Shown here: positions 1-64,000 of the stretch, piece after piece
How positions within the stretch are numbered: the stretch's first letter is position 1
Layout: every line of letters starts with the position of its first letter
Sequence record: MK509462
Direction: 5' to 3' (one strand)
From: Shigella phage MK-13
Length of the DNA: 64,000 nucleotides
Notes under the pieces: model-generated
Database searches by the model: none
The model's input: only the letters and a program-made list of their open reading frames with translations
Told to the model about the DNA's origin: nothing
Translations under genes and position numbers: made by a program

Positions 1-764
1 CCGCTATTCAAGAAACCGAAAACGCTGCCAACGTCGAGCGCCTGCGTCTGGTTGAAGCTCATCAGTCTGAGATTGCTCAGCTGAAAGAGTCTCACTTGAT
101 GGAGATCGCAACCAAAGTTGACAGCTTCCTGAACGCTGTTGTAGAAGAGTGGGCTAACACCAACGCTCCTGCAATCGATGCTCAGATCAAGCGTGAAGCA
201 GCTGAAAACCTGCTGACTGGCCTGACTGGCGTTCTGAAAGAAGCTGGTATCAACTTTGCGACTGACGAAAACGGCCAGATCGCTGCGCTGACTGCCCGCC
301 TGACAGAAGCAGAACAACGCGCTGCGGCTGCTGAAAGCGAAAACCGTCAAATCAAAGAAGCCGCGAATGCGACTCTGCGCGACTCTGTGATCGCCCGTAT
401 CTGTGAAGGCATGGTCGACACCAAGAAAGCAACGGTTGTCAATCTGCTGGAAGCGGTGCAGTTCACCACCGAAAGCGAATTCGCTTCCCGCGTACACACC
501 TTCCGCAACCTGGTAGAAGGTAAGTCCGCGAAGAAAGAAGGCGATGACGATGACGACTTCCAGGATAAAGTCGGCGGCAAAGATGGCGACGACGACAACA
601 AAGGCGACAAAGACAAAGTCGACGAAGGCAAAAAGTCTAAGAAAGAAGGCGATGACGGCGACGATGATGGCAAAGACGATGAAGATGAAACAGACAAAGA
701 GCTGAAAGAATCTATCAAGCGTCAGTTGGCCGACTATAATCGTCGCTTCGGCATCAACGGCTAA
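1..764 (+). CDS. prohead core scaffold protein, gp22-like (5' partial; reading frame opens at nt 3)
   Basis: Open frame runs to window start; coiled-coil then acidic K/D/G/E low-complexity tail; sits immediately upstream of gp23 homolog as in T4. Confidence 0.6.
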   Translation, partial: AIQETENAANVERLRLVEAHQSEIAQLKESHLMEIATKVDSFLNAVVEEWANTNAPAIDAQIKREAAENLLTGLTGVLKEAGINFATDENGQIAALTARLTEAEQRAAAAESENRQIKEAANATLRDSVIARICEGMVDTKKATVVNLLEAVQFTTESEFASRVHTFRNLVEGKSAKKEGDDDDDFQDKVGGKDGDDDNKGDKDKVDEGKKSKKEGDDGDDDGKDDEDETDKELKESIKRQLADYNRRFGING

Positions 765-846
765 TTTTAGCAGCCACAGCCCTCGAAAGGGGGCTTGATT
801 TTGAACTACTAAGTAATTTCAACTTAACTGAATATCAATGTAAGGA

Positions 847-2178
847 ATGACCATCATGGCTAAGAAACTTGTTACTGAACAAATGCGCGAGCAGTGGCTG
901 CCAGTTCTTCAGAAAGAATCTGAAAGTATCCAGCCGCTTTCTGCCGAAAACGTTGCTGTCCGCCTGCTGCAAAACCAGGCTGAGTGGAACGCCAAAAACC
1001 TGGGCGAATCTGACGCTCCTGGTTCTGTGAACAACTCTGTGGGCAAATGGCAGCCAGTCCTGATCGACATGGCAAAACGTCTGGCTCCGATCAACATCGC
1101 GATGGACTTCTTCGGCGTACAGCCGCTGTCTGGTCCTGACGGTCAGATCTTTGCTCTGCGTGCTCGCCAGGGCGTCGGCGACTCATCCAACACCCAACAG
1201 TCCCGTAAAGAACTGTTCATGCAGGAAGCTGATTCCGGCTACTCTGGTGACGGTACTGTACAGGCTGGCGATCCATCTGGCTTTACTCAGGCCGAGATCG
1301 AAGGTTCCGGCGCTGGCGTGACCACCATCGGTAAAGGCATGCCAACCACCGACGCTGAACTGCTGGGCACCACCACCAACCCATGGGCGCGTGTTGGTAT
1401 CACCGTTCAGAAAGCAACCGTGACTGCGAAGTCTCGTGGCCTGTACGCTGACTACAGCCATGAACTGCGCCAGGACATGATGGCGATCCACGGCGAAGAC
1501 GTTGACAGCATCCTGTCCGACGTGATGGTAACTGAAATTCAGGCGGAAATGAACCGTGAGTTCATCCGTACCATGAACTTCAGTGCAGTACGCTTCAAAA
1601 AATTCGGCGCAAACGGCGTTGTAGACATCTCCACCGACATCTCCGGTCGTTGGGCGCTGGAAAAATGGAAGTACATGACTTTCATGCTGGAAGTTGAAGC
1701 GAACGGCATCGGTGTTGACACCCGTCGTGGTAAAGGCAACCGTGTTCTGTGTTCTCCGAACGTAGCATCCGCTCTGGCAATGTCCGGCATGCTGGATTAC
1801 GCTCCGGCGCTGCAGGAAAACACCAAGCTGGCGATCGACCCAACTGGCCAGACCTTCGCTGGTGTTCTGTCTAACGGTATGCGTGTCTACATCGACCCGT
1901 ATGCAGTAGCAGAGTACATCACCCTGGCATACAAAGGCGCGACCGCGCTGGATGCTGGTATCTTCTTCGCGCCGTATGTGCCGCTGGAAATGTACCGCAC
2001 CCAGGGTGAAACCACCTTCAGCCCACGTATGGCGTTCAAAACTCGTTACGGCATCTGCGCGAACCCATTCGTACAGATCCCAGCGAACCAGGACCCACAG
2101 GTTTACGTGACTGCCGATGGTATCGCTCAGGACAGCAACCCTTACTTCCGTAAAGGTCTGATCAAAGGTCTGTTCTAA
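847..2178 (+). CDS. major capsid protein, T4 gp23-like
   Basis: N-terminus MTI..., blocks FFGVQPLSGPDGQIFALRA and NPW...KSRGL...ELRQD...EIQAEMNRE match T4 gp23; highly biased codon usage; alternative start at 856 has better RBS spacing. Confidence 0.85.
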   Translation: MTIMAKKLVTEQMREQWLPVLQKESESIQPLSAENVAVRLLQNQAEWNAKNLGESDAPGSVNNSVGKWQPVLIDMAKRLAPINIAMDFFGVQPLSGPDGQIFALRARQGVGDSSNTQQSRKELFMQEADSGYSGDGTVQAGDPSGFTQAEIEGSGAGVTTIGKGMPTTDAELLGTTTNPWARVGITVQKATVTAKSRGLYADYSHELRQDMMAIHGEDVDSILSDVMVTEIQAEMNREFIRTMNFSAVRFKKFGANGVVDISTDISGRWALEKWKYMTFMLEVEANGIGVDTRRGKGNRVLCSPNVASALAMSGMLDYAPALQENTKLAIDPTGQTFAGVLSNGMRVYIDPYAVAEYITLAYKGATALDAGIFFAPYVPLEMYRTQGETTFSPRMAFKTRYGICANPFVQIPANQDPQVYVTADGIAQDSNPYFRKGLIKGLF

Positions 2179-2197
2179 TCTAACAGGCTGGTCCTAC

Positions 2198-2224
2198 AAA
2201 ACCCCGCTTCGGCGGGGTTTTTCA
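2198..2224 (+). terminator. rho-independent terminator after capsid gene
   Basis: GC hairpin aaaccccgcttcggcggggttt followed by T-run. Confidence 0.7.
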
Positions 2225-2270
2225 TTATGGGGATTCGCTATATGATGTGCCAAACTAATTGGAGGCCATC

Positions 2271-2498
2271 ATGAACGATAAAGAAATAGACATCCGTGCT
2301 ATAGAGCTACAGGGCGCGAAGAAATACATCATGGGACAGATTGAAGAAGCGGAAAAGGAGTTGAGGCGTTTGAAATCTGGTATCTTCAGCTCATTCATGA
2401 ATTCCAAATCGATATTGGCTGTAGAGGTCTACAAAGATACGATGAGTATTCTGCTAGACGACATCAACAAGAAGATCGCTAGACACATTCCGAGTTAA
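2271..2498 (+). CDS. hypothetical protein (75 aa)
   Basis: ORF with GGAGG RBS 6 nt upstream of ATG. Confidence 0.4.
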   Translation: MNDKEIDIRAIELQGAKKYIMGQIEEAEKELRRLKSGIFSSFMNSKSILAVEVYKDTMSILLDDINKKIARHIPS

Positions 2499-2590
2499 TT
2501 CCTTTATCGTGTCGATTTAATACCCGCGTTGTTCAATACACCTGCCTGTTGTATGCTTGTACAGTCAACCATACAACAGGAGTACAAATC

Positions 2591-2923
2591 ATGTCAAGTA
2601 ACCTCGTATCACCAACACAATCCGTGTCCCAAATTCTGGTCAATGCTCGTTCTCATAAAGAGCGTTTGTGCAACCTCCTCACCAATATCAGAAACATCCG
2701 TATCCAACTCGACGGTGATTACCCAACCGCTCAGAAAGGTGAAGATAAAGAAATGGCCGCGCCTGGTCTGGTCGGCTCGGTGATTGACGTCCAGTCTGAC
2801 CAGGACGATATTATCGACGCTATCTTTACCCATCTGGATGTAATCCATGAAAAACTAGGCACTTCATGTCATCCAGAATGTGAAGATGGGGTTGGTTCCC
2901 AGAATATGACTTTGGCTGGATAA
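2591..2923 (+). CDS. hypothetical protein (110 aa)
   Basis: ORF with AGGAG RBS; start chosen by RBS rather than first ATG. Confidence 0.4.
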   Translation: MSSNLVSPTQSVSQILVNARSHKERLCNLLTNIRNIRIQLDGDYPTAQKGEDKEMAAPGLVGSVIDVQSDQDDIIDAIFTHLDVIHEKLGTSCHPECEDGVGSQNMTLAG

Positions 2924-2983
2924 AGAGTTTCAAAGATTGCATGATGGTATTATTACCCTCTCTATTAATCGAGGAAATCACAA

Positions 2984-3183
2984 TGAGCCTGAAAGAAGAT
3001 TCTGTAAACACCACAGTCGCCAACTCCACCTTCCGTGAGTGGCACGACGTATTGTGCAAAGTCGCGAAAAGCCAGGGTGGTTCAGCCGCCGACGCCGACG
3101 CCTGGCGTGATGATTACGAAGCGGGCAAGACCCCTCGCCAGTCTTGGGAAGATGAATGGGGTTGGGAAGAACAAGAAGGATAA
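2984..3183 (+). CDS. hypothetical small acidic Trp-rich protein (66 aa)
   Basis: ORF with GAGGAA RBS. Confidence 0.3.
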
Positions 3184-3243
3184 CAGTTTTCAATAACGGG
3201 GTGAGAGGTATTATTGCCCCGTCTACTATCCGAGGGCTGTGCC

Positions 3244-3471
3244 ATGTACCTGAAAAAGATCGTGAAGAAGCCGAAAGGTGATGTTGTCGAAGTATGTCTC
3301 ATTGAGGCTTACGTTGACTCCTGGAACAACGAGCAGCGTTACTTCATGGTCGACACGATGGTGTATGTGCCAGCCTCTCACCTGAACCGTGATTTCATCA
3401 CAACCGAAAATGTCGTCCGCTGGGAGATTGCAACGCAGTCCGATATCGACGAACATCCCATTTTGAACTGA
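3244..3471 (+). CDS. hypothetical protein (75 aa)
   Basis: ORF with GAGGG RBS. Confidence 0.35.
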   Translation: MYLKKIVKKPKGDVVEVCLIEAYVDSWNNEQRYFMVDTMVYVPASHLNRDFITTENVVRWEIATQSDIDEHPILN

Positions 3472-3483
3472 AGGATCTATATC

Positions 3484-3927
3484 ATGTGTGATAAGAATTT
3501 CATTTTCATTAGTCCCGCCAAGAAACAGTTCTTCCGTAGCTCCGTTGGGGACAAGGTGGAAGGTTTCCGTAAACTCAAAGATTATCGCCTGGCATGCGGT
3601 GATGTTGATTTTCAGAGCTTCGACAATGATCGCCAGGATTTGAACGATGAGGGTTGGACAGAAGTTCCATCCCCACAGTTTATCGACGTCAAGCTGTACT
3701 ACATGAAGGACAGTGGGAAGTATTATTCAGAAGGTGTGATCAAAATCAACCGTGGGGAGGCCGAGGCCGAACCTGCTAAGTCCTGGATGGAGACTATGGA
3801 TAAAATCCGCTATCTGCTTGACTCAGGCAATTTGCCTGGTTTGGTTAAAGGTGCCCGGTACGAGGTCTTCGTGACCGGAGAAGGGCATCCAGGTGGGTAT
3901 CCGGCGGCATTCCACATTAACAACTGA
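3484..3927 (+). CDS. hypothetical protein (147 aa)
   Basis: ORF preceded by conserved aaggaNctatatcATG initiation context. Confidence 0.5.
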   Translation: MCDKNFIFISPAKKQFFRSSVGDKVEGFRKLKDYRLACGDVDFQSFDNDRQDLNDEGWTEVPSPQFIDVKLYYMKDSGKYYSEGVIKINRGEAEAEPAKSWMETMDKIRYLLDSGNLPGLVKGARYEVFVTGEGHPGGYPAAFHINN

Positions 3928-3934
3928 GGTCATC

Positions 3935-4171
3935 ATGAGAATCAAAAAGATCGGCGCAAGTCCTCTCACTGGGACAATCTTCCAGGGCACCCTGAACACC
4001 AAGACCAGCATGTGGATCGGTGAGAAGACTGATGTGACCGAAGACTGCGTGGCGGCCACGGCTGAACACATGCGACACATCAAGAAAGACTATTGCTTCC
4101 CAACGACGGATGGTAAGTTCTTGGTGCTGTCAGCTGAACTGCACGACACCCTTCCTGACCGTTTTAAATAA
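3935..4171 (+). CDS. hypothetical protein (78 aa)
   Basis: ORF with GAGG RBS. Confidence 0.4.
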   Translation: MRIKKIGASPLTGTIFQGTLNTKTSMWIGEKTDVTEDCVAATAEHMRHIKKDYCFPTTDGKFLVLSAELHDTLPDRFK

Positions 4172-4195
4172 ATTCAATAAAAAGTTGAATACGGG

Positions 4196-4224
4196 GTTTA
4201 CTTCTTCAATAAACCCCGTATACT
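4196..4224 (+). promoter_or_regulatory. T4-type early promoter (-35 GTTTAC, 17-nt spacer, -10 TATACT) embedded in stem-loop
   Basis: acggggTTTACttcttcaataaaccccgTATACT; hairpin spans the -35 (PeSL-like cassette). Confidence 0.5.
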
Positions 4225-4273
4225 TCATTCCATAAGCAGCACAACACTGACTCTGAAATGAAGGAAATACATC

Positions 4274-4540
4274 ATGGCACGTTCAATCCACGATTTTAAA
4301 GACTCTGATATCCTGGCTTTCATCATGGACGGTCGAATGGTAGTTGTAAACGATGGCGACGACCGCCACAATACCACTCTGGTGATGAACAACGAAGTTG
4401 TTTACAGCAACACCCGCGAAGGCATGATCAAGATGCTTCAAAACCCTCAGCGCTTCGGCAGCAAAATACACAAAGATTACAAAAGCCGCTGCCCGATGCT
4501 GGCTCAGCGCCTGATTTGGGCGATGCAAAGCGCCGCATAA
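4274..4540 (+). CDS. hypothetical protein (88 aa)
   Basis: ORF with AAGGAA RBS downstream of promoter cassette. Confidence 0.45.
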   Translation: MARSIHDFKDSDILAFIMDGRMVVVNDGDDRHNTTLVMNNEVVYSNTREGMIKMLQNPQRFGSKIHKDYKSRCPMLAQRLIWAMQSAA

Positions 4541-4545
4541 CAAAC

Positions 4546-4565
4546 AAGCCCCTCCGGGGGCTTCT
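4546..4565 (+). terminator. intergenic GC hairpin, probable terminator
   Basis: aagcccctccgggggctt followed by T-containing tract. Confidence 0.5.
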
Positions 4566-4595
4566 GTCTCCCATTTGAATTGAAGGAACTATATC

Positions 4596-4877
4596 ATGAC
4601 AACTAAAGCGCAATTGATCGAAGCCCTGAATGCTGGCGCTATCACCCACTCTCGTTACAAAGTAACATTGCAGCAATTTGTTGGTATGGCCGTCGGAAAT
4701 GCCAAATTCACCCCAATCTCTTCCCCTGAAAAATTTCCAGTTAAGGCCAGCCAGCCGAAGTTTTCGGTAGTTTGCCAGGGTGAAGAAATCACCGCTCTGT
4801 GGGAATATGATAACATGTATTTTGAATGTTCTGACGGCGTGTTAGCATACCATGTGGAAGGCGAGCATTTGTTCTAA
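4596..4877 (+). CDS. hypothetical protein (93 aa)
   Basis: ORF with conserved aaggaactatatcATG context. Confidence 0.45.
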   Translation: MTTKAQLIEALNAGAITHSRYKVTLQQFVGMAVGNAKFTPISSPEKFPVKASQPKFSVVCQGEEITALWEYDNMYFECSDGVLAYHVEGEHLF

Positions 4878-4936
4878 ACCTTTGAACGGGGTATGTTAAC
4901 CGCATACCCTATCCCCTACAAATAGAGGACTTTATC

Positions 4937-5257
4937 ATGGCTAACAGCATCCCAATTTTAGAAGCGGTCGTAAAAGAGAACCCTCGTGCGCGCAAATCGC
5001 GTCGTCGACTGGTCACCAAGCTGGACCTTCTGAAACAGAAGTTCGGCGACCACAGTGTGTTCGCTCGTATCCGTAATGCATTAAAGGAAGGAAGAACCGA
5101 GCTGGAGCTTTATCGCCCGAACGGTTCGACACGCGCGTATCAAACCACTGACGGCTTACTGGAACTGATCCGCCTGAGCGGGATGACAATCGAACCCCGT
5201 TCGTCAGGCACTCCTCTGTGCTCCCTGTATGTCATCGGCAATCTTGGGGCGCTGTGA
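4937..5257 (+). CDS. hypothetical protein (106 aa)
   Basis: ORF with GAGGA RBS after hairpin. Confidence 0.45.
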   Translation: MANSIPILEAVVKENPRARKSRRRLVTKLDLLKQKFGDHSVFARIRNALKEGRTELELYRPNGSTRAYQTTDGLLELIRLSGMTIEPRSSGTPLCSLYVIGNLGAL

Positions 5258-5262
5258 GTTCC

Positions 5263-5685
5263 ATGAAGAAATATATCGTACTCGTTACAGGTTCCCGCTC
5301 AATCACCGAGCGGGATAAGGTATTCGCCAAGCTGGACGAACTCCTCGATCCTCATGAAGTCTATACGTTGATCGAGGGTGAGGCCACGGGTGTCGACACG
5401 ATTTGCCGTGATTGGGCTGAAATCAATTATGTTCATACCACTCCTATGCCAATCCCTCCGAGCTATTATGAAAAGTATGGGAACGGGATGGGCAACAAAC
5501 GCAATCAGGACATGTTAGACAAGGCATTGGATCTCGCCAGGCAGACCAAGCTGGAAGTGTATCCGATTGCGATGTGGGATGGTTCGTCCACTGGCACCCT
5601 GGACATGATCAACCGTTGCAAGAAAGCTGGCCTCCCTGTGGACATCACACTGATGGGCAAGCCGAAGACCAAGCGCCTTTTGTAA
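5263..5685 (+). CDS. hypothetical protein, possible Rossmann-like (SLOG/LOG-like) fold
   Basis: N-terminal MKKYIVLVTGSRSI motif resembles Rossmann-type nucleotide-binding families; weak call. Confidence 0.35.
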   Translation: MKKYIVLVTGSRSITERDKVFAKLDELLDPHEVYTLIEGEATGVDTICRDWAEINYVHTTPMPIPPSYYEKYGNGMGNKRNQDMLDKALDLARQTKLEVYPIAMWDGSSTGTLDMINRCKKAGLPVDITLMGKPKTKRLL

Positions 5686-5726
5686 CATACCATAAATAAT
5701 TTGAGTTCACACAGCGGAGATACATC

Positions 5727-5894
5727 ATGTTTGTCGTCAATCTGTTCTGCTATATCTTCACGGCGTACTTCCTGGGAGCAGTAGGGTTCGAGACCTACAA
5801 TGACCTGAAGGAGGGCGAATACGCCGACTGGAAGGTCTATGCCAAGAAGTTCGCTCGGAAGTTCTGGTCCAACTTCGTTTACAAACTGCCATGA
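5727..5894 (+). CDS. hypothetical small hydrophobic protein (55 aa)
   Basis: ORF below 60 aa with GGAGA RBS, hydrophobic N-terminus. Confidence 0.3.
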   Translation: MFVVNLFCYIFTAYFLGAVGFETYNDLKEGEYADWKVYAKKFARKFWSNFVYKLP

Positions 5895-5931
5895 TCACCT
5901 AAATACCCCCATCATCCATGGGGGTATTTTC

Positions 5932-6661
5932 TATGAACGCACAGATCTATGACGCCCTTGAGCAGGGCAACGCATTTAACAATCCTCTCCCGTCCCTCAG
6001 CAGCACGTCTCAGGGTTTAATCACCAGCGGCAAGGCGACTACAGCTGCACTGGCAAACACCGGAAATACGCAAATCCAGGGCGCTCTGACGGCAGGCGGT
6101 CTAACCACGGCCAAGCTCAATGAAACGAACACGATGTTCACCTCTGCCAACACCAGCCTCACCACGCTGAACAACTATGGTGATCAGACTGTGAACGAAG
6201 CGTATTCCCGCATCGGGACTTCCGTGTCGTACAAATCTGGCCTGAAGTCAATCGAGCGCGAGCCGACCAACTGTGATCTGATCAATAATGCCTTCGGCGT
6301 CATACAGACTCTTGGGCGCCAGTGGATCGGCGCTATGGAGGGCGCTCTCAGCACTGTTACCGCCAAGATGGCCGAACTGGCTGAGTTAGTTGCGCAGGGT
6401 GTGAGCGCTGGCCTGGCAAAGATCCAGGCGCTGGCCGCCGAAGTTACCGGATATATCAACGATGCTATTGCTCAGGTGGCGCAAATCGGTCAGGATATCG
6501 CCAATGGTATTGCCTCAGAGTTGGCCCACATCCAAGACATGGTCAGCAAGTGTCTGAACTTCTCGTTCGCCAATGTACTGTCTGAGTGGGCTAAAGACCT
6601 GTGCGCTGGTGGTGTTATCAACAACATCGGTTCTGATAATCTGAAGAGCGCCCTGAAGTAA
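5932..6661 (+). CDS. hypothetical Ala/Thr/Gly-rich protein (243 aa)
   Basis: Long ORF; low-complexity T/A/G-rich N half, helical C half. Confidence 0.5.
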
Positions 6662-7312
6662 TCAGCGCTCCCGCGCCGGAAGAACTCCCACTGGTTCGAT
6701 ACCGTCCAACAGTAGGGAGTTCACCCCGACGTTGCTCAGCCTGATCCAGATCGTCCCCTCTGGCTTCACTTCGAAGATGTTCATCTCATTCCCAACAGCA
6801 TCGTTGTTGACAAACACACCCTGAGTTGCGATTCGTACTGGCTTGTCTGAGTCATTCATGATCTTGAACGTCACGATTATATCCGATGTTTCACTCAGTC
6901 GCCCAACCATGTGTTGCTTCAGTTTGGCGTAGAATGATGGATTAAAAGTGATGATGATGCTGTTGTTCTGAGAGTAATAAATACTTGCTGATAGGTATGG
7001 AATCTTCCCTTCATCGCCACGACGCAGGAGGGGAATCGTGGTCTTCCAGTATGGCTTGAGGGTGCTCGTGTTCTCCTCGAAGCAACCCAAAGGCACGAGC
7101 TTCTGGAAGGTCTGGAACTCTTGCACGATGATGTCCAGCATACCCTTGTTACAAGTAGGAACACTGGCCGACAACGTCACGGGCACGGTGCGTACTTCTG
7201 GGTTCCAGAGTTCGGAAACAGAAATTATTGGCGTGACAAAGATGCGACAGCTCGTAAGCAAGAGCATCGCGCATGCCAACAACAATCTACTGATCCCGCG
7301 CATCAGGGTCAC
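6662..7312 (-). CDS. putative lipoprotein
   Basis: N-terminus MTLMRGISRLLLACAMLLLTSC has signal-peptide shape with lipobox-like L-T-S-C; GTG start with GGAGA RBS (ATG alternative at 7303). Confidence 0.45.
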   Translation of the reverse strand: MTLMRGISRLLLACAMLLLTSCRIFVTPIISVSELWNPEVRTVPVTLSASVPTCNKGMLDIIVQEFQTFQKLVPLGCFEENTSTLKPYWKTTIPLLRRGDEGKIPYLSASIYYSQNNSIIITFNPSFYAKLKQHMVGRLSETSDIIVTFKIMNDSDKPVRIATQGVFVNNDAVGNEMNIFEVKPEGTIWIRLSNVGVNSLLLDGIEPVGVLPARER

Positions 7313-7341
7313 AAAATATCTCCACAGCAAAAGGTGCTATT

Positions 7342-7842
7342 ATGTCCGACGTACAATTCAAGAACGAAAACCCTAATTTCGCGGCGTCCGATAAGTGGCG
7401 TCTGACTATCGGAGACCTTGTACTCCTAACCCGTAACATCCACGACTTCAGTATACCAGGAGTGTACTCTGAAGGCATCGATGGTCCGTCTCCTGGCGAC
7501 GTACTGGTTTCTATCCCTTCAGAACGTTTAACCTATGATCCCGTCGTATTTACTTTCGTTATAGACGAGGACTGGAAATCATGGTTACAGATCCACCAAT
7601 GGATCACCAGCAACGTCGGCAAGGATTTGGCTGTCTCCAAGGACATTACCATTGAATTACTGGATAACCTCAACCGACCGATTGGCCTCACTCTCGTGCT
7701 GGAGGAAGCCCGTCCGACTGCTCTGGACAACGTACTGGTGGATGTGGACGCGGCTGTACCTCAGCTGGTGACGACAGTGACGTTCAAGTTCCAGCAGCTG
7801 GTCCCACTATCTGGTGGGAAGGTGATTGATTCTAATCCATGA
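7342..7842 (+). CDS. hypothetical protein (166 aa), weak resemblance to tail-tube/gp19-like fold
   Basis: Some sequence pattern similarity to T4 gp19 family by eye; not decisive. Confidence 0.4.
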   Translation: MSDVQFKNENPNFAASDKWRLTIGDLVLLTRNIHDFSIPGVYSEGIDGPSPGDVLVSIPSERLTYDPVVFTFVIDEDWKSWLQIHQWITSNVGKDLAVSKDITIELLDNLNRPIGLTLVLEEARPTALDNVLVDVDAAVPQLVTTVTFKFQQLVPLSGGKVIDSNP

Positions 7843-7884
7843 AATACGGTATAATTCTATGACATTGACAAGCTGGGATATTTT

Positions 7885-8337
7885 ATGAAAGAACAACTAC
7901 AGACAATGGCAACCGAGGACATCATGAACGAACTGGAGCCGCTGATTACAGTGGACCCAGAAGACATGAACCTTGACCAGATCTCACTGAAAATCGGGCG
8001 CTCTTGGATGGCCGTACAACGGCATTATCTGCGTGAGGGGCGTTATCTTGAATTCCTCAACGGGCGCTTCCGCCAGATCGATCTCTATCTGCGCCGCTAC
8101 TACGCAGGGGAGTTACCCCCGAACATCTACGCAGAGCGCCCCCTGAAGGTTCGCCCCCTGAAGTCTGACCTGGACACATGGGTCAAAGCCGACGATGACT
8201 ATGTAGAACTGTCTGTTCTGTTACAAGAACAAAAAGCAAAAGTCAAGTTCATCGAGACTTGTTTGGATCGCCTGAACAAGCTGGGATACGAAGTGAAGAA
8301 TGCCATCGATTGGCGAAAATATATGGATGGTTCCTGA
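7885..8337 (+). CDS. uvsY: recombination mediator UvsY-like
   Basis: Size and C-terminal block TCLDRLNKLGYEVKNAIDWRKY resemble T4 UvsY; adjacent to uvsW. Confidence 0.6.
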   Translation: MKEQLQTMATEDIMNELEPLITVDPEDMNLDQISLKIGRSWMAVQRHYLREGRYLEFLNGRFRQIDLYLRRYYAGELPPNIYAERPLKVRPLKSDLDTWVKADDDYVELSVLLQEQKAKVKFIETCLDRLNKLGYEVKNAIDWRKYMDGS

Positions 8338-9083
8338 TGGCATCTCTCCAAGCCCTGCGCAAGCTGAACGACTTCGAAAATCGTCATTACACATTCCAGC
8401 AGTACGAACTTCCTCATAAGGAACTGGAGTGTGTGACGACGGAGAACGGTCGTCATTATGTGTCACCAACTGGTGTCAAGCTGACGTCTGTAACGACGAT
8501 GCTGGGGCGTACTGGTGATCATGAATGGCTTGAGGCTTGGAGGGAGAAGCTGGGTGCAGAGGCCGCCGACCTTGAGACCATGCGTTGCGCTGACCGAGGG
8601 GAGAAGCTGCACCTCGCATGTGAACTGTATTTGAAGAACCGCCCAATGAAAGAAGTGTTGGAAGCGGCTGGCGAATACATGTTCATGTTCAAGCAGCTGT
8701 TCCCCTATCTGAACAAGATGACAAAGATCTATGCTCAGGAGATCCCGTTATATAGCGAGGTGCTTGGTCTCGCAGGTCGAGTGGACCTTATCGGGGTTTA
8801 TGAGGGTAAGCCTGCTATCATCGACTTCAAGACATCGAACACCATGAAGACGCGGGGAATGATCGAGGACTACAGTATCCAGCTGTGCTTGTACTCTGTT
8901 ATGTTCCAGCAGATGTTCGGTGTCAAGATCACCCGCCTCATCAATGTGATTGCCAACGAGTCATCGTTGACGCCAACCATCATAGAGTTCAACCGCGATG
9001 ACATACTGACGAAGATGTTTGAGCGTGTTCGTCTGTACCATCGCATGGATAAAGAACAGAACGGAGTCTGGCCGGATCGCTAA
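8337..9083 (+). CDS. PD-(D/E)XK superfamily nuclease (YqaJ/Cas4-like exonuclease fold, no Fe-S cysteines)
   Basis: Motif GRVDLIG...IIDFKTS (D...D-x-K) typical of PD-(D/E)XK nucleases; start overlaps uvsY stop (ATGA). Confidence 0.5.
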   Translation: MASLQALRKLNDFENRHYTFQQYELPHKELECVTTENGRHYVSPTGVKLTSVTTMLGRTGDHEWLEAWREKLGAEAADLETMRCADRGEKLHLACELYLKNRPMKEVLEAAGEYMFMFKQLFPYLNKMTKIYAQEIPLYSEVLGLAGRVDLIGVYEGKPAIIDFKTSNTMKTRGMIEDYSIQLCLYSVMFQQMFGVKITRLINVIANESSLTPTIIEFNRDDILTKMFERVRLYHRMDKEQNGVWPDR

Positions 9084-9111
9084 ATACCCCATATATCTTG
9101 GGAGATTTTGT

Positions 9112-10620
9112 ATGGCAGACATTCAGATTGTTAAGGTTAACGAAGTCCGCATGCGTTGCATCGCAGATCTTTCTATCAGGGAAGAGCTGAATGACTACTT
9201 CAAATTCGAAGACCCGAACTTCGTTCCCAACCCCTTCTCTAAATGGGACGGGGTTGTTCGCTTGTTCACCAAGTCATCCGGTCTGATTGATATCGGCCTA
9301 CTGTTTGAGGTGTTCAAGTTCTGCAAGAACAACAAATACACCATTGAACTGGATCCGGCTCTGAAGTACATTCAGGACATCCCAGATCAAGAAATCCATG
9401 ACTTCATCGACAGTCTCCATCCAAAGATCCGCACCGAAAATCACGAATACATCGATGCTGAGACCCGCGACTATCAGTACGACACCATCGCCAAGGCTAT
9501 GCGTCAAACCAGATGCGTCTGTGAACTGGCTACGAGTGCTGGTAAGTCCTTTATTCTGTATGTCATGGCGCGGTACTACAGGCAGCGCAGAGAAGCTCTC
9601 GAAAGTCCTCTGAAGACGCTTATCGTGGTGCCGTCGATTCACCTGGTCACTCAGCTGTACGACAACTTTGAAGAGTACGCACACGGCAGCGATTGGAAGC
9701 CCGTTGCCAACACTCAGTTGATCTTTGAGGGCGCGACAAAGGAAATCAGCAAACCAATCGTCATCAGTACATGGCAGGGCATTCAAGACCAGCCGAAAGA
9801 ATGGTTCCACCAGTTCGGTGACATCGTGGTGGATGAAGTGCACACCTCCAAGTCTGAGAAACTGTCCTACATCCTCAACAACTGCATCTACGCCGACCAG
9901 CGCCTGGGGGTTACAGGTACGCTGTCGAACACCAAAGTTGCCGGGCTTCAGGTGGTGGCTCACTTCGGGGCGTACCATAAGATCATCACGGCTCGCGACC
10001 TTATCAATCTCGGGTACGCCACTGACATCAAAGTGAAGATGATTCAGCTGAAGCACACTCCGGCGGATGCTGTTGGTCTGGACGGGGATTATACCAAGGA
10101 AATAGAATACCTTATTACACACCAGTCCCGCAACGAACTGATCGCCAAGATGGCACTGAATCTGAAAGGGAACGTGGCCATCATGTTCGAGCGTATTGAC
10201 GCCCACATGATGGTTGTGTACGATATGCTGAGCGCAGTCAAGCCCAACGTGTTTGTCATCAACGGGGAAGTGAAGATCGAAGACCGCCGCCGCATACAGA
10301 AAGCGATGGAGGATGGAGAGGATATCACGTTGTTGGCTTCATACGGGACAATGCAACAGGGTGTGTCAATCAAGAAGCTACACCACCTTGTACTGGCGCA
10401 CCCGAGCAAGTCATATATCCGCGTCATACAGACATTGGGTCGTCTGATGCGTCAGCACTCCTCCAAGGACGTCGCGTGGATATGGGACTTAGTGGATGAT
10501 GTGTCGTACAACGCCAGCACGAACCACGCTATCAGGCACTCTCATGAGCGATACAAGTTCTACCTGACAGAGCGCCACCCTGTGGAGTTCATGAAGGTGG
10601 CGCTGGGTAATCACGACTGA
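9112..10620 (+). CDS. uvsW: UvsW SF2 DNA helicase
   Basis: Colinear similarity to T4 UvsW: N-terminal domain, Walker A ATSAGKS, DEVH box, VTGTLS, helicase C motifs. Confidence 0.9.
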   Translation: MADIQIVKVNEVRMRCIADLSIREELNDYFKFEDPNFVPNPFSKWDGVVRLFTKSSGLIDIGLLFEVFKFCKNNKYTIELDPALKYIQDIPDQEIHDFIDSLHPKIRTENHEYIDAETRDYQYDTIAKAMRQTRCVCELATSAGKSFILYVMARYYRQRREALESPLKTLIVVPSIHLVTQLYDNFEEYAHGSDWKPVANTQLIFEGATKEISKPIVISTWQGIQDQPKEWFHQFGDIVVDEVHTSKSEKLSYILNNCIYADQRLGVTGTLSNTKVAGLQVVAHFGAYHKIITARDLINLGYATDIKVKMIQLKHTPADAVGLDGDYTKEIEYLITHQSRNELIAKMALNLKGNVAIMFERIDAHMMVVYDMLSAVKPNVFVINGEVKIEDRRRIQKAMEDGEDITLLASYGTMQQGVSIKKLHHLVLAHPSKSYIRVIQTLGRLMRQHSSKDVAWIWDLVDDVSYNASTNHAIRHSHERYKFYLTERHPVEFMKVALGNHD

Positions 10621-10988
10621 TCTTGATTCACATAGGCGGGGGTGGCCTCGCCTTCATCAGATACTGCGCCGAACAATTTGTCCAGAGAAACCAGACATTG
10701 TGCGTTCAGGTGTTCACTGATAGTGTCCTTCAGCATTTGTTCGCTGCCCAATTTGAATGGCAGAACCTTCGCTTCGACGCCGTTTTCAAACGTCACCACA
10801 CCGACATACAGACCAACTTTCAGGCCTGCCATCAAACCCAGAGGGACAAATCGCGGCTCCGATGGTAAGTTCTTGTCTGACGCCAGCTGCGCCAGATAAA
10901 CTGGGGTGCCTGTGACAAATTGCCCTGCGGTGAGGATGGCGTCTGGCTTACTGCATCCGACCGCATATAATCCTACGAACTGTTTCAT
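10611..10988 (-). CDS. hypothetical protein (125 aa)
   Basis: Minus-strand ORF with GAGAG RBS, convergent with uvsW. Confidence 0.4.
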   Translation of the reverse strand: MKQFVGLYAVGCSKPDAILTAGQFVTGTPVYLAQLASDKNLPSEPRFVPLGLMAGLKVGLYVGVVTFENGVEAKVLPFKLGSEQMLKDTISEHLNAQCLVSLDKLFGAVSDEGEATPAYVNQDQS

Positions 10989-11328
10989 ATATTACTCTCG
11001 TGTGTTGGTTAACATGACATACATATTATTTCGCGTGCATGTTTAGACCAAATAAATTAATTTTGCTGTTGAATAAAAATTGCTTTCCTGTTGAACAAAT
11101 GGCGCGGTATTATACGAGTTGTGAGTGTTAACGAACAACGAGTATTTGTTTTATGAGCGAAGCGAATAGGATTAATAAAGGTTATTATCTTTAATAAAGT
11201 CCATAAATGCCGAAGGCATTTATTAATAACGCGTAGCGCAATTTGCCACTTGTTCTATAAGCACAACACAGCGATACTAGATTGCGTCAAACATGACTTG
11301 AACCCCACTATATTTTGAGGATACATAA

Positions 11329-11997
11329 ATGCAAGAGATCACTCTCTCCGAACGTACACTCCAGTTGCTGGCCAACTTTGAGACCATCAACCCATCTATC
11401 GTTCTGACACCGGGTAAGATGCTGCGCAGCATTAACGATTCGTCTACTGTTATCGCCGTGGCACAGATCGAAGAAGACTTCCCGTTTGAGTTCCCTATCC
11501 TGGACCTGACCAAACTTCTGGCCATCCAGCGCCTGCCTTCCTTCAAAGGCGGTAAAGCCGAATTCCATCAGGACTACATCCTGTTGAAAGGCGAAAGCTC
11601 TCAGCTGCAATTCTGGCGTTCTGCTAAAGAACTCACTGTTGTTCCGGCTGACACCATTGAACTGCCGTCTGTCGACTTTGAAGCGATCATCACTCCAGAG
11701 AAGATGAAAGAACTGACCCGCGCCTGTTCTACCCTCGGTCACAAGACTGTGCGCCTGGTTGCTCAGGGTGGCAAAACTCGTCTGGTTGCAACCACCACTA
11801 CCCTGGATAACTCCAACAACTACACCGTTGAGCTGGGTGAAACCGCGCTGCCGGACTTCGTCATGCCACTGGACGTTGCCAACCTGAAGATGATCGAAGG
11901 CAACTACACTCTGCGTGCCTGCGCTGAGCTGCAGATGGTGAACTTCCAATCATCCGACGCGACGATCAATTACTTCGTCGGCGCACAGATTGAGTAA
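11329..11997 (+). CDS. sliding clamp, gp45-like
   Basis: Length and sequence pattern match T4 gp45; precedes gp44/gp62 as in T4. Confidence 0.9.
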   Translation: MQEITLSERTLQLLANFETINPSIVLTPGKMLRSINDSSTVIAVAQIEEDFPFEFPILDLTKLLAIQRLPSFKGGKAEFHQDYILLKGESSQLQFWRSAKELTVVPADTIELPSVDFEAIITPEKMKELTRACSTLGHKTVRLVAQGGKTRLVATTTTLDNSNNYTVELGETALPDFVMPLDVANLKMIEGNYTLRACAELQMVNFQSSDATINYFVGAQIE

Positions 11998-12078
11998 TCA
12001 ATCTCCAGCCTGATGCTATAATGTGTGGGCGGGGGCGTTCCCCGCCTATTTGAAATGATTCTTCTACACGAGGCTGAA

Positions 12079-13068
12079 ATGTCTAATATCACTATCGTTT
12101 CCGACCAGTACGCATGGGAAAACAAGTACCGCCCTGACAACCTGGACGAGATCATCATCCCTCAAGACGTCCGCGCTAAAATCCATGGCTACATTACCAG
12201 TGGCAACGGTAACATCCCGTCTATGCTGTTCTACTCCCCTCAGCCTGGTACTGGCAAGACTACCTCTGCCCTGGCCGTGTGTAATGAAATCGGCTGTAAG
12301 CAACCACTGATGATCAACGCATCCCTGGACAACAGCATCGACGTTATCCGTGACCGCGTGATTCAGTACTCTACTGGTGTGAGTGTATTCGGTGGCCGCA
12401 AAGTCGTTATCCTCGACGAAGTAGAGCGTCTGTCTATGGCGGCACAGGAGTCGCTGAAGGGTATTGTGGAGAAGGTCTCCAAGAACTGTTCATTCATCCT
12501 GACCACCAACGCCAAGCAACGTGTGAACGAACCTCTGCGCTCTCGTTGCCGTGAAATCGACTTTATCTGGAATGAGACCGAGGCTGATGAGGTAAAACTT
12601 CAGTTCATGCGCCGCTGTGCTGAAATCCTTCGCAGCGAAGGTGTTGAGTATGACCCTCCTGTGTTGGCTGCTATTGTCAAACGTCATTTCCCCGATAACC
12701 GCCGCATCATGGGTGCCCTACAGGATAACGTCACCACCTACGGCAAGATCGATGAACGCGCCCTCGCCGTATTGAAATCTGCCGACATGGGTGTGTTGGT
12801 TGATATGCTGAAAGGCAATGACTGGGCTGGCATGAAGCAGTGGGTGACTGACAACCAGAACTACATCACCGAAGACTTCTATTCCCGCTTCTTCCAGTTC
12901 TGTGTACCACAGGATAAAGAGAAGCCGATGCTGGTTCAGAATGAGTCTATCCCTGATCTGGTATGCGTATGTGGTCAGTCTCAGATTGAACACCGTCAGG
13001 TCGGCGATGTCTGGCTGCATGCTGTGTTTTTCCTGACCAACGTCATGCTCAACATCAAGTGGAAGTGA
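12079..13068 (+). CDS. clamp loader large subunit, gp44-like (AAA+)
   Basis: Walker A PQPGTGKTT, DEVE box, SRC motif; T4 gp44-like N-terminus. Confidence 0.9.
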   Translation: MSNITIVSDQYAWENKYRPDNLDEIIIPQDVRAKIHGYITSGNGNIPSMLFYSPQPGTGKTTSALAVCNEIGCKQPLMINASLDNSIDVIRDRVIQYSTGVSVFGGRKVVILDEVERLSMAAQESLKGIVEKVSKNCSFILTTNAKQRVNEPLRSRCREIDFIWNETEADEVKLQFMRRCAEILRSEGVEYDPPVLAAIVKRHFPDNRRIMGALQDNVTTYGKIDERALAVLKSADMGVLVDMLKGNDWAGMKQWVTDNQNYITEDFYSRFFQFCVPQDKEKPMLVQNESIPDLVCVCGQSQIEHRQVGDVWLHAVFFLTNVMLNIKWK

Positions 13069-13072
13069 TACT

Positions 13073-13495
13073 ATGGCCGCCCCTGGATTGTTCGATTACC
13101 TGGCTGCTCTGAACAGCAGCAAAGAAAACCTTCTGCAGTCTGATGACCCAGAAGTGTTGAAAGGATTCGACCCGTTTATGACGCGGCGTGGTTTAGCTCA
13201 GAGCAAAGACACTCTGGTGACTGCACAGCAGATGAACAAGCTGCATGCCGTTACTCCATGGATGCAATGGTCATATGCCTTTCACACCATTCCGGCGCGG
13301 AAACGCTACGACAAATGGTCTAAGAAAGGTCCGATTGATCCTGACGTGAAGTTGCTCTCCGAGTACTTCTACATCAGCATGGAGAAGGCATCCGAGTACG
13401 TCCGTTTCTTGCCGAAGGAAGTCCTGGCCGAGATACGCGAGAAGATGGGACGTACTGAGCTGAACGCCAAAGCGAAACCGCGCAAGGCTAAGTAG
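13073..13495 (+). CDS. clamp loader small subunit, gp62-like
   Basis: Position after gp44 and block ARKRYDKWSKK resembling T4 gp62 RGKRYGKWAKL. Confidence 0.75.
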   Translation: MAAPGLFDYLAALNSSKENLLQSDDPEVLKGFDPFMTRRGLAQSKDTLVTAQQMNKLHAVTPWMQWSYAFHTIPARKRYDKWSKKGPIDPDVKLLSEYFYISMEKASEYVRFLPKEVLAEIREKMGRTELNAKAKPRKAK

Positions 13496-13524
13496 TTCAA
13501 ACTATTGTAAAAGGGGAATGAGTC

Positions 13525-13989
13525 ATGGCGCGCAATACGCTAGACATATTGAACATTTCAGCCGTCAACGATGAGGCCAGCATCGTTGATTGTATGGTTG
13601 AAGTTCAATTGAACCAAGATCGGCCAGGAATATTCCTGGGGATCAAGGAAACACTGAGCCGAATTGGGGTAAACACGCGCCAAGAGCCGAATACTCTGTA
13701 TCAGACTTGTCATATTCTTCACAAGTATGGCAAGTATTATATCGTCCACTTCAAGCATCTGTTTATGCTGGACGGGCATTACAACGGGTTTAACCGCGAA
13801 GATGTCCTGAGGATGAACCGCATCATCAAGCTGCTCGAGCAGTGGAATATGGTGAAGGTCATTCATCCCGAGCAGGTCACCGAAGCCGCCGATATGTCAC
13901 GCATTAAAGTGGTTAAACACGATCAGGTTCCTGAATGGAAGCTGGTTCCAAAATACATTATCCGGCCTACAAAGGCCAAAAGCGAATAA
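13525..13989 (+). CDS. regA: translational repressor RegA
   Basis: Strong similarity to T4 RegA (LYQTCHILHKYGKYYIVHFKHLF...EWKLVPKYIIRP). Confidence 0.85.
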   Translation: MARNTLDILNISAVNDEASIVDCMVEVQLNQDRPGIFLGIKETLSRIGVNTRQEPNTLYQTCHILHKYGKYYIVHFKHLFMLDGHYNGFNREDVLRMNRIIKLLEQWNMVKVIHPEQVTEAADMSRIKVVKHDQVPEWKLVPKYIIRPTKAKSE

Positions 13990-14005
13990 CTGGAGTCGCT
14001 AAATC

Positions 14006-14875
14006 ATGACAACTACATTTTCTAAGAACGTGAATCTGAATCTGGCTTTCGGTAATGCAAAGGGCGATGTCACATCGCCCGACTTTGGTAAGATCCGCAA
14101 TCAGGCGAAACTGGTGCTGGAAGAGACCCGTGAACTGTTGGAGGCGGCGTACTACGATTGCGATGTGAAACTGGATCTGGTGCTCACACCTAAACAAGAA
14201 CCTTACCAGACCAGAACCATTCAGGAAATCCTGAAGGATATCATGGACGCCCAGGGTGATATCACCACTGTCAACGACGGTGTGGCTCATATTGCTGGTT
14301 TCGACGGTGACGAATGCTTACAGCGCGTGTATGCCTCTAACATGAGCAAGTTCATTCGTAATGAAGGTGAAGTTGTGCCTGCACTGGATTACTACTACAA
14401 CAAAGGCTTCCCACGCGAAAGTCTGCGCATCGAAGGGGAATTCCCCCAGGCGTGCATCAAAGTGGTAGACACCATCACCGTCGACGGCAAAGAGTACCCG
14501 GCTGGTAAGTTCCTGAAGAACATGGCAACCTTCAAAGAGCCGGACTTCAGTGATATGCTGACCACCGAGCCTAAGCGCCAGATCACCGAAATCATTCTGA
14601 CGGGCACGGCTACCCCAGGTCGACTCGGATGCAACGAACACGCTGGTGTTGCCTTCGCTCCGTTCGACTTTGTTGACGAGATCGTGGGATACACCAAGAT
14701 GGGCTTCCAGGCGTTCTCTGGCGAAACAGTCGAGAGTTATATTCCCGTGTTTGTTTTCAATGAAGACAACTTCCCAACTCTACCGTTGATCTGGGGTGAA
14801 TGGAAAGCCAACGTCCGTATCTATGTGGCCAGCCCAGTGCAATCATCTATCACCCAGCTGACCCGTATCGATTAA
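14006..14875 (+). CDS. hypothetical protein; N-terminus possibly MazG/gp56-like all-alpha NTP pyrophosphatase
   Basis: LVLEETRELLEAAYYD resembles the EExxE metal-binding helix of MazG-type enzymes; rest unassigned. Confidence 0.3.
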   Translation: MTTTFSKNVNLNLAFGNAKGDVTSPDFGKIRNQAKLVLEETRELLEAAYYDCDVKLDLVLTPKQEPYQTRTIQEILKDIMDAQGDITTVNDGVAHIAGFDGDECLQRVYASNMSKFIRNEGEVVPALDYYYNKGFPRESLRIEGEFPQACIKVVDTITVDGKEYPAGKFLKNMATFKEPDFSDMLTTEPKRQITEIILTGTATPGRLGCNEHAGVAFAPFDFVDEIVGYTKMGFQAFSGETVESYIPVFVFNEDNFPTLPLIWGEWKANVRIYVASPVQSSITQLTRID

Positions 14876-14944
14876 GATATACAGTTATTCACTAAACAAC
14901 AGAGGCTATAATGGCCTCTGTTTTTCGTATTCTAAGAGGATACC

Positions 14945-16165
14945 ATGAAAGATAAAGCCCTGGACGTCCCGTACTGCGGTGTCCGTGAAGAAAAGATAAA
15001 GTCGGCCAAACCGGTTCTCAGTCCGACCCATACCCGCCTTTCTTACGAATGGATGAGCGAGCGCTATAAGATCCACGTCAAGAAGGACGTCCAGCGTCTT
15101 CCTGCTCCTTGGACGAATAATCCTATACTACGGCAGGTCAAGTTCTGTAACGTCCGGAGAGAGCACGACAGGCAGTCTCTTAACCTGATCAACAACATCG
15201 TCAACAACGATGCTCTGGGTATGGCAGACAAGATGTTTAACTGCGTGCTGTTCCGCATGTTCAACCTCTGGGATCCGATCCAGGCTATCGGCGGCGCGAT
15301 GGCGATCAAAGAATTCGCCAAGATCAACCTTGACGCAACCCGCGAACGACTTCAGAAGTTCGAGGCCGACGGCGGCAAGGTGTTCACCAATGCCTTCAAC
15401 ACAGGCGGCCTGAAGCAATGCCTGGCTTTCCCTGAGCTGGTTGTCAACCACAAAGAGCAGCGCTTCGGTGGGATGATGGTGAACCTGATCTGTAAGGACG
15501 GTTCGACCCAGAACATGGATTATAAGGAAGCCAAGGCTATTGCTGAAGCAGAGCCGGACTTCTACACCATAGAAGGCTGGGAGCCGTACATGCCAATGCG
15601 TGTCATCCGTTCCCTGAAGGCATTCGTCAACAAGTATCCAAATTACTTCCATGACCTACTGCGCCTTGGTACTCCTCTGGAAGTATACCAGCGCATGTAC
15701 GACGACATCGAAGGTCTTGGTCCATTCCTGGCCTATCAGATCTGGGTTGATTTCACGTACATGCCTGGTTATCCGTTCAGTGAGAACCACTTCACGATCG
15801 CCGGACCGGGCTGTCGCGCAGGTATTGATCTGCTGTTCCTGAACAAGGACGGCATGACTCACGAAGAATGCATATTCTGGCTACGGGATAATCAGGACGC
15901 AGTATACTCCCAATATGGGTATGTTCGCGAGCAATTCTGGTCGGCCGAAGAGCCTGTAGACCAATGCATGAACGTTATGCAGCTGGAGAACATGTTCTGT
16001 GAACTGAGCAAGTACACTCGCTGTGTTGAGGCGGTTGGGCGCGGTGAAAAACCTCGGGGCAAGGTCAGCTATGACGGCGGTGGGGAATACAAAAAGCGCT
16101 GTGATGAAGTCGTGCTCAAACGTGGTTCCGTCAATTTGCTGGACCGTTTGAAGAAACCTGAATAA
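14945..16165 (+). CDS. hypothetical protein (406 aa)
   Basis: Long ORF with AGAGGA RBS; no motif recognised. Confidence 0.6.
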   Translation: MKDKALDVPYCGVREEKIKSAKPVLSPTHTRLSYEWMSERYKIHVKKDVQRLPAPWTNNPILRQVKFCNVRREHDRQSLNLINNIVNNDALGMADKMFNCVLFRMFNLWDPIQAIGGAMAIKEFAKINLDATRERLQKFEADGGKVFTNAFNTGGLKQCLAFPELVVNHKEQRFGGMMVNLICKDGSTQNMDYKEAKAIAEAEPDFYTIEGWEPYMPMRVIRSLKAFVNKYPNYFHDLLRLGTPLEVYQRMYDDIEGLGPFLAYQIWVDFTYMPGYPFSENHFTIAGPGCRAGIDLLFLNKDGMTHEECIFWLRDNQDAVYSQYGYVREQFWSAEEPVDQCMNVMQLENMFCELSKYTRCVEAVGRGEKPRGKVSYDGGGEYKKRCDEVVLKRGSVNLLDRLKKPE

Positions 16166-16280
16166 AGATTCCCTTTACTTCATTCTTCAATAACTTTTTT
16201 CAACGTATTATTGACCTCACTTAAACGAAGCGCCCTGGCAAACGGGGCGCACATTTGAACTGAAACAGGAAGACTACATC

Positions 16281-18299
16281 ATGTCAGAATTTAAGCCCTT
16301 CGCAGTAGCCGTAAACAATAATGTGCTGGCCATGTCAGCAACTGGTCTGTTCATGACCAACATCGATAAAGATGCTCTGTGGGATCTGTACCTGAACTCT
16401 TTCCCTGCTGGCACCAACCCGCTCTACCGTGAGCGCACCGAGCACGACTGCACCTGCTGTAAACAATTCATCCGTAACATCGGCGGTGTGGTGACCATCG
16501 ACGCCGACCTGAACGTGATCTCTATCTGGGATAACATTCAGCTGGGTAACGAATACGACGTTGTCGCTGCGGCGCTGTCTGCGTATGTCAAGCAACACGC
16601 AATCGTCGACGTGTACTTCAACGATACCAAGAAAGTCGGTGTTGAGTCGAATCACGAAATGAAAGACGGTAATGTCCGCACCTACAACCACTTCCACACC
16701 GACCTGCTGCCCAGCTATGTTCTGCGGGCTGATGCCATCGCTTCTAAGAAGGGTGAAATCCGCCAGGCGATTGAAGTGTTTGAGCGCGGCCTGCGTGAAC
16801 TGTCTCTGGAATCGGCCGAAATCGTTCTGGAACTGATTGATCAGAATTCTCTGTATCGTGGTGAAGAGCACAAAGCTGCTGTGCAGGCGTTCGTGACGAG
16901 CAAGACCATGTACGAACAAACTGCAGAAGAGAAACGCGCTCTGTGGGCTTGGCGTACTGGCTACCGTGCAAACGGACACACCCCTCACGGCATCCGCAAT
17001 ACCGTGATTGGCTCTCTGTTGGTAGACCTCAATGAAGGTCGGGATCTGGAAACCGCCGTGAAGTCCTTTGAAGCCAAAGTCGCTCCGACGAACTACAAGC
17101 GCCCAACCGCGCTGGTCACGAAGTCCATGATTGAAAACGCGCAGAAAGAAGTCGAAGCGCTGGGTCTGACTGATTCACTGGGTCGCCGTTATGCCGTGTA
17201 TGACGATCTGACCATCAACAACGTTTTGTTTGCCGACCTGGCAGCACAGAAGAAGATGGACCCGTTTGCTCAGCTGGCGTCTGAAGTGAAGACTCCGACC
17301 AAGTCCCTGGACAAGGTTGAAGAGATCACCATCGACGACTTCCTGACCAACGTGTTGCCAAAGGCGCATTCCCTGGAAGTGCTGGTTGAGAACTCTCACA
17401 CTGGCAACCTGATGTCCCTGATCGCCCCGGCTACGGTGGGTGCTCCTAACCTGTTCAAGTGGAACAACGGCTTCAGCTGGTCATACAATGGCGAAGTGGC
17501 CGACTCCATCAAAGAGCGCGTGAAGACAGCAGGCGGCAACGTCGACAGCTTCCTCCGTGTGTCGCTGGCGTGGCATAACAACGACGACCTGGATCTGAGC
17601 CTGAACGATCCTCTTCACAACCACGTGTATTTCAACAACCGTCGTTCGGCAACTGGTGCAACCCTGGACATCGACATGAACGGTATGGACGGTATTGACC
17701 CGAACCGCCGTCCGGTGGAGAACATCTTCTTCAGCGATGAACGCAAGCTGCGTGACGGGAACTATGAGTTCTATGTCACCAACTACAGCAAGCGCGAAAC
17801 CTGCGATGTGGGCTTCGAAATCGAAGTTGAATACAAAGGCCAGACCAAGCGCTTCTCGCATCCTGGTCTGGGTAACAAAGACCGCACGTTGGCTGTTGTG
17901 GTTCAGGTACGCGCTGGTCAGGTGGTCGACATCAGTTCTACCCTGAAAGACGACGCTCGCTCTCAGGAAATCTGGGGCATCAAGACCTCCGTCTTCCAGA
18001 AGGTACAGCTGGTTCTGAACTCACCAAACCATTGGGACGGCGAGCAGACGGGCAACAAGCACGTGTTCTTCATCCTGGAAGGTTGTGCTAACCCTGTCGG
18101 CACCCGTGGCTTCTACAACGAATATCTGAAGCCGGAACTTGATAAACACCGCAAGGTTTTTGAAATGTTAGGTGGTAAGATTAAAGTACAGCCAAGCACT
18201 GAGCAGCTGTCCGGTCTGGGCTTCTCTACCACCCAACGCAACCACGTGTTCGTGAAGGTGAGCGGCTCGTTCAACCGCACTGTGAAAGTTGTGTTCTAA
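16281..18299 (+). CDS. hypothetical large protein (672 aa) with N-terminal Cys cluster
   Basis: Long ORF with AGGAAG RBS; HDCTCCKQF motif; no catalytic family recognised. Confidence 0.6.
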   Translation: MSEFKPFAVAVNNNVLAMSATGLFMTNIDKDALWDLYLNSFPAGTNPLYRERTEHDCTCCKQFIRNIGGVVTIDADLNVISIWDNIQLGNEYDVVAAALSAYVKQHAIVDVYFNDTKKVGVESNHEMKDGNVRTYNHFHTDLLPSYVLRADAIASKKGEIRQAIEVFERGLRELSLESAEIVLELIDQNSLYRGEEHKAAVQAFVTSKTMYEQTAEEKRALWAWRTGYRANGHTPHGIRNTVIGSLLVDLNEGRDLETAVKSFEAKVAPTNYKRPTALVTKSMIENAQKEVEALGLTDSLGRRYAVYDDLTINNVLFADLAAQKKMDPFAQLASEVKTPTKSLDKVEEITIDDFLTNVLPKAHSLEVLVENSHTGNLMSLIAPATVGAPNLFKWNNGFSWSYNGEVADSIKERVKTAGGNVDSFLRVSLAWHNNDDLDLSLNDPLHNHVYFNNRRSATGATLDIDMNGMDGIDPNRRPVENIFFSDERKLRDGNYEFYVTNYSKRETCDVGFEIEVEYKGQTKRFSHPGLGNKDRTLAVVVQVRAGQVVDISSTLKDDARSQEIWGIKTSVFQKVQLVLNSPNHWDGEQTGNKHVFFILEGCANPVGTRGFYNEYLKPELDKHRKVFEMLGGKIKVQPSTEQLSGLGFSTTQRNHVFVKVSGSFNRTVKVVF

Positions 18300-18343
18300 A
18301 CCTGATTTGAAATTGTAACCCATTCATCATTGAGGATAGTAAA

Positions 18344-18715
18344 ATGTTTGATAAAGCAACCCGTCTGAAACTGCGCTTCGAATCCAACAAAGGTCTGCTG
18401 TCTGTTGAGCAGGTCTGGGATCTGAGCCTGACTGCCCTGAACGAAATGGCGAAAAGCCTGAGCCGTCAGGTGAAGGCAGCGGAAACCGATGAAGAAGATT
18501 TCATCGGCACCAAAAGCAACGTTGACTCCGAACTGCAGCTGCGCTTCGACGTTGTCAAGCACATCATCGGCGTTAAGCTGAAAGAGCGTGACGACAGCAA
18601 AGACGCGGCAGAGCGTAAGGCGAACAACCAGGTTATCCTGGAGCTGATCCAGCGTAAGAAACAGCAGGAGCTGGAAGGCAAATCTGTTGAAGAACTGGAA
18701 GCGCTGCTGAAATAA
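18344..18715 (+). CDS. hypothetical charged helical protein (123 aa)
   Basis: ORF with GAGGA RBS, followed by terminator. Confidence 0.5.
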   Translation: MFDKATRLKLRFESNKGLLSVEQVWDLSLTALNEMAKSLSRQVKAAETDEEDFIGTKSNVDSELQLRFDVVKHIIGVKLKERDDSKDAAERKANNQVILELIQRKKQQELEGKSVEELEALLK

Positions 18716-18730
18716 CCTGTCGGCCTGAGC

Positions 18731-18757
18731 AACCCCGCCATGTGCGGGGTTTCTTTT
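18731..18757 (+). terminator. rho-independent terminator
   Basis: aaccccgccatgtgcggggtt followed by T-run. Confidence 0.7.
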
Positions 18758-18768
18758 GGACAAAGAAT

Positions 18769-19170
18769 ATGAAACCTGTCATCTGTGATTACTGCGGCCT
18801 CCCAGCCGAATTCGTCGGTGGTGACGTCCTCCACCCTCATCGCCCTGACCTCCGCAATCTGAAGTTCTGGGTATGCACTCCATGTGGCGCTCGCGTCGGT
18901 TGCCATGCCCATGGCGACGGTAGACAACCTCTGGGAAGGATGGCGAATGCCGCTCTCCGTGCCGAGAAGCGAAAAGCCCATAGATCGTTTGACCCATTGT
19001 GGAAAAGCGGAGAGAGGAGCAGGAGCGACGCTTACAGTTGGCTGGCGCATAAGCTGGGGATCAAGAAGCGTGATTGCCATATCGGCTTGTTCGATATCGA
19101 CATGTGCCGTAAAGTAGTTGTTGTATGCAACCAATTACGGGAAACACAGAATGGCAACCATCAATCGTAA
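18769..19170 (+). CDS. zinc-finger protein (Cys/His-rich, 133 aa)
   Basis: CDYC...C..CGARVGCH Cys/His cluster. Confidence 0.5.
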   Translation: MKPVICDYCGLPAEFVGGDVLHPHRPDLRNLKFWVCTPCGARVGCHAHGDGRQPLGRMANAALRAEKRKAHRSFDPLWKSGERSRSDAYSWLAHKLGIKKRDCHIGLFDIDMCRKVVVVCNQLRETQNGNHQS

Positions 19171-19945
19171 TGAACCCAAAGGTGTTGAGCTGAAGGGTAA
19201 ATCTGTTCGCGAAGGTCTGAAGCTGTCTCCAGACCTCCTGAAGTCCCACATTGCTGAAGTCATCTATGAAGACCGTGAAGTCGGTGGTCATCGTGTCATC
19301 ACCTGCCATTTCAAGATGGACAACGGCTTTGTCGTCTTTGGTAAGAATAGCTCTACTTCCATCGACCCTGCCAACTTTGATGAAGAGTTGGGCAAGAAGC
19401 TGGCCTATGACAAGACTTTCTCCCAGTTGTGGGAACTGGAAGCCTACCGCGCCGTTGTGGAGAAGCAGATGTTGGAGGTGGCTACCGCCGATGCGAAGAT
19501 AGACATTTTCCAGTACATCTTCGAAAGGGGGAAGATAAACCAGATGGCTGGTATGGCATTCTTGAAAGGTCATAGCCAGTCTTTCGTGTTCCATCATCCA
19601 CGAGACCCAAGTCGCGGATTCGGTGCTGAATTTATTCATACCGACAACGAACTTCACAATGACCAACACAACAGCAAAGTCCAGGCCAGAGTGGAAACAT
19701 ATTTGCGTTCACACATGCGGCCTGATGAACTGTATTCTGAACTCGTTGTTCGCCTGGCCAAGACTTGCACGGCGGCTTACAAGGGTGGGATCTACTTTAA
19801 TGCCACCACTTGGGATAAGATGAGCGCCGAAGAGCAGAAAGGCTGCTGTGAAGACATTAGGCGGCTCTTGCTGGCTCCGGCGGATTATATCCCAACCGAC
19901 CAGAAGGACGCGCTGTTCAAGGCCATCGTCGATTCCTACAAATAA
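19151..19945 (+). CDS. hypothetical protein (264 aa)
   Basis: ORF overlapping upstream gene end; no motif recognised. Confidence 0.5.
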   Translation: MATINRNEPKGVELKGKSVREGLKLSPDLLKSHIAEVIYEDREVGGHRVITCHFKMDNGFVVFGKNSSTSIDPANFDEELGKKLAYDKTFSQLWELEAYRAVVEKQMLEVATADAKIDIFQYIFERGKINQMAGMAFLKGHSQSFVFHHPRDPSRGFGAEFIHTDNELHNDQHNSKVQARVETYLRSHMRPDELYSELVVRLAKTCTAAYKGGIYFNATTWDKMSAEEQKGCCEDIRRLLLAPADYIPTDQKDALFKAIVDSYK

Positions 19946-20055
19946 CTGAATTATCAAACTCCTTCAATATCAATGACGCCCAGTATATTTGCTGGGTGTT
20001 TCAATTTGTGCATCACAGTATAATACGGCTGTACAATACACCATGAGGCTACATT

Positions 20056-20910
20056 ATGTTTCGTTTGAAATTGAACGACCAAGATGTGTTCTACAAACAC
20101 TTCACCTTCCCAGGTGGTGAGGAACATATCAAGATCCAAAAGTCTGGTATCCCTATCGGCCACGTCCAGAACGTGGCGATTGATGCTCACATCAAATCAT
20201 CAGCCGACTTCGTTGAGCTGGCACTGCTGGTTAACGCCGTGCGCGGCCTGGGTAACGTGGACCGTCTGACGACCTTCCATGCGTATATCCCTTACTTCCC
20301 GTATGCTCGCCAGGACCGCCATTGCGACTTCGGCGAGCCTCTGTCCGTGAAGTGGGCGGCTGAGTTCATCAATAGCATGAACTTTGACCGCGTGGCGATC
20401 AAAGACCCTCACAGCCATGTTGTGTCTTCTCTTATCAACAACGTCCATGTGGTCCCGCAAGATTACATCGTGCGGCAGTATCTGGGCTGGTTCATCCGTG
20501 GGAACAACGCTGTGTTGGTAGCCCCTGACGGCGGCGCGGCTAAGAAGACCGAAGCCCTCAGCCTGTCTCTGGATGGCGTTCCTGTTGTCTACGGACACAA
20601 GAACCGTGACGCCAAGACTGGTGAGATCATTGGGGTGAGTATTACAACCCCTGAACTGATCAAAGACCGTTATCTGGTGGTGGTCGATGATATCTGCGAC
20701 GGTGGGCGCACGTTCGTTGAGTTAGGCAAAGAGCTTCAGAAGCACAAGCCCAAACACATGACGCTCTTCGTTACCCATGGCATCTTCAGCAAAGGGCTTT
20801 CCGTGTTCGACGGGATCTACGATGCTGTGTATGCCGACACTGTCTGGTGGGAGAATATCACCGCCGACGGTCTTCCTTTCAAAACTGAAAATACAGGACG
20901 TGTAAAATGA
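20056..20910 (+). CDS. ribose-phosphate pyrophosphokinase (Prs)-like; candidate ADP-ribose pyrophosphokinase
   Basis: Prs signature YFPYARQDR and PRPP-binding loop VVVDDICDGGRT. Confidence 0.85.
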   Translation: MFRLKLNDQDVFYKHFTFPGGEEHIKIQKSGIPIGHVQNVAIDAHIKSSADFVELALLVNAVRGLGNVDRLTTFHAYIPYFPYARQDRHCDFGEPLSVKWAAEFINSMNFDRVAIKDPHSHVVSSLINNVHVVPQDYIVRQYLGWFIRGNNAVLVAPDGGAAKKTEALSLSLDGVPVVYGHKNRDAKTGEIIGVSITTPELIKDRYLVVVDDICDGGRTFVELGKELQKHKPKHMTLFVTHGIFSKGLSVFDGIYDAVYADTVWWENITADGLPFKTENTGRVK

Positions 20911-22571
20911 GCATGCGCCACTTAGACCCAATCCATGCAATCGACTTCTACAAATCAGGGCACATCTATCAGTTCCCTGAAGGCAGCGAGCTGGTGTTCT
21001 CCAACGGAACTCCGCGCTCCAACAAACTGTTCAACTCTCACCTGCCGAAGAACGGCGTGGTGGTCTGGGGCATCCAGGGTTTCATGACTTGGTTCCATGA
21101 ACTGTTTGACGAAGCATTCTTCCAGCGCCCGAAGGCCAAGGTGTTGAAGAAGTATGCCCGTCGCATGAACAAAGTCCTGGGTCCAGGCCGCGTCGGCACA
21201 GAGCATATTGAAGCCCTGCATGACCTCGGCTACCTGCCTATCGAAGTCCGCGCGCTGCCTGAAGGCACCATGTGCCCGTATGGCGTTCCGGTGTATGTGA
21301 TGTTCAACACCCTGCCGGAGTTCTACTGGCTGACCAACTATCTGGAGACTGTGTTCAGCTCTGAGATCTGGAAGCCGATGACGAACGCCACTATCGCTCT
21401 GCATTACAAGGCACTGATGGTGAAAGCTGCCCTCGCTACAGGCGTGTCACCGGACCATTGGTTCATCGACTACCAAGGCCACGACTTCTCCTTCCGTGGC
21501 ATGAGCGGGTGGCATGACGCGGCGTCTTCCGGTTCCGGTCATCTGGTGTTCTTCAAAGGCACCGATACCAACCCTGCCCTGGACTTCGTTGAAGAGTATT
21601 ATGGCGCAGACATCGACGAAGACTATGTCGTTGCTGGCTCCGTTGCGGCTACAGAACACGCCGTGATGTGTATGGGTACGAAGGATGGTGAATTCGAAAC
21701 CTTCCGCCGCCTGGTGCAGGACGTGTATCCTGATGGCATCGTCAGCATCGTGTCTGATGCGTGGGATTACTGGCAGGTCATCGACGACTATCTCCCTCGC
21801 CTGAAAGATATTATCATGGCGCGTAACGGTAAAGTCGTGATCCGCCCTGACTCGGGCGACCCAGTTCATATCGTCGGCGGCTACCGCATTGAGGGGTTCA
21901 AAGACCGCGCCACGCTGAACATCAGCGGCGTGTCTAGCAGCACTGAAGTCATTCACATCGAAGAGACGAACACCTATCACCTGATCACAGGCGAAGGCAC
22001 GATCAACTCTCTGATGGCAGACGACCGTAATATCATCAGCCGTTCTGAAGCAGTCGGCTCTATCCAGCGACTGTGGGAGATCTTTGGCGGTACTCAAACT
22101 GAAACTGGCCACTTCCTGTTGGACGAACACATCGGTCTGATCTACGGTGACTCCATCACCCTGGCGCGTGAAGACCAGATCTTTAGCCGTCTGGCTGGCC
22201 GGAACTTCGCTTCCATCAACGTGGTGTTCGGTATCGGTTCCTACACCTACCAGATGAACACCCGTGACAGTACTGGCACGGCGGTGAAAGCAACGGCTGG
22301 TAAGGTGAACGGTGAATTCCGTGAGATCTTCAAAGAGCCGAAGACCGACAAAGGCGGGACTAAAAAGTCTGCGCGTGGTTTCCTTAAAGTCATTAAAGAC
22401 TCTCAGGGTAAACTAGTGTTGGTTGACGGTATCACCTTTGATCAGGTGCAAGACGCCGACAACCAGCACCAGCTGGTGTATCGTGATGGCAAGTTCTTCA
22501 ACACTCAAACTCTGGAAGATGCGCGTGTCCGCGCCGCTCCTCTGGTAGCAGAACTGGCATCACAAATCTGA
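20907..22571 (+). CDS. nicotinamide phosphoribosyltransferase (Nampt/NadV)-like; candidate nicotinamide ADP-ribose transferase
   Basis: N-terminal DFYKSGHIYQFP matches Nampt DSYKVTHYKQYP block; length 554 aa; start overlaps Prs stop (ATGA). Confidence 0.85.
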   Translation: MSMRHLDPIHAIDFYKSGHIYQFPEGSELVFSNGTPRSNKLFNSHLPKNGVVVWGIQGFMTWFHELFDEAFFQRPKAKVLKKYARRMNKVLGPGRVGTEHIEALHDLGYLPIEVRALPEGTMCPYGVPVYVMFNTLPEFYWLTNYLETVFSSEIWKPMTNATIALHYKALMVKAALATGVSPDHWFIDYQGHDFSFRGMSGWHDAASSGSGHLVFFKGTDTNPALDFVEEYYGADIDEDYVVAGSVAATEHAVMCMGTKDGEFETFRRLVQDVYPDGIVSIVSDAWDYWQVIDDYLPRLKDIIMARNGKVVIRPDSGDPVHIVGGYRIEGFKDRATLNISGVSSSTEVIHIEETNTYHLITGEGTINSLMADDRNIISRSEAVGSIQRLWEIFGGTQTETGHFLLDEHIGLIYGDSITLAREDQIFSRLAGRNFASINVVFGIGSYTYQMNTRDSTGTAVKATAGKVNGEFREIFKEPKTDKGGTKKSARGFLKVIKDSQGKLVLVDGITFDQVQDADNQHQLVYRDGKFFNTQTLEDARVRAAPLVAELASQI

Positions 22572-22613
22572 TAACCGAAGGGGAGGAAACTCCCCTGTTT
22601 TGAGGGAAACCTG

Positions 22614-22973
22614 ATGTCTGTGAAGATGAAAGGTGTCGAGTTCAATGCGTACTACCACGATGATGAATATTGGGTGAACGGCGCTTGGCACGACGATCAT
22701 TGCATCAAAGTCAATGGTGAATATCGCGAAGATGTAGACGCAGATATCCCCGATGACGCCGATGTGGTTATTGAATCCGGCGTGGTCTATGTTCCTGTGA
22801 ATGGCGAAAGCGGGGTGGAAGAAAAAGACATCTCACTCGTCACCCATTTCAAGAACTGGCGCAAACAGAAGAATTTCTCCTTCATTGTCGTGACGGTGGA
22901 GAAGAACAAGGTCGCCGATGTTCGCCAAGCCCTGCGGTCGATCCCTGGTGTCACCGAAGTCAAAGGTGGCTGA
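22614..22973 (+). CDS. hypothetical acidic protein (119 aa)
   Basis: ORF with GAGGGAAA RBS. Confidence 0.45.
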   Translation: MSVKMKGVEFNAYYHDDEYWVNGAWHDDHCIKVNGEYREDVDADIPDDADVVIESGVVYVPVNGESGVEEKDISLVTHFKNWRKQKNFSFIVVTVEKNKVADVRQALRSIPGVTEVKGG

Positions 22974-22975
22974 CA

Positions 22976-23145
22976 TGGCCAAACCATTTGAACGTGCGGG
23001 CGTCGACAACCTCGACCGCCGCTTTAGCCCATCGGAAACGCTGATGAGTCAGATTGAACTCAATCGCGATTTCCTGGAACACATGCTGGTCAAGCCGGAA
23101 GGTGAGGCCGAAGACAACCCTGAAGAAGGCAATAACGATGATTGA
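22976..23145 (+). CDS. hypothetical small acidic protein (56 aa)
   Basis: Short ORF tightly packed between neighbours. Confidence 0.3.
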
Positions 23146-25339
23146 ATCATTAGAATTTAAGAATGCGGTTGAGACTGCTGCCCCGTCCAACCATGTAATC
23201 GTTGTGGACATCTCTTATTCGATGTACCGTGCGCTCCCTGAAGTCCGTAAGCATCTGAAGGAGAACCTGCCTTCTCTGGTGAAACCGGAAGACACTGTGA
23301 GTGTTCTGTATTTCTCCTCCAAAGGCGACTTTGGCACAGTGTTTGCTGGTCGTCAAATCAGCGCGGCTTCCGACCTGAGTGAGATGAACAAACTGATCGA
23401 CCGCTTCCTACAACCGTCCGGATGCACCGGATTCGTGGAACCTCTGGGTCTGGCTGTAGACACCGCTCGTAGTCTGAAGAAGCCTGGTTATGTCAACAAC
23501 CTGGCATTCATGACCGACGGCTATGACAACTGCTGGCGCTCCAATGAAATCCTGGCCGTCGCCGAAACCCTGCCATTTGCTTTCGATAACATTACATTTA
23601 TCGAATACGGCTGGTACTGTAACCGCGAACTGCTGGCTCTGATGTCTGAGCGCTCCGGTGCGACCCACGTGTTTGCCGAAGGTCAGGTTGAGTATCAGGC
23701 CGAGCTGGAAACCGTGCTGAAGTCTTCAGTGCCGAAGGTGGTTGTTGATGTGCCTCTGCTATACACCCACGCCATCTATGTTGAAAACGGCGTGGCAACT
23801 GTTCTGGCAGTACAGGCAGACTCAGAGCATCCCGTTGGCCACGTGAGCATCCCTGAGAGCGTCACGAAGCTGTGGGTCGTCAATCCTAACATGATCGACC
23901 AGCTTGATGCGCTGGCGGACATCCAGGCGGCATACGTGCTGGCGTTCTATGGCGTACACATCATGGACGCCGATTTGGTATGGGCTGCCCTGAAGAAAAC
24001 GGGTGACGTTCGCTTCATCAAACAGTACAGCAACTGCTTCACCAAGCAGGACTACTCCAACATCAAGATCGATCTGGTTCAGGCTATTGTTGACGACCAG
24101 CTGCGCGGCGTTGACGGTATTGACTATGACCTGGTTCCAGCTGAAGATGCGACGACCGTCGTTGACGTGCTGACGTATCTGGCTGAAGCTGGCGTGTGTG
24201 TTGCTACCAAACATCCTATGTTCTCCTACAAGAGCATCGGTCGCGGTACGGCTCAGAAACTGGACGATACCGAAGACAAGCTGGCAGAACAGATCGCGAA
24301 CGCCGAGTCCAAAGAAGAGCGCAAAGCCCTGGCTCTCAAGCTGGCCGAGCACGAAGAGTGGAACCCGACGTTCGAACCTAACAACGATCTGGGTGTTGTG
24401 CCAATCAGCGATTTGGTCTATAACTCCGAACGCCCTAATATCAGTGTACGCACTGTCCAGCACGGCACTGTGGCGATTCCGGAGTTCGTGCAGAAGAAGT
24501 TCGGTCTGCCTGAAGAACTGGATACTTTCCAATGGCGCAACTACACCATCGTCAAAGACGGCATCATCAACGTGAAGACTCTGCCGTTCAGGGCTGATGT
24601 TGAAGTTGTAACCAATCTGTGCCAGATGGGCGTCCATGTGTTCGGTGGTCCGGAAGTGTTTGTCCTGAACCTGGAAAGCGTACCGCTGGTCAACCGCGCC
24701 ATGGTCAAGAACATCAGTGCTGCTCAGTTCTTTGCGGATAATGTCCGTCTGGAAGCCCTGAAAGGCAAGCAGAAGGTGCTGAAGTTCTTCCGTGATGAAC
24801 TGGTTGGCAAAGGTAACGCCAAAGGCCTGGCAGTACAGTACGGTGCTGAGGCGGCCGAGTTCCTGTCCTTCTACGGCATCCGTGATTACGGCTTCTCACC
24901 GAAGACCGAACTGAAGGACTCCACGGATGTCTACATGAGCCGTGAGCTGAACGTTAAGATCGCTGGAGCGTCTTCTCTGCCTAGCATCGCGGCAGTACAG
25001 AAGAAGATTGCCGAGAACAAGAAACTCAATGCGGGTGACTTGTTCATCGCCAATGCTCTGAAGGAATACGAAGCATTCGTGAAGTCTCCTGCGATCACTG
25101 CCGTGCCTGAAGCCGTACAGAAACAGCTGATCGAAAACTGGATCGACGCTGCTGCCAAGGCGGCCATCACTGAAGTCCGCGCCCTGAACAAGACGCTGTC
25201 TAAAGTGGTGTATGGTATCGTTGCTGGTCACGGCTGGTTCACCGACCTCGACCTGGAAGAGTCCACCATGGAAGTTGAAGTGGATGGTGTGAAGTACAAG
25301 GTCACTGCCGAACTGGCAGAGAAAGAGATCAAAATCTAA
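23138..25339 (+). CDS. von Willebrand factor A (vWA) domain protein (733 aa)
   Basis: MIDAS-like VVVDISYSM (D-x-S-x-S) near N-terminus followed by TDG...D elements; long C-terminal extension of unknown function. Confidence 0.65.
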   Translation: MIESLEFKNAVETAAPSNHVIVVDISYSMYRALPEVRKHLKENLPSLVKPEDTVSVLYFSSKGDFGTVFAGRQISAASDLSEMNKLIDRFLQPSGCTGFVEPLGLAVDTARSLKKPGYVNNLAFMTDGYDNCWRSNEILAVAETLPFAFDNITFIEYGWYCNRELLALMSERSGATHVFAEGQVEYQAELETVLKSSVPKVVVDVPLLYTHAIYVENGVATVLAVQADSEHPVGHVSIPESVTKLWVVNPNMIDQLDALADIQAAYVLAFYGVHIMDADLVWAALKKTGDVRFIKQYSNCFTKQDYSNIKIDLVQAIVDDQLRGVDGIDYDLVPAEDATTVVDVLTYLAEAGVCVATKHPMFSYKSIGRGTAQKLDDTEDKLAEQIANAESKEERKALALKLAEHEEWNPTFEPNNDLGVVPISDLVYNSERPNISVRTVQHGTVAIPEFVQKKFGLPEELDTFQWRNYTIVKDGIINVKTLPFRADVEVVTNLCQMGVHVFGGPEVFVLNLESVPLVNRAMVKNISAAQFFADNVRLEALKGKQKVLKFFRDELVGKGNAKGLAVQYGAEAAEFLSFYGIRDYGFSPKTELKDSTDVYMSRELNVKIAGASSLPSIAAVQKKIAENKKLNAGDLFIANALKEYEAFVKSPAITAVPEAVQKQLIENWIDAAAKAAITEVRALNKTLSKVVYGIVAGHGWFTDLDLEESTMEVEVDGVKYKVTAELAEKEIKI

Positions 25340-25381
25340 TCCAACGGGCGGGGCAACCCGCCTTTCTTTGGGAGAAGTAGC

Positions 25382-25708
25382 ATGAGCAGTAAACCAACAT
25401 ATGTTGAAGTCATGCGTCATCTGGCTCAGTACGCCACTGACAATCTGAACTTAGATGCAGACGAGGTGAAATACCCAAACGTCAAGAAAATGATTGACGG
25501 TGAAGTTGCCACAGACGATGCGTTGGATAAGTTTGCAGGCCTCCGCACCAAGAAGGATCTCGGCGGTGATGAACTGGACGCTATCGAAATTGTAATGGAC
25601 CTCGAAGAAGAGTTTCAGGTCGAAATCGACGACGGTTGGCTGGGTAGTAAAGGCGATGACCCGACCATGGGTGAACTCGCTGAACTCGTGGTTGCCCTGC
25701 GCAAATAA
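25382..25708 (+). CDS. acyl carrier protein-like protein lacking the phosphopantetheine-attachment serine
   Basis: DLGGDELDAIEIVMDLEEEFQVEI aligns with ACP helix II [24 protein letters not shown] but has Glu where the modified Ser should be. Confidence 0.7.
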   Translation: MSSKPTYVEVMRHLAQYATDNLNLDADEVKYPNVKKMIDGEVATDDALDKFAGLRTKKDLGGDELDAIEIVMDLEEEFQVEIDDGWLGSKGDDPTMGELAELVVALRK

Positions 25709-25714
25709 CAGAAG

Positions 25715-25739
25715 TCCCCAACGTTTGTTGGGGATTTTT
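25715..25739 (+). terminator. rho-independent terminator
   Basis: tccccaacgtttgttgggga followed by T-run. Confidence 0.7.
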
Positions 25740-25749
25740 ACTTTTAGGG

Positions 25750-25779
25750 GTTTACTTCCTCTAAGGAATATCCTATTAT
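25750..25779 (+). promoter_or_regulatory. T4-type early promoter (-35 GTTTAC, -10 TATTAT)
   Basis: GTTTAC, 18-nt spacer, TATTAT directly after terminator. Confidence 0.45.
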
Positions 25780-25831
25780 TCAATAACTGGCGAACGATGG
25801 GGTTCACCAGGTTGAAAGGTAAGATTATATC

Positions 25832-26071
25832 ATGAAGAACAAAATGGTCGAAACTTCAGTAGAGATTGATCGCAATTGGGGCTTGCTCCGCGCTAAAGGG
25901 TTCCGCCGTGTGTATGCGACCAAAGAGGTATATGCCCAGCGCCGTGACGTTATCATCAGCAAGAAGGGCAAAGAGTGGGTTGCTGAAGAAGTCGATGTTG
26001 AGACAGGCGTCGTCGGCAAGGTGAAAGCCAAGGCCGCGATCCTCTTCGCTCTTCTGAAGCACATCAGCTAA
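25832..26071 (+). CDS. hypothetical protein (79 aa)
   Basis: ORF with conserved aaggtaagattatatcATG context. Confidence 0.4.
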   Translation: MKNKMVETSVEIDRNWGLLRAKGFRRVYATKEVYAQRRDVIISKKGKEWVAEEVDVETGVVGKVKAKAAILFALLKHIS

Positions 26072-26083
26072 TTCTATAAACTC

Positions 26084-26133
26084 CGGCGGGGTATGATTAC
26101 CCCGTCTATTTGAAATGCAGGAACTATATCATG
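26084..26133 (+). repeat. intergenic hairpin cassette copy 1 (near-identical copy at 26643..26692)
   Basis: cggcggggtatgattaccccg...atttgaaa...tatatcATG; about 40 of 50 positions shared with copy 2. Confidence 0.7.
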
Positions 26134-26637
26134 ACCGATCAACAAATTCAAGATTTATTTTACCTCGCCCATGATAAGTCCCACATCATGCGCCCCGGTA
26201 CTGTTTCCCCTGCCGTCCGTGATCTGGTGCAAGAATTACGCGAACCACAGACGACCACACTTTATCGCGGGCTGCCTAAGGAGGACGTTGCGCGTTTAGA
26301 GATGTTGTTTGAACGAGGCGACATGTTCCAGACATGGGATTCTTGTCTTAGCTTCAGTGAACTGAAGCATGTGGCCAAACAATTTTCTAAATCGTACGGA
26401 ACCAAAGCTGTTGCCCGCATTTGTTACAAACATCGAAACGGACTCCCGGAGGGGCTTAATGTCTATGGTTCTCTAGAAAAATTTGTGAACAAAGGCGATG
26501 AATCAGAAATGGATATGCTGGACTTGGCGTCCATGGAGAAAGAATGGATATTCTGCCAGCCTCGCGTCATACCAGTTTCAAGAAAAATGGCAACAGACGG
26601 GACGATGGTTTTTACCGTATCACTTGTTACCCTATAA
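26131..26637 (+). CDS. hypothetical protein (168 aa), flanked by direct-repeat cassettes
   Basis: Start placed at ATG after conserved ctatatc context; bracketed by the 26084 and 26643 repeats. Confidence 0.5.
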   Translation: MTDQQIQDLFYLAHDKSHIMRPGTVSPAVRDLVQELREPQTTTLYRGLPKEDVARLEMLFERGDMFQTWDSCLSFSELKHVAKQFSKSYGTKAVARICYKHRNGLPEGLNVYGSLEKFVNKGDESEMDMLDLASMEKEWIFCQPRVIPVSRKMATDGTMVFTVSLVTL

Positions 26638-26642
26638 ACCCA

Positions 26643-26692
26643 CGGCGGGGTATGATTACCCCGCCCATTTGAAACCAAGAGACTATATCATG
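26643..26692 (+). repeat. intergenic hairpin cassette copy 2
   Basis: See copy 1. Confidence 0.7.
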
Positions 26693-27064
26693 AAAAAGTT
26701 AATCCTCGCTGTTGCCCTGCTGGGTGCTTCCTTTGCTGCTGTTTCCGCCCCTCCTGTCATCACCGGAGTGTCTACCAACGGCGTTTATGCTTTCAAGGCG
26801 TATGGCCAAGACCTCGTTCTGTATAAGAACGGGAAGATGATTGAGCGCTGTGTAGCGGATGGTGTAAACCGTGGGATCGACAATCAGGGCAGTCCGTTCA
26901 TCCTGGACTTCTATGCCTGCTCCAACGGGACGAAGACCTTTGGTGTCAAGACCTTCGGCAACGTCGCCGACGGCGGCTGGGGCTTCATGATCGAAACCCG
27001 CAACCGCCGCCCGGTCACGACCATTGAAGAAGAGTTCTTGATCTCTGTCGGGGGCACGTTATGA
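26690..27064 (+). CDS. putative secreted protein (signal peptide, 124 aa)
   Basis: N-terminus MKKLILAVALLGASFAAVSA is a classical Sec signal peptide. Confidence 0.5.
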   Translation: MKKLILAVALLGASFAAVSAPPVITGVSTNGVYAFKAYGQDLVLYKNGKMIERCVADGVNRGIDNQGSPFILDFYACSNGTKTFGVKTFGNVADGGWGFMIETRNRRPVTTIEEEFLISVGGTL

Positions 27065-27348
27065 CACCATCAGAGAGAAGTTCTATCAAGGAGATGATCA
27101 GAGACAAGGCGTGTGTTGGCCATACTCAGTCAGAGAACATCTTGCGCCTGATGGAGGTCAAGAATCATATCGACAATGGCCGATTCCAATCAGCGTTGTA
27201 TGGTATGCTGGAGTTTATATCGCGGTCATCTGATCTTGGCACGGTCCGATATCTTGACGATCTGACCAAGCTGCTGAACACGGGCGGGGAAACTTTCGAC
27301 ACCGCTCGTATCCTGATTGACGGTGGACCTGAAGAAGACGAGGTGTGA
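27061..27348 (+). CDS. hypothetical protein (95 aa)
   Basis: ORF overlapping upstream stop (ATGA). Confidence 0.45.
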   Translation: MTPSERSSIKEMIRDKACVGHTQSENILRLMEVKNHIDNGRFQSALYGMLEFISRSSDLGTVRYLDDLTKLLNTGGETFDTARILIDGGPEEDEV

Positions 27349-27458
27349 TGGTGGACATTGAATTTTGGGGTTGGCTTATTGGATGTTCATTGGGCGTCTT
27401 GCTCGTTTTGTTGTGTGAATATCTCGGAGCCGTACTGTGTAAGACATTTCACGCCTAA
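27348..27458 (+). CDS. hypothetical small membrane peptide (36 aa)
   Basis: Sub-threshold ORF, start overlaps upstream stop; single hydrophobic helix GWLIGCSLGVLLVLL. Confidence 0.3.
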   Translation: MVDIEFWGWLIGCSLGVLLVLLCEYLGAVLCKTFHA

Positions 27459-27491
27459 CTAAGGGATAATCCATATCCCGAGGTGAATCTC

Positions 27492-27941
27492 ATGTTCATG
27501 TCTTCCTTCATAGACTGGTTGAACATTATCAACGGCCTGAGGATTCCTGTCGGAAACCTCGGGCTTTCTCGTTCTTCTATGCCACAGATCGACGATGACA
27601 AGCAGCAGGCGTTCCATGACTACCTGGAGGAACTTGGCATCACCATCGACGCTGGCCAGGTTCCTATCAAATCCCTCCGTCTCACCCAGAACGAAATCAA
27701 CAAGATGAAGGTCTGGAAGATCATGAAGAACATCAGAAACAAGAAGCCCATGGGTCGGGTTTGGGTGTCTTCTGATAACTATGTGGTCGACGGCTCGCAC
27801 CGCTATGTCGCCGCCCTGAACATGGATGACCGTCAGCGCATCAAGGTCTACAAAGTGGACATGCCAGCGATGGAGTTCGTCAAGGTCGCCAAGCAGTTCA
27901 AGGGTGTGAAGTTCAGAACCGTGTCTGACGCTCGCTTCTGA
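27492..27941 (+). CDS. ParB/sulfiredoxin-like nuclease-domain protein
   Basis: VVDGSHRYVAA resembles ParB N-terminal-domain GxxR-type motif; GAGG RBS. Confidence 0.45.
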   Translation: MFMSSFIDWLNIINGLRIPVGNLGLSRSSMPQIDDDKQQAFHDYLEELGITIDAGQVPIKSLRLTQNEINKMKVWKIMKNIRNKKPMGRVWVSSDNYVVDGSHRYVAALNMDDRQRIKVYKVDMPAMEFVKVAKQFKGVKFRTVSDARF

Positions 27942-27963
27942 ATACGATAGTTTATTGAAACCC

Positions 27964-27992
27964 TTTACTCAACATGGTGATCCGCCTATCAT
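27964..27992 (+). promoter_or_regulatory. T4-type early promoter (-35 TTTACT, 17 nt, -10 TATCAT)
   Basis: cccTTTACTcaacatggtgatccgccTATCAT. Confidence 0.4.
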
Positions 27993-28020
27993 TTCATCCA
28001 ATGAAATAAGGAGAATCACC

Positions 28021-28707
28021 ATGAAACGTTTAATCCTCGGGGTCGTGCTGGCTGGTCTGGCATTACCCGCCGTCGCCAAGCTGAACTCCACAGGTGACAA
28101 ACTGTGGTCTGATCTTTCCTACTGTGCTGGGTTCTCCCAGGCAGTCGCCATCGACAAGTCTGGTTCCATAGAGAACTTTGCTGAACTCTGGAACACAGGC
28201 AACGTCTCCACTGCAGTTGTTAACGCTGGGATTGAGTTCAACCGTTACAAACAGGGAGCCTATAACCTCAAGGGCTACCTCAATGACGACGAATTTAATC
28301 GAGGCGGCATGGAGGCTGGCGATCTTATCATGACTGGGCGTATGGGCACCCAAGGCCGAATGACAGTCAGACAGTGCCGTTCTCTCCCTTCTCCGGCATT
28401 ACAGAAGGGTGTGCAGATAGGCCGCCGCCACCTGAACCTCATCAACGATGGCAATCAGTGCATCAAAGTATTCGAATACAGCGCTACGCAGACCTCTGAT
28501 CGAGTCCTGAAGAAGGAATGGCGCACCCGCGCCCTCGACCTCAGGGCATGGTTGGTGGAGAACGATTATTACTTTGAAGACAGGGTTCAGAACGGCCTGA
28601 AAGACCTGGCCACGAATCTGAGCGTGAACCTTGATGATCCTCGCATGTCGCGCGAACTCCAGCAGACTCGTGTTGACTGCGACAATATGATGAAGGAGAA
28701 CGAGTGA
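28021..28707 (+). CDS. putative secreted protein (signal peptide, 228 aa)
   Basis: MKRLILGVVLAGLALPAVA signal peptide; AAGGAG RBS. Confidence 0.55.
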   Translation: MKRLILGVVLAGLALPAVAKLNSTGDKLWSDLSYCAGFSQAVAIDKSGSIENFAELWNTGNVSTAVVNAGIEFNRYKQGAYNLKGYLNDDEFNRGGMEAGDLIMTGRMGTQGRMTVRQCRSLPSPALQKGVQIGRRHLNLINDGNQCIKVFEYSATQTSDRVLKKEWRTRALDLRAWLVENDYYFEDRVQNGLKDLATNLSVNLDDPRMSRELQQTRVDCDNMMKENE

Positions 28708-29021
28708 TGAAAGGTAAAATCCTACTCCTGCTGTTACTGATGGCCGGGTGTGTAAACGCCACACCACCGTCTAAACTGAATACCTGCGCCGCCTGGATGG
28801 AGACGTATCAGCAATTCCATCCGGACGACAAAGATACATCTATCCTCCTGTCTGACTTCGAGGGAGAGCTGAAGCGCCTTGATCTGTTCAGTGTTGATCA
28901 GATAGAGAATGCGCTGGACCTACCAATGATGATGTCTGCGGCCGAAAACAGCCCACAAACGAAGAAAGACCTGATGTATTGTCGGGGGATTGCCCAGGAC
29001 TTTGTCGGATTTCAAAAATAA
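28707..29021 (+). CDS. putative lipoprotein (104 aa)
   Basis: MKGKILLLLLLMAGC: signal peptide with lipobox L-M-A-G-C. Confidence 0.5.
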   Translation: MKGKILLLLLLMAGCVNATPPSKLNTCAAWMETYQQFHPDDKDTSILLSDFEGELKRLDLFSVDQIENALDLPMMMSAAENSPQTKKDLMYCRGIAQDFVGFQK

Positions 29022-29072
29022 GTTTCGGGTTAAAATTTAGCCCTACATTGTGAACTGAAGGAATACACTGTG

Positions 29073-29978
29073 ATGCTCCTGACCAAATCAATCGCTGCGG
29101 CGATTATCGAAAAGAATAAGGCTTTTGCCCCCAACACAGCCAAAGTTATGTTGGTACACGAAGACGCTCGCGTGATCTTCGCCGAGAAGTTCGAGATGGG
29201 TGCGAAGTTCTGGTATGCCGACAACTTGCGTGAGAGCAAACTTCAGGGCATCATCCACAAACTGACTCTGGTCGCCAAGCGTAATGACCAGGGTGACTGG
29301 GTCGGTGTTTCTGACTTCAGTACGAAGATCACCCCAAAGGCTCCACTTTCTCGTCAAGAGCGCATTCTGGAAGCCCAGGAAAAGCTGCGTGCGGCTCGGA
29401 GTACCCCAAAGGCGAAGCCAGATGCAAGCCCGGTCATAACTCCTGCCACCAAACTGCCTCCGGTGAGTGACAAGTCCGTCGAGCAATATGCGGAGAAGCG
29501 CAACGGCAACGGGATGTCTGTATCCAAGATGTCTAAGACTGTTGAGCCATTTAAGACGAATCCGGCAGTTGAAGTTGTGTCCGCAGTAACTGAAGTTGTC
29601 AGTAAAATTCGCGAAGACATGATCGCCCTGGGTGCATTGGACGATCCCTCTGAATTTATCTCCCTGCGTGAACTCGAGCCACCCACCCGCCGCCGTATTG
29701 CCAATGAGATGTTTGTGTCGTTCAGGTCGGATGGCAAGATCATCCTGTGTAAAGCCTTGCGTGACATCATTCCGTGGACCACGTTGAACATGATGGTGAC
29801 ACGCGACTTCAAGCGCTTCGGTATTATGCAAGGCAAGGACTACAACGTCAACCAGAGCGGGACTTATGTCAATCGCGCCATGTGCTCTAAGCTGTCATTC
29901 CCTGAAGATACCGGAACGATCCGCGTCGTTCTGAACTGGGATGACAAGCTGAACATGTATGTTGGCGATTTCCAATAA
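29073..29978 (+). CDS. hypothetical protein (301 aa)
   Basis: Long ORF with conserved gaaggaatacac context; opposite-strand ORF rejected. Confidence 0.5.
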   Translation: MLLTKSIAAAIIEKNKAFAPNTAKVMLVHEDARVIFAEKFEMGAKFWYADNLRESKLQGIIHKLTLVAKRNDQGDWVGVSDFSTKITPKAPLSRQERILEAQEKLRAARSTPKAKPDASPVITPATKLPPVSDKSVEQYAEKRNGNGMSVSKMSKTVEPFKTNPAVEVVSAVTEVVSKIREDMIALGALDDPSEFISLRELEPPTRRRIANEMFVSFRSDGKIILCKALRDIIPWTTLNMMVTRDFKRFGIMQGKDYNVNQSGTYVNRAMCSKLSFPEDTGTIRVVLNWDDKLNMYVGDFQ

Positions 29979-30036
29979 ATCAATAACCTCGGGCGGCTAT
30001 CATAAAGTCGCTCCCTTTCATTTGAGAGACTATATC

Positions 30037-30699
30037 ATGGAAAAACTTTATTCTATTATCGTCGGTCCTGATCCTGACGGATTATTCTTCGCCCCGTTGT
30101 CTTATATTGCCCACGCCCGTATCGGCAGCCATTACGCATATTGCACACGTGGCCACGACGGTTCCAATGTCCTCCATTATAGCCGTTTTAACGATTTCCT
30201 GGCACTTCAACCAGAAGATGTTGTGTTGGCGCGTCGCGTGTTCATCGACTTCAACGCGATGCACAACAACGAAATCGACGCTCGCTATCATGCCATGCGT
30301 TCTATGGAAGGGGGAGACTGCATTTATCGCATCGACCATTTCGGCAAGTATGTTGAATCCATTGATTGGTTTATCTCTGATAAAGTGATGGGTGAAAGAA
30401 TCGTCACGACACCATGGGCGCATGCAGACCAACTTCGGGTGTCTACCGATGCGTACAAAGAAGTCGACAATCTGTGCAACAAGTTCCGCATCTCCGTGAC
30501 CTGTAATCAAGACCTGGGCGAAGAGATCCAATGGACAGCTGAGTCTCCTCATTTCAGCGACCTGGTGATGACGGCCGAAACCCGTTCCCGCGCTGTCGTT
30601 CAGTTGGTTCTGTGGGCATTCTACCAGCGCACCCCATTCTCCTACATGGGGCAGAAAGCTATTGACGAACTCCTGAAGTCTCACGCGGTGGAGGTATAA
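30037..30699 (+). CDS. hypothetical protein (220 aa)
   Basis: Conserved agagactatatcATG initiation context. Confidence 0.5.
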   Translation: MEKLYSIIVGPDPDGLFFAPLSYIAHARIGSHYAYCTRGHDGSNVLHYSRFNDFLALQPEDVVLARRVFIDFNAMHNNEIDARYHAMRSMEGGDCIYRIDHFGKYVESIDWFISDKVMGERIVTTPWAHADQLRVSTDAYKEVDNLCNKFRISVTCNQDLGEEIQWTAESPHFSDLVMTAETRSRAVVQLVLWAFYQRTPFSYMGQKAIDELLKSHAVEV

Positions 30700-30700
30700 C

Positions 30701-30985
30701 ATGGCTGGCGTATGGTGTGATGTCTTGCTGGTTCGTTACAGTGTAAATGGGTGCGCCCAAGTGTGTTCTGCTTTCTATCCGGTCCCATTCTCTTCTGGTG
30801 GCCTGACGGTTCAGCGAGTTCTCGACGTTGAGGCAGAACTGAACAAACGATCTTGGGGTGTGCGTGATGTGCAAGTCCTGGGGTACGATCTTCTGAACGA
30901 AATGTTGATCGATGAAGATCGTGTAGAAACGATTATTTCCCGGGCAGACATGGCATCATTCATCTCCAAAGGAAACACCCAATAA
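30701..30985 (+). CDS. hypothetical protein (94 aa)
   Basis: GGAGG RBS; adjacent to upstream stop. Confidence 0.45.
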   Translation: MAGVWCDVLLVRYSVNGCAQVCSAFYPVPFSSGGLTVQRVLDVEAELNKRSWGVRDVQVLGYDLLNEMLIDEDRVETIISRADMASFISKGNTQ

Positions 30986-31075
30986 TTCCGCTTTATTCAA
31001 TAAAATTTGTTAGTTAAACTGTAGTCCTCTTGTAGTGAACATGAAAGTAAACATTAACCCAACGGAGAAATCCAG

Positions 31076-31354
31076 ATGAATCGTACTGAATTTGTTGCCC
31101 ACATTGCTTCGACCCAGAACATCACCAAAGGCGAAGCGGAGAAAGTAGTGGCATCCTTTATCGACGGCGTTAAAACTGCAGTTGCTGCAGGTGCGTCTGT
31201 ACAGCTGGTCGGCTTCGGCGCGTTCGAAGTGAAGCACCAGGAAGCTCGTGAAGGTCGTAACCCTCTGAACGGCCAGACCATTCAGATCGAAGCGAAAAAC
31301 GTTGTGAAATTCAAAGTGGGCGAAGGTCTGAAGAACGCTGCCAACGGCAAGTAA
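31076..31354 (+). CDS. HU/IHF-family DNA-binding protein
   Basis: Near full-length match to bacterial HU: MNRTEF...VQLVGFGAFEVKHQEAREGRNPLNGQTIQIEA. Confidence 0.85.
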   Translation: MNRTEFVAHIASTQNITKGEAEKVVASFIDGVKTAVAAGASVQLVGFGAFEVKHQEAREGRNPLNGQTIQIEAKNVVKFKVGEGLKNAANGK

Positions 31355-31406
31355 TTCTATCTGACGCGCGGCCTGGCTCTGCGACGCAGGGCATGGCAAA
31401 AGAGAA

Positions 31407-31434
31407 AGCCGGAGCATTGTACTCCGGCTTTTTC
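31407..31434 (+). terminator. rho-independent terminator after HU gene
   Basis: agccggagcattgtactccggctt followed by TTTT. Confidence 0.7.
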
Positions 31435-31483
31435 GTTCCTGGGAATCGGTTAAACTAAAGGCGAATCCTATAGGAGGAAGAAA

Positions 31484-33202
31484 GTGACAGCATTCAACCA
31501 ATATACCAAGGCGCTTGATGGCGTCGGACCAGTTAGCATAGACCGCATCAAGTCTCTTGCCACTGAGTTCTTCCCATACGACACCGCCAACCCAGGACAG
31601 ATGGAGTGCATCGTTGAAGCCGTTGATGCCCTTGTGAATAAGAAATTCAAACACGTGATCATCGAGGCTCCGACTGGTGTGGGCAAATCCCTCATTGGCA
31701 CTACCATCCATAACGTGCTTCGCCATCTGGTTCTTGAGCGCAACCCATATGGTCAGTTCCGCACGTCTATCACAACACCGACCAAAGGGTTACAAGATCA
31801 GTATGCGGCTGAAAGGGCAGTGGCGATAGACATCCTGAAGGGCAAGAAGAACTATCGTTGTCATATCAGCCCTGACCTGTATTACAATGCTATCCAGTGC
31901 CGTATGGCATGCCGAGATGGCCACTGTAATAAAAATCGTTGCCCATATGTTCAGGCTCGTCGTCTTTGGACGGACATCTCTTCTCTGCGCTGCACCAACG
32001 CCGCCATGATGGTGGAGATGTGCACGACGATCTGTATGAAGCCCGAAAACCGCGCCGATATGCTGATCCTTGACGAGTGCCATAAAATGCCCTCTACGCT
32101 CCTAGAGCACACGATCATGGAATACAGCATAAAGGCTGTGGAAGGGTTGCTTACGATCCCCGAGGGAGTGCCTATCGTGGAACTCATCAAGGATATCATC
32201 ATCCGCACAGAGAACTATGAATTGGGCAAGCTGTATTCCCTGTCTGGTGAGATGCATGCGATATTTGACGACCTGCATGACAAGGTTGAAGCCCTGCTGG
32301 AAACCCTTGAGGAACTGGTAGAGGACGAGCGCCTGACTGAAGCCCAGGTGATGAAGTTGTCGGACATCATTGACACCCTTCACAACCTCAGCGACTACTG
32401 TGGGATCATGGGGCAGACCAACGCCAGCACCTTCATCGTGCAGGAGAAGGACAAGGGCATGATTCAGTTCAAGCCTGTCATCGCATCTGATGTATCCCAG
32501 TTCGGCCTGTTCCGCAAGGGTGACTACCACGTTCACATGTCGGCGACCATTTGTGGGATTGACTCGTACGCTCGGTCACTGGGTATCCGTGAGGGCGAGT
32601 ACCACAAGATTCAGATCGGAAACCCTATCCCGATTGAGAACCGGAAAGTCAACTACATGCCCATCATGAAGATGACGGCGAACATGGGTGACTATGAGAT
32701 GAAGAAGCTGGCCGAATACGTGGATGAAATCATCGCATTCCACCCTGGGCAGTCTGGCATCATTCACACAGTAAGTTATGACCGCGCCCTGGCTCTACAG
32801 AAGTTCAGTAAGTACCGGAATATGATTCACGTTCCTCGTACTCGTAAGGCTCTAATGGACATCATGGAACACGCGTTCCGGACCAAGAAGCCTTGTGTCA
32901 TCGCCAGTCCGGCTATGGAAGAGGGGTATGACTTCAAAGGCGATTACAGCCGATTTCAGATCTTGATCAAGGTTCCATACGATTACCTTGGTGATCCTCT
33001 GGTGGCTCACGTCAACAGTGTAGACCCATCGGCGTACTTCAGGATGGCGGTACTGCGTATCGTTCAGATGTGCGGGCGTTCGGTCAGGGGCGTGAATGAC
33101 TGGGCTGCGACATACATCCTTGATTCTTCTTTTGAATCACTGATGATGCGCAACCCAGAGTTCTTCCCCGCTTGGTTTACTGATGCCGTGTTCGAGGTTT
33201 AG
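31484..33202 (+). CDS. DinG/XPD-like SF2 helicase with Cys-rich (Fe-S-type) insertion
   Basis: Walker A APTGVGKS, DECH box, eight Cys between them; GTG start with TAGGAGG RBS. Confidence 0.7.
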   Translation: MTAFNQYTKALDGVGPVSIDRIKSLATEFFPYDTANPGQMECIVEAVDALVNKKFKHVIIEAPTGVGKSLIGTTIHNVLRHLVLERNPYGQFRTSITTPTKGLQDQYAAERAVAIDILKGKKNYRCHISPDLYYNAIQCRMACRDGHCNKNRCPYVQARRLWTDISSLRCTNAAMMVEMCTTICMKPENRADMLILDECHKMPSTLLEHTIMEYSIKAVEGLLTIPEGVPIVELIKDIIIRTENYELGKLYSLSGEMHAIFDDLHDKVEALLETLEELVEDERLTEAQVMKLSDIIDTLHNLSDYCGIMGQTNASTFIVQEKDKGMIQFKPVIASDVSQFGLFRKGDYHVHMSATICGIDSYARSLGIREGEYHKIQIGNPIPIENRKVNYMPIMKMTANMGDYEMKKLAEYVDEIIAFHPGQSGIIHTVSYDRALALQKFSKYRNMIHVPRTRKALMDIMEHAFRTKKPCVIASPAMEEGYDFKGDYSRFQILIKVPYDYLGDPLVAHVNSVDPSAYFRMAVLRIVQMCGRSVRGVNDWAATYILDSSFESLMMRNPEFFPAWFTDAVFEV

Positions 33203-33966
33203 TAACCAGCGATAAACGACAGATGGCATTTGACATTCGGCTCCAGGGAAGTAACAGAGACTGTCATGCTATCTGTGTCTTGACTGAAGTCAATGGTGGC
33301 GAGAGGTTTGGTCTGAACATGGTTGTAGACGCTGTAGAACAGATCCTCGCCACGATATCCTACTTTTCCGTCGGTGTCCTGCCAATGACCCAGTGTCTCA
33401 TCGTAGACATGCACTCTGAACTCGATCATATGGAAGAGCGCCTTGGGGATGTCCTTGAGTACGCTGGTGCCAACCACAGGGATCTCAATGGAAGAGTCAT
33501 TGGAGTTCCCTTCATAGACCGAAGCCCATGCAAAGGTAGGATCACCCCCAGCAACCGGGGTACGCTTCCAGTATTGGAATTCGGGGTTGCCTGAAGCGTT
33601 CTTCTGAAGTAGAATGACCTCACCACCCGTGAAGTTCGCGGTGTCGATGTCGCCTCGCTCAAGTTCATCTGCCGGAGACCCAATAAATTTCCAGCCTTCG
33701 CGATCCAGTAAAGACTTATAATAGTCAGTGAACACGTTGCTGTCTTCTGCAGCGTTGATGGCATCTTTGAGGCCTTGGCCTGTTACCATCTCGTTGAGCT
33801 TCAACCACATGTTCTTGACGGCAGACGCTGCTGCGACTTGCCCAACAGTCCCACCTGCAGCATAATCATAGATGATATCTTCTGACTTGATAGCATCATT
33901 GATAGAAAGGAGCAATTGCTCAATCTGCGGGGCGGTGAGACTGAAACGATATGCGCGGGGTGCCAT
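33199..33966 (-). CDS. hypothetical late protein (255 aa), probably virion-associated
   Basis: Minus-strand ORF with GAGGAA RBS and an exact TATAAATA late-promoter motif about 35 nt upstream. Confidence 0.5.
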   Translation of the reverse strand: MAPRAYRFSLTAPQIEQLLLSINDAIKSEDIIYDYAAGGTVGQVAAASAVKNMWLKLNEMVTGQGLKDAINAAEDSNVFTDYYKSLLDREGWKFIGSPADELERGDIDTANFTGGEVILLQKNASGNPEFQYWKRTPVAGGDPTFAWASVYEGNSNDSSIEIPVVGTSVLKDIPKALFHMIEFRVHVYDETLGHWQDTDGKVGYRGEDLFYSVYNHVQTKPLATIDFSQDTDSMTVSVTSLEPNVKCHLSFIAGY

Positions 33967-34001
33967 AGTTTCATTCCTCTTTCTATAAAACCAGTTTGGG
34001 A

Positions 34002-34009
34002 TATTTATA
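34002..34009 (-). promoter_or_regulatory. T4-type late promoter motif TATAAATA (minus strand)
   Basis: Exact TATAAATA on minus strand upstream of 33966 start. Confidence 0.5.
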
Positions 34010-34011
34010 TC

Positions 34012-34539
34012 ATGATAGAAATTTATTCTGACGGGGGTTCTAACCCGAAGACCAACCAGGCCGCAGGATGGGCATTTGTCATCAGGCCAATATCGGGTAT
34101 GCAATGGAAGGTGTTCTTCGGTCACCTGCCTCCCCCGTCCACCAACAACATCGCCGAGTTGTTGGGTGTGACCAACGCATTGAAGCTGCTGTGGGCATTC
34201 TCAGGAAAGGGTGAGCGCAGAATACCAAAGGCAACAATTTGGTCTGACAGTCAATACACCATCAAGAGCGTCACCGAATGGCGAGCGAAGTGGGAGTATC
34301 AGGGTTTCCCAGACAAGAACGTTGAACTCATCAAAGATCTGTTCAGAATCTATGATCTCGTTTGTTCAATTTGTGAAGTTGAACTAAAATGGGTTAAGGG
34401 TCATGCGGGGCACGAAGGTAACGAACTTGCCGATGACTGGGCCACAGCAGCCAAAAACGACAGCAACTTCCTGATTGAGAATGACAAGATCTCAGTGAAG
34501 AAGGTTGTTGGATCTTTTGATGAATTTATCGGTATCTGA
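34012..34539 (+). CDS. rnhA: ribonuclease HI
   Basis: DGG...TNNIAEL...SDSQY...KWVKGHAGHEGNELADDWA matches RNase HI DEDD active-site pattern. Confidence 0.85.
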   Translation: MIEIYSDGGSNPKTNQAAGWAFVIRPISGMQWKVFFGHLPPPSTNNIAELLGVTNALKLLWAFSGKGERRIPKATIWSDSQYTIKSVTEWRAKWEYQGFPDKNVELIKDLFRIYDLVCSICEVELKWVKGHAGHEGNELADDWATAAKNDSNFLIENDKISVKKVVGSFDEFIGI

Positions 34540-34550
34540 GGGTTCCCACA

Positions 34551-35279
34551 ATGGGTATGAATTATGTTGATCGTGGCGAGAATGTCGTCAAATATTTCAC
34601 GGACGAAGATAACGAGCGTGTCATCAGTATCCTTCGTGATTGGATCCCTGCTCGTAAGAAGGCTCTGGCTGAAGGCACCAGGCTTCCAAAGATCCCCAAC
34701 TATGTTGCTCTACAGGTCCAGCGCATCATCACCAAGATGAGCACCCGCTACAACTATCGCGACTATCCCTTCCGTGAAGACATGGTCTCTGAAGCAATCG
34801 TCAACATCCTGCGTTACCTCCACACCTTTGACGTCGACCACATTGGAAAGAAAGGGAAGATCAACTTCTTCTCTTGGGTGACCATGTGTGCGGATCGCTC
34901 ATTTGCTCGTAAACTGAATATCGAAGAAGAACATACGTACATCAAATTGCGCTCATTTGAAGAGGCGGGTGGGTTCGCAGGCCTAGCAGACGATCCCGAC
35001 TTCCAACAAGAGATCTTTGTTGACGCGACAGGGATTGGTATGGACTTCCGTGAACGTATCGGCAACTTTGAGAACAAAAAGGACGCTCAAAGGCAGAAGG
35101 AGCGAGAGAAGGTGGAGGCAGCTCGTCTCGCAGAATCGAATAAAAAGATTGCGAAAGGCATACTTCAATACATGGCGCAGGCTAAGAATACGGTAACAGC
35201 GCAGGCCGAAGACAATTCAGATCAGGACTTCGGCAAAACCCAATTCGATTTGGACGAAACCGAAGGAGAAACAGAATAA
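34551..35279 (+). CDS. late-transcription sigma factor, gp55-like
   Basis: Central region resembles T4 gp55 (ILRDW...NILRYLHTFD vs IIDW...IKGLHNFD); precedes gp47/gp46 as in T4. Confidence 0.7.
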   Translation: MGMNYVDRGENVVKYFTDEDNERVISILRDWIPARKKALAEGTRLPKIPNYVALQVQRIITKMSTRYNYRDYPFREDMVSEAIVNILRYLHTFDVDHIGKKGKINFFSWVTMCADRSFARKLNIEEEHTYIKLRSFEEAGGFAGLADDPDFQQEIFVDATGIGMDFRERIGNFENKKDAQRQKEREKVEAARLAESNKKIAKGILQYMAQAKNTVTAQAEDNSDQDFGKTQFDLDETEGETE

Positions 35280-36394
35280 TGGCGATTGCTAAAATCGGCG
35301 ATCTGCATATCGGGAGCCGTAATGGTTCCCGTTACGTTCGCGACTTCATCAAGAACTACCTCATCAATTATTTCATCCCTGAACTTGTCGCCTCCGACAT
35401 CCATGAGGTGTGGCAGTTTGGTGACACATTTGATGTCCGCAAATTCATGTACGGTCGTGACAAGGACTGGTTGAAAGATGAGCTGACTCCGGCGCTGAAA
35501 GAGGCTGGTATCAAGTGGAATGGCATTGTTGGCAACCACGACATCACCCTGGAAGAGTCCAACCGCATCAACTGGCCATCCTACCTGAACGAACTCGACC
35601 CAGATGTGTACTGCTACTACAGCGAACCGACCGAAGTGATGATCGAGGGTGTCAAGACTCTGCTCCTACCGTGGATCAATAAGGAAAACTACGATGCATC
35701 TATTGCGGCGATACACGCTACGGACGCCAAGTACTGTTTTGCGCATCTGGAGTTGGCGGGGTTCAAAATGTACCAGTCCTCTACTTGTGATCACGGTCAG
35801 ATCGACGTTGCGCTCCTTTCCAAGTTTGACAGGGTCGACACGGGGCATTTCCATACCCGTTCGATGGAAGGTAACATTCAGTATCTTGGGACTCCGTATC
35901 ACCTGAATTGGGAAGACTACAAAGACGGCACCAACCGTGGCTTCTATGTGGACGACATGCGCGGCGGAGAGGTATTCATCCCCAACAGCGAGCACCAGAC
36001 GTTGTTCCGCTATGTGGAGTATGACTACACCAAGCTGTCCTCAGACGATGAGGGTAACTGGATCGACCCGGAATGGCTGAACACAGGCTTGGGTATTGAA
36101 GGACAGATCGTTAAGGTAATCGTACAGAACCGCGACAATGCTAAGCATTATGAAAAGTTCTGTGATGCCATGAAGCGCTGCAAGTGCATTGACTACAACT
36201 TCATCGACCGGACTATCACCGTGGCGGCTGAGAAGGTTGAGGTCACCGAAGAGATGGTGGCAACCGATGCAGTGGAAGTCCTGAAGAAGGATATCCGCGC
36301 CGGGAACAACATCCAGCGCCCTGAAAACGTCTGTAAACTTGCAGAGCACTTCTACAATGCTGCCCAACAACGCCTGAACAAACTGGACGCATAA
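35279..36394 (+). CDS. recombination nuclease subunit gp47-like (Mre11 family)
   Basis: Phosphoesterase motifs GDLH, GDTFD, GNHD, H..H; T4 gp47-like. Confidence 0.85.
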   Translation: MAIAKIGDLHIGSRNGSRYVRDFIKNYLINYFIPELVASDIHEVWQFGDTFDVRKFMYGRDKDWLKDELTPALKEAGIKWNGIVGNHDITLEESNRINWPSYLNELDPDVYCYYSEPTEVMIEGVKTLLLPWINKENYDASIAAIHATDAKYCFAHLELAGFKMYQSSTCDHGQIDVALLSKFDRVDTGHFHTRSMEGNIQYLGTPYHLNWEDYKDGTNRGFYVDDMRGGEVFIPNSEHQTLFRYVEYDYTKLSSDDEGNWIDPEWLNTGLGIEGQIVKVIVQNRDNAKHYEKFCDAMKRCKCIDYNFIDRTITVAAEKVEVTEEMVATDAVEVLKKDIRAGNNIQRPENVCKLAEHFYNAAQQRLNKLDA

Positions 36395-36395
36395 C

Positions 36396-38732
36396 ATGAC
36401 TCAGAGCACAGATATCCTGGCCAAATTTGGCAATCTTTTGAAGGAAGCCGACACTCCGGTTGAGGTCGAAGTCCCATTTGAAGTGCGTGACAACATTACG
36501 CACAAACTGACCTTCCGCAAAGGCCGTGCCAAGAACTTCCGCTCCATCGGTAATCAGTTCATGGAGATTGATTACCAGCGCAACCCGGCTACCCTCGTCA
36601 CGTCTGACGATAACGGCGCGGGTAAATCCACGATGCTGGTGTGGCTGCTGTTCTTCGTACTGTACAACGACACGTACAGCAAGAAGGAGAAGAAGGCAGG
36701 CCTGGTAAACTCACAGAGCCGCAAGGAATGTGTGGGTGAGGTGGAGTTTGCCTGCCGTGGTAGCGAATGGAAGGTTCGCCGTGGCATTAAACCTGACTTT
36801 GTTGAAGTCTACCAGATGGTGGACGGCAAGTGGTTGCAGATCGATAACGAAGCAGCCAAAGCCGACATGAACAAGTACATCGTGAACCTCATCGGCGTGG
36901 ACCAGAAGATGTTTGAGAACTCTCTGGTGCTGGGCAAAGAGAAGTTCATTCCGTTCACGGAGATGTACACCGCCGACCGCCGCGCCATGGTGGAGACTAT
37001 CTGGGACTTGGGCTTCTTCAGCCTGATGAACGAAGATGTCAAGGCGTCCATCAAGAAAGCGAACGAAAAGCTGGACACGATCGCGAATGAATGTGCGTTG
37101 AAGGTTGTTGACCACACCAACAAGAAGACGCAGCTGCAGCAGATAGAGCAATCCAATGCCCTTATCCAACAGCAGTCGGCCGATATCCTTGTACAGCAAC
37201 AGGAAGCCCTGGTATCGCTGGACGCTGACATTGCCGCGCAGAATGAGGAGCGCACCCGTCTCACTGCCGTGGAATTCGAAGCCACTCAGGAAATGAAGAC
37301 GGTGGAAAGCCGCCTGCATGACGAATCCATGGTGGAGATCGAGGCTGTCAAGAAAGACTTTGAAGCCAAGATCCAGGCGGTGAAGGATGCCGCTCAGGAA
37401 AAGGCCGATGATTATGAGCGCATCGAAGTGTCTACTGCGGAGCATGATCTTCAGGTCTTGCGTGACCGCGCCTTTACGGTGGCCGAAAGCAAGAACACCC
37501 TGCTCACCGAGCGCAACGCCAACCTGGACACCCTGAACGCTGCTATCCAGCGCCGCCAACAGGGTGAGAACTTCCGTATCCGTTTCCAAACAGAAATGGA
37601 TGGTCATCAAGCGGCCATCAAGCGCTTCCACGATATGGGGACTTGCCCAACATGCACCCAGCTGGTGTCCGACGATACCAAAGCGCGCATTGAGAGCGAG
37701 TACAGCCCTCAGATACAGGAACTGCAGGCGAAGTTGGATCAGCTGGATAAGGTCACTGCCGATGTCACAACCCTGATTGATGGTCACAAGGCTCAGGACG
37801 ACAAGCTGGTTGCTGACATTGCTGTGTTGGATGCCGAACTGGATGCAATGCGCAAGCAGGCCGACGAAATCGTTGACAACATCAAGCAGCTGCACCGTGA
37901 CATTCAGGGCTTCCATGAAGCGGCCACGATTGAGTGTAATTCGCTGAACCGTGAATGCCAACAGAAGATCCTTGACATCCGCAAGGCGTTGAACGTTCGT
38001 TTTGAAGATATCACTGCGTCGCTGCAACAGACGCGAGAGAATGCCGTCAGCGGGATTAAAGCCGTCGATGATAAGATCGCCGAGCTGAAAGCCCGTCGTG
38101 CTCCTCTCGTGGCGTCCATTGCCGATCTGGAGCGTAAACTGGCTGTAAAGCCGACGCCTACCGCCGACCTGGAGAACTCTATCGCTGCGTTGGAAGGTGA
38201 ACTGGAGGCTCTGTATGAACTCCGTGAAGATGCAGATGAGGAACTCCAGGATCTACAGCACCTGTTATTCTTCCTGAAGGATGACCAGACCAAGGCGCGC
38301 ATCATCGCCCTGTACTTGCCATTCCTCAATAGCAAGATCAACGAGTATCTTGAAGCCCTCAACATGTTCTTGGACATCGTTGTTGACGATACCTTTGAGA
38401 TCACGATGAGCGCAGCAGGCCGCAAGGGGCAGAGCATCTTCTCCCTGTCTACTGGCCAACGCAGCCGCCTGAACCTGGCTGTGACACTGGCTCTGCGCGA
38501 CGTGGCTAACCTCAAGGCATCGGTGCAATGTAACCTGTTTGTCCTGGACGAAATCCTTGAGAACATGAGCGAGCGCGGGGTGCAGGAATCGGTTGAGATG
38601 CTGAAGCATAAGTTCGGCGGGAACAACCTGTTTGTCATCAGTCAGCGTGAGCAGGAGTTCCAAGAGTACTTCCCTCACAACATCCGCTATGGCCTGCGCA
38701 ACGGCCTGACCGAAGTTATCAAGAAGGATTGA
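36396..38732 (+). CDS. recombination ATPase subunit gp46-like (Rad50/SbcC family)
   Basis: Walker A DNGAGKST, long coiled coil with CPTC zinc hook, C-terminal signature and D-loop (LFVLDE). Confidence 0.9.
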   Translation: MTQSTDILAKFGNLLKEADTPVEVEVPFEVRDNITHKLTFRKGRAKNFRSIGNQFMEIDYQRNPATLVTSDDNGAGKSTMLVWLLFFVLYNDTYSKKEKKAGLVNSQSRKECVGEVEFACRGSEWKVRRGIKPDFVEVYQMVDGKWLQIDNEAAKADMNKYIVNLIGVDQKMFENSLVLGKEKFIPFTEMYTADRRAMVETIWDLGFFSLMNEDVKASIKKANEKLDTIANECALKVVDHTNKKTQLQQIEQSNALIQQQSADILVQQQEALVSLDADIAAQNEERTRLTAVEFEATQEMKTVESRLHDESMVEIEAVKKDFEAKIQAVKDAAQEKADDYERIEVSTAEHDLQVLRDRAFTVAESKNTLLTERNANLDTLNAAIQRRQQGENFRIRFQTEMDGHQAAIKRFHDMGTCPTCTQLVSDDTKARIESEYSPQIQELQAKLDQLDKVTADVTTLIDGHKAQDDKLVADIAVLDAELDAMRKQADEIVDNIKQLHRDIQGFHEAATIECNSLNRECQQKILDIRKALNVRFEDITASLQQTRENAVSGIKAVDDKIAELKARRAPLVASIADLERKLAVKPTPTADLENSIAALEGELEALYELREDADEELQDLQHLLFFLKDDQTKARIIALYLPFLNSKINEYLEALNMFLDIVVDDTFEITMSAAGRKGQSIFSLSTGQRSRLNLAVTLALRDVANLKASVQCNLFVLDEILENMSERGVQESVEMLKHKFGGNNLFVISQREQEFQEYFPHNIRYGLRNGLTEVIKKD

Positions 38733-38734
38733 TC

Positions 38735-39043
38735 ATGGGTAGTCTGATCCGTGTTTCAAAGAAATCCAAGGGCGCTGAAAAGCGCCTGTACAAAGCCGTC
38801 CGGTTGATGATTCTCTACAAATACATTGCTGAGAATCAGTGCTGGCGCAAGAAGACACGTGTCCGTTATGAGGTCGCGCAGTATAATATGAAACAACGTG
38901 TGATCCGTCTGGCGTTGAAGATCGCGGGGAATTACAGTTATTGGACATGTGATGCCGTGGGCAGCCGCAAGGCCATTGACCTCATACATGGCCGGAATCT
39001 GTCCTTCTTGATCAGTCTGTCTAACCATGAGGATATGTCATGA
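38735..39043 (+). CDS. hypothetical protein (102 aa)
   Basis: ORF with GAAGGA RBS directly after gp46. Confidence 0.4.
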   Translation: MGSLIRVSKKSKGAEKRLYKAVRLMILYKYIAENQCWRKKTRVRYEVAQYNMKQRVIRLALKIAGNYSYWTCDAVGSRKAIDLIHGRNLSFLISLSNHEDMS

Positions 39044-39201
39044 CTAATGTTCTGATTGCCACCGTTTTTCTAATTGCTTCTATAACCACGTTCATCTTAG
39101 GTTACAGGCGTGTATTTCAGGCCGATATTATCACTGGCCTGATGTATATCGCGCTGGGTTCATTTCTGGCGTTCGGCTTCTCTGGGTTTACGTTAGAATG
39201 A
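39040..39201 (+). CDS. hypothetical small membrane protein (53 aa)
   Basis: Sub-threshold ORF with ATGA overlaps at both ends; two hydrophobic segments. Confidence 0.35.
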   Translation: MTNVLIATVFLIASITTFILGYRRVFQADIITGLMYIALGSFLAFGFSGFTLE

Positions 39202-39527
39202 AAGTCGTCCACTTCAAGAAGGAGCCATACGACATCTACATTGGTCGTCCGGGCAAATGGGGGAACCCGTTCGAGGTCAGAGACCACGGGCGGGGCAACT
39301 GCGTAGAGTTGTTTGAGGACGACCTGTATGCGCGCCTGATTGAAGGAAATATCACCGAGGATGAACTCCTTGAGCTTGATGGGAAGATCCTGGGGTGCTG
39401 GTGTAAGCCGCGCCCCTGCCATGGAGATGTTTACGTCAAAGTCATCGGGCGTATTAAACTATTCCGCAAGCTGGGTAAATCCTTTACTGAACACCTGAGA
39501 CAAACATATGTCAGAAAACAAAGATGA
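39198..39527 (+). CDS. DUF4326-like protein
   Basis: YDIYIGRPGKWGNPF ... LGCWCKPRPCHGDV matches the DUF4326 signature as recalled. Confidence 0.55.
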   Translation: MKVVHFKKEPYDIYIGRPGKWGNPFEVRDHGRGNCVELFEDDLYARLIEGNITEDELLELDGKILGCWCKPRPCHGDVYVKVIGRIKLFRKLGKSFTEHLRQTYVRKQR

Positions 39528-39792
39528 AATTCAGGAATCCTGTGACATTGCTGTGGAGATATGGAACCGCCGGAACCCGCATTACCAGGTGACAGTCACG
39601 CCAAATCGCTACCTTGAGCAGGGCGGTTTGATTGTTGTTGATGCTGTGCTTGCGTTCAACAAGTACACCGACATGCAGATCTTGGACGGCAACTTCACCG
39701 TCGCGACCAAGACGGCTTGGGATGACCCGATGGAGTTCGTCTACGGCTGGCTAGAGTGTATCGAGGAATCCTACCACCTCATCTACGAATAA
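39508..39792 (+). CDS. hypothetical protein (94 aa)
   Basis: ORF overlapping upstream gene end. Confidence 0.4.
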   Translation: MSENKDEIQESCDIAVEIWNRRNPHYQVTVTPNRYLEQGGLIVVDAVLAFNKYTDMQILDGNFTVATKTAWDDPMEFVYGWLECIEESYHLIYE

Positions 39793-39891
39793 GGGTGAAG
39801 GGCACTAAATACCACGTGCCCTTTATCTTTTAACCCCTGTCAGGAGGCTCAAGCGAGCTGCAAGTCGACAATCCACATAAGGAACGCCATC

Positions 39892-40506
39892 ATGACGATG
39901 ACAACGTTGAAGGCCATGGCCTTGTCCGTGACCTTTACCATTGCCAGCGGGAATGTGCACGCTTCCCAAAATACAAGTCAATGTGTTTATGATTTCTCTG
40001 AGCAACAACTTAATACGCTGGCAACTGCCTATCACATAGGCAAGACACAAGATCTTGGTTACACCCTGGCTGCCATATCTTGGCGAGAGAGCCGTGCTGG
40101 TGAAGATGTAGTGTCAATGCGCTACGGTCTCAAGGCGGCCAACATGGGAGCCTTTCAGAACAAGGTGAAGACAGTTGGCGATCGCGAAGGTTGTAAGAAT
40201 CGCAAGTGCTATGCCAATGTCGCCATCAAGTTGTTGACCGACCAAGAATATGCCGCGCAAGCCGCCCTCGATGAGATGCAGTTCTGGCTGACCTATCACA
40301 AGCAGAATGTACGCAAATCCCTCTCCTCTTACAATGCTGGCTTCGCCCGTAATCCCGCATCGAACGCTTATGCCGCTGACGTCGTGAAGAAAGCTAAATA
40401 TCTTCAGAAATGTGTGTCCTTCAAAGGCCGGACCATCTCCGAGGTAGATCCTCGGGTGATCGCCATGAACAAGCGCACGATAGAGAAACTGAAGAGGACA
40501 AGATAA
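39892..40506 (+). CDS. putative secreted protein (signal peptide, 204 aa)
   Basis: N-terminal signal peptide ...ASGNVHA; AAGGAA RBS. Confidence 0.5.
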   Translation: MTMTTLKAMALSVTFTIASGNVHASQNTSQCVYDFSEQQLNTLATAYHIGKTQDLGYTLAAISWRESRAGEDVVSMRYGLKAANMGAFQNKVKTVGDREGCKNRKCYANVAIKLLTDQEYAAQAALDEMQFWLTYHKQNVRKSLSSYNAGFARNPASNAYAADVVKKAKYLQKCVSFKGRTISEVDPRVIAMNKRTIEKLKRTR

Positions 40507-41144
40507 TGAACATCACTCCATCTCAGACCGGATATGAACATATCTTGGTCTTCATCGCTCTACAGGGCGCGAAGGAAGGCATCATCGTATCCGAGTACTC
40601 GGGGACTGTGCGCCTTGCCGATTACGTCGCACCCGAGGCATTCATTAAGAAGTGCATTGATGCATGGTGCCTCTATGCCCTCGGCACGTATCCTGCTCCT
40701 CCTGAGGGCGAGCTGTTGTTTACTGTACCGACTCCGGCTGCTGGCGATACGGACGCGATCTTTGCCGATATGCTGGCCAAGGGGTATCTGGTGTATGACA
40801 TCACTCACGATGTCTACTCCTTCACCTCGCTGAACACCGTGTTTGGATTCACCATCACATCTGAAGCCAACATCCCTGACTGGGGCATCTTGGCGTGGGG
40901 TGTTGACGGTCTGGGTGCAACCTACGCATCGTCTGACGTCGGTGCGGTTCTGATTGATGAGGGTGTCACCATGGAGCAGTACCTTGCCCAGTTCCCTCAG
41001 CACAATATCACAGGCAGCGACATCATTTTAGTTCAGCCTGGTGCTATCGCTCTCCCCCGTTTGGTGGATGGATGGAAGCCTCAGCTGAAGGATATCATCG
41101 CCGGGATCAGATTCCATATTCCTGTGGTGAACCCAACGCCGTAA
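40506..41144 (+). CDS. hypothetical protein (212 aa)
   Basis: ATGA-overlapped start; opposite-strand ORF rejected. Confidence 0.5.
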   Translation: MNITPSQTGYEHILVFIALQGAKEGIIVSEYSGTVRLADYVAPEAFIKKCIDAWCLYALGTYPAPPEGELLFTVPTPAAGDTDAIFADMLAKGYLVYDITHDVYSFTSLNTVFGFTITSEANIPDWGILAWGVDGLGATYASSDVGAVLIDEGVTMEQYLAQFPQHNITGSDIILVQPGAIALPRLVDGWKPQLKDIIAGIRFHIPVVNPTP

Positions 41145-41156
41145 AAATAATTCAAT

Positions 41157-41177
41157 AAAAGGGGCTTTCGCCCCTTT
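41157..41177 (+). terminator. terminator hairpin of promoter cassette
   Basis: aaaaggggctttcgccccttt. Confidence 0.6.
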
Positions 41178-41203
41178 ACTTCTTCAATATCCTTCCCTAT
41201 ACT
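41175..41203 (+). promoter_or_regulatory. T4-type early promoter (-35 TTTACT, 17 nt, -10 TATACT)
   Basis: Same cassette as 4196..4224; downstream leader is near-identical. Confidence 0.5.
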
Positions 41204-41251
41204 TCATTCCATAAGCAGTACGACACCAACTTGAAACGAAGGAACTATATC

Positions 41252-41623
41252 ATGAACGCGATCAAAACAGATTTCACCAAACCAGAAATGTCTATCCTTG
41301 AATCCCTTGGCTTCGGCGTTGTAACCCTCGAAGGTCAGATTGTTGACCGTGGTTTGGTAGACAACGTTGAAATGGGTATCACGACAAACGGTGATCGCGA
41401 CGCTACGATGAAAGCGGTCCACGCAAAATTCCTGGCTGAAGGTTGGAATTTCAAAAATTCCCCAGTGAATGGTTTGCCAGTTGACCACATGCACCACACG
41501 ATCTTCCTGAAAGATGGGTTCCAGATTGGATTCTACTCCATGGACGCCATCGTCAAATCCGGTAAAGAACTGATCGAGTCTAAAGATCACTACCTTTCCG
41601 TAAGTAAATCCACCTGGGCATGA
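41252..41623 (+). CDS. hypothetical protein (123 aa)
   Basis: Conserved aaggaactatatcATG context. Confidence 0.45.
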   Translation: MNAIKTDFTKPEMSILESLGFGVVTLEGQIVDRGLVDNVEMGITTNGDRDATMKAVHAKFLAEGWNFKNSPVNGLPVDHMHHTIFLKDGFQIGFYSMDAIVKSGKELIESKDHYLSVSKSTWA

Positions 41624-41700
41624 TCTGACAAGAGAGCTTCGGCTCTCTTTTGGTTTCGCTAATTAGAAGAAACCGCCATAATTCCATCAGGAGATACAAA

Positions 41701-43746
41701 ATGTCAAAGCCAAATTTCCTTCAGTTCATGCAGGAAAAGGATCAGTTGGACGAAGCGTTCAACTCCGCTCCGTATGAGCTGACCATGGGCAAGAAGAACG
41801 CAGGCGATGTGTTCTTCACCTTCATCGACGAAGATGAAAAGGAATACCGCATTCAGTTCTATACCCCTCAGGGGCTGGGCAAGAACGTTCGTCAGGTATT
41901 CATCGGCCAGAAGCGCGGCTCTGTCTATCCTGATGCCATCGCTCGCTTCAAGAACCCAATGCGCGTTATTGCTTCCATGATCGAAGCGACCAAGCAGTTC
42001 CTGGCGACCCCTCTTGGCAAGACTATCGATGGCTATGCTGTCAACTTCTCTAAGAAAGCGCTGGAACGCGGGATGACACTGATTCCTAAGATCATCCGCC
42101 AGTCCGGCCTGAAGCAGAAACTCAATGTCATGGACCTGACCTACGCGCCTGTCCCTGACCGTGGTTATGTGTGGCTGGTTCGTAAGGGTAAAGATCCGGC
42201 TCAGGTATTCGACGGTCCGAAGATGCAGGGCATCACTTGGGATGATCCAGACAAGGTTGGTGACGTTCCGGTTCAGAACAACACCCCTGATGTGGGGACT
42301 TCGTCAAACAACCCCGACTGGAACATTTCCGTCATGGCGAAATCCAACGGTATCTTCAGTTCTGTTGTGAAGGTAGTCGGTGCCAACGACGTGACTCTGA
42401 GTTCCAACGATCTGGCCATCATGGTCAAAGACGGCGCAATGGCGAAGATTGCTCGCACCCAAACCATCGCTCAGGTGACTGTGTTCAACAAAGAGTATGT
42501 TGGTCGTGGTGAAGTAGATCGCAAACTCATGGCGGCTTCTGACCGTCAGGGCATGGGTTGGGAACTGAAGTCTGGTGGTAAGATTGTGGCTTATGTTGAA
42601 TTTGGCGTTGGGGCTATACAGTCCAATCCCGACTATGAAGATAAAGGACAATGGAAATACGACAACCGCAATCAGCGCGGTAAACAACCTCAGATGGTGT
42701 ATTCTATCACAAAAGGTCGAAACACTTATTCGGCCATGCTATCTGCTCATTCTTCTGAACCAGGCACGTATGTACTTCATGGCAGCGATGGCAAATCATT
42801 TCGTGGGCCATCTGCCGATCTGATTATTGGGCAAGCTCGTTTGCCGTCTCCCCCTATTGATATGTACAACCAGTTCACACGCGATTCCAAAGAATTCTGG
42901 GCACAGATCGACATCACCGAAGGCGTGAAAGTTCCCAGCAATGGTGAGGTCATCACCAAAACCAAATCCACCTTCACCATACGTTGGAACATGGGATTTC
43001 CTCCATCAGGGCCATACGCTGGGGCAGTGCTAGAAACAACGGTACTGCGGGTGCGTGAAAATGACTACGTGATAAGCAACATTGCGTCCACTAAAAACAA
43101 AACTCTGAATGATTTGAAGTCATATGACTACAGAGGAGATATTAACTCTTTGTTGAAAGAAGAGGGCGAGCGTTATTCTTTGGCCAACTCCCAATTGTCT
43201 ACACTGACTTCTATTTCCTATAACCCAAATAAACTGGGATATGACCTTGTTTCTGTAGGGAGTTACGGGGAAGTCAGGTTCAATGGTCAAGACATCGGCC
43301 TCCCTAGTAATCGGCAGGTTGTGATCAACGCCGTAATGAAGATGAACAATGAATACGAGAAGACTGGCGGTGGTAAGAAGACTGGTGTTGACCTGGCAAC
43401 ATACGCAGGCTCCATCCGCGACAACGCTCCAAAAGGCCGCGACCTGGATTGGCAGATCTATGCAAGCCGCGATGGCCAGACCCTGAACGTGGACTGGGAT
43501 ATCACCTTCCGCCGCAACACAACTGAAGGTGCATATCGCGAGTTCAAAGCTCAGATTGACCGCGCCAACCAGTACCTGCAGACTCTGTACCAGGATGCGA
43601 AGTCCAAGGGTTACAACCCGACTGAACCAAACCTGATGACTCTGGCTCGCGCCCAGCAGTCTGACCAGTGGGCGAAAGACGACGGGGAGAGCGCATACAG
43701 TGAGTATGAGCAGTCCCTGGGCGGCAACATGCAGATTAAAATCTGA
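41701..43746 (+). CDS. large hypothetical protein (681 aa) with capsid-targeting-like N-terminus
   Basis: N-terminus MSKPNFLQFMQE resembles T4 capsid targeting sequence MKTYQEFIAE; located just upstream of internal-head-protein genes. Confidence 0.55.
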   Translation: MSKPNFLQFMQEKDQLDEAFNSAPYELTMGKKNAGDVFFTFIDEDEKEYRIQFYTPQGLGKNVRQVFIGQKRGSVYPDAIARFKNPMRVIASMIEATKQFLATPLGKTIDGYAVNFSKKALERGMTLIPKIIRQSGLKQKLNVMDLTYAPVPDRGYVWLVRKGKDPAQVFDGPKMQGITWDDPDKVGDVPVQNNTPDVGTSSNNPDWNISVMAKSNGIFSSVVKVVGANDVTLSSNDLAIMVKDGAMAKIARTQTIAQVTVFNKEYVGRGEVDRKLMAASDRQGMGWELKSGGKIVAYVEFGVGAIQSNPDYEDKGQWKYDNRNQRGKQPQMVYSITKGRNTYSAMLSAHSSEPGTYVLHGSDGKSFRGPSADLIIGQARLPSPPIDMYNQFTRDSKEFWAQIDITEGVKVPSNGEVITKTKSTFTIRWNMGFPPSGPYAGAVLETTVLRVRENDYVISNIASTKNKTLNDLKSYDYRGDINSLLKEEGERYSLANSQLSTLTSISYNPNKLGYDLVSVGSYGEVRFNGQDIGLPSNRQVVINAVMKMNNEYEKTGGGKKTGVDLATYAGSIRDNAPKGRDLDWQIYASRDGQTLNVDWDITFRRNTTEGAYREFKAQIDRANQYLQTLYQDAKSKGYNPTEPNLMTLARAQQSDQWAKDDGESAYSEYEQSLGGNMQIKI

Positions 43747-43770
43747 TCATCTAAAGCCCCTTCGGGGGCT

Positions 43771-43778
43771 TATAAATA
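43771..43778 (+). promoter_or_regulatory. T4-type late promoter motif TATAAATA
   Basis: Exact TATAAATA 26 nt upstream of internal head protein gene start, after a terminator hairpin. Confidence 0.55.
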
Positions 43779-43803
43779 ACTGAAATCCCCGAGGAGATTC
43801 AAG

Positions 43804-44373
43804 ATGAAACCGTTCCTTCAATACTTTAAAGAACAAGCTGCTCAGCCTCAGACCCATGCTGGTGTCCAGGGCAAAAGCGTATCCATCACCAAGCAAGCTG
43901 ACGGCACTCAGTGGTGCTCCGGTGCTACCGTGACCCAGATCACTCCTGACAATCAGGCGGATGTCTACAACCTGGAGTTAACCAACGGCAACACCATCAA
44001 GGTGAAGCTGACCCCAGACCAGACTCACGGTATCTCCCAAGGTCAGGAAGTCGTTGCTGTCCATGACGGCTTCGAATTCTTCTTTGGCAAGTCTGCCGAC
44101 AAAGGCCAGGTGACCGAAGCCTACGCTCAGGAACTGGCGAACATGGACAAGATGATCGGTAAAGCACTGGGTGTTGGCAAGTCTCGCAAGAGTGGTCGCA
44201 CTGAGTTCGAATACTCTGGCATCCCTGGCATCGGCAAGGCGATCACCGTGAACTTCGGTGGTGAAGATGACCCGTATGTGATCGTCACCTGCAACGGCAA
44301 GGAGCAGGATATCAGCAAGGGTAAAAACCTGGCTGCTGACATTGCCAAGTTCCTCGGCGTTAAGCCTGTGTAG
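43804..44373 (+). CDS. internal head protein-like (capsid targeting sequence)
   Basis: N-terminus MKPFLQYFKE fits CTS and prohead-protease L/I-x-E cleavage pattern; late promoter upstream. Confidence 0.6.
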   Translation: MKPFLQYFKEQAAQPQTHAGVQGKSVSITKQADGTQWCSGATVTQITPDNQADVYNLELTNGNTIKVKLTPDQTHGISQGQEVVAVHDGFEFFFGKSADKGQVTEAYAQELANMDKMIGKALGVGKSRKSGRTEFEYSGIPGIGKAITVNFGGEDDPYVIVTCNGKEQDISKGKNLAADIAKFLGVKPV

Positions 44374-44381
44374 GGGGATGT

Positions 44382-44864
44382 ATGAAAGGGTTCCAGGACT
44401 TCCTAACGGAGGTCAAGCAAGTTGGTTGGCGTTTAGTCAAGACTGAATGGACTTGTTCCCTTGTGTACGACAGCAAAGGTCCGAGCTATTCAATCTATCA
44501 AGGCAAGACTCCTGGTACGTTCTACGGGCACAAGTCCCCTAGTGGTTCGACCATCAAAGGTGAGCCACAGGAATTGGCCGAGAAGCTGAAGCTGCCCCCT
44601 ATCCCAGACGATCTACTCAAAGCATTCCTGGAGGGGGTTAAGAATCTAAAGACCGAAGGCGTGGATCACCGGGCGCTGGGGAAGCGCGGCCAGTATGACA
44701 TCACCGATGTTGGCCGCCCAACCAAAGGCGAACTGATCGACTACTACAACCGCAACGGCGACAAGCGACAAGGGAAAGTGAAGTCTGTGAACGCACAAGA
44801 CGTCATGACCCTGACAGACACCGACACGGGTGAAACCGTCAAGATGACTCTGGTCAAGCCATAA
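44382..44864 (+). CDS. internal head protein-like (capsid targeting sequence)
   Basis: N-terminus MKGFQDFLTEV, near-identical pattern to T4 IP N-terminus MKTYQEFIAEA. Confidence 0.6.
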   Translation: MKGFQDFLTEVKQVGWRLVKTEWTCSLVYDSKGPSYSIYQGKTPGTFYGHKSPSGSTIKGEPQELAEKLKLPPIPDDLLKAFLEGVKNLKTEGVDHRALGKRGQYDITDVGRPTKGELIDYYNRNGDKRQGKVKSVNAQDVMTLTDTDTGETVKMTLVKP

Positions 44865-44867
44865 AAG

Positions 44868-44889
44868 AAACCCCGCTTTTGCGGGGTTT
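44868..44889. terminator. bidirectional terminator between convergent genes
   Basis: aaaccccgcttttgcggggttt flanked by A-run and T-run. Confidence 0.7.
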
Positions 44890-44891
44890 TG

Positions 44892-45497
44892 TTATTTCAC
44901 ATACATACTGACTTGTACTTTCTTACCTTTTTCGTTTTTGACGTCCATCAGTTTGGATGCACCATTCAGTTTCATGACGGTTCCGCGTTCTTTGCCGCCA
45001 TTCGGTAACTCGTATTCAATATCTTCCCCAGGAGATGGCATACCCGCATGAGGTCCCATAACCATGGCGATCTTATAACGAGCCAAGCCGGGGCGACCGC
45101 CTTTATACGCATACCAACCACCTTCGGTCATTTCTTTCCATTGCTTGTTACCGTCAATGGAGATAAAGGAATTGCCCATACCTGATTTGACATCCAACAA
45201 GTCAATATATTTGCCTGATTTGTTGTACTTGACAGCGGTGTCAGTATCAACCTTGTCAATCATCTGGGCACTGGCAAACTGCCCATCTTTCAATCCAGAT
45301 GCTGAGATGATGTCTTTAGCACCCGTCAGGATTATCTTGCGACCGTCAGGGGTTTCAAAGGTGGCTTTGTCGCCACTAACACTAACTCGCAAGAAAGTGC
45401 CGATATTGTCTTCGGTGGATTTGCCGATCTTGTCTGCCTTGATATGAACAGACATCGGCGGCACGGCTTCGGTCAGAAAGTCTTGAAAAGTTTTCAT
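44892..45497 (-). CDS. internal head protein-like (capsid targeting sequence)
   Basis: N-terminus MKTFQDFLTEA closely matches T4 IP CTS MKTYQEFIAEA. Confidence 0.6.
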   Translation of the reverse strand: MKTFQDFLTEAVPPMSVHIKADKIGKSTEDNIGTFLRVSVSGDKATFETPDGRKIILTGAKDIISASGLKDGQFASAQMIDKVDTDTAVKYNKSGKYIDLLDVKSGMGNSFISIDGNKQWKEMTEGGWYAYKGGRPGLARYKIAMVMGPHAGMPSPGEDIEYELPNGGKERGTVMKLNGASKLMDVKNEKGKKVQVSMYVK

Positions 45498-45586
45498 TTT
45501 CGTTCTCCAGTTATATTATTCTATATAGTACCTCATGGACCCATTAACACTAAATACTAGATGGTTCACAATACAGGAAACAAATC

Positions 45587-45940
45587 ATGGTTAACGCGAG
45601 TATTTTCATCAACCGTGGACTGCTTGCTATAGCCCACTCTCATGCCCTGCACTTCGTTACAACGTCCTACGCCAAGCACAAGGCGCTCGGGGAGTTCTAC
45701 GGGGAACTGGAGGACTTGCTGGACACGTTTACCGAAGCATACATCGGTGCGGGTGGCCAGTACGTTCCGTCGTTTGAGAACATCAAGCTCTATAACCCAG
45801 ACCCTATCTCCTATGTCAACAGCGTGGTGATAGACGTCGATGGCATCTACAGGCAGTGCGACTCCCACCTTCAGAACACGCTTGATGAAATCAAGACGCT
45901 GTGCTATCAGACGATCTACAAACTGAAGCAGCTGTCGTAA
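45587..45940 (+). CDS. hypothetical protein (117 aa)
   Basis: ORF with AGGAAA RBS. Confidence 0.45.
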   Translation: MVNASIFINRGLLAIAHSHALHFVTTSYAKHKALGEFYGELEDLLDTFTEAYIGAGGQYVPSFENIKLYNPDPISYVNSVVIDVDGIYRQCDSHLQNTLDEIKTLCYQTIYKLKQLS

Positions 45941-46002
45941 GTCAATACGAAATAAAGGCATATAATTTTGCTCATTATTCACCGAAAGGAAAGGAAAGGA
46001 CA

Positions 46003-46614
46003 ATGAGCAAAATCTTTACCCCGACACATCGTGAAGGATGTGAGATCGCGGCCAACTACCTGCGCGGTCGCATGAACTGCGGCGCTGTCTTCATCGAGCC
46101 AAATTCGTTTGACAACAAAGAATCACCTGATGCCATCGGGTTTCGTTCAGGCGGGTGCTCTGTCCTGATGGAAGTGAAGGTGTCCCGCGCCGACTTTCTC
46201 ACTGACAAGAAGAAGCCCCATCGGATGGACCCCACAACAGGGATGGGTGCATACCGCTTTTATGTCTGCCCTCAGGATGTGATCAGGGTTGAAGACCTGC
46301 CACCAAAGTGGGGGTTGTTCTACTTCACACCCCGCAAGTCCCTGATGCCAGTTCATGTGCCAGACATGCAGTACTCTTCATTGTCATCACCAGAGCATTA
46401 TCAGAAGTATCTTGATGAACAGATCAAGAGAGGAAGAACCGTTACCCGGCATATGCGCAGCTACATGGATCTCCTGGACGGCTTCGCCCACTTTGAGCGC
46501 AACACTGCCGGGGAGCAGAATATCCTGTATGGGGCTTGGCGCCAACTGTGTATAGCTCAAAGTCGTGGTGTAGACTATACTGTGACCGAAGTGTTCCAGA
46601 GGCCAGCGATTTAA
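46003..46614 (+). CDS. hypothetical protein, possible PD-(D/E)XK-like nuclease fold
   Basis: DAIGFRSGGCSVLMEVKVSRADF gives a D...E-x-K arrangement; weak. Confidence 0.4.
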   Translation: MSKIFTPTHREGCEIAANYLRGRMNCGAVFIEPNSFDNKESPDAIGFRSGGCSVLMEVKVSRADFLTDKKKPHRMDPTTGMGAYRFYVCPQDVIRVEDLPPKWGLFYFTPRKSLMPVHVPDMQYSSLSSPEHYQKYLDEQIKRGRTVTRHMRSYMDLLDGFAHFERNTAGEQNILYGAWRQLCIAQSRGVDYTVTEVFQRPAI

Positions 46615-46623
46615 GAGGTCATT

Positions 46624-46908
46624 ATGTCATTAGAAGCATACAACAGAGAGTTTTCAGAAATCAACTATGGTCTAATGTTCGCCAGAGAAAAACGATTTAT
46701 CCAGGCAAGTGAATATTTGGAAAGACATGGGATGGTTTCTGAGTACAAAAATAAATTGAATATGAAAGCCGCTATGGCTTCTGTGGAACTTGGCGCTGAT
46801 TGTGCTGAAGCCCAATCGTATTCCCGTCAAACTGATTACGACCAGGACATGGTGGAAGAGTATAAATCTATCCTTTTCCGTACCGGGTGGATAAATGAAA
46901 TTTCTTGA
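46624..46908 (+). CDS. hypothetical protein (94 aa)
   Basis: ORF with AAGAGG RBS. Confidence 0.4.
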   Translation: MSLEAYNREFSEINYGLMFAREKRFIQASEYLERHGMVSEYKNKLNMKAAMASVELGADCAEAQSYSRQTDYDQDMVEEYKSILFRTGWINEIS

Positions 46909-47953
46909 CGAGCAATTTATCAACAACGTGTCGCCCCGCCTTGACAAGTTCAAGTGGGAGCGCGTTGGTACTGTCGCAAACTTCCGTTGTCCCCTGTGTG
47001 GTGACTCCACGAAGTCTGCTAACAAGCGCCGTGGATACTTCTTCTATGATCGGGATCATGACTGCTTCCGGTTCAAGTGCCACAACTGCAACCAGATGAA
47101 TGGCTGGTCATTTGAGTTCTGGCTGAAGAAGTTCGACGAACGCCTCTCATCCGAGTACAACATGGAGAAGTTCCGTCTGCTGGGTGATACGTCGGGCAGA
47201 CCACTTCCTTCCCTGAAGCCGTTGCCGAAGCTGACACAGACCGCCCGTATTGGCTCAGTGGCGGCAAAACGCGACGAGAGCCTCCTCGGCAATATGCTCC
47301 GGCTTGATCTACTACCGCCTGACCATAAGGCTCGACAGTACGTACAGTGGCGAGGGCTGCCGGAGAGCACTTGGTCCTTACTGTACTACACACAGCGCTT
47401 TCGTGAAGACCTGAAGCTGTTTGAAACAGACCCCGAAAAGCAACTGAAGATCCCTGATGACGAACGGCTGGTGATTCCATTCTGGACGCAAGACGGGCGG
47501 ATGAAGGTCGTTCAGGGGCGTGCATTCGACAAGAACGCGACCCTGCGATACGCGACAGTCAAGCCCAAGGACGAGGACACCAAAGTCTATGGGGAAGACC
47601 GGGTGAACATTCACAAGACCAAGCTGGTGGTGGAAGGTCCGATTGATAGCCTCTTCCTGCCGAATTGTATGGCGTCAGCAGATGCCGACTTGTTGAGCGT
47701 GAAGGGCGACATCTATATCCCTGATAATCAGTACCGGAACCCGCAGGTCTGTGATGGTATTCAGAAGATGATAGATAAAGGTGTCAAGGTCGTGCTGTTC
47801 CCACCGGACGTTCCGTGGAAGGATATCAACGACATGGTCATGCCATCAAAGGGCAACATGCCGATACAAGACCTCCTGAAGCTGATCGCCAAGAACGTCT
47901 ACCAGGGTATGGCCGCTTCATTGCAATTCGCTGAACTGAGGAAAGTGAAATGA
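46895..47953 (+). CDS. DNA primase, gp61-like
   Basis: Zinc ribbon FRCPLCGDS...CHNC and TOPRIM VVEGPIDSLF match T4 gp61. Confidence 0.9.
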   Translation: MKFLDEQFINNVSPRLDKFKWERVGTVANFRCPLCGDSTKSANKRRGYFFYDRDHDCFRFKCHNCNQMNGWSFEFWLKKFDERLSSEYNMEKFRLLGDTSGRPLPSLKPLPKLTQTARIGSVAAKRDESLLGNMLRLDLLPPDHKARQYVQWRGLPESTWSLLYYTQRFREDLKLFETDPEKQLKIPDDERLVIPFWTQDGRMKVVQGRAFDKNATLRYATVKPKDEDTKVYGEDRVNIHKTKLVVEGPIDSLFLPNCMASADADLLSVKGDIYIPDNQYRNPQVCDGIQKMIDKGVKVVLFPPDVPWKDINDMVMPSKGNMPIQDLLKLIAKNVYQGMAASLQFAELRKVK

Positions 47954-48156
47954 CGTTAGAAGAACTGAACAAACTGGACGACGGGGAGATCGTGCGGGGA
48001 TACTTGAAATCTCGTGAGGGGTATGTCCTATCTGGGGAAGAGTCCCCGAGTTTCATCCACGGCTGGAAGAATGGCCAGGTGGACTTCCATGGGGTTCCTA
48101 TCAGTGCTGAGCAGGCCGAATTGGCTCGCGAGTTTGTAAGAGTTCGCCCGAGCTAA
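47950..48156 (+). CDS. hypothetical protein (68 aa)
   Basis: ATGA-overlapped ORF with GAGGAAA RBS. Confidence 0.4.
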   Translation: MTLEELNKLDDGEIVRGYLKSREGYVLSGEESPSFIHGWKNGQVDFHGVPISAEQAELAREFVRVRPS

Positions 48157-48249
48157 AACTTTTTACTTCACATCACCTCCCTCCAGGCCTCGTCGAATGA
48201 GGCCTTTTAAAATACTTCAAAATTATTTTAAAAATTTATTGAAAAAGAC

Positions 48250-48278
48250 TTTACTCTTCAATAATGATGCACTATTAT
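48250..48278 (+). promoter_or_regulatory. T4-type early promoter (-35 TTTACT, 17 nt, -10 TATTAT) with AT-rich upstream element
   Basis: ctTTACTcttcaataatgatgcacTATTAT preceded by a 40-nt A/T tract. Confidence 0.5.
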
Positions 48279-48351
48279 AGTTCACATAGGGCGGCAACAC
48301 ACCGCCGAATGAAAAGTGAAACGAACCAACTACATTATGAGGAATTACATC

Positions 48352-48840
48352 ATGGCTACTACCAAAACTCTGATCACCAACGGCACCATCTCTTTCGAAC
48401 TGAACACCGAAGTTGCTAAAGTTGAAATGTTCCGCATCGCTCAGGCAGCTGGCTTCACTGGTGGCAAAACTTCCTTCATGAACCTGCTGAACGGCAAAGT
48501 AAAAGCGACCAACGGCTTCACCCTGGTAGAGCAGGTTGTGGTTGACAAAGCTGTGGTTGCTAAGACCGCCGACAAAGTTGGCATGCTGAAAGACCTGGGT
48601 CACGACATCCACGTTGTCGAAGCGAACACCGAAACTTACGGCACCATCGTAGTCGGTAAAGGTCGCATCCAGCTGAACCCACTGAACAACGGTTCCTTCT
48701 CTGTGATGGTCTTCCCTAAGAAAGGCTACGCAAACGAAGACATCGTGAAAGCGGCTGGTGGTGAAGCAAAAGCTCAGTACGTCAAAATGGGTAAACTGGC
48801 CGCCAAAGACGTTCAGACCCTAGTGAGCAAACTGGCTTAA
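48352..48840 (+). CDS. hypothetical protein (162 aa), probably abundantly expressed
   Basis: Strongly biased codon choice similar to capsid gene; strong promoter and terminator flank it. Confidence 0.55.
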   Translation: MATTKTLITNGTISFELNTEVAKVEMFRIAQAAGFTGGKTSFMNLLNGKVKATNGFTLVEQVVVDKAVVAKTADKVGMLKDLGHDIHVVEANTETYGTIVVGKGRIQLNPLNNGSFSVMVFPKKGYANEDIVKAAGGEAKAQYVKMGKLAAKDVQTLVSKLA

Positions 48841-48894
48841 TCGAAAGGGGGAGGAAACTCCCCTCCTTATTCAGATTTTTGGTGGGAGACCATT

Positions 48895-49083
48895 ATGTCC
48901 CGCGCTGTCATCCAAGCCTCTTCAGGCGCTCTCTGGGTTGCCGACCGCATTCCGAACAAAGTCTTCCCTCAGTTCCAAGAGGAACTCGAGCAGGCGATGC
49001 TGGCAGTCCTTGAAAAATACGGGTACGACGTCGAAGTTCGTACGTCCTTCAGAGAAGTTATGCCAGTGGTGGTAACAAGATGA
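48895..49083 (+). CDS. hypothetical protein (62 aa)
   Basis: ORF with GGTGGGAGA RBS. Confidence 0.35.
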   Translation: MSRAVIQASSGALWVADRIPNKVFPQFQEELEQAMLAVLEKYGYDVEVRTSFREVMPVVVTR

Positions 49084-49415
49084 AACTAACAAAACAAGAG
49101 GCTTTGGCCATAACAGAGCCAGGTAAACCAGAAGGCACTCCAAAGAATAACTTGGAATTGTCAAGATTGGCTCTGTATGAACTCAAAATTTCTTTGGGCC
49201 AGGTGGACTGGGAAATACTCAGAAACATAGAAGGCGCAGACATCAAAATGTGTCGTAAGTCGTTTTTGATGACCTACCATCAGTATGAGAAACTTTGGTC
49301 GGCGAAAATCATCGGGTGGGATTCATTAGAAGGGCGTGGCAAATCGGCTCCGGAAGCGTACATCAGTTTGCGCAAGAAGGTGGAATTTATGGCAACGCTG
49401 CTCAAAGAAATGTAG
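49080..49415 (+). CDS. hypothetical protein (111 aa)
   Basis: ATGA-overlapped ORF. Confidence 0.4.
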   Translation: MKLTKQEALAITEPGKPEGTPKNNLELSRLALYELKISLGQVDWEILRNIEGADIKMCRKSFLMTYHQYEKLWSAKIIGWDSLEGRGKSAPEAYISLRKKVEFMATLLKEM

Positions 49416-49483
49416 TACACACTCCCTCAAGTAGTTCACTTTCACTTTAAATACCTTCGCATTCATTGCGGAGGTATTTTCTT

Positions 49484-50278
49484 ATGGCCATTCTAAAACT
49501 TGGCAACCGTGGCACTGAAGTGAAGGCACTTCAGCAGAGCCTCAACAAAATCGGCTTCACCCTCGTCGCTGACGGCATCTTTGGTAAGGCAACAGAGAAC
49601 GCTGTCAAGACTGTTCAGGCGGGTGCGGGGCTTGTCATTGATGGTATTGTGGGTCCAAAGACCTCCTATGCTATTCGCAACGCCGGAGACGCCCATCAGG
49701 ATCACCTGACTGAGGCTGACCTTATCGACGCGGCCAACCAGCTGGGAGTTGACCTCGCCTCTGTGAAGGCAGTCAATCAGGTTGAATCCCGTGGCACTGG
49801 CTTCACCAAGTCTGGTAAGATCAAGACGTTGTTTGAGCGTCACATCATGTACAAGAAGATGATGGCGAAGTTCGGGCAGGCTCGGGCGAATGCTGCTGGT
49901 CAGATGTATCCAACCCTTGTCAGTCCAGTGGCAGGCGGGTACACGGGCGGCGACGCGGAGTTGGATCGACTTCACGCAGCCATCAACATCGATGAGGATT
50001 GTGCGTACGAGAGCGCTTCATACGGCCTCTTCCAGATCATGGGCTTCAACTGCCAGGTCTGTGGGTACGCCAACGCCAAGGAGATGTTCAATGACTTCCT
50101 GACGGGCGAACGTGCTCATCTGATGGCATTCGTGAAGTTCATCAAGGCCGATGCCAAGCTCTGGCAGGCTCTGAAGGACAAGAACTGGGCTGAGTTTGCG
50201 CGGCGCTATAATGGTCCGGCGTATGCCAAGAACCAGTACGACACGAAGCTCGCTGCTGCATACAAGAGTTTCAGTTAA
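49484..50278 (+). CDS. endolysin: peptidoglycan-binding domain plus N-acetylmuramidase-type catalytic domain
   Basis: N-terminal PG-binding repeat pattern (ALQ..L...GF....DGIFG..T..AV..FQ) and C-terminal ESASYGLFQIMGFN muramidase-like block. Confidence 0.7.
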   Translation: MAILKLGNRGTEVKALQQSLNKIGFTLVADGIFGKATENAVKTVQAGAGLVIDGIVGPKTSYAIRNAGDAHQDHLTEADLIDAANQLGVDLASVKAVNQVESRGTGFTKSGKIKTLFERHIMYKKMMAKFGQARANAAGQMYPTLVSPVAGGYTGGDAELDRLHAAINIDEDCAYESASYGLFQIMGFNCQVCGYANAKEMFNDFLTGERAHLMAFVKFIKADAKLWQALKDKNWAEFARRYNGPAYAKNQYDTKLAAAYKSFS

Positions 50279-50282
50279 CTCA

Positions 50283-50306
50283 AAGGCCGGAAACGGCCTT
50301 TTTCTT
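50283..50306 (+). terminator. rho-independent terminator after endolysin
   Basis: aaaggccggaaacggccttttt. Confidence 0.7.
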
Positions 50307-50382
50307 TATCCACCCCTCGGGTATGCTGGGTGTGTCGCCTTAATTAAAGGTGATGACACCCCTGAGATATAGGAAGGTTCCC

Positions 50383-51225
50383 ATGCAATCTGCCACCAAA
50401 GTTGTAAGTATGAAGCCAGCGGGCAAGACCAAGTCAGCACGTAAGAAAGAGACTGTTCAGAAAGAAGATGACTGGATGAAGTTCTCCAAAGGTGACTTCA
50501 GAATCGCTCCGTTCAATGGCCTCTCAGAGAATCAGAACCTCGCATATCAATCTGCTCTTGAAGAAAACCTCACCATCGCGATCGGTCCTGCTGGTACAGG
50601 TAAATCGTACTGTGGTGCCTCAGCCGCCGCCAAGCTCCTGATCGATAAAGTTGTCAGCAAGATCGTCATCACGCGCTCTCCGCTGCCAACAGGCCAGACA
50701 GCAGGCTTCCGTCCTGGTGACACGTACGAAAAGCTCATGCCATACCTGATGCCCCTGATTCAGACGTTGAAGAAGGTGCTGAAGACCGACACAGGGAGCG
50801 ACGGTTTCTTCAACTATCTGTGGGAGAAGCGGATCATCGAGATCCAGGATCTGGAGACCATCAAGGGGATGACCTTTGACGACACCTTCTTGATCATCGA
50901 AGAAGCCCAAGAATGCGATATGGAGCAGCTGAAGAACCTGCTGACTCGCGCATCTGATTCAACCTACATCTTTGTCAACGGTGATATCAAACAGTCCAAC
51001 AAGCGCCTGCGTGATAGCGCCCTGGAAAGGTACGTCGGTTCCTTCCGCGACTTCAACGCCAAGCTGGAGGCCGGAACTCTGAAGATCGATGGTGTTGGTG
51101 TCGGTGATGAATATCCTGAATGGGTTCAGCCGTTCAGCATCATCGAATTCAACAAGACCGACCGCAACGGGCGCGGGGACTTCACCCGCCTGATGCTGGA
51201 AGTCAACGATCTGTACGACATTTAA
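50383..51225 (+). CDS. phoH: PhoH-like ATPase
   Basis: Walker A GPAGTGKS and PhoH-family architecture; AGGAAGG RBS. Confidence 0.8.
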   Translation: MQSATKVVSMKPAGKTKSARKKETVQKEDDWMKFSKGDFRIAPFNGLSENQNLAYQSALEENLTIAIGPAGTGKSYCGASAAAKLLIDKVVSKIVITRSPLPTGQTAGFRPGDTYEKLMPYLMPLIQTLKKVLKTDTGSDGFFNYLWEKRIIEIQDLETIKGMTFDDTFLIIEEAQECDMEQLKNLLTRASDSTYIFVNGDIKQSNKRLRDSALERYVGSFRDFNAKLEAGTLKIDGVGVGDEYPEWVQPFSIIEFNKTDRNGRGDFTRLMLEVNDLYDI

Positions 51226-51310
51226 GTAACTCACCAACACTCCCCGCCGCCTTCAATCTACGAGGGCGGCGTATAATAAAACCTGCTTATAACACAAACC
51301 GAGGATCGCT

Positions 51311-53590
51311 ATGATTAACGTCATTAAGCGGGACGGATCTTCTGTCCCCTTTGATATTGAGAAACTACACGCAGTCGTAGACCGCGCATGTGACGGCCTG
51401 ACTGGTGTATCAATGTCAGAGGTAATCGCTGCATCGAAGATTCAGTTCACCGACAACATGAGAACAGATCGCATTCAGGATATCCTCATCCAGGCTGCGG
51501 CTTCACTGATCTCTGTAGACAAACCCAATTACCAGTATGTGGCTGCTCGTCTGAAGTCATATGATCTGCGCAAGGCTGTCTATGGCCAGTACAAGCCGCC
51601 TCACCTGCTGGATATCTTCGTCAAGAACATCAAACAGCGCGTGTACGATCGTGAGTTCCTTGATCTCTACACGACCGAAGAGTTCAACGAGCTGAACGAT
51701 GTCATTAACCACAAACGCGATAAGAACTTCACGTGGGCGGCCATGGGCCAGCTGACAGAGAAGTATCTGCTGCGCGACCGTTCCAAGAAAGACAGCAAGA
51801 TCTTCTACGAAACCCCACAGGTCATGTACATGGGCATCGCCATGGCGTTGTTCTCTAACTGGGACAAAGACAGCCGCCTGGAGATGGTGAAGAAGTTCTA
51901 TGAATATGCCAGCACAGGCAAGTTCAGTCTTCCCACCCCGATTATGGCAGGTGTTCGTACTCCTACCCGTCAGTTCAGTTCCTGTGTCCTGATCAAAACT
52001 GGTGACACCCTGGACTCTATCAACGCAACGGCCAAGACCATCGTTGACTATGTGTCCAAACGTGCGGGTATCGGCTTTGACGTCGGGGCTATCCGTGGGA
52101 TTGGCAGTCCTATTCGCGGTGGAGAGATGGTTCACACAGGCCTGATCCCATTCATCAAGTATCTCACTGGGGCGCTCAAGTCGTGCTCCCAGGGCGGCAT
52201 TCGTGGTGGTGCGGCGACAGCGTACATCCCTCTGTGGCATTACCAGTTCGATGACGTCGTTGTACTGAAGAACAACCGTGGCACTGAAGAAAACCGCGAA
52301 CGCCGTATCGACTACGGTATTCAGATCAACCGCGTGATGTTTGAGCGCCTGGTTGCCAAGCAGCCTCTGTATCTGTTCGACCCGAAAGACAACCGCGAAA
52401 TGTACGAAGCATACTTCGCTGACGTTGACAAGTTCCGTACTCTGTATGAGAACATGATCAAGGCCGCCGATGCAGGCCTGGTTCGTTCTAAGAAGCTGCA
52501 GGCCGAAGAAGTGTTCCAGATGCTGTTAGACCAGCGTTCAGACACAGGCCGCATCTACATCGCATTCGTCGATCACATGAATGAATACAGCCCATTCAAC
52601 CTCGACACCATCTACAGCTCCAACCTGTGTCTTGAAATCGCCCTGCCGACCCGTGAGTTCGAGCAGTACAACGATGAAAACGGACGCGTGGCTCTGTGTA
52701 CCCTGGCTTCCTTTAACCTGACGGCGTTCGAAGACCCGACCGAAATGGAAGACGTGGCGTTCGTGTTGGTGTCTGCGCTGGACATGCTGCTTGAATATCA
52801 GGACTATCCAGCGATTCAGGCTCGCAAGGCTGTTGAAGACTATCGTCCTCTGGGTGTTGGTATCGTGAACGTGGCTCACTTCCTGGCCAAGAACTTCACG
52901 GGCTACGGCTCACCAGCTGGTCTTGAGATGTTGGATGCGTGGATGGCACACCTTCACTTCTATCTGGTCAAGGCTTCCAACCGTCTGGCTATGAAGTTCG
53001 GCGCTTGCAAACGTGGAACCATCCATGGTATGGGTCAGGTCACCGCCGATCTTCAGCCGCTTCCGCTTGACATCCTGCCAAATGGTAAGAAGCCGGAAGG
53101 CATGGCATATGGGCTGGACTGGGATGACCTGAAGGATGACCTGAAGACCTATGGTATCCGCAATGCCACCCTGCTGGCAGTAGCCCCTACCGAAAGCTCC
53201 TCACAAGTCCTCAACGCAACGAACGGCATTGAGCCACCGAAGGGCTTGGTAAGCATTAAGGGCAGCAAGGACGGCACGTACAAACAGGTTGTTCCGGATG
53301 TAGAGACCCTTGGACCGCTGTATGACCTCAAGTGGGACCTGGACTGCATCGAGTACCTGAAGACTGCTGCTGTCATCCAGCGCTGGGTTGACCAGTCCAT
53401 CAGTACCAACACGTGGTATGACCCAGAGAAGTACCCAGATGGCAAGATCCCTCGCGCCAAGATGATGCAGGATATCCTGTCCTTCTATATGTGGGGTGGT
53501 AAGACTCTGTATTACAACACGAACAAGGACGCCAAGGAAGACGAAGAGTTGAAACAGGCTGAGGAAATTTGTGACACCTGTGTTGTCTGA
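51311..53590 (+). CDS. nrdA: ribonucleotide reductase class Ia large subunit NrdA
   Basis: ATP-cone N-terminus VIKRDGS..PFD..K; full-length match to NrdA including C-terminal Cys pair. Confidence 0.95.
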   Translation: MINVIKRDGSSVPFDIEKLHAVVDRACDGLTGVSMSEVIAASKIQFTDNMRTDRIQDILIQAAASLISVDKPNYQYVAARLKSYDLRKAVYGQYKPPHLLDIFVKNIKQRVYDREFLDLYTTEEFNELNDVINHKRDKNFTWAAMGQLTEKYLLRDRSKKDSKIFYETPQVMYMGIAMALFSNWDKDSRLEMVKKFYEYASTGKFSLPTPIMAGVRTPTRQFSSCVLIKTGDTLDSINATAKTIVDYVSKRAGIGFDVGAIRGIGSPIRGGEMVHTGLIPFIKYLTGALKSCSQGGIRGGAATAYIPLWHYQFDDVVVLKNNRGTEENRERRIDYGIQINRVMFERLVAKQPLYLFDPKDNREMYEAYFADVDKFRTLYENMIKAADAGLVRSKKLQAEEVFQMLLDQRSDTGRIYIAFVDHMNEYSPFNLDTIYSSNLCLEIALPTREFEQYNDENGRVALCTLASFNLTAFEDPTEMEDVAFVLVSALDMLLEYQDYPAIQARKAVEDYRPLGVGIVNVAHFLAKNFTGYGSPAGLEMLDAWMAHLHFYLVKASNRLAMKFGACKRGTIHGMGQVTADLQPLPLDILPNGKKPEGMAYGLDWDDLKDDLKTYGIRNATLLAVAPTESSSQVLNATNGIEPPKGLVSIKGSKDGTYKQVVPDVETLGPLYDLKWDLDCIEYLKTAAVIQRWVDQSISTNTWYDPEKYPDGKIPRAKMMQDILSFYMWGGKTLYYNTNKDAKEDEELKQAEEICDTCVV

Positions 53591-53659
53591 GTTGGTCTAA
53601 ACCTGCTACCGTTATATCATCAGGGGTGAGAGATCACCCCTATTCATCAGGAAAGAAAC

Positions 53660-54763
53660 ATGAGCGAACAGAAACAATTCTCCGTATTCGACCCAAGCTC
53701 GAACAACACTGGTCTGCCGTTCTTCGGTGACCCAGTGAGCATCCAGCGCTATGATATTGTGGCCTGGCCATTCGTACAGAAGTGGTATGAGAAAGGTCTC
53801 AGCCAGTTCTGGCGTCCTGAAGAGGTGGACATCACCAAGGACAAGGCCGACTATGCAACCCTCACACCTGCTGAAAAGCGCATCTATGAGAGCAACCTGA
53901 AGCGCCAGACCATGCTGGATTCTATTCAGGGTGCGGCTCCGTTCGAGGCGTTTGGTCCGTGGGCGTCTACCCCTGAAATGCAGTTCGCCGTCCTTGAGTG
54001 GACACGCCAGGAAGCCATTCACTCTCTGTCGTACACCCACATCCTGCGCAACACTGTGAACGATCCTGGCATCGTGTTTGACCACGTGTTGGACGTTGCA
54101 GAGATCGTGGATTGCGCGCATCAGATTAGTACTCACTATGACGATATGGTTCGTTACAGTGGCATGCGTATGGCTGGTCGCGCCTTTACCCGTGAAGACA
54201 TTATGAATGCCAAACGTGCATTCTGGCGTGCTCTGTTTGCTGCCAACACACTGGAAGGTATCCGCTTCTACGTGTCCTTTGCATGCTCTTGGGCGTTCAC
54301 ACAGTTCCAGAAGAAGATGGAAGGCAATGCTAAAATCATTCGCCAGATCGCCCGTGATGAGCAAGATCACCTGATCCTGACCCAGACTCTGCTGAACCGC
54401 CTGCCTGGTATGGACCCTGACTTCGAAATCATCCGTGAGGAACTGCGCGGTGAGATGACCCAGATGTTCTTGGACGTGGGCAATCAGGAGAAGCAATGGG
54501 CTGACTATCTGTTCCAGGACGGCTCTATGCTTGGTCTGAACGCGAAGATCCTACACCATATGGTAGACTGGTTGCTCACCCACCGCATGGGTGCTATCGG
54601 ACACCCATATCCTGGGGAACCACGTAAGGAATGCCCAGTGCCATGGATCAACGAGTGGCTAAATAATAAGACAATGCAGTACGCGTTGCAGGAAGCTGAA
54701 GCTCCTGATTATCTGATGGGTGTACTGACTGGTTCAGTATCCGACGGCCTCAAATTCGCTTAA
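53660..54763 (+). CDS. nrdB: ribonucleotide reductase small subunit NrdB
   Basis: Diiron/tyrosyl-radical R2 pattern; immediately after nrdA. Confidence 0.9.
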   Translation: MSEQKQFSVFDPSSNNTGLPFFGDPVSIQRYDIVAWPFVQKWYEKGLSQFWRPEEVDITKDKADYATLTPAEKRIYESNLKRQTMLDSIQGAAPFEAFGPWASTPEMQFAVLEWTRQEAIHSLSYTHILRNTVNDPGIVFDHVLDVAEIVDCAHQISTHYDDMVRYSGMRMAGRAFTREDIMNAKRAFWRALFAANTLEGIRFYVSFACSWAFTQFQKKMEGNAKIIRQIARDEQDHLILTQTLLNRLPGMDPDFEIIREELRGEMTQMFLDVGNQEKQWADYLFQDGSMLGLNAKILHHMVDWLLTHRMGAIGHPYPGEPRKECPVPWINEWLNNKTMQYALQEAEAPDYLMGVLTGSVSDGLKFA

Positions 54764-54772
54764 AGGTGAGAA

Positions 54773-54997
54773 ATGATTACGATCTATTCCAAACAAGGTT
54801 GCGCTCAGTGTGTAACAGCCGAAAATCTGTGCAAGATGAAAGGGCTGGAACACAAGATCCTCAAGCTGGACAAAGACTACCAGCTGGAAGAACTTCAGAA
54901 GTTGACTGGTAAACAGCGCATGTCTATGCCTGTTATCGTCCTCGCTGACCAGACCGTGACCGACGTTAGTGGACTCGCCGCCAGCCTCAAACGCTGA
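54773..54997 (+). CDS. glutaredoxin/NrdH-like redoxin
   Basis: CAQC active-site motif near N-terminus, about 74 aa, follows nrdB. Confidence 0.65.
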   Translation: MITIYSKQGCAQCVTAENLCKMKGLEHKILKLDKDYQLEELQKLTGKQRMSMPVIVLADQTVTDVSGLAASLKR

Positions 54998-55003
54998 TCT
55001 GTC

Positions 55004-55026
55004 AAAGCCCCTTTATTAGGGGCTTT
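55004..55026 (+). terminator. terminator hairpin of promoter cassette
   Basis: aaagcccctttattaggggcttt. Confidence 0.6.
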
Positions 55027-55050
55027 ACTTTTCAAAACAATTTTTATAGT
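55024..55050 (+). promoter_or_regulatory. possible early promoter (-35 TTTACT, -10 TATAGT, short 15-nt spacer)
   Basis: gcTTTACTtttcaaaacaattttTATAGT. Confidence 0.3.
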
Positions 55051-55098
55051 ATTCTAGGCCGCGGCAACAATGCCGCATTTGACCAGAAGGACTATATC

Positions 55099-55485
55099 AT
55101 GGATCTACACTCCCGTAGTATGTTAGACGCCACCACCGCTTTCCCTATCCAAGGCCTGGCTTTGTCTTTACCATTTAAACAATATGTGCCATATATGTTT
55201 ACAGTTATCGGGGAAGAGTATCCCCGCTCTATCATCAGAGCGTTGCGTGATGCTCTTCATGGGGGCGCAGCGTTATCCAAGGAGACTATGCGCTCGAAGA
55301 ACGTTATGGTAATTGATCCCGAATGTTTGTCTGAAGACCAAAAATTATACAAAGAGTTTCAAGGTAATGCTCAACATGCGGAATTTCTGTATCAATCTGA
55401 ACGCCTCACGTTCAGAAAGGACAACCAACTCTTGTACGTGATCGACCGTGGCACAAACTTGCCGTTGGCTCTCTATATTCAATAA
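55099..55485 (+). CDS. hypothetical protein (128 aa)
   Basis: Conserved aaggactatatcATG context. Confidence 0.45.
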   Translation: MDLHSRSMLDATTAFPIQGLALSLPFKQYVPYMFTVIGEEYPRSIIRALRDALHGGAALSKETMRSKNVMVIDPECLSEDQKLYKEFQGNAQHAEFLYQSERLTFRKDNQLLYVIDRGTNLPLALYIQ

Positions 55486-55500
55486 AATACAGTAAATTCA

Positions 55501-55521
55501 AAGCCCTCACTGAGGGCTTTA
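55501..55521 (+). terminator. terminator hairpin of promoter cassette
   Basis: aagccctcactgagggcttt. Confidence 0.6.
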
Positions 55522-55546
55522 CTTTTGAAACGCCCTCCCCTATACT
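55518..55546 (+). promoter_or_regulatory. T4-type early promoter (-35 TTTACT, 17 nt, -10 TATACT)
   Basis: gcTTTACTtttgaaacgccctccccTATACT. Confidence 0.5.
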
Positions 55547-55596
55547 TCCCAGTAATTCATTGGCATTCGCCACAAATTGAAAGCGGGAACTATATC

Positions 55597-55836
55597 ATGA
55601 CCGACTCCGAAGTCTACGACGCCTCAATGAAATACCACGCCATGACAGCCAAACGCGGCTGTGCTGCTGACAAGGTCTATTGGATAGGTGAACTCAGAAC
55701 CCTCCGCGCCGTGGTCAACCACGAAATCATTATGAATCGCGGCAACAACGGTCAAGGTAAAGACCGGGAAGAATTGAAGGTTGCTCGTGAACGCCTTCGC
55801 TTTGGTCTGACCAAAGCCCTTGAATATGTGAAATAA
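55597..55836 (+). CDS. hypothetical protein (79 aa)
   Basis: Conserved gggaactatatcATG context. Confidence 0.4.
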   Translation: MTDSEVYDASMKYHAMTAKRGCAADKVYWIGELRTLRAVVNHEIIMNRGNNGQGKDREELKVARERLRFGLTKALEYVK

Positions 55837-55847
55837 GGAACTATATC

Positions 55848-56309
55848 ATGACAAACAAAGTACTCACCAACCCACTGCACAACTTCGGTTACATTCAACT
55901 CCCTCTGGTGATCGACACCCTGTACGCCGACGACAAAGAAGAGATCTGCTGGTCACCCGCTGCACTGATTGAACGCGAAATCTTCAAGTCTGTTGTTGAT
56001 GTTATGTTCCGTATCGGTCGCAATGGACCTCTGGTCTACCTCGGCAAAGTAACTGAACTGAAGACAAGCCACAGTGAACGCTTCCTGCGTATTGATACCA
56101 CAGGGTGCTATCAGCAGGACTTCAACACACTGCGTAACTATGTACTGATCAACCGTCCGGTCAGCCAGCACCGCCCGTACCTGACGTCAATGCACATCGA
56201 CAATTTCATCACCGACGTACACCTCCGCGCCGAAACCCTCCATGAAGAGGAAACAGGCCGAGCTATCGACACAGTCTTAAATATGGTTGTGATCACCCTG
56301 GCGGAGTAG
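55848..56309 (+). CDS. hypothetical protein (153 aa)
   Basis: Conserved aaggaactatatcATG context. Confidence 0.45.
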   Translation: MTNKVLTNPLHNFGYIQLPLVIDTLYADDKEEICWSPAALIEREIFKSVVDVMFRIGRNGPLVYLGKVTELKTSHSERFLRIDTTGCYQQDFNTLRNYVLINRPVSQHRPYLTSMHIDNFITDVHLRAETLHEEETGRAIDTVLNMVVITLAE

Positions 56310-56314
56310 ACCTC

Positions 56315-56665
56315 ATGCAAGATTACAAAGAGTTGAGAATGCAGCTGGCAGTCCCCATACCAGACAAAGGTTTATACCAGAACCTGCAACATCTGATGTC
56401 TGAAGGGCACATGCTACCATTGCGGTCTGAGGATGGATCTCAGATCGGTTATGCCACCAGTTGCGTGGTCTACGACAAACCAGGAGACGAAGAGCGTGGG
56501 AAGGTCAGTGTCGGTTCCAGATTTGTGTTGAACAAGAAGCTGGAGGGATCAGTGGTTGACGTCAGACCGATGATTATCCTCTACCACTTCAACGGTAAAG
56601 AGATGTTCAGGTTATTGAGCCACTTTATGCTGGTCGTGGCTCCGGCATTCAGGACGAAATTCTAA
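56315..56665 (+). CDS. hypothetical protein (116 aa)
   Basis: ORF closely following upstream gene. Confidence 0.45.
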   Translation: MQDYKELRMQLAVPIPDKGLYQNLQHLMSEGHMLPLRSEDGSQIGYATSCVVYDKPGDEERGKVSVGSRFVLNKKLEGSVVDVRPMIILYHFNGKEMFRLLSHFMLVVAPAFRTKF

Positions 56666-57042
56666 TTCGTCCTTTTCAACCACACGGTGTCTGTTATTGG
56701 ATCTGGATTGTTGACCACATAGAATGTGATGGTCACACCCAGAGAATGGTAATCCTCTGACAGACTCACCGTGACTTCTTCTACCTCGGCTCGCCGTTCA
56801 TACAGAGCAATAGCATCTTCAACTTTGTTCTTCACATCTACCTGAATCGTTGGGGTGGTGTTCTCTCCAAGGAGATTATACAGCCCTGCGCCGATCCCAG
56901 GATAAGTGGGCCAGTCACCGACTGAAGACATGACGATATTCCGCACAGATTGCAAGACAGCGTATACGCCTGATTTCATGGTGACATCTTTGGTCACCGG
57001 GTGCATGCCGAACTTCAGATCGACATCTTTGTACTCTTTCAT
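56662..57042 (-). CDS. baseplate wedge protein, gp25/GPW-like
   Basis: Size and pattern (PGIGAGLYNLLGE..., ...YVVNNPDPI...) resemble T4 gp25; adjacent to gp5 homolog. Confidence 0.7.
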   Translation of the reverse strand: MKEYKDVDLKFGMHPVTKDVTMKSGVYAVLQSVRNIVMSSVGDWPTYPGIGAGLYNLLGENTTPTIQVDVKNKVEDAIALYERRAEVEEVTVSLSEDYHSLGVTITFYVVNNPDPITDTVWLKRTN

Positions 57043-57115
57043 TTCGCGATCCTCTCAGGATGCCTATAAGGAGCAGAGAGGCATGCTGCCCCTCTGCCAC
57101 TAAACTTATACCAAC

Positions 57116-58726
57116 TTACTCTTCGGTGCCGAAATTACCACCATTGTCTTTTAATTCTGCCTTGATATCAATCTCACCTGGTCCCGTAGGGGATGCAGGG
57201 GTTGCACCTGACAGAGAAGAAGCGCGACCAGCACCTTCGGCATATATGATGTTACCATTAATCGTCTGAGCAACCGTCAGTTTGTCGGCGATGATCTCTG
57301 TTGCCAGAATCTTAGGAACCTTCAACGTCCCGCCGACCTCCAGAGTCTCGCAGATGATGCGCAGAATATTCTGTGCTTGCAACTCAGCCAGGTCACTGAA
57401 TTTCATCAGCGCTGTACCCGCAACCACGTTGGAGTAGTTGTTGGAGTGAAGGTGATAGACCTCGCCAGTCTTGCGCTGCACTTCAGTTCCTTTGACCGTC
57501 AGGTTGTGGTCCCCGCCGACATAATAGCGCTTGTCAAACATGGTCAGGTCATAATGATCCTTCACTGACTTGTTGACGACGTCGCCGTTCGGGAGCATCT
57601 GTTTGTAGGAGCCGGACATGTGCATCCAATGAAGACGCTCACCACCAGGAGTGTCGTCCACCTCCATTATGTGACCTGCTCGGGATGCCATGACGTTGTT
57701 GTACGGGTACTTGGAGCCACCCGCTGCCGGAACCATAGTTTCGCCCGTGTTATCAATATCCTGTACGCGCCCTGTAGGAGCCGGAGTTGCCTGCTCTTTT
57801 GGGGTACGATCAGGGATAGGCTCAGACCATTTCCCGTTCTGTTGTGCTGGGGCGGCTGAAGCTGTATTCGCCGGACCAGGCCAGCGGTAGCCCAGGACTG
57901 ACGAACGGCTGAATCGGCTGACCTTCACTGAATCGGATTGGTTGCCACCGATACACCAGACATAGTTTGCATCGAACTTCTGTACAAACGCCACGTGTCC
58001 AAATGTAGGGTTGTTACCGCGCCGGAAGACTACGATAGCACCATATTGTGGCGCTGACAGTGCACTACCCCATGTAAGGTAAGATCGGGCAAGAGCGGAG
58101 CGCGTAGACGTGTATCCAGCCTGCAACATAACCCAGCCCACGAACGCCGCACACCACGACACTTCATCTTCAGAAGCACCAAGGGAGGTTGTCTTGTGAT
58201 ATTCTATAATGCGCGGGTTGTTGTTGAACTTTCCGGCGTACTCCTTGACACCCAGCTCACCACGAGCGATGGTCATCCATTTTTCAGGATCATACCCACC
58301 AACAGGTGGTTGTGGATCTGGTTGTGGTTCGTCTTCTTGTTTCACAGGAACGTCAGTGACGGCGTTGTACGCCTGACGTTCTACCGATTGAACGACCTGT
58401 CCGAGAGCCAGCGGGTTCGTGTCAGCTCCATCAGTGGGACTTGCCCCAGGCCAAGTCCAAGTGATACGCAGGTTCTGGTATGCTTCGTCAAGGGCGAACC
58501 CCATAACCTCAGTGCCAGGAATGATACCCGTTGGAGACCAACCTAAACCAGCAGAGGAGGCGTTTGAAGCAGGCATCAGTACCTTCGCCCATGGGAGTTT
58601 GTCCGTAGGCAGGAGGACGGTGTCATCAGTGTGGACGCCATAGATGCGGACGGCGACGCGCCCGTTTTGGTCTGGATCGTTGACATCTTCAACGGTGCCA
58701 TAAAACCATCTCATATTGTCTAACAT
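57116..58726 (-). CDS. baseplate central spike gp5-like with CHAP-type peptidoglycan hydrolase domain
   Basis: N-terminus MLDNMRWFYGTVEDVNDP matches T4 gp5 OB-fold start; central WCAAFVGWV...GHVAFV resembles CHAP Cys/His peptidase rather than T4 lysozyme. Confidence 0.7.
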   Translation of the reverse strand: MLDNMRWFYGTVEDVNDPDQNGRVAVRIYGVHTDDTVLLPTDKLPWAKVLMPASNASSAGLGWSPTGIIPGTEVMGFALDEAYQNLRITWTWPGASPTDGADTNPLALGQVVQSVERQAYNAVTDVPVKQEDEPQPDPQPPVGGYDPEKWMTIARGELGVKEYAGKFNNNPRIIEYHKTTSLGASEDEVSWCAAFVGWVMLQAGYTSTRSALARSYLTWGSALSAPQYGAIVVFRRGNNPTFGHVAFVQKFDANYVWCIGGNQSDSVKVSRFSRSSVLGYRWPGPANTASAAPAQQNGKWSEPIPDRTPKEQATPAPTGRVQDIDNTGETMVPAAGGSKYPYNNVMASRAGHIMEVDDTPGGERLHWMHMSGSYKQMLPNGDVVNKSVKDHYDLTMFDKRYYVGGDHNLTVKGTEVQRKTGEVYHLHSNNYSNVVAGTALMKFSDLAELQAQNILRIICETLEVGGTLKVPKILATEIIADKLTVAQTINGNIIYAEGAGRASSLSGATPASPTGPGEIDIKAELKDNGGNFGTEE

Positions 58727-59069
58727 ATTGAGTTCCGGTTGTCAAACAAGGATTTGAAGGTATTTATGCGCAGCGGATTTTGCCTTATATACTATAGGAA
58801 GCTCTGCTTCCGTTCATTTTATTTGTTATTCGATCCTATTCGCTTCGCTCATCACACCGCCTTATGCAGGCAGCACCATTCCAATGCCATGGAGGCATAA
58901 GAGCGAGGCAATAACTGTACACCTCAGAACACTCCTTGAAAAATGGTATTTTACTGACAATCTGATTCAAAATAGACGATCCCCAACAAATGACTCAGGA
59001 ACAAGCCCATTATAACAATTTCAGGTAAAGAGAGCACGCGTTAACCTGTTTTACAGTTAAGCCAATAAA

Positions 59070-59089
59070 AATCCCGCCGAAGCGGGATT
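59070..59089 (-). terminator. rho-independent terminator (minus strand)
   Basis: aatcccgccgaagcgggatt with A-run upstream on + strand, i.e. T-run downstream on minus strand. Confidence 0.6.
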
Positions 59090-59236
59090 ACTGTTTCTTA
59101 GACAACCTGACCTTGAGGGCTTCGGTTAACAAGTCAAGATGCCACGGCATCGACTCGTTGATTTCAAATATGCTATAGCCGTGTAACTTCAATTCATCAC
59201 ACATCACGAAGTAGGATAGTAAATCAGTTTCAAACA

Positions 59237-60043
59237 TTAGATGAAAATTTCATTAATGCTATTGAATTCGATCTTGTGTTCCTTACCACACTTCGGACAC
59301 TTGATTGAACTCTTGTAGTGGATGCGCGGTATTTTGTGGAAGAAGTTCTTCGTAATGCTGTCGATGACATCTGATTCGATGTTATCCTTCACCCACCCAA
59401 CAAACGCTTCTTTCACACGGCGGCGCTCGGTGGCCTCTTCCGGAGTGATCCCGATTTCTTCAGGATTCTCAACCTTCCACACCTGACCGTCATCGTCGTA
59501 CAGACAGTCGATAAAGGTGGCCAGCATCATCTCAACACTTGCAGCATCAGACAGCGCCGTAGCGTCTGAGAAGGAAGGTTGGCGCATCTTGAGGTGATAT
59601 CCGCCTGGCAGGTCAAACGTCTCCTGGAAGCCGTCCTGTGCAATGCATTTTACATTGTTCAGCGGGATAGGCAGAGTCAGTTCCTGCTCACAGGGAACCA
59701 TCTGGCGCTTTTCTTGGCCATCTCCCAGATCGATCGTTTCTTCAACCTGATTATTGCACTTGTAGCGAATCTTCATCAATTCGCCGATGGCGATCATGCG
59801 CATACGGATGAACACTTCCTCAACAACACCGATTGGCAGTTTGCTGAAAGGCGCACCTGCATTCACACACTCGCTGAAGAGGCTCTCCATCATGGCCGCG
59901 CGTTCTTCAATCGGCGTTTGCGGATCTGACACCTGAAGTAATAAAGTTTGTTGCCCCGCAGTAAAGGCGCGATATTTGATCACAGTAGGCCAAAAGTCGC
60001 TTTTATATGTCTTTTCTGTTCTGGGCAATGATGGCAAATTCAT
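59237..60043 (-). CDS. hypothetical protein with C-terminal zinc ribbon (268 aa), possibly baseplate-associated
   Basis: GGAG RBS; CPKCGKEH near C-terminus; upstream of gp5 on same strand. Confidence 0.5.
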   Translation of the reverse strand: MNLPSLPRTEKTYKSDFWPTVIKYRAFTAGQQTLLLQVSDPQTPIEERAAMMESLFSECVNAGAPFSKLPIGVVEEVFIRMRMIAIGELMKIRYKCNNQVEETIDLGDGQEKRQMVPCEQELTLPIPLNNVKCIAQDGFQETFDLPGGYHLKMRQPSFSDATALSDAASVEMMLATFIDCLYDDDGQVWKVENPEEIGITPEEATERRRVKEAFVGWVKDNIESDVIDSITKNFFHKIPRIHYKSSIKCPKCGKEHKIEFNSINEIFI

Positions 60044-60092
60044 AATGTATCTCCACGGTATATTGTAAGAGTAATTATAACGAGGAATGAAA

Positions 60093-60617
60093 ATGCGCGG
60101 ATTTTGTTTTAGTGAAATAGGCAAAGAATTGTCTATACAATATCCCGATCCCAACACAGACTTCTTTATCTTCCTGTCCGATTATGCCAAGAAAGAGAAT
60201 ATTCTCCAGGTGGCAATGAAGCACGAAGATTATAAGTTCTGTCGTCTGGGCGTCAAGGATTTATTGTCGTATGGCCTACAGGTGGTCATCGTAGACCCGT
60301 GCTACAGCCCTATCGACGATGAAGAAGTGTTGCCTGTCTATGTCCACCGCAATATTGACACCCTTGACAAAAATTATCCCGATTGTATTGTTATCGGTGA
60401 ACTCATCTCTTATTATCATCGTGGGCGAAAGCTGGAACAGATTAAAAGTTATTTTCAAGAGGGGGTTGGTCAATATAAGATGAATGCCCTCAGTAGTGGA
60501 TGGAGGGTGCTGTCTTCAGCAGGTGGTGCCGACTATATTAAGATGCGTGTCTACCAATATGTTGTGGAGCGCGATTATGAACTGGAGAAAAGTAATGCAA
60601 AACGAAAAACCCGTTGA
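60093..60617 (+). CDS. hypothetical protein (174 aa)
   Basis: GAGGAA RBS; second ATG chosen by spacing. Confidence 0.45.
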   Translation: MRGFCFSEIGKELSIQYPDPNTDFFIFLSDYAKKENILQVAMKHEDYKFCRLGVKDLLSYGLQVVIVDPCYSPIDDEEVLPVYVHRNIDTLDKNYPDCIVIGELISYYHRGRKLEQIKSYFQEGVGQYKMNALSSGWRVLSSAGGADYIKMRVYQYVVERDYELEKSNAKRKTR

Positions 60618-61086
60618 ACGTGCTCCGATTGAGGAAGTACAACAACACGTCCTGGACCTTATGAAACACACAGTTTCTGATGCCGAAGGTAAAGTGCCGG
60701 ATGAGTTCATCGGTGCGTTCGATCAGGTGGCTTTCGATACCGAGGGAGTTCCTTTGATCCAGACGATCGCTGGTATGGTGTTGTTTGACCCGACAGCAGC
60801 AGAAAACGGCGCTATCGTCTACTCAGCCAACATCGGCGTTGACGGTGAATCCCTGTCGCTGGAAGTCAGCAACATCGCCAAGTACCTGATGAAATGCGGG
60901 TATGATCTGCAGGTTGTGTCGGCTCATTATATCGATCCTCAGGGGCAGATCTCTTATGGTGATGAGGCTCGCAAAGTGAAACGCCACATCGACACTACCG
61001 TGATCCTGCAGAGTATCCAACAGATGCAGAAGAACCTGGACCACCCTGGTCTGATCCTGCCTGATAGCAAAATCATCACCCGTTAA
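60595..61086 (+). CDS. hypothetical protein (163 aa)
   Basis: GGAG RBS; overlaps upstream gene end. Confidence 0.45.
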   Translation: MQNEKPVERAPIEEVQQHVLDLMKHTVSDAEGKVPDEFIGAFDQVAFDTEGVPLIQTIAGMVLFDPTAAENGAIVYSANIGVDGESLSLEVSNIAKYLMKCGYDLQVVSAHYIDPQGQISYGDEARKVKRHIDTTVILQSIQQMQKNLDHPGLILPDSKIITR

Positions 61087-61094
61087 CCCGGCGT

Positions 61095-61136
61095 AAATAG
61101 CCCATACACCAATGAAACTTCGTTATGGGCTATTTA
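61095..61136 (+). promoter_or_regulatory. perfect 12-bp inverted repeat hairpin directly upstream of resolvase gene
   Basis: aatagcccata ... tatgggctatt with 16-nt loop, ending 2 nt before ATG. Confidence 0.4.
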
Positions 61137-61137
61137 C

Positions 61138-61728
61138 ATGAAATATTGCGGAATCGACTACTCCTATGGTTGCCCATCCCTGTGCTTCTGGGATGACAAA
61201 GACCCTCTTGATTTTGATCATCTGCGCTTCTACGCATATTATACTGTGGAGAAGTACTGCACTCAGATTCGCCAGAACATCCTCATCATGAAGCAGCCGA
61301 AGTGGGAGACCCCAGAAGAGCGCTTCTATAACATCTGTAAATGGGCTGAGGCTGTCCTGTTGACCGAGAAGCCGGATGCGATCACTCTTGAAGGGTATGC
61401 CATGGGCAACTCTAAGAACTCCAACAACATCTGCCAGACCGCAGAGAATACCTCTCTGTTGAAGCAAGCCCTGCGCCGTAACAATTTCGACTTCCAGATC
61501 GTGACGCCATCCCATGTGAAGAAGATGTTCACCGACAAGGGCAACGCGGATAAACACGCCATGATCGCTCACTTCGAGTCGCTGTTCAATGTTAATATGC
61601 GCGGTATAATGGACATGTTGGAAGTTAAGGATCCCAAGCCAATCGATGACCTCGTGGATTCGTTTGCGATAATGGCTTGTGGCTCTTACTTCATTGAGAA
61701 TAATCCAGACTTCAACAGAGGTGTATAA
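61138..61728 (+). CDS. RuvC-like Holliday junction resolvase
   Basis: MKYCGIDYS (GID), ITLEGYA (E), DLVDSFAIMACG (D..D) fit RuvC-fold catalytic residues. Confidence 0.6.
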   Translation: MKYCGIDYSYGCPSLCFWDDKDPLDFDHLRFYAYYTVEKYCTQIRQNILIMKQPKWETPEERFYNICKWAEAVLLTEKPDAITLEGYAMGNSKNSNNICQTAENTSLLKQALRRNNFDFQIVTPSHVKKMFTDKGNADKHAMIAHFESLFNVNMRGIMDMLEVKDPKPIDDLVDSFAIMACGSYFIENNPDFNRGV

Positions 61729-62039
61729 TGGTCGATTACTGGTTGTTGGCGAACTTCCTGACGTTCGCTTTGTTGTTAGTGGTTGTCTTGGTCTGGGTGA
61801 AGTCGTTCTTCACTCTGGTTCATGCGTATGTGTACCAGATCAACTTCTACACACTGTCACCACATCGTGACACGAACGTTCGTGCCGATCAACAGGCCGA
61901 GGCTATCCTCTCATATCAGTTCATTCAGATCCGTGACAAAATGATTAAACGCATTGTGTTTTCTACAGTGTTGCTGCTGGTTATCATTATGGTTCGTTTT
62001 GTGCTGACAACTGTGGGGGTGTTCCATGCCGCTGTATGA
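61728..62039 (+). CDS. hypothetical membrane protein (103 aa)
   Basis: Two hydrophobic segments; AGAGG RBS; ATGA overlap. Confidence 0.45.
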   Translation: MVDYWLLANFLTFALLLVVVLVWVKSFFTLVHAYVYQINFYTLSPHRDTNVRADQQAEAILSYQFIQIRDKMIKRIVFSTVLLLVIIMVRFVLTTVGVFHAAV

Positions 62040-62271
62040 TTATCAATGCAAGGGCTGTGGTAACGCGTTGACACTGCGTAAATCTATTGCAGATCGCCAT
62101 GAGCCTGAATCCAACCCCTGCACTGAGTGCGGAGGGGAGATTAAAATGGTGGTGGGTGCTCCCAAGATTGTCTCTGGGGTGAAGGGACCACAATCGGCTC
62201 CAGACGGCTTCAAGGACGTCTTGCGCACGATAAAGAAGGGTTCGGGCAAGGGGAACACGATCGATGTCTGA
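62026..62271 (+). CDS. FmdB-family zinc-ribbon protein
   Basis: MPLYDYQCKGCG...CTECGG pattern. Confidence 0.6.
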   Translation: MPLYDYQCKGCGNALTLRKSIADRHEPESNPCTECGGEIKMVVGAPKIVSGVKGPQSAPDGFKDVLRTIKKGSGKGNTIDV

Positions 62272-62509
62272 CGAAAAACTACCAGCGCTTGTAATGACAC
62301 CAGAATCATTTTCTGAAATTGTCCTACTGCGCGCCGCCCAAACCAAGGATAGTATCCTTGAGACTCTGGCTGCTGTCTGTGAAGAGAACGACATAGACGA
62401 AACCAAAGTCAGAAAGATGATTACAGCACCATTGTTGTCGCGACTGACAGCTGAGTGCTCCGATGCGCGCCTGATCAAAGACACGCTGAAGTCCAAGAAA
62501 TTAGTGTAG
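62264..62509 (+). CDS. hypothetical protein (81 aa)
   Basis: ORF overlapping upstream stop. Confidence 0.4.
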   Translation: MSDEKLPALVMTPESFSEIVLLRAAQTKDSILETLAAVCEENDIDETKVRKMITAPLLSRLTAECSDARLIKDTLKSKKLV

Positions 62510-62516
62510 GTTTATT

Positions 62517-62756
62517 ATGAGCAAAGAATCAATTTACAGCGCAATGAAAGCTGCCGAGTTTCTTCCTGGCGCAATGCGCTGGCGAGTGGGTAGCCTGAAC
62601 GAGCATGCCGACCAGACGGATCGTATTCGTTACGTTACCCCTGATGGTCGCTCATATGTCGTTGAGTACCATACCCACGAGGAAGGCAAGAAGACGTTTT
62701 CGGACGTGTTCGACATTATTGAAATTGACCCAGCAAATCAAGTGCTTAAAGGTTAA
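62517..62756 (+). CDS. hypothetical protein (79 aa)
   Basis: ORF with short intergenic spacing. Confidence 0.4.
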   Translation: MSKESIYSAMKAAEFLPGAMRWRVGSLNEHADQTDRIRYVTPDGRSYVVEYHTHEEGKKTFSDVFDIIEIDPANQVLKG

Positions 62757-62854
62757 ATCAATGTAGTATCGGGGTATAATTACCCCGCTTGTAACAAAAC
62801 TGAAAATACATGTAACAGAATAGCCCTGAGGGGCGGAAACAGAGGAATTAAGAA

Positions 62855-63886
62855 ATGGGTAATTTATTCGATCGTCTGAAAGCGTCCCGTGGCCAGCAAG
62901 CTGACGCAATGCAGGCGCGTCTTGCACAGCAAGGCCAGAAGTCCGGCTTCCAGAAGGATCCTCGCATCTGGAAATGGACTTGGAACAAAGATGGCATCTC
63001 CGAGAACACCATCCGCTTCCTACCAGTCCCACTGGTAGACATCAAGGCACAGGAAGAAGGAACGATCGATAAAGATCAGATCCTGACCCCTTGCGCCATG
63101 ATCATGAAGCATCAGTTCCAGGGACCTGGTGGTTGGTACATTGAGAACTCACCTCAGACGTTCGGCAACGACGATCCGGTGCGCGACCATGACCGTCCGC
63201 TGTGGGCGCAACAGAAAGAAACGAACGACGAAAAGCTGAAGGACATCCTGAAGAAACGTCTGCCTGACACCAAATACTACGCCAACATCCTGGTGATCAA
63301 CGATGTCAACGTACCGGAAAACAACGGCAAGGTCTTCCTGCTGGAGTTTGGTAACGCCATCAAGAAAATCCTGGATCAGGCGCAGAATCCTAAGTTCCCA
63401 ACCGACCCTAAATTCGATCCGTTCGATCTGTGGGAAGGTGCCAACCTGAACCTGAAGCTCTTTGGTGAGCAGAAGAAGTTTGGGAACTGGGAAGGTCTGG
63501 TGGCCAACTTCTCCAACGTCAGTTGGGCTGCTCCGGCTCCACTGAGCGACGACGAAGCCTACATGGAAGACGTGTGGTCTCGTGAACACAGCCTGTTTGA
63601 ATTCTTCAATCCGGCTAACTTCAAAGACTACGACTCTCTGGAAAAGCGTCTGCGTAAAGTTCTGGCAATCCCTGATGGCCAGCCTCTGGTTGAAGGTGGT
63701 GCGGCCACGATGGCACATGCCCCTAACACCCAGACTGCTCACCAGCAGCCAACTGCTCAAGACAGCCTGAAACAACAGCAGGCCGCGCCGTCACAGACTC
63801 AGACTCAAATTCAGTCTCAGCCTACACCGGATGCCAAGAACACGGCTTCCATTGACGACTTCGAGCAGTATCTCAAGTCTAACTAA
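62855..63886 (+). CDS. single-stranded DNA-binding protein, gp32-like
   Basis: IRFLPV, WY, ANILVINDVNVPENNGKVFLLEFG, WEGANLNLK match T4 gp32; acidic low-complexity C-terminus. Confidence 0.9.
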   Translation: MGNLFDRLKASRGQQADAMQARLAQQGQKSGFQKDPRIWKWTWNKDGISENTIRFLPVPLVDIKAQEEGTIDKDQILTPCAMIMKHQFQGPGGWYIENSPQTFGNDDPVRDHDRPLWAQQKETNDEKLKDILKKRLPDTKYYANILVINDVNVPENNGKVFLLEFGNAIKKILDQAQNPKFPTDPKFDPFDLWEGANLNLKLFGEQKKFGNWEGLVANFSNVSWAAPAPLSDDEAYMEDVWSREHSLFEFFNPANFKDYDSLEKRLRKVLAIPDGQPLVEGGAATMAHAPNTQTAHQQPTAQDSLKQQQAAPSQTQTQIQSQPTPDAKNTASIDDFEQYLKSN

Positions 63887-63891
63887 TGAAC

Positions 63892-63916
63892 AAGCCCTCT
63901 TCGGAGGGCTTTTTAT
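63892..63916. terminator. terminator hairpin between convergent genes
   Basis: aagccctcttcggagggctt followed by T-run. Confidence 0.65.
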
Positions 63917-64000
63917 TTGCCCATCACGTCTTGCAATATCCCCAACAGGTTTGTCTTCTCCGCCGCCGTCAGGTTATCGTTGCCCATGATGTCACGAGAG
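63913..64000 (-). CDS. hypothetical protein (3' end only; gene continues beyond window)
   Basis: Minus-strand open frame entering from window end, stop at 63913..63915. Confidence 0.3.
   Translation of the reverse strand, partial: SRDIMGNDNLTAAEKTNLLGILQDVMGK

What the first reader, a model, noticed from the sequence alone, without database searches (positions are those of the whole stretch)
41701..45497. Cluster of four putatively capsid-packaged proteins sharing a T4-type capsid targeting sequence
Seen in sequence: three small proteins start MKPFLQYFKE, MKGFQDFLTEV and MKTFQDFLTEA, and a 681-aa protein upstream starts MSKPNFLQFMQE. An exact TATAAATA late-promoter motif lies at 43771. Established knowledge: T4 internal proteins begin MKTYQEFIAEA, are cleaved by the prohead protease after the L/I-x-E site, are packed in the head and are injected with the DNA; IPI inhibits a host restriction system. 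Inference: these proteins are injected effectors, and the 681-aa member is a candidate large anti-defense or host-takeover effector of unknown activity.
Basis: partly seen in the sequence, partly recalled or inferred. Interest (0 to 1): 0.6.

Follow-up and report, generated by a model that had tools for sequence, protein, structure and literature searches.

The report
Capsid-packaged protein cluster in Vi1-like phage
A Vi1/Ag3-like (Ackermannviridae) phage carries a cluster of genes whose products bear T4-style N-terminal "address tags" that most likely load them into the phage head for delivery into the host with the DNA; the largest is built on the same carrier module as T4's injected enzyme Alt but has a different, unknown cargo.

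Summary
Four ORFs (681, 189, 160 and 201 aa; the last on the minus strand) start with the reported peptides, and TATAAATA lies at 43771-43778, 25 nt upstream of the 189-aa gene.

The window is an Agtrevirus (Ackermannviridae; the 681-aa protein is 100% identical to Shigella phage MK-13 gp123). The head machinery is T4-type: gp22-like scaffold and gp23 MCP in the window, S77/gp21 protease in the closest relative.

The 160- and 201-aa tags rank 1st and 2nd of 730 ORF N-termini against the T4 CTS. They keep the residues T4 genetics defined (aromatic 4 and 7, L8, E10). The 189-aa tag resembles the phage's own scaffold N-terminus but lacks an L/I-x-E site.

The 681-aa protein is better described as Alt-like. 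Its invariant cleavage motif is LDE18|AFN, not FMQE12. Residues 19-180 form a module found only at the N-terminus of 300-1677-aa phage proteins, some with Alt-type ART domains, and its model matches the N-terminal part of Alt from six T4-like phages.

Homologues of the 681- and 189-aa proteins were found in purified virions (LIMEstone1, Sajous1), where they were left uninterpreted or assigned to a tail "Ferrojan horse" system. Processing, head location, ejection and effector activity remain untested. Verdict: new member of a known kind, moderate interest.

The parts
41630..41649 (+). Terminator-like hairpin upstream of the 681-aa gene, closing the preceding 123-aa gene
   Evidence: No TATAAATA between it and the ATG at 41701.
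41701..41754 (+). Leader / predicted propeptide of the large protein (res 1-18, MSKPNFLQFMQEKDQLDE); predicted helix with F6 and F9, ending in the L-D-E18 gp21-type motif
   Evidence: F6, F9, Q15, L16 at least 90% conserved and E18-A19-F20-N21 invariant in 39 homologues. LDE kept in 39/39. Helix 6-19 in the model. Cleavage itself is inferred.
41755..42240 (+). Alt-type N-terminal carrier module of the large protein (res 19-180)
   Evidence: Nearly invariant across genera. 91 hits in 1.84e9 representatives, always at the extreme N-terminus of 300-1677-aa proteins. Model pLDDT 87, pTM 0.79. Foldseek matches to Alt ARTs of six T4-like phages, E 1e-6 to 4e-5, TMq 0.55-0.59.
42241..42960 (+). Variable, beta-rich middle region of the large protein (res ~181-420), subject to insertions and deletions among relatives
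   Evidence: Only 49-87 of 120 homologues cover res 201-420; protein lengths run 486-1105 aa. Beta-strand groups at 209-369 in the model. No sequence repeats detected.
42961..43746 (+). Conserved C-terminal alpha/beta region of the large protein (res ~421-681), unknown activity
   Evidence: Covered by 115 of 120 homologues. pLDDT 80-94. No Pfam, NCBIfam, PADLOC or PDB match.
43755..43770 (+). Hairpin AGCCCC-TTCG-GGGGCT after the large gene's stop codon
   Evidence: Read from the sequence.
43771..43778 (+). Exact T4-type late-promoter motif TATAAATA, 25 nt upstream of the 189-aa gene; GAGGAG ribosome-binding site at 43791-43796
   Evidence: Function as a promoter is inferred.
43804..44373 (+). 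189-aa tagged protein (MKPFLQYFKE); weak TOBE-like domain; pI 5.9 if processed
   Evidence: Homologues in 275 phage records. LIMEstone1 ORF80 and Sajous1 gp215 found in virions (PMC3296691, PMC10892097). Tag resembles the phage's own scaffold N-terminus MKPELQKLFE. No L/I-x-E site.
44382..44864 (+). 160-aa tagged protein (MKGFQDFLTE|V); mosaic of tag, middle module and C-terminal ~48-aa domain
   Evidence: Rank 2 of 730 against the T4 CTS. Full-length form in only 3 phage records, C-terminal domain in 172. JA15 has a 79-aa form made of tag plus C-terminal domain; SFP10 has the middle module fused to the 189-aa protein's N-terminal half.
44867..44890 (.). Bidirectional terminator between the convergent 160-aa and 201-aa genes
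44892..45497 (-). 201-aa tagged protein (MKTFQDFLTE|A), a rare accessory gene; basic (pI 9.3 when mature); shares the C-terminal domain with the 160-aa protein
   Evidence: Rank 1 of 730 against the T4 CTS. Only 13 phage records and 5 clusters in 5.8e9 proteins. M1, K2, F4, L8, E10, A11 invariant and F/Y at 7 across homologues 60-99% identical. C-terminal similarity to the 160-aa protein E=7e-5.
45498..45586 (.). Divergent intergenic region between the 201-aa gene (-) and the DUF5856 gene (+); no TATAAATA
45587..45940 (+). DUF5856 (Dps/ferritin-like) protein, untagged; a virion protein in relatives and part of the same virion-protein island
   Evidence: Pfam DUF5856 E=9e-30. LIMEstone1 ORF78 and Sajous1 gp217 in virions (PMC3296691, PMC10892097).
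40506..41144 (+). DUF7270 protein, untagged; a virion protein in relatives, at the upstream edge of the island
   Evidence: Pfam DUF7270 E=4e-113. LIMEstone1 ORF85 in virions (PMC3296691).
1..764 (+). 3' part of the gp22-type scaffold gene (5'-truncated by the window edge); the presumed docking partner of the tags
   Evidence: The Gloob orthologue is Pfam T4_CASP, E=5e-44, and starts MKPELQKLFE|G.
847..2178 (+). gp23-type major capsid protein with a predicted maturation site NLGE54|SDAP
   Evidence: Pfam Gp23 E=5e-124, with the domain starting at residue 65.

Best explanation
The cluster encodes internal head proteins of an Ackermannviridae phage that are loaded by the T4 mechanism. Proposed steps follow. 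(1) Late in infection the proteins are made; only the 189/160-aa operon has a recognisable T4-type late promoter. (2) A short N-terminal amphipathic tag, with aromatic residues at positions 4 and 7 (6 and 9 in the large protein), docks each protein onto the gp22-type scaffolding core before the gp23 shell closes. (3) The S77 (gp21-type) prohead protease cuts after Glu: L-T-E10 in the 160- and 201-aa proteins and L-D-E18 in the 681-aa protein. Cleavage of the 189-aa protein (Y-F-K-E10) is uncertain. (4) The mature proteins stay in the head with the DNA and leave with it at infection. The 681-aa protein additionally has an Alt-type N-terminal carrier module (res 19-180) directly after the cleavage site. 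In relatives the same module carries Alt-type ART domains or other long cargo; here it carries a beta-rich variable region and a conserved alpha/beta domain of unknown activity. The small proteins are exchangeable cassettes of tag plus module. Shown: the sequences, tag statistics, conservation patterns, T4-type machinery, module distribution, the fold match to Alt, and virion presence of homologues (published MS). Inferred: head (not tail) location, cleavage at the named sites, ejection, and any effector activity.
For: Tags: ranks 1 and 2 of 730 against the T4 CTS; 4 observed against 0.018 expected for the strict pattern; only these genes match over all start codons. Only positions 1, 2, 4, 8, 10 and 11 (plus an aromatic at 7) are fixed in 201-aa homologues, covering the T4 functional positions (PMC9026906). 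The 160- and 201-aa tags differ at 10 of 33 nt, with synonymous differences in six of nine identical codons. Tags are lineage-specific and shared between unrelated proteins. Real T4 tags MKTYQEFIAE|A and MKTFKEF...ITE|A were read from NC_000866. Machinery: Peptidase_S77 E=2e-30, T4_CASP E=5e-44, Gp23 E=5e-124; scaffold N-terminus MKPELQKLFE|G. Virions: LIMEstone1 ORF80, 81 and 82 (ORF81 at 55% coverage and 23 peptides) and Sajous1 gp214-217 (196, 32, 20 and 10 spectra). LIMEstone1 ORF81 (375 aa) is a structural homologue of the large protein. Tag on effector domains: Gloob gp182 MKTFLQYLQE|S is ART-PolyVal at 46.6 bits; K476 MASFKLIFE|A is InPase, E=3e-35. Both domain types are predicted injected effectors (PMC5512222). 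Large protein: invariant E18-A19-F20-N21; junction [LIV]xE|[AS][FL][ND]SxPY kept across 80+ distant relatives with leaders of 4-50 aa; module always N-terminal; 5 of 50 distant members carry ADPrib_exo_Tox; P0183 bridges to T4 Alt; N-module model matches six Alt proteins. T4 Alt is experimentally cleaved at ITE-6|LFD (PMC5694885).
Against: There is no direct evidence of N-terminal processing, head location or ejection for any of these proteins; the stored part of the Sajous1 peptide table is cut before the relevant proteins. The 189- and 681-aa tags are not distinguishable from background by similarity to the T4 tag alone (z about 2.5). The 189-aa protein lacks any L/I-x-E motif and is acidic to neutral. 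Sequence-level similarity of the N-module to T4 Alt is marginal (8.2 bits; hhalign probability 0.3), so the link rests on predicted structures and a bridging protein. Only one of the three transcription units has a T4-type late promoter. DUF5856 and DUF7270, co-located virion proteins, carry no tag, so the island is not uniformly CTS-dependent. The 160- and 201-aa proteins themselves have never been detected in virions.
Confidence: 0.75

Rival explanations
1. Tail-associated 'Ferrojan horse' entry module (the published interpretation for Sajous1 gp214-217). The large protein is a tail completion protein, the 189-aa protein binds molybdate or metal (TOBE/BiMOP), and the DUF5856 ferritin-like protein displays iron on the tail to exploit siderophore uptake.
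For: The proteins are in purified virions; Phyre2 gave ferritin and BiMOP hints (PMC10892097). Pfam gives a weak TOBE hit for the 189-aa protein (E=0.0098, below cutoff) and DUF5856 for the ferritin-like protein. MS of whole virions cannot separate head from tail.
Against: The authors found no dependence on this pathway in the host they tested. Nothing in the sequences indicates a tail location. Three proteins carry T4 CTS-type tags and the large one an Alt-type module with a gp21 site, features known only for head-internal proteins. The 'tail completion' label has no family support.
Confidence: 0.05
2. The proteins are head-internal but structural rather than effectors. They would be core or DNA-condensing components that assist prohead assembly, DNA packaging or ejection, as proposed for the basic T4 IPs, with no specific host target.
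For: The large protein is a family-wide core gene (359 phage records) with an almost invariant N-module. It is among the most abundant virion proteins (23 peptides in LIMEstone1; 196 spectra in Sajous1). The mature 681-, 160- and 201-aa proteins are basic, pI 9.0-9.3. No enzymatic domain is detectable.
Against: The cargo parts are hypervariable or sporadic: lengths of 486-1105 aa, the 201-aa gene in 13 records, and the 160-aa protein mosaic. That pattern is typical of arms-race genes, not structural parts. The same tag and module carry bona fide effector domains in relatives (ART-PolyVal, InPase, ADPrib_exo_Tox).
Confidence: 0.3
3. The shared N-termini are not targeting signals. They reflect common ancestry, recombination at gene 5' ends, or translation-initiation constraints, and virion detection of homologues is adventitious.
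For: The 189- and 681-aa tags are weak matches to the T4 tag. The 160- and 201-aa proteins share a C-terminal domain and so are partly paralogous. A different 22-nt initiation-region element is repeated elsewhere in the window, showing that 5' elements can be shared.
Against: Conservation is at the peptide level with synonymous differences and is concentrated on the T4 functional positions. The upstream DNA and ribosome-binding sites differ between the genes. Unrelated proteins (ART, InPase, TOBE-like) carry the tag. High MS coverage (55%, 23 peptides) argues against contamination.
Confidence: 0.05

Closest known systems
T4 internal proteins IPI, IPII, IPIII with their capsid targeting sequence (Mullaney & Black 1996; reviewed in PMC3012670 and PMC9026906)
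   Same: A ~10-residue N-terminal tag M-K-x-[F/Y]-x-x-[F/Y]-[L/I]-x-E followed by A, V or S. Aromatic residues at the targeting positions 4 and 7, and L/I and E at the processing positions 8 and 10. Small basic proteins (160- and 201-aa). Otherwise unrelated and sporadically distributed cargo. Genes embedded in an early-gene region not far from the endolysin gene. Same protease, scaffold and MCP families.
   Different: A different virus family (Ackermannviridae, ~50% GC). No detectable homology of the mature parts to any T4 IP (best is PHROG 'internal head protein' at E=0.06). The 189-aa member has F instead of L/I at position 8 and is not basic. Modules are shuffled between carriers. Packaging, cleavage and ejection are not demonstrated.
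T4 Alt, the packaged and injected ADP-ribosyltransferase, cleaved by gp21 at ITE-6 and LTE-619 (PMC5694885)
   Same: The 681-aa protein has a short leader ending in [L/I]-x-E, followed directly by a ~160-residue alpha/beta module whose model matches the N-terminal part of Alt proteins from six T4-like phages. Distant members of the same module family carry the Alt-type ADPrib_exo_Tox domain. Similar overall size (681 against 682 aa).
   Different: No ART domain or any recognisable catalytic domain. Longer leader (18 against 6 residues) containing a CTS-like F-x-x-F motif. Apparently much more abundant in virions than an Alt-like minor component would be (the ~40 copies per head for Alt is from my own knowledge). 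No conserved C-terminal cleavage motif. Sequence similarity to T4 Alt itself is marginal.
Polyvalent proteins and MuF-fused effectors of phages (Iyer et al. 2017, PMC5512222)
   Same: The concept of a head-incorporation module fused to variable effector cargo that is injected with the DNA. The N-module family includes proteins up to 1677 aa, and BFVD matches include deaminase-, Zeta-toxin- and ParB-bearing phage proteins. ART-PolyVal and InPase domains occur with the tag in this phage family.
   Different: The carrier here is the Alt-type module or a 10-residue tag, not MuF or portal. The window's large protein has no recognised effector domain. The ART and InPase proteins are solo, not multidomain.
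Published 'Ferrojan horse' operon of Vi01-like phages (PMC10892097)
   Same: It is the same gene set: Sajous1 gp214-217 correspond to the large protein, the 189-aa protein, a small protein and DUF5856.
   Different: That work places the proteins on the tail and proposes iron-mediated entry. The present evidence points to head-internal, protease-processed proteins.

Membership tests
T4-type CTS-bearing internal head proteins | N-terminal ~10-residue tag with targeting residues (aromatic) at positions 4 and 7 | tested here: met
   F4/F7 in the 160- and 201-aa proteins, F4/Y7 in the 189-aa protein, F6/F9 (shifted by 2) in the 681-aa protein. F4 invariant and F/Y7 kept in 201-aa homologues. F6/F9 at least 90% conserved in 39 large-protein homologues. 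T4 rule from PMC9026906.
T4-type CTS-bearing internal head proteins | gp21 processing motif L/I-x-E at the end of the tag (positions 8-10) | tested here: inconclusive
   Met for the 160- and 201-aa proteins (L-T-E10). Not met for the 189-aa protein (F-K-E10; no L/I-x-E anywhere). For the 681-aa protein the first site is M-Q-E12 and is not conserved, while L-D-E18 is conserved 39/39.
T4-type CTS-bearing internal head proteins | Phage encodes a gp21-family prohead protease and a gp22-type scaffolding core | tested here: met
   Gloob (98% identical relative): Peptidase_S77 E=2e-30 and T4_CASP E=5e-44. The scaffold 3' part and the gp23 MCP are in the window itself. The protease gene lies just outside the window.
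T4-type CTS-bearing internal head proteins | Protein present in mature virions, inside the head | not testable with these tools
   Published MS finds homologues of the 681- and 189-aa proteins in purified virions (PMC3296691 ORF80-82; PMC10892097 gp214-216). No data separate head from tail, and there are no data for the 160- or 201-aa proteins themselves.
T4-type CTS-bearing internal head proteins | Tag removed by the protease in vivo; mature protein ejected with the DNA | not testable with these tools
   The peptide-level table of PMC10892097 is truncated before these proteins. No N-terminal sequencing was found in the literature searched.
Alt-like packaged proteins | Alt-type N-terminal domain directly after a short gp21-cleaved leader | tested here: met
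   The N-module model (pLDDT 87) matches six Alt-family proteins, E 1e-6 to 4e-5, TMq 0.55-0.59. The junction [LI]xE|[AS][FL][ND] is conserved and parallels Alt's ITE-6|LFD. Sequence-only support is weak.
Alt-like packaged proteins | ADP-ribosyltransferase catalytic domain (Pfam ADPrib_exo_Tox, R-S-E type) | tested here: not met
   No Pfam hit in the 681-aa protein at E<=1. T4 Alt has the domain at residues 374-614. 5 of 50 distant N-module proteins have it. So the protein works like an Alt-type carrier but is not an Alt enzyme.
Alt-like packaged proteins | C-terminal propeptide removed at an L-x-E site (LTE-619 in T4 Alt) | tested here: inconclusive
   The only downstream motifs are ITE407 (kept in 6/38) and LKE487 (kept in 22/38); there is none near the C-terminus.
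Polyvalent proteins (Iyer et al. 2017) | Two or more disparate effector domains in one polypeptide | tested here: not met
   No recognised effector domain in any of the four proteins. Only weak GNAT-like fold hints below significance.
'Ferrojan horse' tail-entry system | Iron-loaded ferritin-like protein on the tail; infection depends on siderophore uptake | not testable with these tools
   The original authors saw no dependence in the host they tested. Sequence features point to the head instead.

The most novel reading that the evidence does not exclude
The Alt N-terminal domain is a general, previously undescribed cargo-delivery module of T4-related phages. It is always placed directly behind a gp21 cleavage site and is fused to interchangeable cargo (ART, other enzymes, or the hypervariable region seen here). 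Together with the 10-residue tags it would form a cassette system in which modules are exchanged between carriers, for example the 189/160-aa chimera in SFP10 joined right after QVTE|A. In Ackermannviridae the abundant large protein and the sporadic small ones would then be early-acting counter-defence factors, for example inhibitors of modification-dependent nucleases that attack the family's hypermodified thymidine DNA, by analogy with T4 IPI* and GmrSD.
Probability: 0.3. Interest if true: 0.7.

Novelty: new member of a known kind. Interest (0 to 1): 0.5.

Why it matters
First, it gives a mechanistic reading to a virion-protein island that three proteomic studies of Ackermannviridae either left unexplained or assigned to a tail "Ferrojan horse" system.

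Second, it nominates specific, testable candidates for proteins delivered with the DNA, in a phage family widely used for biocontrol and diagnostics of Salmonella, E. coli O157, Shigella, Klebsiella and Dickeya. Host range on defence-rich strains matters in those applications.

Third, the tags could be used, as in T4, to package foreign proteins into Ackermannviridae heads.

Fourth, recognising the Alt N-terminal region as a widespread carrier module with a conserved protease site would help find injected effectors in many uncultured T4-related phages.

Tried and rejected
- Peptide-level test of N-terminal processing in the Sajous1 MS supplement. The stored file is cut before the relevant proteins, and no tag or N-terminal strings were found.
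- JA15/XF4 'unknown structural protein' labels are transferred annotation, not new MS. The phiD3 proteome paper gives no N-terminal data. The S117 tailocin paper has no proteomics.
- The fifth regex hit, at 21084 (MTWFHELFDEA), is an internal ATG of NAMPT.
- Internal repeats in the large protein, or modules shared with the small proteins. No significant sequence repeats were found; only the C-terminal domain common to the 160- and 201-aa proteins is real.
- PDB sequence and fold searches for the large protein gave nothing significant. GNAT-like hints (probability up to 0.96, TM 0.35-0.40) were not pursued as a functional claim.
- hhalign of the shallow homologue alignment against T4 Alt was not significant, and the same holds for BLASTP. 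The Alt link came only from a diverse profile, a bridging protein and the fold search.
- The word-index search with the Vibrio N-domain returned only 3 proteins.
- TATAAATA is not a general late signal in this phage: it is absent upstream of the MCP gene and of the 681- and 201-aa genes.
- No transcriptome of this family was found. No NCBIfam or PADLOC hits.

Full report
**What is there**

The four ORFs are real and start as reported:

| Coordinates | Strand | Length | N-terminus |
|---|---|---|---|
| 41701-43746 | + | 681 aa | MSKPNFLQFMQE |
| 43804-44373 | + | 189 aa | MKPFLQYFKE |
| 44382-44864 | + | 160 aa | MKGFQDFLTEV |
| 44892-45497 | − | 201 aa | MKTFQDFLTEA |

The 201-aa gene is on the minus strand. 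It converges on the 160-aa gene across a bidirectional terminator at 44867-44890.

TATAAATA is at 43771-43778. It follows a hairpin (43755-43770) and lies 25 nt upstream of the 189-aa ATG. The motif occurs only twice in the window. The other copy (34002-34009, minus strand) precedes a 255-aa gene (33199-33966) in an early-gene region. That gene's LIMEstone1 counterpart appears, by size, to be a virion protein. The MCP gene and the 681- and 201-aa genes lack the motif.

**Genome identity**

The region is 98% identical to Shigella phage Gloob, and related to Ag3, FEC14, EspM4VN and Dickeya Limestoneviruses. The 681-aa protein is 100% identical to gp123 of Shigella phage MK-13. So this is an Agtrevirus of the T4-related family Ackermannviridae.

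The cluster lies among replication and recombination genes, between gp46/47 and primase, endolysin and Nrd genes. The window starts inside the gp22-type scaffold gene and contains the gp23 MCP at 847-2178. In Gloob the adjacent gene is a Peptidase_S77 (T4 gp21) protease, E=2e-30. The scaffold is T4_CASP (E=5e-44) and starts MKPELQKLFE|G. The MCP has an NLGE54|S site just before the Gp23 domain.

**Is the tag more than chance?**

- A post-hoc strict pattern gives 4 hits against 0.018 expected.
- The fairer test scores every ATG ORF N-terminus against the T4 tag, which I read from the T4 genome itself: ipII and ipIII begin MKTYQEFIAE|A, and ipI begins MKTFKEFTSTTTPVSTITE|A.
- In that test the 201- and 160-aa proteins rank 1st and 2nd of 730 (z about 7 and 5). 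The 189- and 681-aa proteins are only about 2.5 sd above background.
- Over all 1,816 ATG/GTG/TTG starts, only these four plus an internal TTG match aromatic-xx-aromatic-hydrophobic-x-E.
- A fifth loose hit, at 21084, is an internal ATG of NAMPT.

**Does the tag behave like a CTS?**

T4 genetics places targeting at residues 4 and 7 and processing at residues 8 and 10. Asp at position 10 blocks cleavage but not targeting (PMC9026906).

- In five 201-aa homologues (60-99% identical) the invariant tag positions are M1, K2, F4, L8, E10 and A11, with F/Y at position 7.
- The 160- and 201-aa tags share 9 of 11 residues but differ at 10 of 33 nt, with synonymous differences in six of the nine identical codons. 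Their upstream regions are unrelated.
- The tag is shared by otherwise unrelated proteins and co-varies by lineage. In Vibrio phage K476 a 749-aa large-protein homologue starts MASFKQLVE and a neighbouring 206-aa protein starts MASFKLIFE|A.
- In the complete Gloob genome the strict pattern occurs only in the four cluster genes and in gp182 (MKTFLQYLQE|S). Gloob gp5 (MKGFQDFLED) is a further T4-like N-terminus.
- gp182 is an ART-PolyVal ADP-ribosyltransferase (46.6 bits against a cutoff of 31.2). The K476 206-aa protein is an InPase domain protein (E=3e-35).
- Both domain types were independently predicted to be virion-packaged, injected effectors (PMC5512222).
- The 189-aa tag resembles the phage's own scaffold N-terminus (6 of 10 identical), but the protein has no L/I-x-E site. 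Its processing is therefore doubtful.

**The large protein**

Among 120 homologues the lengths range from 486 to 1105 aa. Residues 1-200 and 420-681 are covered by nearly all of them, and the middle is variable.

The first 'FMQE' site is lost in several homologues (FLIK, FLST, FVDQ, FMQD). Invariance begins exactly at E18-A19-F20-N21, and L-x-E18 is kept in 39 of 39.

An exhaustive HMMER search with residues 19-205 found 91 representatives. In every one the domain starts 8-55 residues from the N-terminus, on proteins of 300-1677 aa. It is preceded by leaders of 4-50 residues that end in [L/I/V]-x-E, followed by [A/S]-[F/L]-[N/D]-S-x-P-Y.

Five of 50 distant members carry ADPrib_exo_Tox, the catalytic domain of T4 Alt. 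One of them, P0183, matches the window module at E=1.5e-14 and the T4 Alt ART domain at E=4e-15.

A confident model of the module (pLDDT 87, pTM 0.79) matches the N-terminal part of Alt-family proteins from six T4-like phages: phiAS5, 50AhydR13PP, HY03, CF1, Henu6 and SP18. The values are E=1e-6 to 4e-5, probability 1.0, TMq 0.55-0.59. It also matches deaminase- and ParB-bearing phage proteins.

Sequence-only comparison with T4 Alt is marginal but in register (8.2 bits).

T4 Alt is experimentally cleaved by gp21 at ITE-6|LFD and at LTE-619 (PMC5694885). The first site lines up with the family junction. The 681-aa protein is therefore an Alt-architecture protein without the ART domain.

Its cargo has no match in Pfam, NCBIfam, PADLOC or the PDB.

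**Virion evidence from the literature**

[quoted passage not shown] ORF81 had 55% coverage and 23 peptides (PMC3296691).
- By size, order and BFVD match these are DUF5856, the 189-aa protein, the large protein (split in two) and DUF7270.
- In Sajous1, gp214 ('tail completion protein', 196 spectra), gp215 (32), gp216 (20) and gp217 (ferritin-like, 10) were found and interpreted as a tail 'Ferrojan horse' system. No dependence on that pathway was seen (PMC10892097).
- The same group's 'putative tail completion protein' in FrontPhageNews is a homologue of the large protein.
- No paper in the library links a capsid targeting sequence, internal proteins or ejection proteins with Ackermannviridae.

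**Evolutionary behaviour**

| Protein | Phage records with a match |
|---|---|
| Large protein | 359 (including Vibrio and Aeromonas phages) |
| 189-aa protein | 275 |
| C-terminal domain of the 160-aa protein | 172 (full-length form in 3) |
| 201-aa protein | 13, and only 5 clusters among 5.8 billion proteins |

JA15 has a 79-aa gene made of the tag plus the C-terminal domain. SFP10 has a chimera: residues 1-106 of the 189-aa protein joined, right after QVTE|A, to a module like residues 15-83 of the 160-aa protein. This cassette-like mosaicism resembles the diverse CTS-bearing internal proteins of T-even phages (PMC3012670).

**Conclusion**

The capsid-targeting interpretation is well supported for the 160- and 201-aa proteins. 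It is reasonably supported for the 189-aa protein (targeting yes, cleavage uncertain). For the 681-aa protein it is supported in modified form: an Alt-type carrier cleaved at LDE18.

Head location, processing, ejection and any anti-defence activity are inferences. The main rival that keeps the head location is a structural or DNA-associated role rather than a specific effector role. The published tail 'Ferrojan horse' reading is unlikely.

This is a new member of a known kind of system. The added points of interest are the generalisation of the Alt N-terminal module as a cargo carrier and the reinterpretation of published proteomics.

Noticed in passing
window 3465-3486, 4255-4276, 4577-4598, 26112-26133, 26671-26692, 41233-41254 (all + strand): A 22-nt element GAAnnGAAGGAACTATATCATG occurs six times (3 or fewer mismatches; 0 expected by chance). 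Each copy ends in an ATG; the four I checked are start codons of small ORFs of unknown function (for example 3484-3927, 4274-4540, 4596-4877, 41252-41623). It looks like a shared 5'UTR or translation-initiation element for one class of genes.
   Followed up: no
window 39892-40506 (+): The gene annotated 'RegB endoribonuclease' in relatives looks mis-annotated. Pfam gives SLT lytic transglycosylase (20.5 bits, just under the 21.3 cutoff), and the N-terminus MTMTTLKAMALSVTFTIASGNVHA|SQ resembles a Sec signal peptide. Its Sajous1 counterpart (gp211) gave 31 spectra in virions.
   Followed up: partly
L006:4160-4618 (Shigella phage Gloob gp182; outside this window): A 152-aa protein annotated 'N-acetyltransferase' starts MKTFLQYLQE|SEHP and is a Pfam ART-PolyVal ADP-ribosyltransferase (46.6 bits). 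It is a CTS-tagged mini-ART and a functional analogue of T4 Alt.
   Followed up: partly
L005:6315-6545 (Gloob gp5; outside this window): A 76-aa acidic protein starts MKGFQDFLED, with Asp at position 10. In T4 that substitution allows capsid targeting but blocks cleavage.
   Followed up: no
window 34002-34009 (-) and 33199-33966 (-): The only other exact TATAAATA in the window lies ~36 nt upstream of a 255-aa minus-strand gene (PHROG 3833, unknown function) between helicase and RNase H genes. By size it matches LIMEstone1 ORF93, an unknown virion protein with 41% MS coverage.
   Followed up: partly
L007:5218-7641, 7995-10244, 10307-10771, 10836-11456 (Vibrio phage K476): The Vibrio relative has two tandem paralogues of the large protein (leaders ending IIAE|AFNQ and LLTE|AFNS), an untagged 154-aa protein with a YHGT motif reminiscent of ARTs (no Pfam hit), and a tagged InPase protein.
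   Followed up: partly
L008:7875-10334 (Aeromonas phage phiA8-29): The annotated start of the large-protein homologue is probably too far upstream. An internal Met gives MGRSFKALLESNSSPGVQAIVE|SFDTTPY, which fits the family leader plus junction. The gene lies two genes downstream of DNA ligase, as alt does in T4.
   Followed up: no
window 43804-44373, residues 102-106 (QVTE|A): The point where the SFP10 chimera switches from the 189-aa protein to a 160-aa-like module falls directly after a V-T-E|A motif. This is a possible internal protease site and a recombination boundary.
   Followed up: partly
window ~20900-23500 (+): NAMPT (the 21084-22571 ORF is part of it), together with a ribose-phosphate pyrophosphokinase gene annotated next to it in Gloob (gp119/gp120), form an NAD-salvage pair. 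From my own knowledge, such pairs have been linked to countering NAD-depleting defences.
   Followed up: no

Follow-up and report, generated by a model that had tools for sequence, protein, structure and literature searches.

The most expression-optimised gene in the region analysed here is an uncharacterised gene (48352..48840, + strand) whose 162-aa product matches no known fold at the sensitivity available, does not appear among virion proteins and is encoded in a cassette that recurs throughout the phage family. The region, called the window below, is the whole stretch of 64,000 nucleotides that was analysed, and it comes from an Agtrevirus (Ackermannviridae) genome. The product is read here, with a probability of roughly 0.35, as a nucleic-acid-binding protein that is made in abundance before the late phase and acts in host takeover or DNA architecture. 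The open reading frame was already present in databases as a hypothetical protein, and its expression signals are of ordinary kinds. The combination of codon optimisation, a family-wide cassette and a non-virion protein of no recognised fold is what is new.

Gene, start codon and genomic setting

A segment of 1.6 kb around the target gene shows 99.1% identity to Shigella phage vB_SboS_Gloob by nucleotide comparison. The same 1.6 kb is also matched by 269 phage records, which are mostly of the Ackermannviridae type (Salmonella, Klebsiella, Escherichia, Dickeya and other phages). Shigella phage MK-13 has an identical protein on record, annotated as hypothetical. The genes run in the order primase, a 68-aa open reading frame, the target 162-aa open reading frame, two small open reading frames, endolysin, PhoH and NrdA. 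The promoter of the target gene lies in an intergenic gap of 195 nt that begins right after an upstream hairpin. The two small open reading frames 3' of the target have no recognisable promoter of their own, and their expression would need read-through past the 3' hairpin. No paralogue of the 162-aa protein was found within the window by hmmsearch with filters off.

The open reading frame was found where an earlier note on this DNA had placed it. Its ATG start codon is at 48352 and is preceded at a distance of eight nucleotides by the ribosome-binding site GAGGA (48339-48343). One close record annotates a GTG start upstream, at 48316, which gives a protein of 174 aa. The ATG at 48352 was taken as the start because the alignment of homologues begins there and the sequence ahead of it diverges.

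Codon usage

The target open reading frame has a CAI of 0.72 and an ENC of 30.0 and ranks first among 85 open reading frames of the window, for which the median CAI is 0.34 (CAI values were computed with the Sharp-Li E. coli weights). The gp23 major capsid gene has a CAI of 0.70 and an ENC of 33.1, and the earlier claim that codon choice in the target is as biased as in the capsid gene is therefore borne out. Lower CAI values were obtained for the scaffold (0.63), HU-like (0.62), sliding clamp (0.56) and gp32 (0.50) genes. The gp23 gene is located at 847..2178 and the HU-like gene (PF00216) at 31076..31354 of the same window.

The bias is also seen in relatives. The homologue was the open reading frame with the highest CAI among its neighbours at every one of six relatives' loci (6/6). 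For example, the homologue in the Klebsiella phage locus has a CAI of 0.66 and its neighbours range from 0.10 to 0.43, and in the Vibrio phage VPALA locus the corresponding values are 0.40 and 0.20-0.28.

Promoter and upstream A/T-rich tract

A promoter scan identified a sigma-70-type promoter, TTTACT-17 nt-TATTAT, at 48250..48278 (+ strand), with the -35 hexamer at 48250-48255 and the -10 hexamer at 48273-48278. The layout is that of sigma-70 early promoters, in which hexamers 16-18 nt apart follow an A/T-rich upstream tract. An extended -10 (TGn) is absent from this promoter. The consensus match of 9/12 is not above chance when taken alone, since two such sites occur in 5 kb and 3.7 are expected from shuffled sequences. 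The promoter is nevertheless credible because of its place in the gap, directly behind a hairpin, its conservation and the A/T content of its upstream tract, the highest of the sites compared.

The A/T-rich tract before the -35 hexamer (48206..48249, + strand) is a candidate UP element on the basis of base composition and conservation. The 25 nt before the -35 hexamer are 88% A/T, the highest value among nine sigma-70-like sites in the window. The tract is almost invariant across Agtrevirus, Kuttervirus, Limestonevirus and Taipeivirus. The segment from the A/T tract to the ATG shows 85-88% identity with Klebsiella Taipeivirus phages, compared with 76% for the coding sequence and 69% for the protein, and upstream of the hairpin the sequences of the window and of the Klebsiella phages are unrelated. 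The TTTACT-N17-TATTAT promoter is kept in Klebsiella, Serratia and Erwinia phages, and analogous -35/-10 pairs are found upstream of the gene in Vibrio and Pseudomonas-type relatives.

At least six promoters of one repeated phage class, TTTACT-N17-TAT(A/T)(C/A)T, occur in the window, that of the target among them, and some have a common TTCAATA spacer box and a common leader start. T4 early promoters have a multi-element build composed of UP, -35, TGn and -10 elements (PMC2988021). The window promoter resembles them in its A/T-rich upstream tract, its -35-like hexamer, its 17-nt spacer and a 5/6 match at -10. It differs from them in having no TGn, in a -35 hexamer that matches TTGACA at only 4/6 positions and in the conserved TTCAATA box carried by its spacer. 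A strong early promoter with a long A/T tract had been proposed at 48250..48278; both the site and the tract are present, whereas the words "strong" and "early" stay presumptive.

Hairpins and 5' leader

Hairpins flank the gene on both sides, as had been noticed before. The upstream hairpin (48185..48205, + strand) was read from the sequence and consists of the stem AGGCCTC and GAGGCCT around the loop gtcgaat, followed by TTT. Among relatives its stem is invariant and its loop variable, and the LIMEstone1 record annotates a factor-independent terminator at this position. Its probable role is to terminate or attenuate transcription of the primase unit and to insulate the cassette.

The predicted 5' leader is approximately 67 nt long (48285..48351, + strand), its start having been placed by reference to the -10 hexamer, and it is better conserved than the coding sequence. 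A further hairpin at 48290-48306, the third at this locus and one missing from the earlier note, is plausible from the sequence. It would form about five nucleotides past the predicted start, where GGCGG (48290-48294) pairs with CCGCC (48302-48306). Its stem is conserved with a loop of 7-11 nt, none of the four pairs shows compensatory changes, and the folding z-score is -1.6. Beyond this hairpin the leader is A-rich and has no predicted structure until GAGGA is reached. No Rfam match was found in the region.

The 3' hairpin (48847..48864, + strand) pairs GGGGGAG with CTCCCCT around a GAAA loop, with a folding energy of -13.6 kcal/mol. The tail that follows its stem, TCCTTATTC, is a weak U-tract, and a canonical T-run is found only in a metagenomic relative (locus L033) from the Pseudomonas-phage-type branch of the family. 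The hairpin is a candidate partial terminator, a candidate stabiliser of the mRNA 3' end, or both, as judged from its sequence. In eight of nine lineages, stable GC hairpins (-13.6 to -27 kcal/mol) lie no more than about 10 nt from the stop codon. Their stems differ wholly, and include GGGGGAG/CTCCCCC, CCGGGG/CCCCGG, GGGGG/CCCCC, GAGCCC/GGGCTC and longer ones. The presence of unrelated stem sequences at the same position argues for a selected structure rather than an inherited sequence.

Conservation of the cassette

The comparison of loci covered Klebsiella phage 0507-KN2-1, Serratia phage 2050H1, Erwinia-type phages, three Vibrio phages and two metagenomic lineages. At every one of these loci, intergenic gaps set the homologue apart from its neighbours, and a -35/-10 pair lies upstream of it, in most cases with an A/T tract and a hairpin ahead of the pair. 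Neighbouring genes vary by lineage and include primase and endolysin, rIIB, baseplate genes, clamp loader and RegA, and topoisomerase. The promoter and 3' hairpin recur while the neighbouring genes change, which indicates that the unit is conserved and not its context. The earlier description of a stand-alone gene thus holds for the target, which has its own promoter and 3' hairpin between gaps, and for its relatives as well. Most lineages carry the gene among genes of replication and nucleotide metabolism, and Vibrio phage VPALA carries it after baseplate genes.

Comparison with the Klebsiella phage gave 69% identity for the target protein and 75-86% for its enzyme neighbours. This somewhat faster divergence fits a protein that may touch host components.

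Protein family and database searches

The protein matches phrog_3764, a family to which no function has been assigned, with an E-value of 1.8e-91 over its full length (residues 1-162 against profile positions 1-162). The label given to the protein is "hypothetical" in all 352 matching phage records, as it is in the members of the matching clusters. A profile search of 1.84 billion representative proteins matched 37 clusters, several of which were false positives. The long proteins among them (1,768-1,884 aa, and one of 398 aa) are unrelated multi-domain proteins and were rejected. The true members are encoded by phages of enterobacteria, Vibrio, Aeromonas and Pseudomonas that have genomes of Ackermannviridae size. 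No close relative was found in 185,579 bacterial and archaeal species genomes, which were searched by short conserved peptide patterns able to detect only close relatives.

No significant match for the protein was obtained in Pfam or NCBIfam; the Pfam scan was also made with 34 members at E<=1. The target protein gave no Pfam match to PF00216 (HU/IHF), and the PADLOC models gave no matches for five members. Sequence searches of the PDB, run with the protein itself and with two profiles of the family, returned noise only, including ribosomal P0 (E 0.08) and the FeoB P-loop (E 0.1). Foldseek searches of the PDB gave no significant match: the best for the full model was ArgR/AhrC (E 0.38), and the best for the isolated N-domain was AcrVA3 (E 1.2). 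Significant Foldseek matches in BFVD, a library of predicted viral structures, were uncharacterised family members only.

Predicted structure and conserved residues

The whole protein was modelled by AlphaFold2 with a pLDDT of 82 as two domains joined by a linker. The N-domain (aa 1-64, 48352-48543, + strand) has the predicted order strand-strand-helix-helix-strand and, when modelled alone, reaches a pLDDT of 87.5 and a pTM of 0.70. The linker covers aa 65-74 (+ strand) and overlaps a stretch of low confidence in the AlphaFold2 model at aa 64-72. The basic C-domain (aa 75-162, 48574-48837, + strand) is predicted to consist of a helix, four strands, a helix, a strand and a helix. Distant relatives carry Ala/Pro/Glu-rich insertions of about 50 to more than 100 residues precisely at the linker, and these long insertions confirm the modelled picture of two independently folding modules on a tether.

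The C-domain has a pI of about 9 and a net charge mostly between +2 and +7 in most of 34 diverse members, and the charge of the N-domain varies. Positions conserved in the family are G34, G38, K/R39, T40, S41, L45, G48, K49 and G55 in the N-domain, and Y96, T98, R105, Q107, G114, K124, K140, Q142, Y143 and K145 in the C-domain. Two candidate surfaces may be drawn from the model. The first is a face of the C-domain formed by Y96, T98, R105, Q107, K124, K140, Q142, Y143 and K145. The second is a glycine-rich loop and helix N-terminus of the N-domain, with G34, G38, K/R39, T40 and S41. A glycine-rich loop and a beta-sheet set of Arg, Lys, Tyr and Gln would be surfaces of the phosphate- and base-binding kind. 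The basic C-domain and its conserved Arg/Lys/Tyr set lean towards binding of nucleic acid or nucleotides.

Two known domain types were tried for the N-domain and rejected. Residues 33-40 (AGFTGGKT) fit the Walker A pattern [AG]x4GK[ST], and the weak matches to FeoB and to ABC-ATPases are due to this string. A P-loop NTPase has strand-loop-helix in a domain of about 150 aa or more together with Walker B, whereas AGFTGGKT lies between two helices (H23-33 and H39-47) in a domain of 64 aa and so has the wrong topology. Matches to NTPase-type families were far under the cut-offs (18.6 bits against 450). A winged-helix or MerR-Xis helix-turn-helix N-domain was likewise discarded, as no helix-turn-helix Pfam family was matched at E<=1 in 34 members and no winged helix was present among the best 50 PDB Foldseek matches. 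A resemblance of the N-domain to the HTH_17 consensus is unsupported by the profile and fold searches.

Timing and absence from the virion

No T4-type late motif is present in the upstream gap, and within the window this motif was found only at 43771 (+ strand) and 34009 (- strand). The sigma-70-type build of the promoter and the lack of a late motif in the gap favour transcription by the unmodified host polymerase, either early or early plus middle. Early timing of the target gene is accordingly a presumption from sequence. The authors of the LIMEstone1 genome labelled the orthologous promoter a "putative middle promoter". According to the CBA120 paper, MotA, AsiA, Alt and ModA are all missing from ViI-like phages, in which the control of early and middle genes is not understood (PMC3184105). 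A literature search found no transcriptome, infected-cell proteome or time course for any Ackermannviridae member, and no mention of the protein.

The homologue in LIMEstone1, ORF073, is absent from the 39 virion proteins confirmed by mass spectrometry. Sajous1 gp1, which is 94% identical, is absent from a published virion table that lists even trace endolysin, gp32-like protein and glutaredoxin. On the basis of these two published virion proteomes, the protein is not a detected virion component. The earlier note had named a minor structural protein as one outcome that would speak against it, and the homologues are missing from both proteomes. Its proposal of an abundant early protein is upheld in part: codon bias, the sigma-70-type promoter, the lack of a late motif and the absence from virions support an abundant pre-late product, and "early" is a presumption. 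Of the three functions that the note offered, namely DNA binding, host shut-off and a sponge for defence signals, none is singled out by the homology and fold searches.

Proposed role in nucleic-acid binding

Host sigma-70 RNA polymerase would start at TTTACT-17-TATTAT from the onset of infection, aided by the A/T tract. Transcription would thus be driven from an insulated, single-gene, high-output cassette, and the 5' and 3' hairpins of the mRNA may both slow its decay. A good ribosome-binding site and the best-adapted codons of the window would lead to efficient translation, and the protein would accumulate fast and in large amounts before and during replication. It would be a cytoplasmic, non-virion, basic two-domain alpha/beta protein that acts stoichiometrically on nucleic acid. 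The basic C-domain would bind the nucleic acid, and the tethered N-domain may provide a second contact, with nucleic acid, with another copy of the protein or with a partner. The outcome would be host takeover or organisation of the phage DNA. In this scheme we infer the timing, the abundance, the stabilisation of the mRNA and the ligand.

Several observations weigh against this role. No nucleic-acid-binding family or fold was detected in Pfam, in NCBIfam, or by PDB sequence and PDB Foldseek searches. The protein has a modest net charge of +6, and among its relatives are some with a neutral or acidic overall charge. An abundant HU-like protein and a gp32 homologue are already supplied by other genes of the phage. 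The target protein also diverges somewhat faster than the neighbouring enzymes (69% against 75-86% identity). A small-nucleotide ligand would equally fit the conserved Arg/Lys/Tyr set and the glycine-rich loop, and the "middle" label given to the promoter by the LIMEstone1 authors speaks against an early nucleic-acid-binding protein.

A more specific version of the proposal is speculative and rather improbable. The protein could be the missing early host-takeover or programme-switch factor of the Ackermannviridae, with a new fold, which either tells thymine DNA from hypermodified DNA derived from hydroxymethyluracil or binds its own leader RNA. Such a factor would turn off host templates or keep the phage chromosome organised. 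Comparable roles are played by Alc for T4 and by TF1 for SPO1.

Alternative roles

Instead of nucleic acid, the protein may bind host RNA polymerase or the ribosome and in this way redirect transcription or translation, in the manner of T4 Alc, AsiA/MotA and T7 Gp2. One domain would dock on the host machine and the other would give specificity. A protein of this kind would suit ViI-like phages, which must switch programmes without MotA, AsiA, Alt and ModA (PMC3184105). The early-type promoter and the universal presence of the gene in the family are consistent with such a role, and two flexibly tethered domains are an adaptor-like design, as in MotA. The best non-family match by TM-score in BFVD was a predicted Alc (TMq 0.39 over 112 columns, probability 0.82, E 0.42), and the protein can be aligned colinearly with T4 Alc. 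However, the profile-profile probability is below 1% for the Alc family and 0.13% for T4 MotB, and codon optimisation at the level of a capsid gene is not needed for a factor that binds a polymerase. A redirector is considered unlikely.

An anti-defence protein, acting either as a sponge for nucleotide immune signals or as a stoichiometric inhibitor of a host defence protein, is distinctly unlikely. The protein is small and predicted to be early and abundant, and its glycine-rich loop with Lys, Thr and Ser, together with the conserved Arg, Lys and Tyr residues, would suit nucleotide binding. The top Foldseek matches of the N-domain include AcrVA3, AcrIF7 and Had1, but only at E-values of 1.2-9, and these fold matches are not significant. 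Known counter-defence genes are usually accessory and patchy in distribution. In contrast, the target is a core gene in all 352 matching records and is syntenic among the enterobacterial members. The hosts span Salmonella, Escherichia, Klebsiella, Dickeya, Serratia, Erwinia, Vibrio and Aeromonas, and a Pseudomonas phage relative is also known. A core gene shared across so many host genera speaks against anti-defence that is specific to one host. Two domains on a long flexible linker are also unlike the known sponges, which are compact and oligomeric.

A morphogenesis helper that is not retained in the particle, such as a chaperone or a scaffold-like assembly factor, would explain a CAI on a par with the capsid and scaffold genes and, as for chaperones, absence from virions, and the C-domain has a weak fold likeness to secretion chaperones of the SycE/SycH type (E 0.75-2, TMt 0.3-0.4), but these matches are not significant, the promoter is of the sigma-70 type with an A/T tract and no late motif in the upstream gap, and the gene lies mostly among replication and nucleotide-metabolism genes, VPALA with its baseplate genes excepted, so this role is the least probable one considered.

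Relation to known phage proteins

Three phage proteins were compared with the target. T4 Alc (PF17527) is similar in several respects, as it is a 167-aa early product of a phage with modified DNA and shares a colinear C-terminal NPL..G motif and a terminal helix. Homology to Alc was rejected: hhalign gave probabilities of 0.27% against T4 Alc and 0.64% against an alignment of 17 Alc sequences, and there was no Pfam match. The resemblance was treated as chance on these grounds.

T4 MotB, a "modifier of transcription" from a T4-related myovirus, is an early, non-virion, basic protein that binds DNA non-specifically and improves phage fitness. It has exactly the length of the target protein, 162 aa. 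The two proteins are predicted to have different domain folds, homology was rejected at an hhalign probability of 0.13%, and in the target DNA binding is a candidate property.

Drc (gp14) of phage LUZ7 is a basic orphan protein that binds single-stranded DNA and takes part in the early-to-middle switch of N4-like phages (PMC7145618). The fold of Drc matched nothing in the PDB, and DNA is bound through Tyr, Arg and Lys residues of a beta-sheet (PMC7145618). Drc is thus an example of a possible outcome for the window protein. No sequence or fold relation to the target was found, and Drc was absent among the best 50 PDB matches of each search. Drc also differs in that it works with a phage-encoded RNA polymerase, an enzyme that the Ackermannviridae are not known to have.

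Significance for the Ackermannviridae

Biocontrol and therapy make wide use of the Ackermannviridae (ViI, CBA120, LIMEstone, Kuttervirus and others). The promoter-leader-terminator unit described here would offer a ready-made strong expression cassette for the engineering of these phages. As a first target for biochemistry the protein is well defined and cheap to study, and it is a good lead for experiments more than a surprise. If it were an ordinary DNA-coating protein, the gain would be modest, and it may possibly represent a new nucleic-acid-binding fold. For the biology of the family, the most codon-optimised gene of a 64-kb stretch is a non-structural, uncharacterised gene that is present in every matching genome of the Ackermannviridae type.

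Start codon and leader of the 162-aa gene

The gene encoding the 162-aa protein of unknown function (48352..48840, +) is predicted to start at the ATG at 48352, a start supported by homologue alignment and the ribosome-binding site. In the closest GenBank record, that of gp83 of Shigella phage Gloob, the start is annotated at an upstream GTG, yielding a protein of 174 aa (region 48316..48351, +). The 5' leader (48284..48351, +) shows 85-88% identity between genera, compared with 76% for the coding sequence. A hairpin forms its 5' part and an A-rich stretch without structure comes next, a layout reminiscent of autoregulated phage mRNAs such as that of T4 gene 32; no covariation support for structure was found in the leader.

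Two small open reading frames (48895..49083 and 49080..49415, both +) are located 3' of the hairpin that follows the gene (48847..48864, +). Neither has a recognisable promoter of its own, and their expression would need read-through of this hairpin, which suggests that the hairpin is an attenuator setting a high-to-low expression ratio.

Structural matches to the protein

A domain of approximately 85 residues is common to the 162-aa protein and three other uncharacterised Ackermannviridae proteins detected by Foldseek in BFVD (probability 0.89-0.99, E 0.06-0.23), namely A0A4P2WVS1 of EspM4VN (222 aa), A0A3G2YSC0 of Serratia phage 3M (310 aa) and A0A2P1JU58 of Bue1 (476 aa). No sequence paralogue is present within the window. 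Residues 33-56 (window 48448..48519) carry the string AGFTGGKTSFMNLLNGK...NGF, which looks like the P-loop and helix found in GTPases of the FeoB type and also like a stretch conserved in ribosomal protein P0/uL10 (E 0.08-0.1). The predicted fold supports neither similarity.

Other genes with biased codon usage

An HU-like gene (31076..31354, +; PF00216, E 6e-30) is one of the most biased genes of the window, with a codon adaptation index (CAI) of 0.62. As the DNA of this phage is of the hmU-derived kind, the product may correspond to TF1 of SPO1. The late-type motif TATAAATA occurs once on the + strand of the window, at 43771, and a 189-aa open reading frame (43804..44373, +; phrog_4048, CAI 0.55) that shows a weak TOBE-like match begins 33 nt downstream. 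This gene probably encodes a late, abundant, particle-associated protein.

A recurrent promoter cassette

The promoter cassette TTTACT-N17-TAT(A/T)(C/A)T is recurrent in the window. Copies are located at 4197-4245 and 41175-41225, with further copies at 25751, 27964 and 55518. A GC hairpin precedes both the 4197 copy and the 41175 copy, and the near-identity of these two spans the -35 hexamer to approximately +20 (TTTACTTCTTCAATA...TATACTTCATTCCATAAGCAG). The TTCAATA box of their spacer also occurs in the promoter of the 162-aa gene (48250..48278, +). Promoters of the TTTACT-N17-TAT(A/T)(C/A)T type may be the class that ViI-like phages use for early/middle transcription and that has so far gone unrecognised.

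Follow-up and report, generated by a model that had tools for sequence, protein, structure and literature searches.

In phage T4, the central baseplate spike protein gp5 assembles with gp27 as (gp27-gp5)3 and is cleaved during maturation at Ser351/Ala352, between its enzyme and its needle. Tail-borne CHAP hydrolases that digest the wall at entry are known from Gram-positive phages, among them the Staphylococcus phage tail enzymes and HydH5. These virion lysins though are mounted on other carrier proteins, act on a different wall chemistry and lack the gp5 OB/beta-helix scaffold. The combination of a gp5-type spike with a CHAP-type enzyme has been known in the Ag3/CBA120 phage family since 2011. 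Kutter et al. 2011 (PMC3184105) reported that the CBA120 ortholog is without the usual lysozyme and that its T4 gp5-like regions, aa 3-109 and 334-437, enclose a CHAP/TIGR02594/NlpC_P60 domain spanning aa 150-282. Gp5_OB is also fused to TIGR02594/CHAP in gp060 of Rhizobium phage P10VF, which belongs to another phage family (Pootjesviridae), and in the metagenomic P0024 and P0025. At only 288-333 aa, these proteins differ in having no gp5 C-terminal needle region, and their needle is presumably a separate protein or absent. We rejected ICP1 'Gp5' as a third phage group with the spike architecture, as it consists of PG_binding_1 and CHAP in a non-structural context. Overall, gp5-type spikes were encountered with GH24 lysozyme, TIGR02594/CHAP, NlpC/P60 or VgrG3-like modules.

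We analyzed a window of 64,000 nucleotides from Shigella phage MK-13 (record MK509462), which is ~98.6% identical to Shigella phage Ag3 (Ackermannviridae). The spike gene coincides exactly with an entry in the open reading frame list of the window, and its 58-kDa product differs from Ag3 orf00084 by one amino acid (99.8% identity). Ag3-like and CBA120 orthologs form one protein family with it at 85-99.8% identity. The gene order gp26-gp5-gp25 is common to MK-13 and the Ag3-like phages, and nothing substantial separates the Ag3-like orthologs from the MK-13 spike. The published domain boundaries of CBA120 are nearly equal to those found here (PMC3184105). Full-length homologs occur in 278 phage records, and all 23 full-length homolog clusters combine Gp5_OB with CHAP. 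Orthologs have also been recovered from virions by mass spectrometry, including ORF61 of LIMEstone1 (95% identical; PMC3296691) and the 'tail associated lysozyme' of Sajous1, which was matched as ortholog by name (PMC10892097). The gene very probably encodes the T4 gp5 ortholog of an Ackermannviridae myophage of the Agtrevirus/Ag3-like group, the cell-puncturing spike at the center of the baseplate, in which a CHAP-type hydrolase replaces the lysozyme.

The MK-13 spike resembles T4 gp5 (PDB 1K28, 1WTH) in its homologous OB domain and beta-helix start (E ~1e-14 each), in the succession of OB domain, enzyme and needle, in its baseplate context and in its presumed role as a membrane-puncturing, wall-digesting spike (Table 1). 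The two proteins differ in their centers, which is a GH24 lysozyme in T4 and an unrelated, papain-like cysteine hydrolase in MK-13. The linkers of the two spikes are not homologous either. Furthermore, the T4 gp5 lysozyme is paralogous to the endolysin gpe, whereas the endolysin of MK-13 is a muramidase unrelated to the spike hydrolase and serves as the exit enzyme of the phage.

Table 1. Positions of the spike gene, its predicted parts and neighboring features in the MK-13 window.
Feature	Position	Strand	Basis
Endolysin (PG_binding_1 + N-acetylmuramidase)	49466..50278	+	Muramidase PF11860 E 6.7e-59; PG_binding_1 E 4e-15; Ag3 annotation 'endolysin'
gp25-like baseplate wedge / sheath initiator, downstream	56662..57042	-	PHROG phrog_261, phrog_43; Pfam GPW_gp25
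Complete spike CDS (gp5 ortholog)	57116..58726	-	536 aa + TAA stop; ORF list
Remaining C-terminal region (aa 434-536), presumed spike continuation	57119..57427	-	homolog alignment
Homology to T4 gp5 C-terminal-domain start (trimeric beta-helix) (aa 338-433)	57428..57715	-	phmmer
Linker 2 (aa 283-337), Ala/Pro/Gly/Thr-rich	57716..57880	-	composition; pLDDT below 50
Conserved linker-2 motif NGKWSEPIPDRTP (aa 297-309)	57800-57838	-	homolog alignment
Predicted TIGR02594 / CHAP (NlpC/P60 superfamily) cysteine peptidoglycan-hydrolase domain (aa 150-282)	57881..58279	-	profiles, model, Foldseek
Asn262 codon (GGNQ motif), predicted third triad residue	57941..57943	-	invariance; LysPM2 N115 alignment
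His244 codon, predicted catalytic base	57995..57997	-	invariance; LysPM2 H96 alignment
Cys192 codon, predicted catalytic nucleophile	58151..58153	-	invariance; LysPM2 C47 alignment
Linker 1 (aa 95-149), Pro/Asp/Gln/Val-rich	58280..58444	-	composition; pLDDT below 50
gp5-type OB-fold domain (aa 1-94)	58445..58726	-	Pfam, T4 gp5 alignment, model, Foldseek
CATAAATA, one mismatch to the T4 late promoter TATAAATA	58761..58768	-	34 nt upstream of ATG
gp26-like baseplate hub subunit, upstream (maximal ORF)	59237..60157	-	Pfam T4_baseplate E 7.6e-45

The upstream neighbor is annotated in Ag3 as 'Gp26 baseplate hub subunit' with a shorter start. In the ~360-nt non-coding gap upstream of the spike gene, Rfam families stay below their gathering scores and sigma70-type promoters do not exceed background, and the gap has a single terminator. 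A putative late promoter has been listed upstream of orf084, the gp5 gene (Anany et al. 2011, PMC3121705), and CATAAATA, which agrees with that prediction, might represent such a promoter of the spike gene. However, ATAAATA, the core of the motif, occurs 5 times in the window where 3.5 are expected, which is no enrichment. The evidence for a late promoter is therefore weak and we make no claim.

The N-terminus of the spike is clearly of gp5 origin, as the earlier note had read it. Gp5_OB from Pfam matches aa 35-97 with E 2.9e-13 and 50.7 bits (cutoff 25). Searching the PDB by sequence aligned spike aa 3-94 to T4 gp5 aa 6-102 (E ~5e-15). The domain is modeled as a beta-barrel with pLDDT of about 76-84. 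Foldseek searches with the full-length model matched it to T4 and KP1 gp5, P2 gpV and PVC spikes, with the gp5 chains at E 1e-9 to 5e-11. The following linker 1 carries a stretch that is conserved in the homolog alignment, TNPLALGQVVQ..ERQ.YNA.

The center of the protein was claimed to be a CHAP-type domain in place of a lysozyme, and the profile searches confirm this. TIGR02594 from NCBIfam matches aa 150-282 with E 5.3e-38 and 130.3 bits (cutoff 70.55), and CHAP from Pfam matches aa 187-262 with E 8.5e-11 and 42.6 bits (cutoff 26). The Gp5_OB, CHAP and TIGR02594 matches lie far beyond chance because all exceed the curated thresholds. Pfam recognizes no lysozyme family in the spike at E<=1, and the PDB sequence search matched T4 gp5 only at aa 3-94 and 338-433, with no match in the spike center. 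Searches with the domain alone and with the family profile found no solved sequence relative of the central domain in the PDB. Matches of the family profile were discarded, as they stem from GH108/PG_binding_3 fused in bacterial relatives and not from the CHAP part.

The predicted catalytic Cys and His lie in two motifs singled out earlier for these conserved residues, WCAAFVGWV (starting at aa 191) and GHVAFV (starting at aa 243). C192, H244, N262 and Q263 are invariant in 96/96 TIGR02594-domain sequences, stand-alone endolysins included. LysPM2, the only characterized TIGR02594 relative that came up, is 37% identical to the spike domain over 137 aa (E 9e-28), and its predicted triad C47/H96/N115 aligns with C192/H244/N262 of the spike. 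In its description, N115 is equated with N110 of LysIME-EF1 (6IST), and LysPM2 is presented as a single-domain CHAP endolysin of Proteus phage PM-CJR, shown by experiment to be lytic on Proteus spp. with outer-membrane permeabilizers; Ca2+ dependence is also reported for it (PMC13461873). LysPM2 differs from the spike domain in being a stand-alone 158-aa endolysin of a holin-spanin cassette rather than embedded in a tail spike.

We built a model of the domain alone, since T4 gp5 dominated the Foldseek output of the full-length model. The domain-only model (pLDDT 87.5, pTM 0.85) places C192 at the N-terminus of helix 192-202, H244 at the start of strand 243-251 and N262 at the end of the neighboring strand 255-261. 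Structural neighbors are exclusively NlpC/P60 and CHAP cell-wall hydrolases, with PDB matches to MepS, Acd24020, Acd33800, LytE, LysIME-EF1, Ly7917 and CHAPK. The best fold matches reach TM 0.5-0.67 at E ~4e-4, and the Foldseek probability is 1.0 for MepS, Acd24020, LytE and LysIME-EF1. As modeled, the central domain is of the papain-like NlpC/P60-CHAP fold. The lack of a hydrolase fold or of the Cys and His had been named in the earlier note as grounds for abandoning its proposal, and the domain has both a predicted papain-like fold and the invariant residues.

For the spike domain, action as an amide-bond hydrolase rather than as a glycosidase is a well-supported prediction. The domain was previously proposed to cleave peptide cross-links instead of glycan bonds. 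The distinction from glycan cleavage is well supported, and the naming of cross-links is over-specific because enzymes of the CHAP and NlpC/P60 types may cut at MurNAc-L-Ala as amidases, or as endopeptidases at gamma-D-Glu-mDAP or at the D-Ala-mDAP cross-link, so that other amide bonds are possible targets. The searchable literature yielded no TIGR02594 member, LysPM2 included, whose cleavage site has been mapped. We lean slightly towards a MurNAc-L-Ala amidase or a gamma-D-Glu-mDAP stem-peptide endopeptidase, either of which would spare the cross-link itself. Among the fold neighbors, Acd24020 and LytE are presumably gamma-D-Glu-mDAP endopeptidases, which fits a DL-endopeptidase, and we take LysIME-EF1, Ly7917 and CHAPK to be CHAP amidases or endopeptidases. 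Kutter et al. call the domain type a D,L-glutamate-specific amidohydrolase (PMC3184105), and many CHAP domains are amidases according to the LysPM2 description (PMC13461873). Fold similarity at TM about 0.55 though does not extend to an assignment of specificity.

The same reservation applies to a domain that specifically cuts peptide cross-links as a MepS-like D-Ala-mDAP endopeptidase, which we consider rather unlikely. MepS (8xup_J, E 3.9e-4) leads the PDB fold matches, but the next matches score almost equally and presumably have other specificities, and a TM of about 0.55 is too low to tell which bond is cut. In addition, the domain matches the CHAP HMM and has a predicted Cys-His-Asn triad, which places it nearer to CHAP enzymes than to MepS with its Cys-His-His.

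The C-terminus of the spike was presumed earlier to be beta-helical, which is supported for one part. Spike aa 338-433 match T4 gp5 aa 385-478 (phmmer, E 1.2e-14), and the same region matches aa 385-464 of the Klebsiella phage KP1 spike (phmmer, E 6.7e-14). For aa 434-536, the monomer model has low pLDDT and no secondary structure. Testing aa 400-500 for the hydrophobic periodicity of an octapeptide beta-helix repeat gave no clear 8-residue signal, and Gp5_trimer_C from Pfam has no match to the spike at E<=1. Homology supports a beta-helix only for aa 338-433, the first half of the C-terminal region. The region ends in an LxDxGGNF motif (aa 525-532) that is invariant in the homolog alignment. 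Within linker 2, NGKWSEPIPDRTP is largely conserved and several of its positions are invariant among 11 homologs, down to 59% identity. There is a small chance that these motifs mark something novel, with the spike TIGR02594 domain having a bond specificity or a regulation that is new among phage entry enzymes, for instance through NGKWSEPIPDRTP as intramolecular plug or cleavage site, or with LxDxGGNF forming a non-PAAR tip. As such a plug or cleavage site, NGKWSEPIPDRTP would hold the hydrolase inactive up to the release of the needle, in analogy to the linker inhibition of T4 gp5 and independently evolved.

An active hydrolase is far easier to reconcile with the conservation pattern than a CHAP-like domain that has lost catalysis and serves in structure or peptidoglycan binding, or one that infection does not require. 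Such a role is very improbable given the strict invariance of Cys, His, Asn and Gln in all 96 sequences, including stand-alone endolysins, and given that, across genera, no other part of the spike is as conserved in the homolog alignment as the central domain. The homolog LysPM2 is also active (PMC13461873). That the protein is an endolysin for lysis from within, mislabeled as a spike in a reversal of the ICP1 'Gp5' case, can be set aside almost entirely: TIGR02594 domains do serve as endolysins in siphophages, adjoining the holin in Proteus phages, and ICP1 'Gp5' really is PG_binding_1 plus CHAP, but the spike protein has gp5 homology in its OB and C-terminal parts, its gene sits between gp26 and gp25, its orthologs are found in the virion proteomes of LIMEstone1 and Sajous1, and the phage has its own muramidase endolysin, with a spanin also annotated in the closely related Ag3 genome.

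For the spike carrying an active hydrolase, we suggest a role in entry modeled on T4. The N-terminal OB domain would dock on the gp27 hub, with a needle, likely trimeric and beta-helical, formed by the C-terminal region. The looped-out central module, a TIGR02594-type CHAP/NlpC-P60 hydrolase with a predicted Cys192-His244-Asn262 triad, would take the place of the T4-type GH24 lysozyme. By analogy with T4, tail contraction would drive the needle through the outer membrane and carry three copies of the hydrolase into the periplasm. There, the enzyme might act locally on amide bonds in the mDAP-type peptidoglycan, whether at MurNAc-L-Ala, in the stem peptide or at the cross-link, and thereby allow the tail tube to reach the inner membrane. 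Lysis at the end of infection would fall to the separate muramidase endolysin.

Searches of the literature on the central spike of Ackermannviridae phages found neither a cryo-EM structure nor an enzymatic assay. In about 280 Ackermannviridae genomes, 'tail lysozyme' as a database label names the wrong chemistry, and it has also reached endolysins unrelated to the spike, among them ICP1 'Gp5'. As this spike illustrates, gp5-type spikes have an interchangeable enzymatic module, which is of modest scientific value. Ackermannviridae phages are widely used in biocontrol and therapy. A cysteine hydrolase that is carried on the spike and acts on Gram-negative peptidoglycan could be of interest for enzybiotic engineering.

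The MK-13 spike gene, by sequence homology, encodes the two ends of T4 gp5 around a CHAP-type centre without a lysozyme, as Pfam, NCBIfam and sequence searches of the PDB indicate with scores far beyond chance. The N-terminus carries a Gp5_OB domain (aa 35-97, E 2.9e-13, above the Pfam gathering score). The PDB search aligned only the ends of the spike to T4 gp5 (aa 3-94 to residues 6-102 and aa 338-433 to residues 385-478, both about E 1e-14) and left the centre unaligned. The centre matches TIGR02594 (aa 150-282, E 5.3e-38, 130 bits against a cutoff of 70.55; NCBIfam), a subfamily within the NlpC/P60-CHAP superfamily, and CHAP (aa 187-262, E 8.5e-11, above the Pfam gathering score). Pfam detected no lysozyme family in the spike even at E<=1. 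The earlier note's observation of a gp5 OB-like N-terminus and a CHAP-type domain replacing the lysozyme is thus confirmed, and the motifs it recognized, WCAAFVGWV and GHVAFV, start at aa 191 and aa 243. A search of 5.8 billion proteins gave 23 clusters of full-length homologs (58-96% identity), each with both Gp5_OB and CHAP.

Features of the spike region, the separate endolysin and two comparison proteins
Feature	Nucleotides	Residues	Strand	Description
Spike gene	57116..58726		-	536-aa ORF, exact coordinates (ORF listing)
gp25-like wedge gene	56662-57042		-	Flanks spike gene, downstream
gp26-like hub gene	59237-60157		-	Flanks spike gene, upstream
Intrinsic terminator	59070-59089		-	After 49-aa ORF (59088-59237), in gap upstream of spike gene
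Linkers 1 and 2		95-149, 283-337		Low-complexity, one each side of enzyme
Linker 2 motif NGKWSEPIPDRTP	57800-57838	297-309	-	Largely conserved; enzyme-to-needle linker, no recognised domain
LxDxGGNF motif	57131-57154	525-532	-	C-terminal; no recognised domain
Separate endolysin	49466-50278		+	PG_binding_1 + N-acetylmuramidase (PF11860); unrelated to spike hydrolase
ICP1 'Gp5' (locus L002)	2752-3468			Vibrio phage ICP1_2006_D, HQ641348; between ribonucleotide reductase and PhoH genes
P10VF short OB-CHAP protein (locus L003)	2575-3441			Rhizobium phage vB_RleM_P10VF, NC_025429; Pootjesviridae

The central domain has the hallmarks of a cysteine hydrolase. Cys192, His244, Asn262 and Gln263 are strictly invariant among 96 aligned TIGR02594-domain sequences, some of them from spikes and some from bacterial proteins in which the domain is joined to PG_binding_1 or GH108. 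A confident domain model built on this alignment (pLDDT 87.5, pTM 0.85) places Cys192 at the start of a helix and His244 and Asn262 on neighboring beta-strands, a predicted papain-like arrangement. Foldseek hits in the PDB covering most of the domain were exclusively NlpC/P60 and CHAP cell-wall hydrolases (matches include MepS, Acd33800, Acd24020, LytE, LysIME-EF1, Ly7917, PlyC and CHAPK). Similarity was modest (TM 0.5-0.67, E about 4e-4), and therefore no close relative has been solved; sequence and profile searches of the PDB likewise found none. Predicted viral structures matched were CHAP, Peptidase C51, TIGR02594 and NlpC/P60 lysins. The best functional anchor is LysPM2, a 158-aa endolysin of Proteus phage PM-CJR, which was shown in 2026 to lyse Proteus in combination with outer-membrane permeabilisers (PMC13461873). 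LysPM2 is a TIGR02594 member (E 3.4e-37) and stands alone, whereas the spike domain is embedded in a tail spike. The two share 37% identity (E 9e-28), and the predicted LysPM2 triad C47/H96/N115 aligns residue-for-residue with C192/H244/N262. The papain-like model, the invariant Cys and His, the fold matches and this triad alignment together argue for a hydrolase fold with both catalytic residues in place.

The earlier note's interpretation is partly supported, being right on architecture and enzyme class and over-specific on the bond cleaved. That the spike hydrolase cuts an amide rather than a glycan bond is a well supported prediction. Peptide cross-links as the target are not supported, because the superfamily spans MurNAc-L-Ala amidases, gamma-D-Glu-mDAP endopeptidases and D-Ala-mDAP cross-link endopeptidases, and the Foldseek matches, drawn from several of these classes, score nearly equally. 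The available part of the LysPM2 report contains no cleavage-site mapping (PMC13461873). TIGR02594 function is itself a prediction in a T6SS-effector study and in Kutter et al., where it is spelt 'TIGRO2594' (PMC3184105).

The proposed beta-helical C-terminus is supported for about half of that region. Homology to the beginning of the T4 gp5 beta-helix covers residues 338-433, and aa 434-536 are only presumed to be beta-helical, since they showed no clear octapeptide periodicity and the monomer model gave no reliable structure. The defining positions of LxDxGGNF do not vary between genera, even in homologs with as little as 59% identity, and conservation of the linker 2 motif extends equally far. 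In Serratia- and Erwinia-type phages the homologs continue for ~75 residues beyond GGNF.

Shigella phage Ag3 (Ackermannviridae, Agtrevirus) shares 98.6% identity with the 14 kb around the spike gene. In the phage collection, 278 records have a homolog with coverage of at least 80% of the spike; among the matches listed, all are Ackermannviridae, with Salmonella, Escherichia, Klebsiella, Dickeya, Serratia and Enterobacter as hosts. The upstream gap (58727-59087, ~360 nt non-coding) is unusually long for a dense phage genome. It contains no Rfam family at gathering score and no sigma70-like promoter was found in it. A one-mismatch match to the T4 late promoter, CATAAATA (58761..58768, -), lies 34 nt ahead of the spike ATG; the core motif of that promoter is not enriched in the window.

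A gp5 spike with a CHAP-type centre is already known, because Kutter et al. (2011, Virol J 8:430; PMC3184105) made the same observation in CBA120. In their section 'Baseplate Lysozyme' the domain is placed in TIGR02594 and in the NlpC_P60 superfamily, with T4 gp5-like flanks at aa 3-109 and 334-437. The protein is of the same family, and the boundaries nearly coincide. Named spike orthologs span 85-99.8% identity. The searchable literature yielded no work on the structure or enzymology of an Ackermannviridae central spike. Our small additions are the connection to LysPM2, which was characterised only recently, the assignment of a Cys-His-Asn triad, the occurrence of OB-CHAP fusions without a needle, a swappable enzymatic cassette and a wrongly transferred 'tail lysozyme' label.

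The P10VF protein and the metagenomic P0024 and P0025 are Gp5_OB-TIGR02594 fusions of 288-333 aa without the gp5 C-terminal needle; a metagenomic short fusion sits on a 170-kb contig. Such spikes are either blunt or have a needle that another gene encodes. Among metagenomic gp5-like proteins, P0026 joins an OB domain to NlpC/P60 near the C-terminus, P0030 joins one to a T6SS VgrG3-like (chitosanase-like) C-terminal domain, and P0053 has a VgrG3-like/GH46 domain with no OB domain detected. The enzymatic cassette of gp5-like spikes is swappable, because other such spikes bear NlpC/P60 or VgrG3-like modules, and these three proteins indicate frequent module swapping between phage and T6SS spikes. 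Some stand-alone endolysins have wrongly received the 'gp5 ... tail lysozyme' label. One is ICP1 'Gp5' (PG_binding_1 + CHAP), which looks like an endolysin that took its name from Ackermannviridae gp5 by annotation transfer. In Pseudomonas siphophages, small TIGR02594 proteins also carry this label.

Spike orthologs are physically part of virions. LIMEstone1 ORF61, 95% identical to the spike, was found in virions by MS, and the LIMEstone1 virion also contains a gp27 homolog (PMC3296691). Kutter et al. report the Vi01 ortholog in virions (PMC3184105). Sajous1 virions contained a 'tail associated lysozyme' (20 spectra), tied to the spike family by name only (PMC10892097). On the T4 model, the OB domain would dock the spike trimer onto the gp27 hub, sheath contraction would drive the C-terminal needle through the outer membrane, and the three hydrolase domains would then locally open the peptidoglycan for the tail tube. 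No lysis enzyme was identified for CBA120 in 2011 (PMC3184105), whereas the MK-13 window clearly encodes one. It is labelled 'endolysin' in the Ag3 RefSeq record. The spike lysozyme of T4 is a paralog of its endolysin; in MK-13, in contrast, the predicted entry and exit enzymes are of different chemistry.
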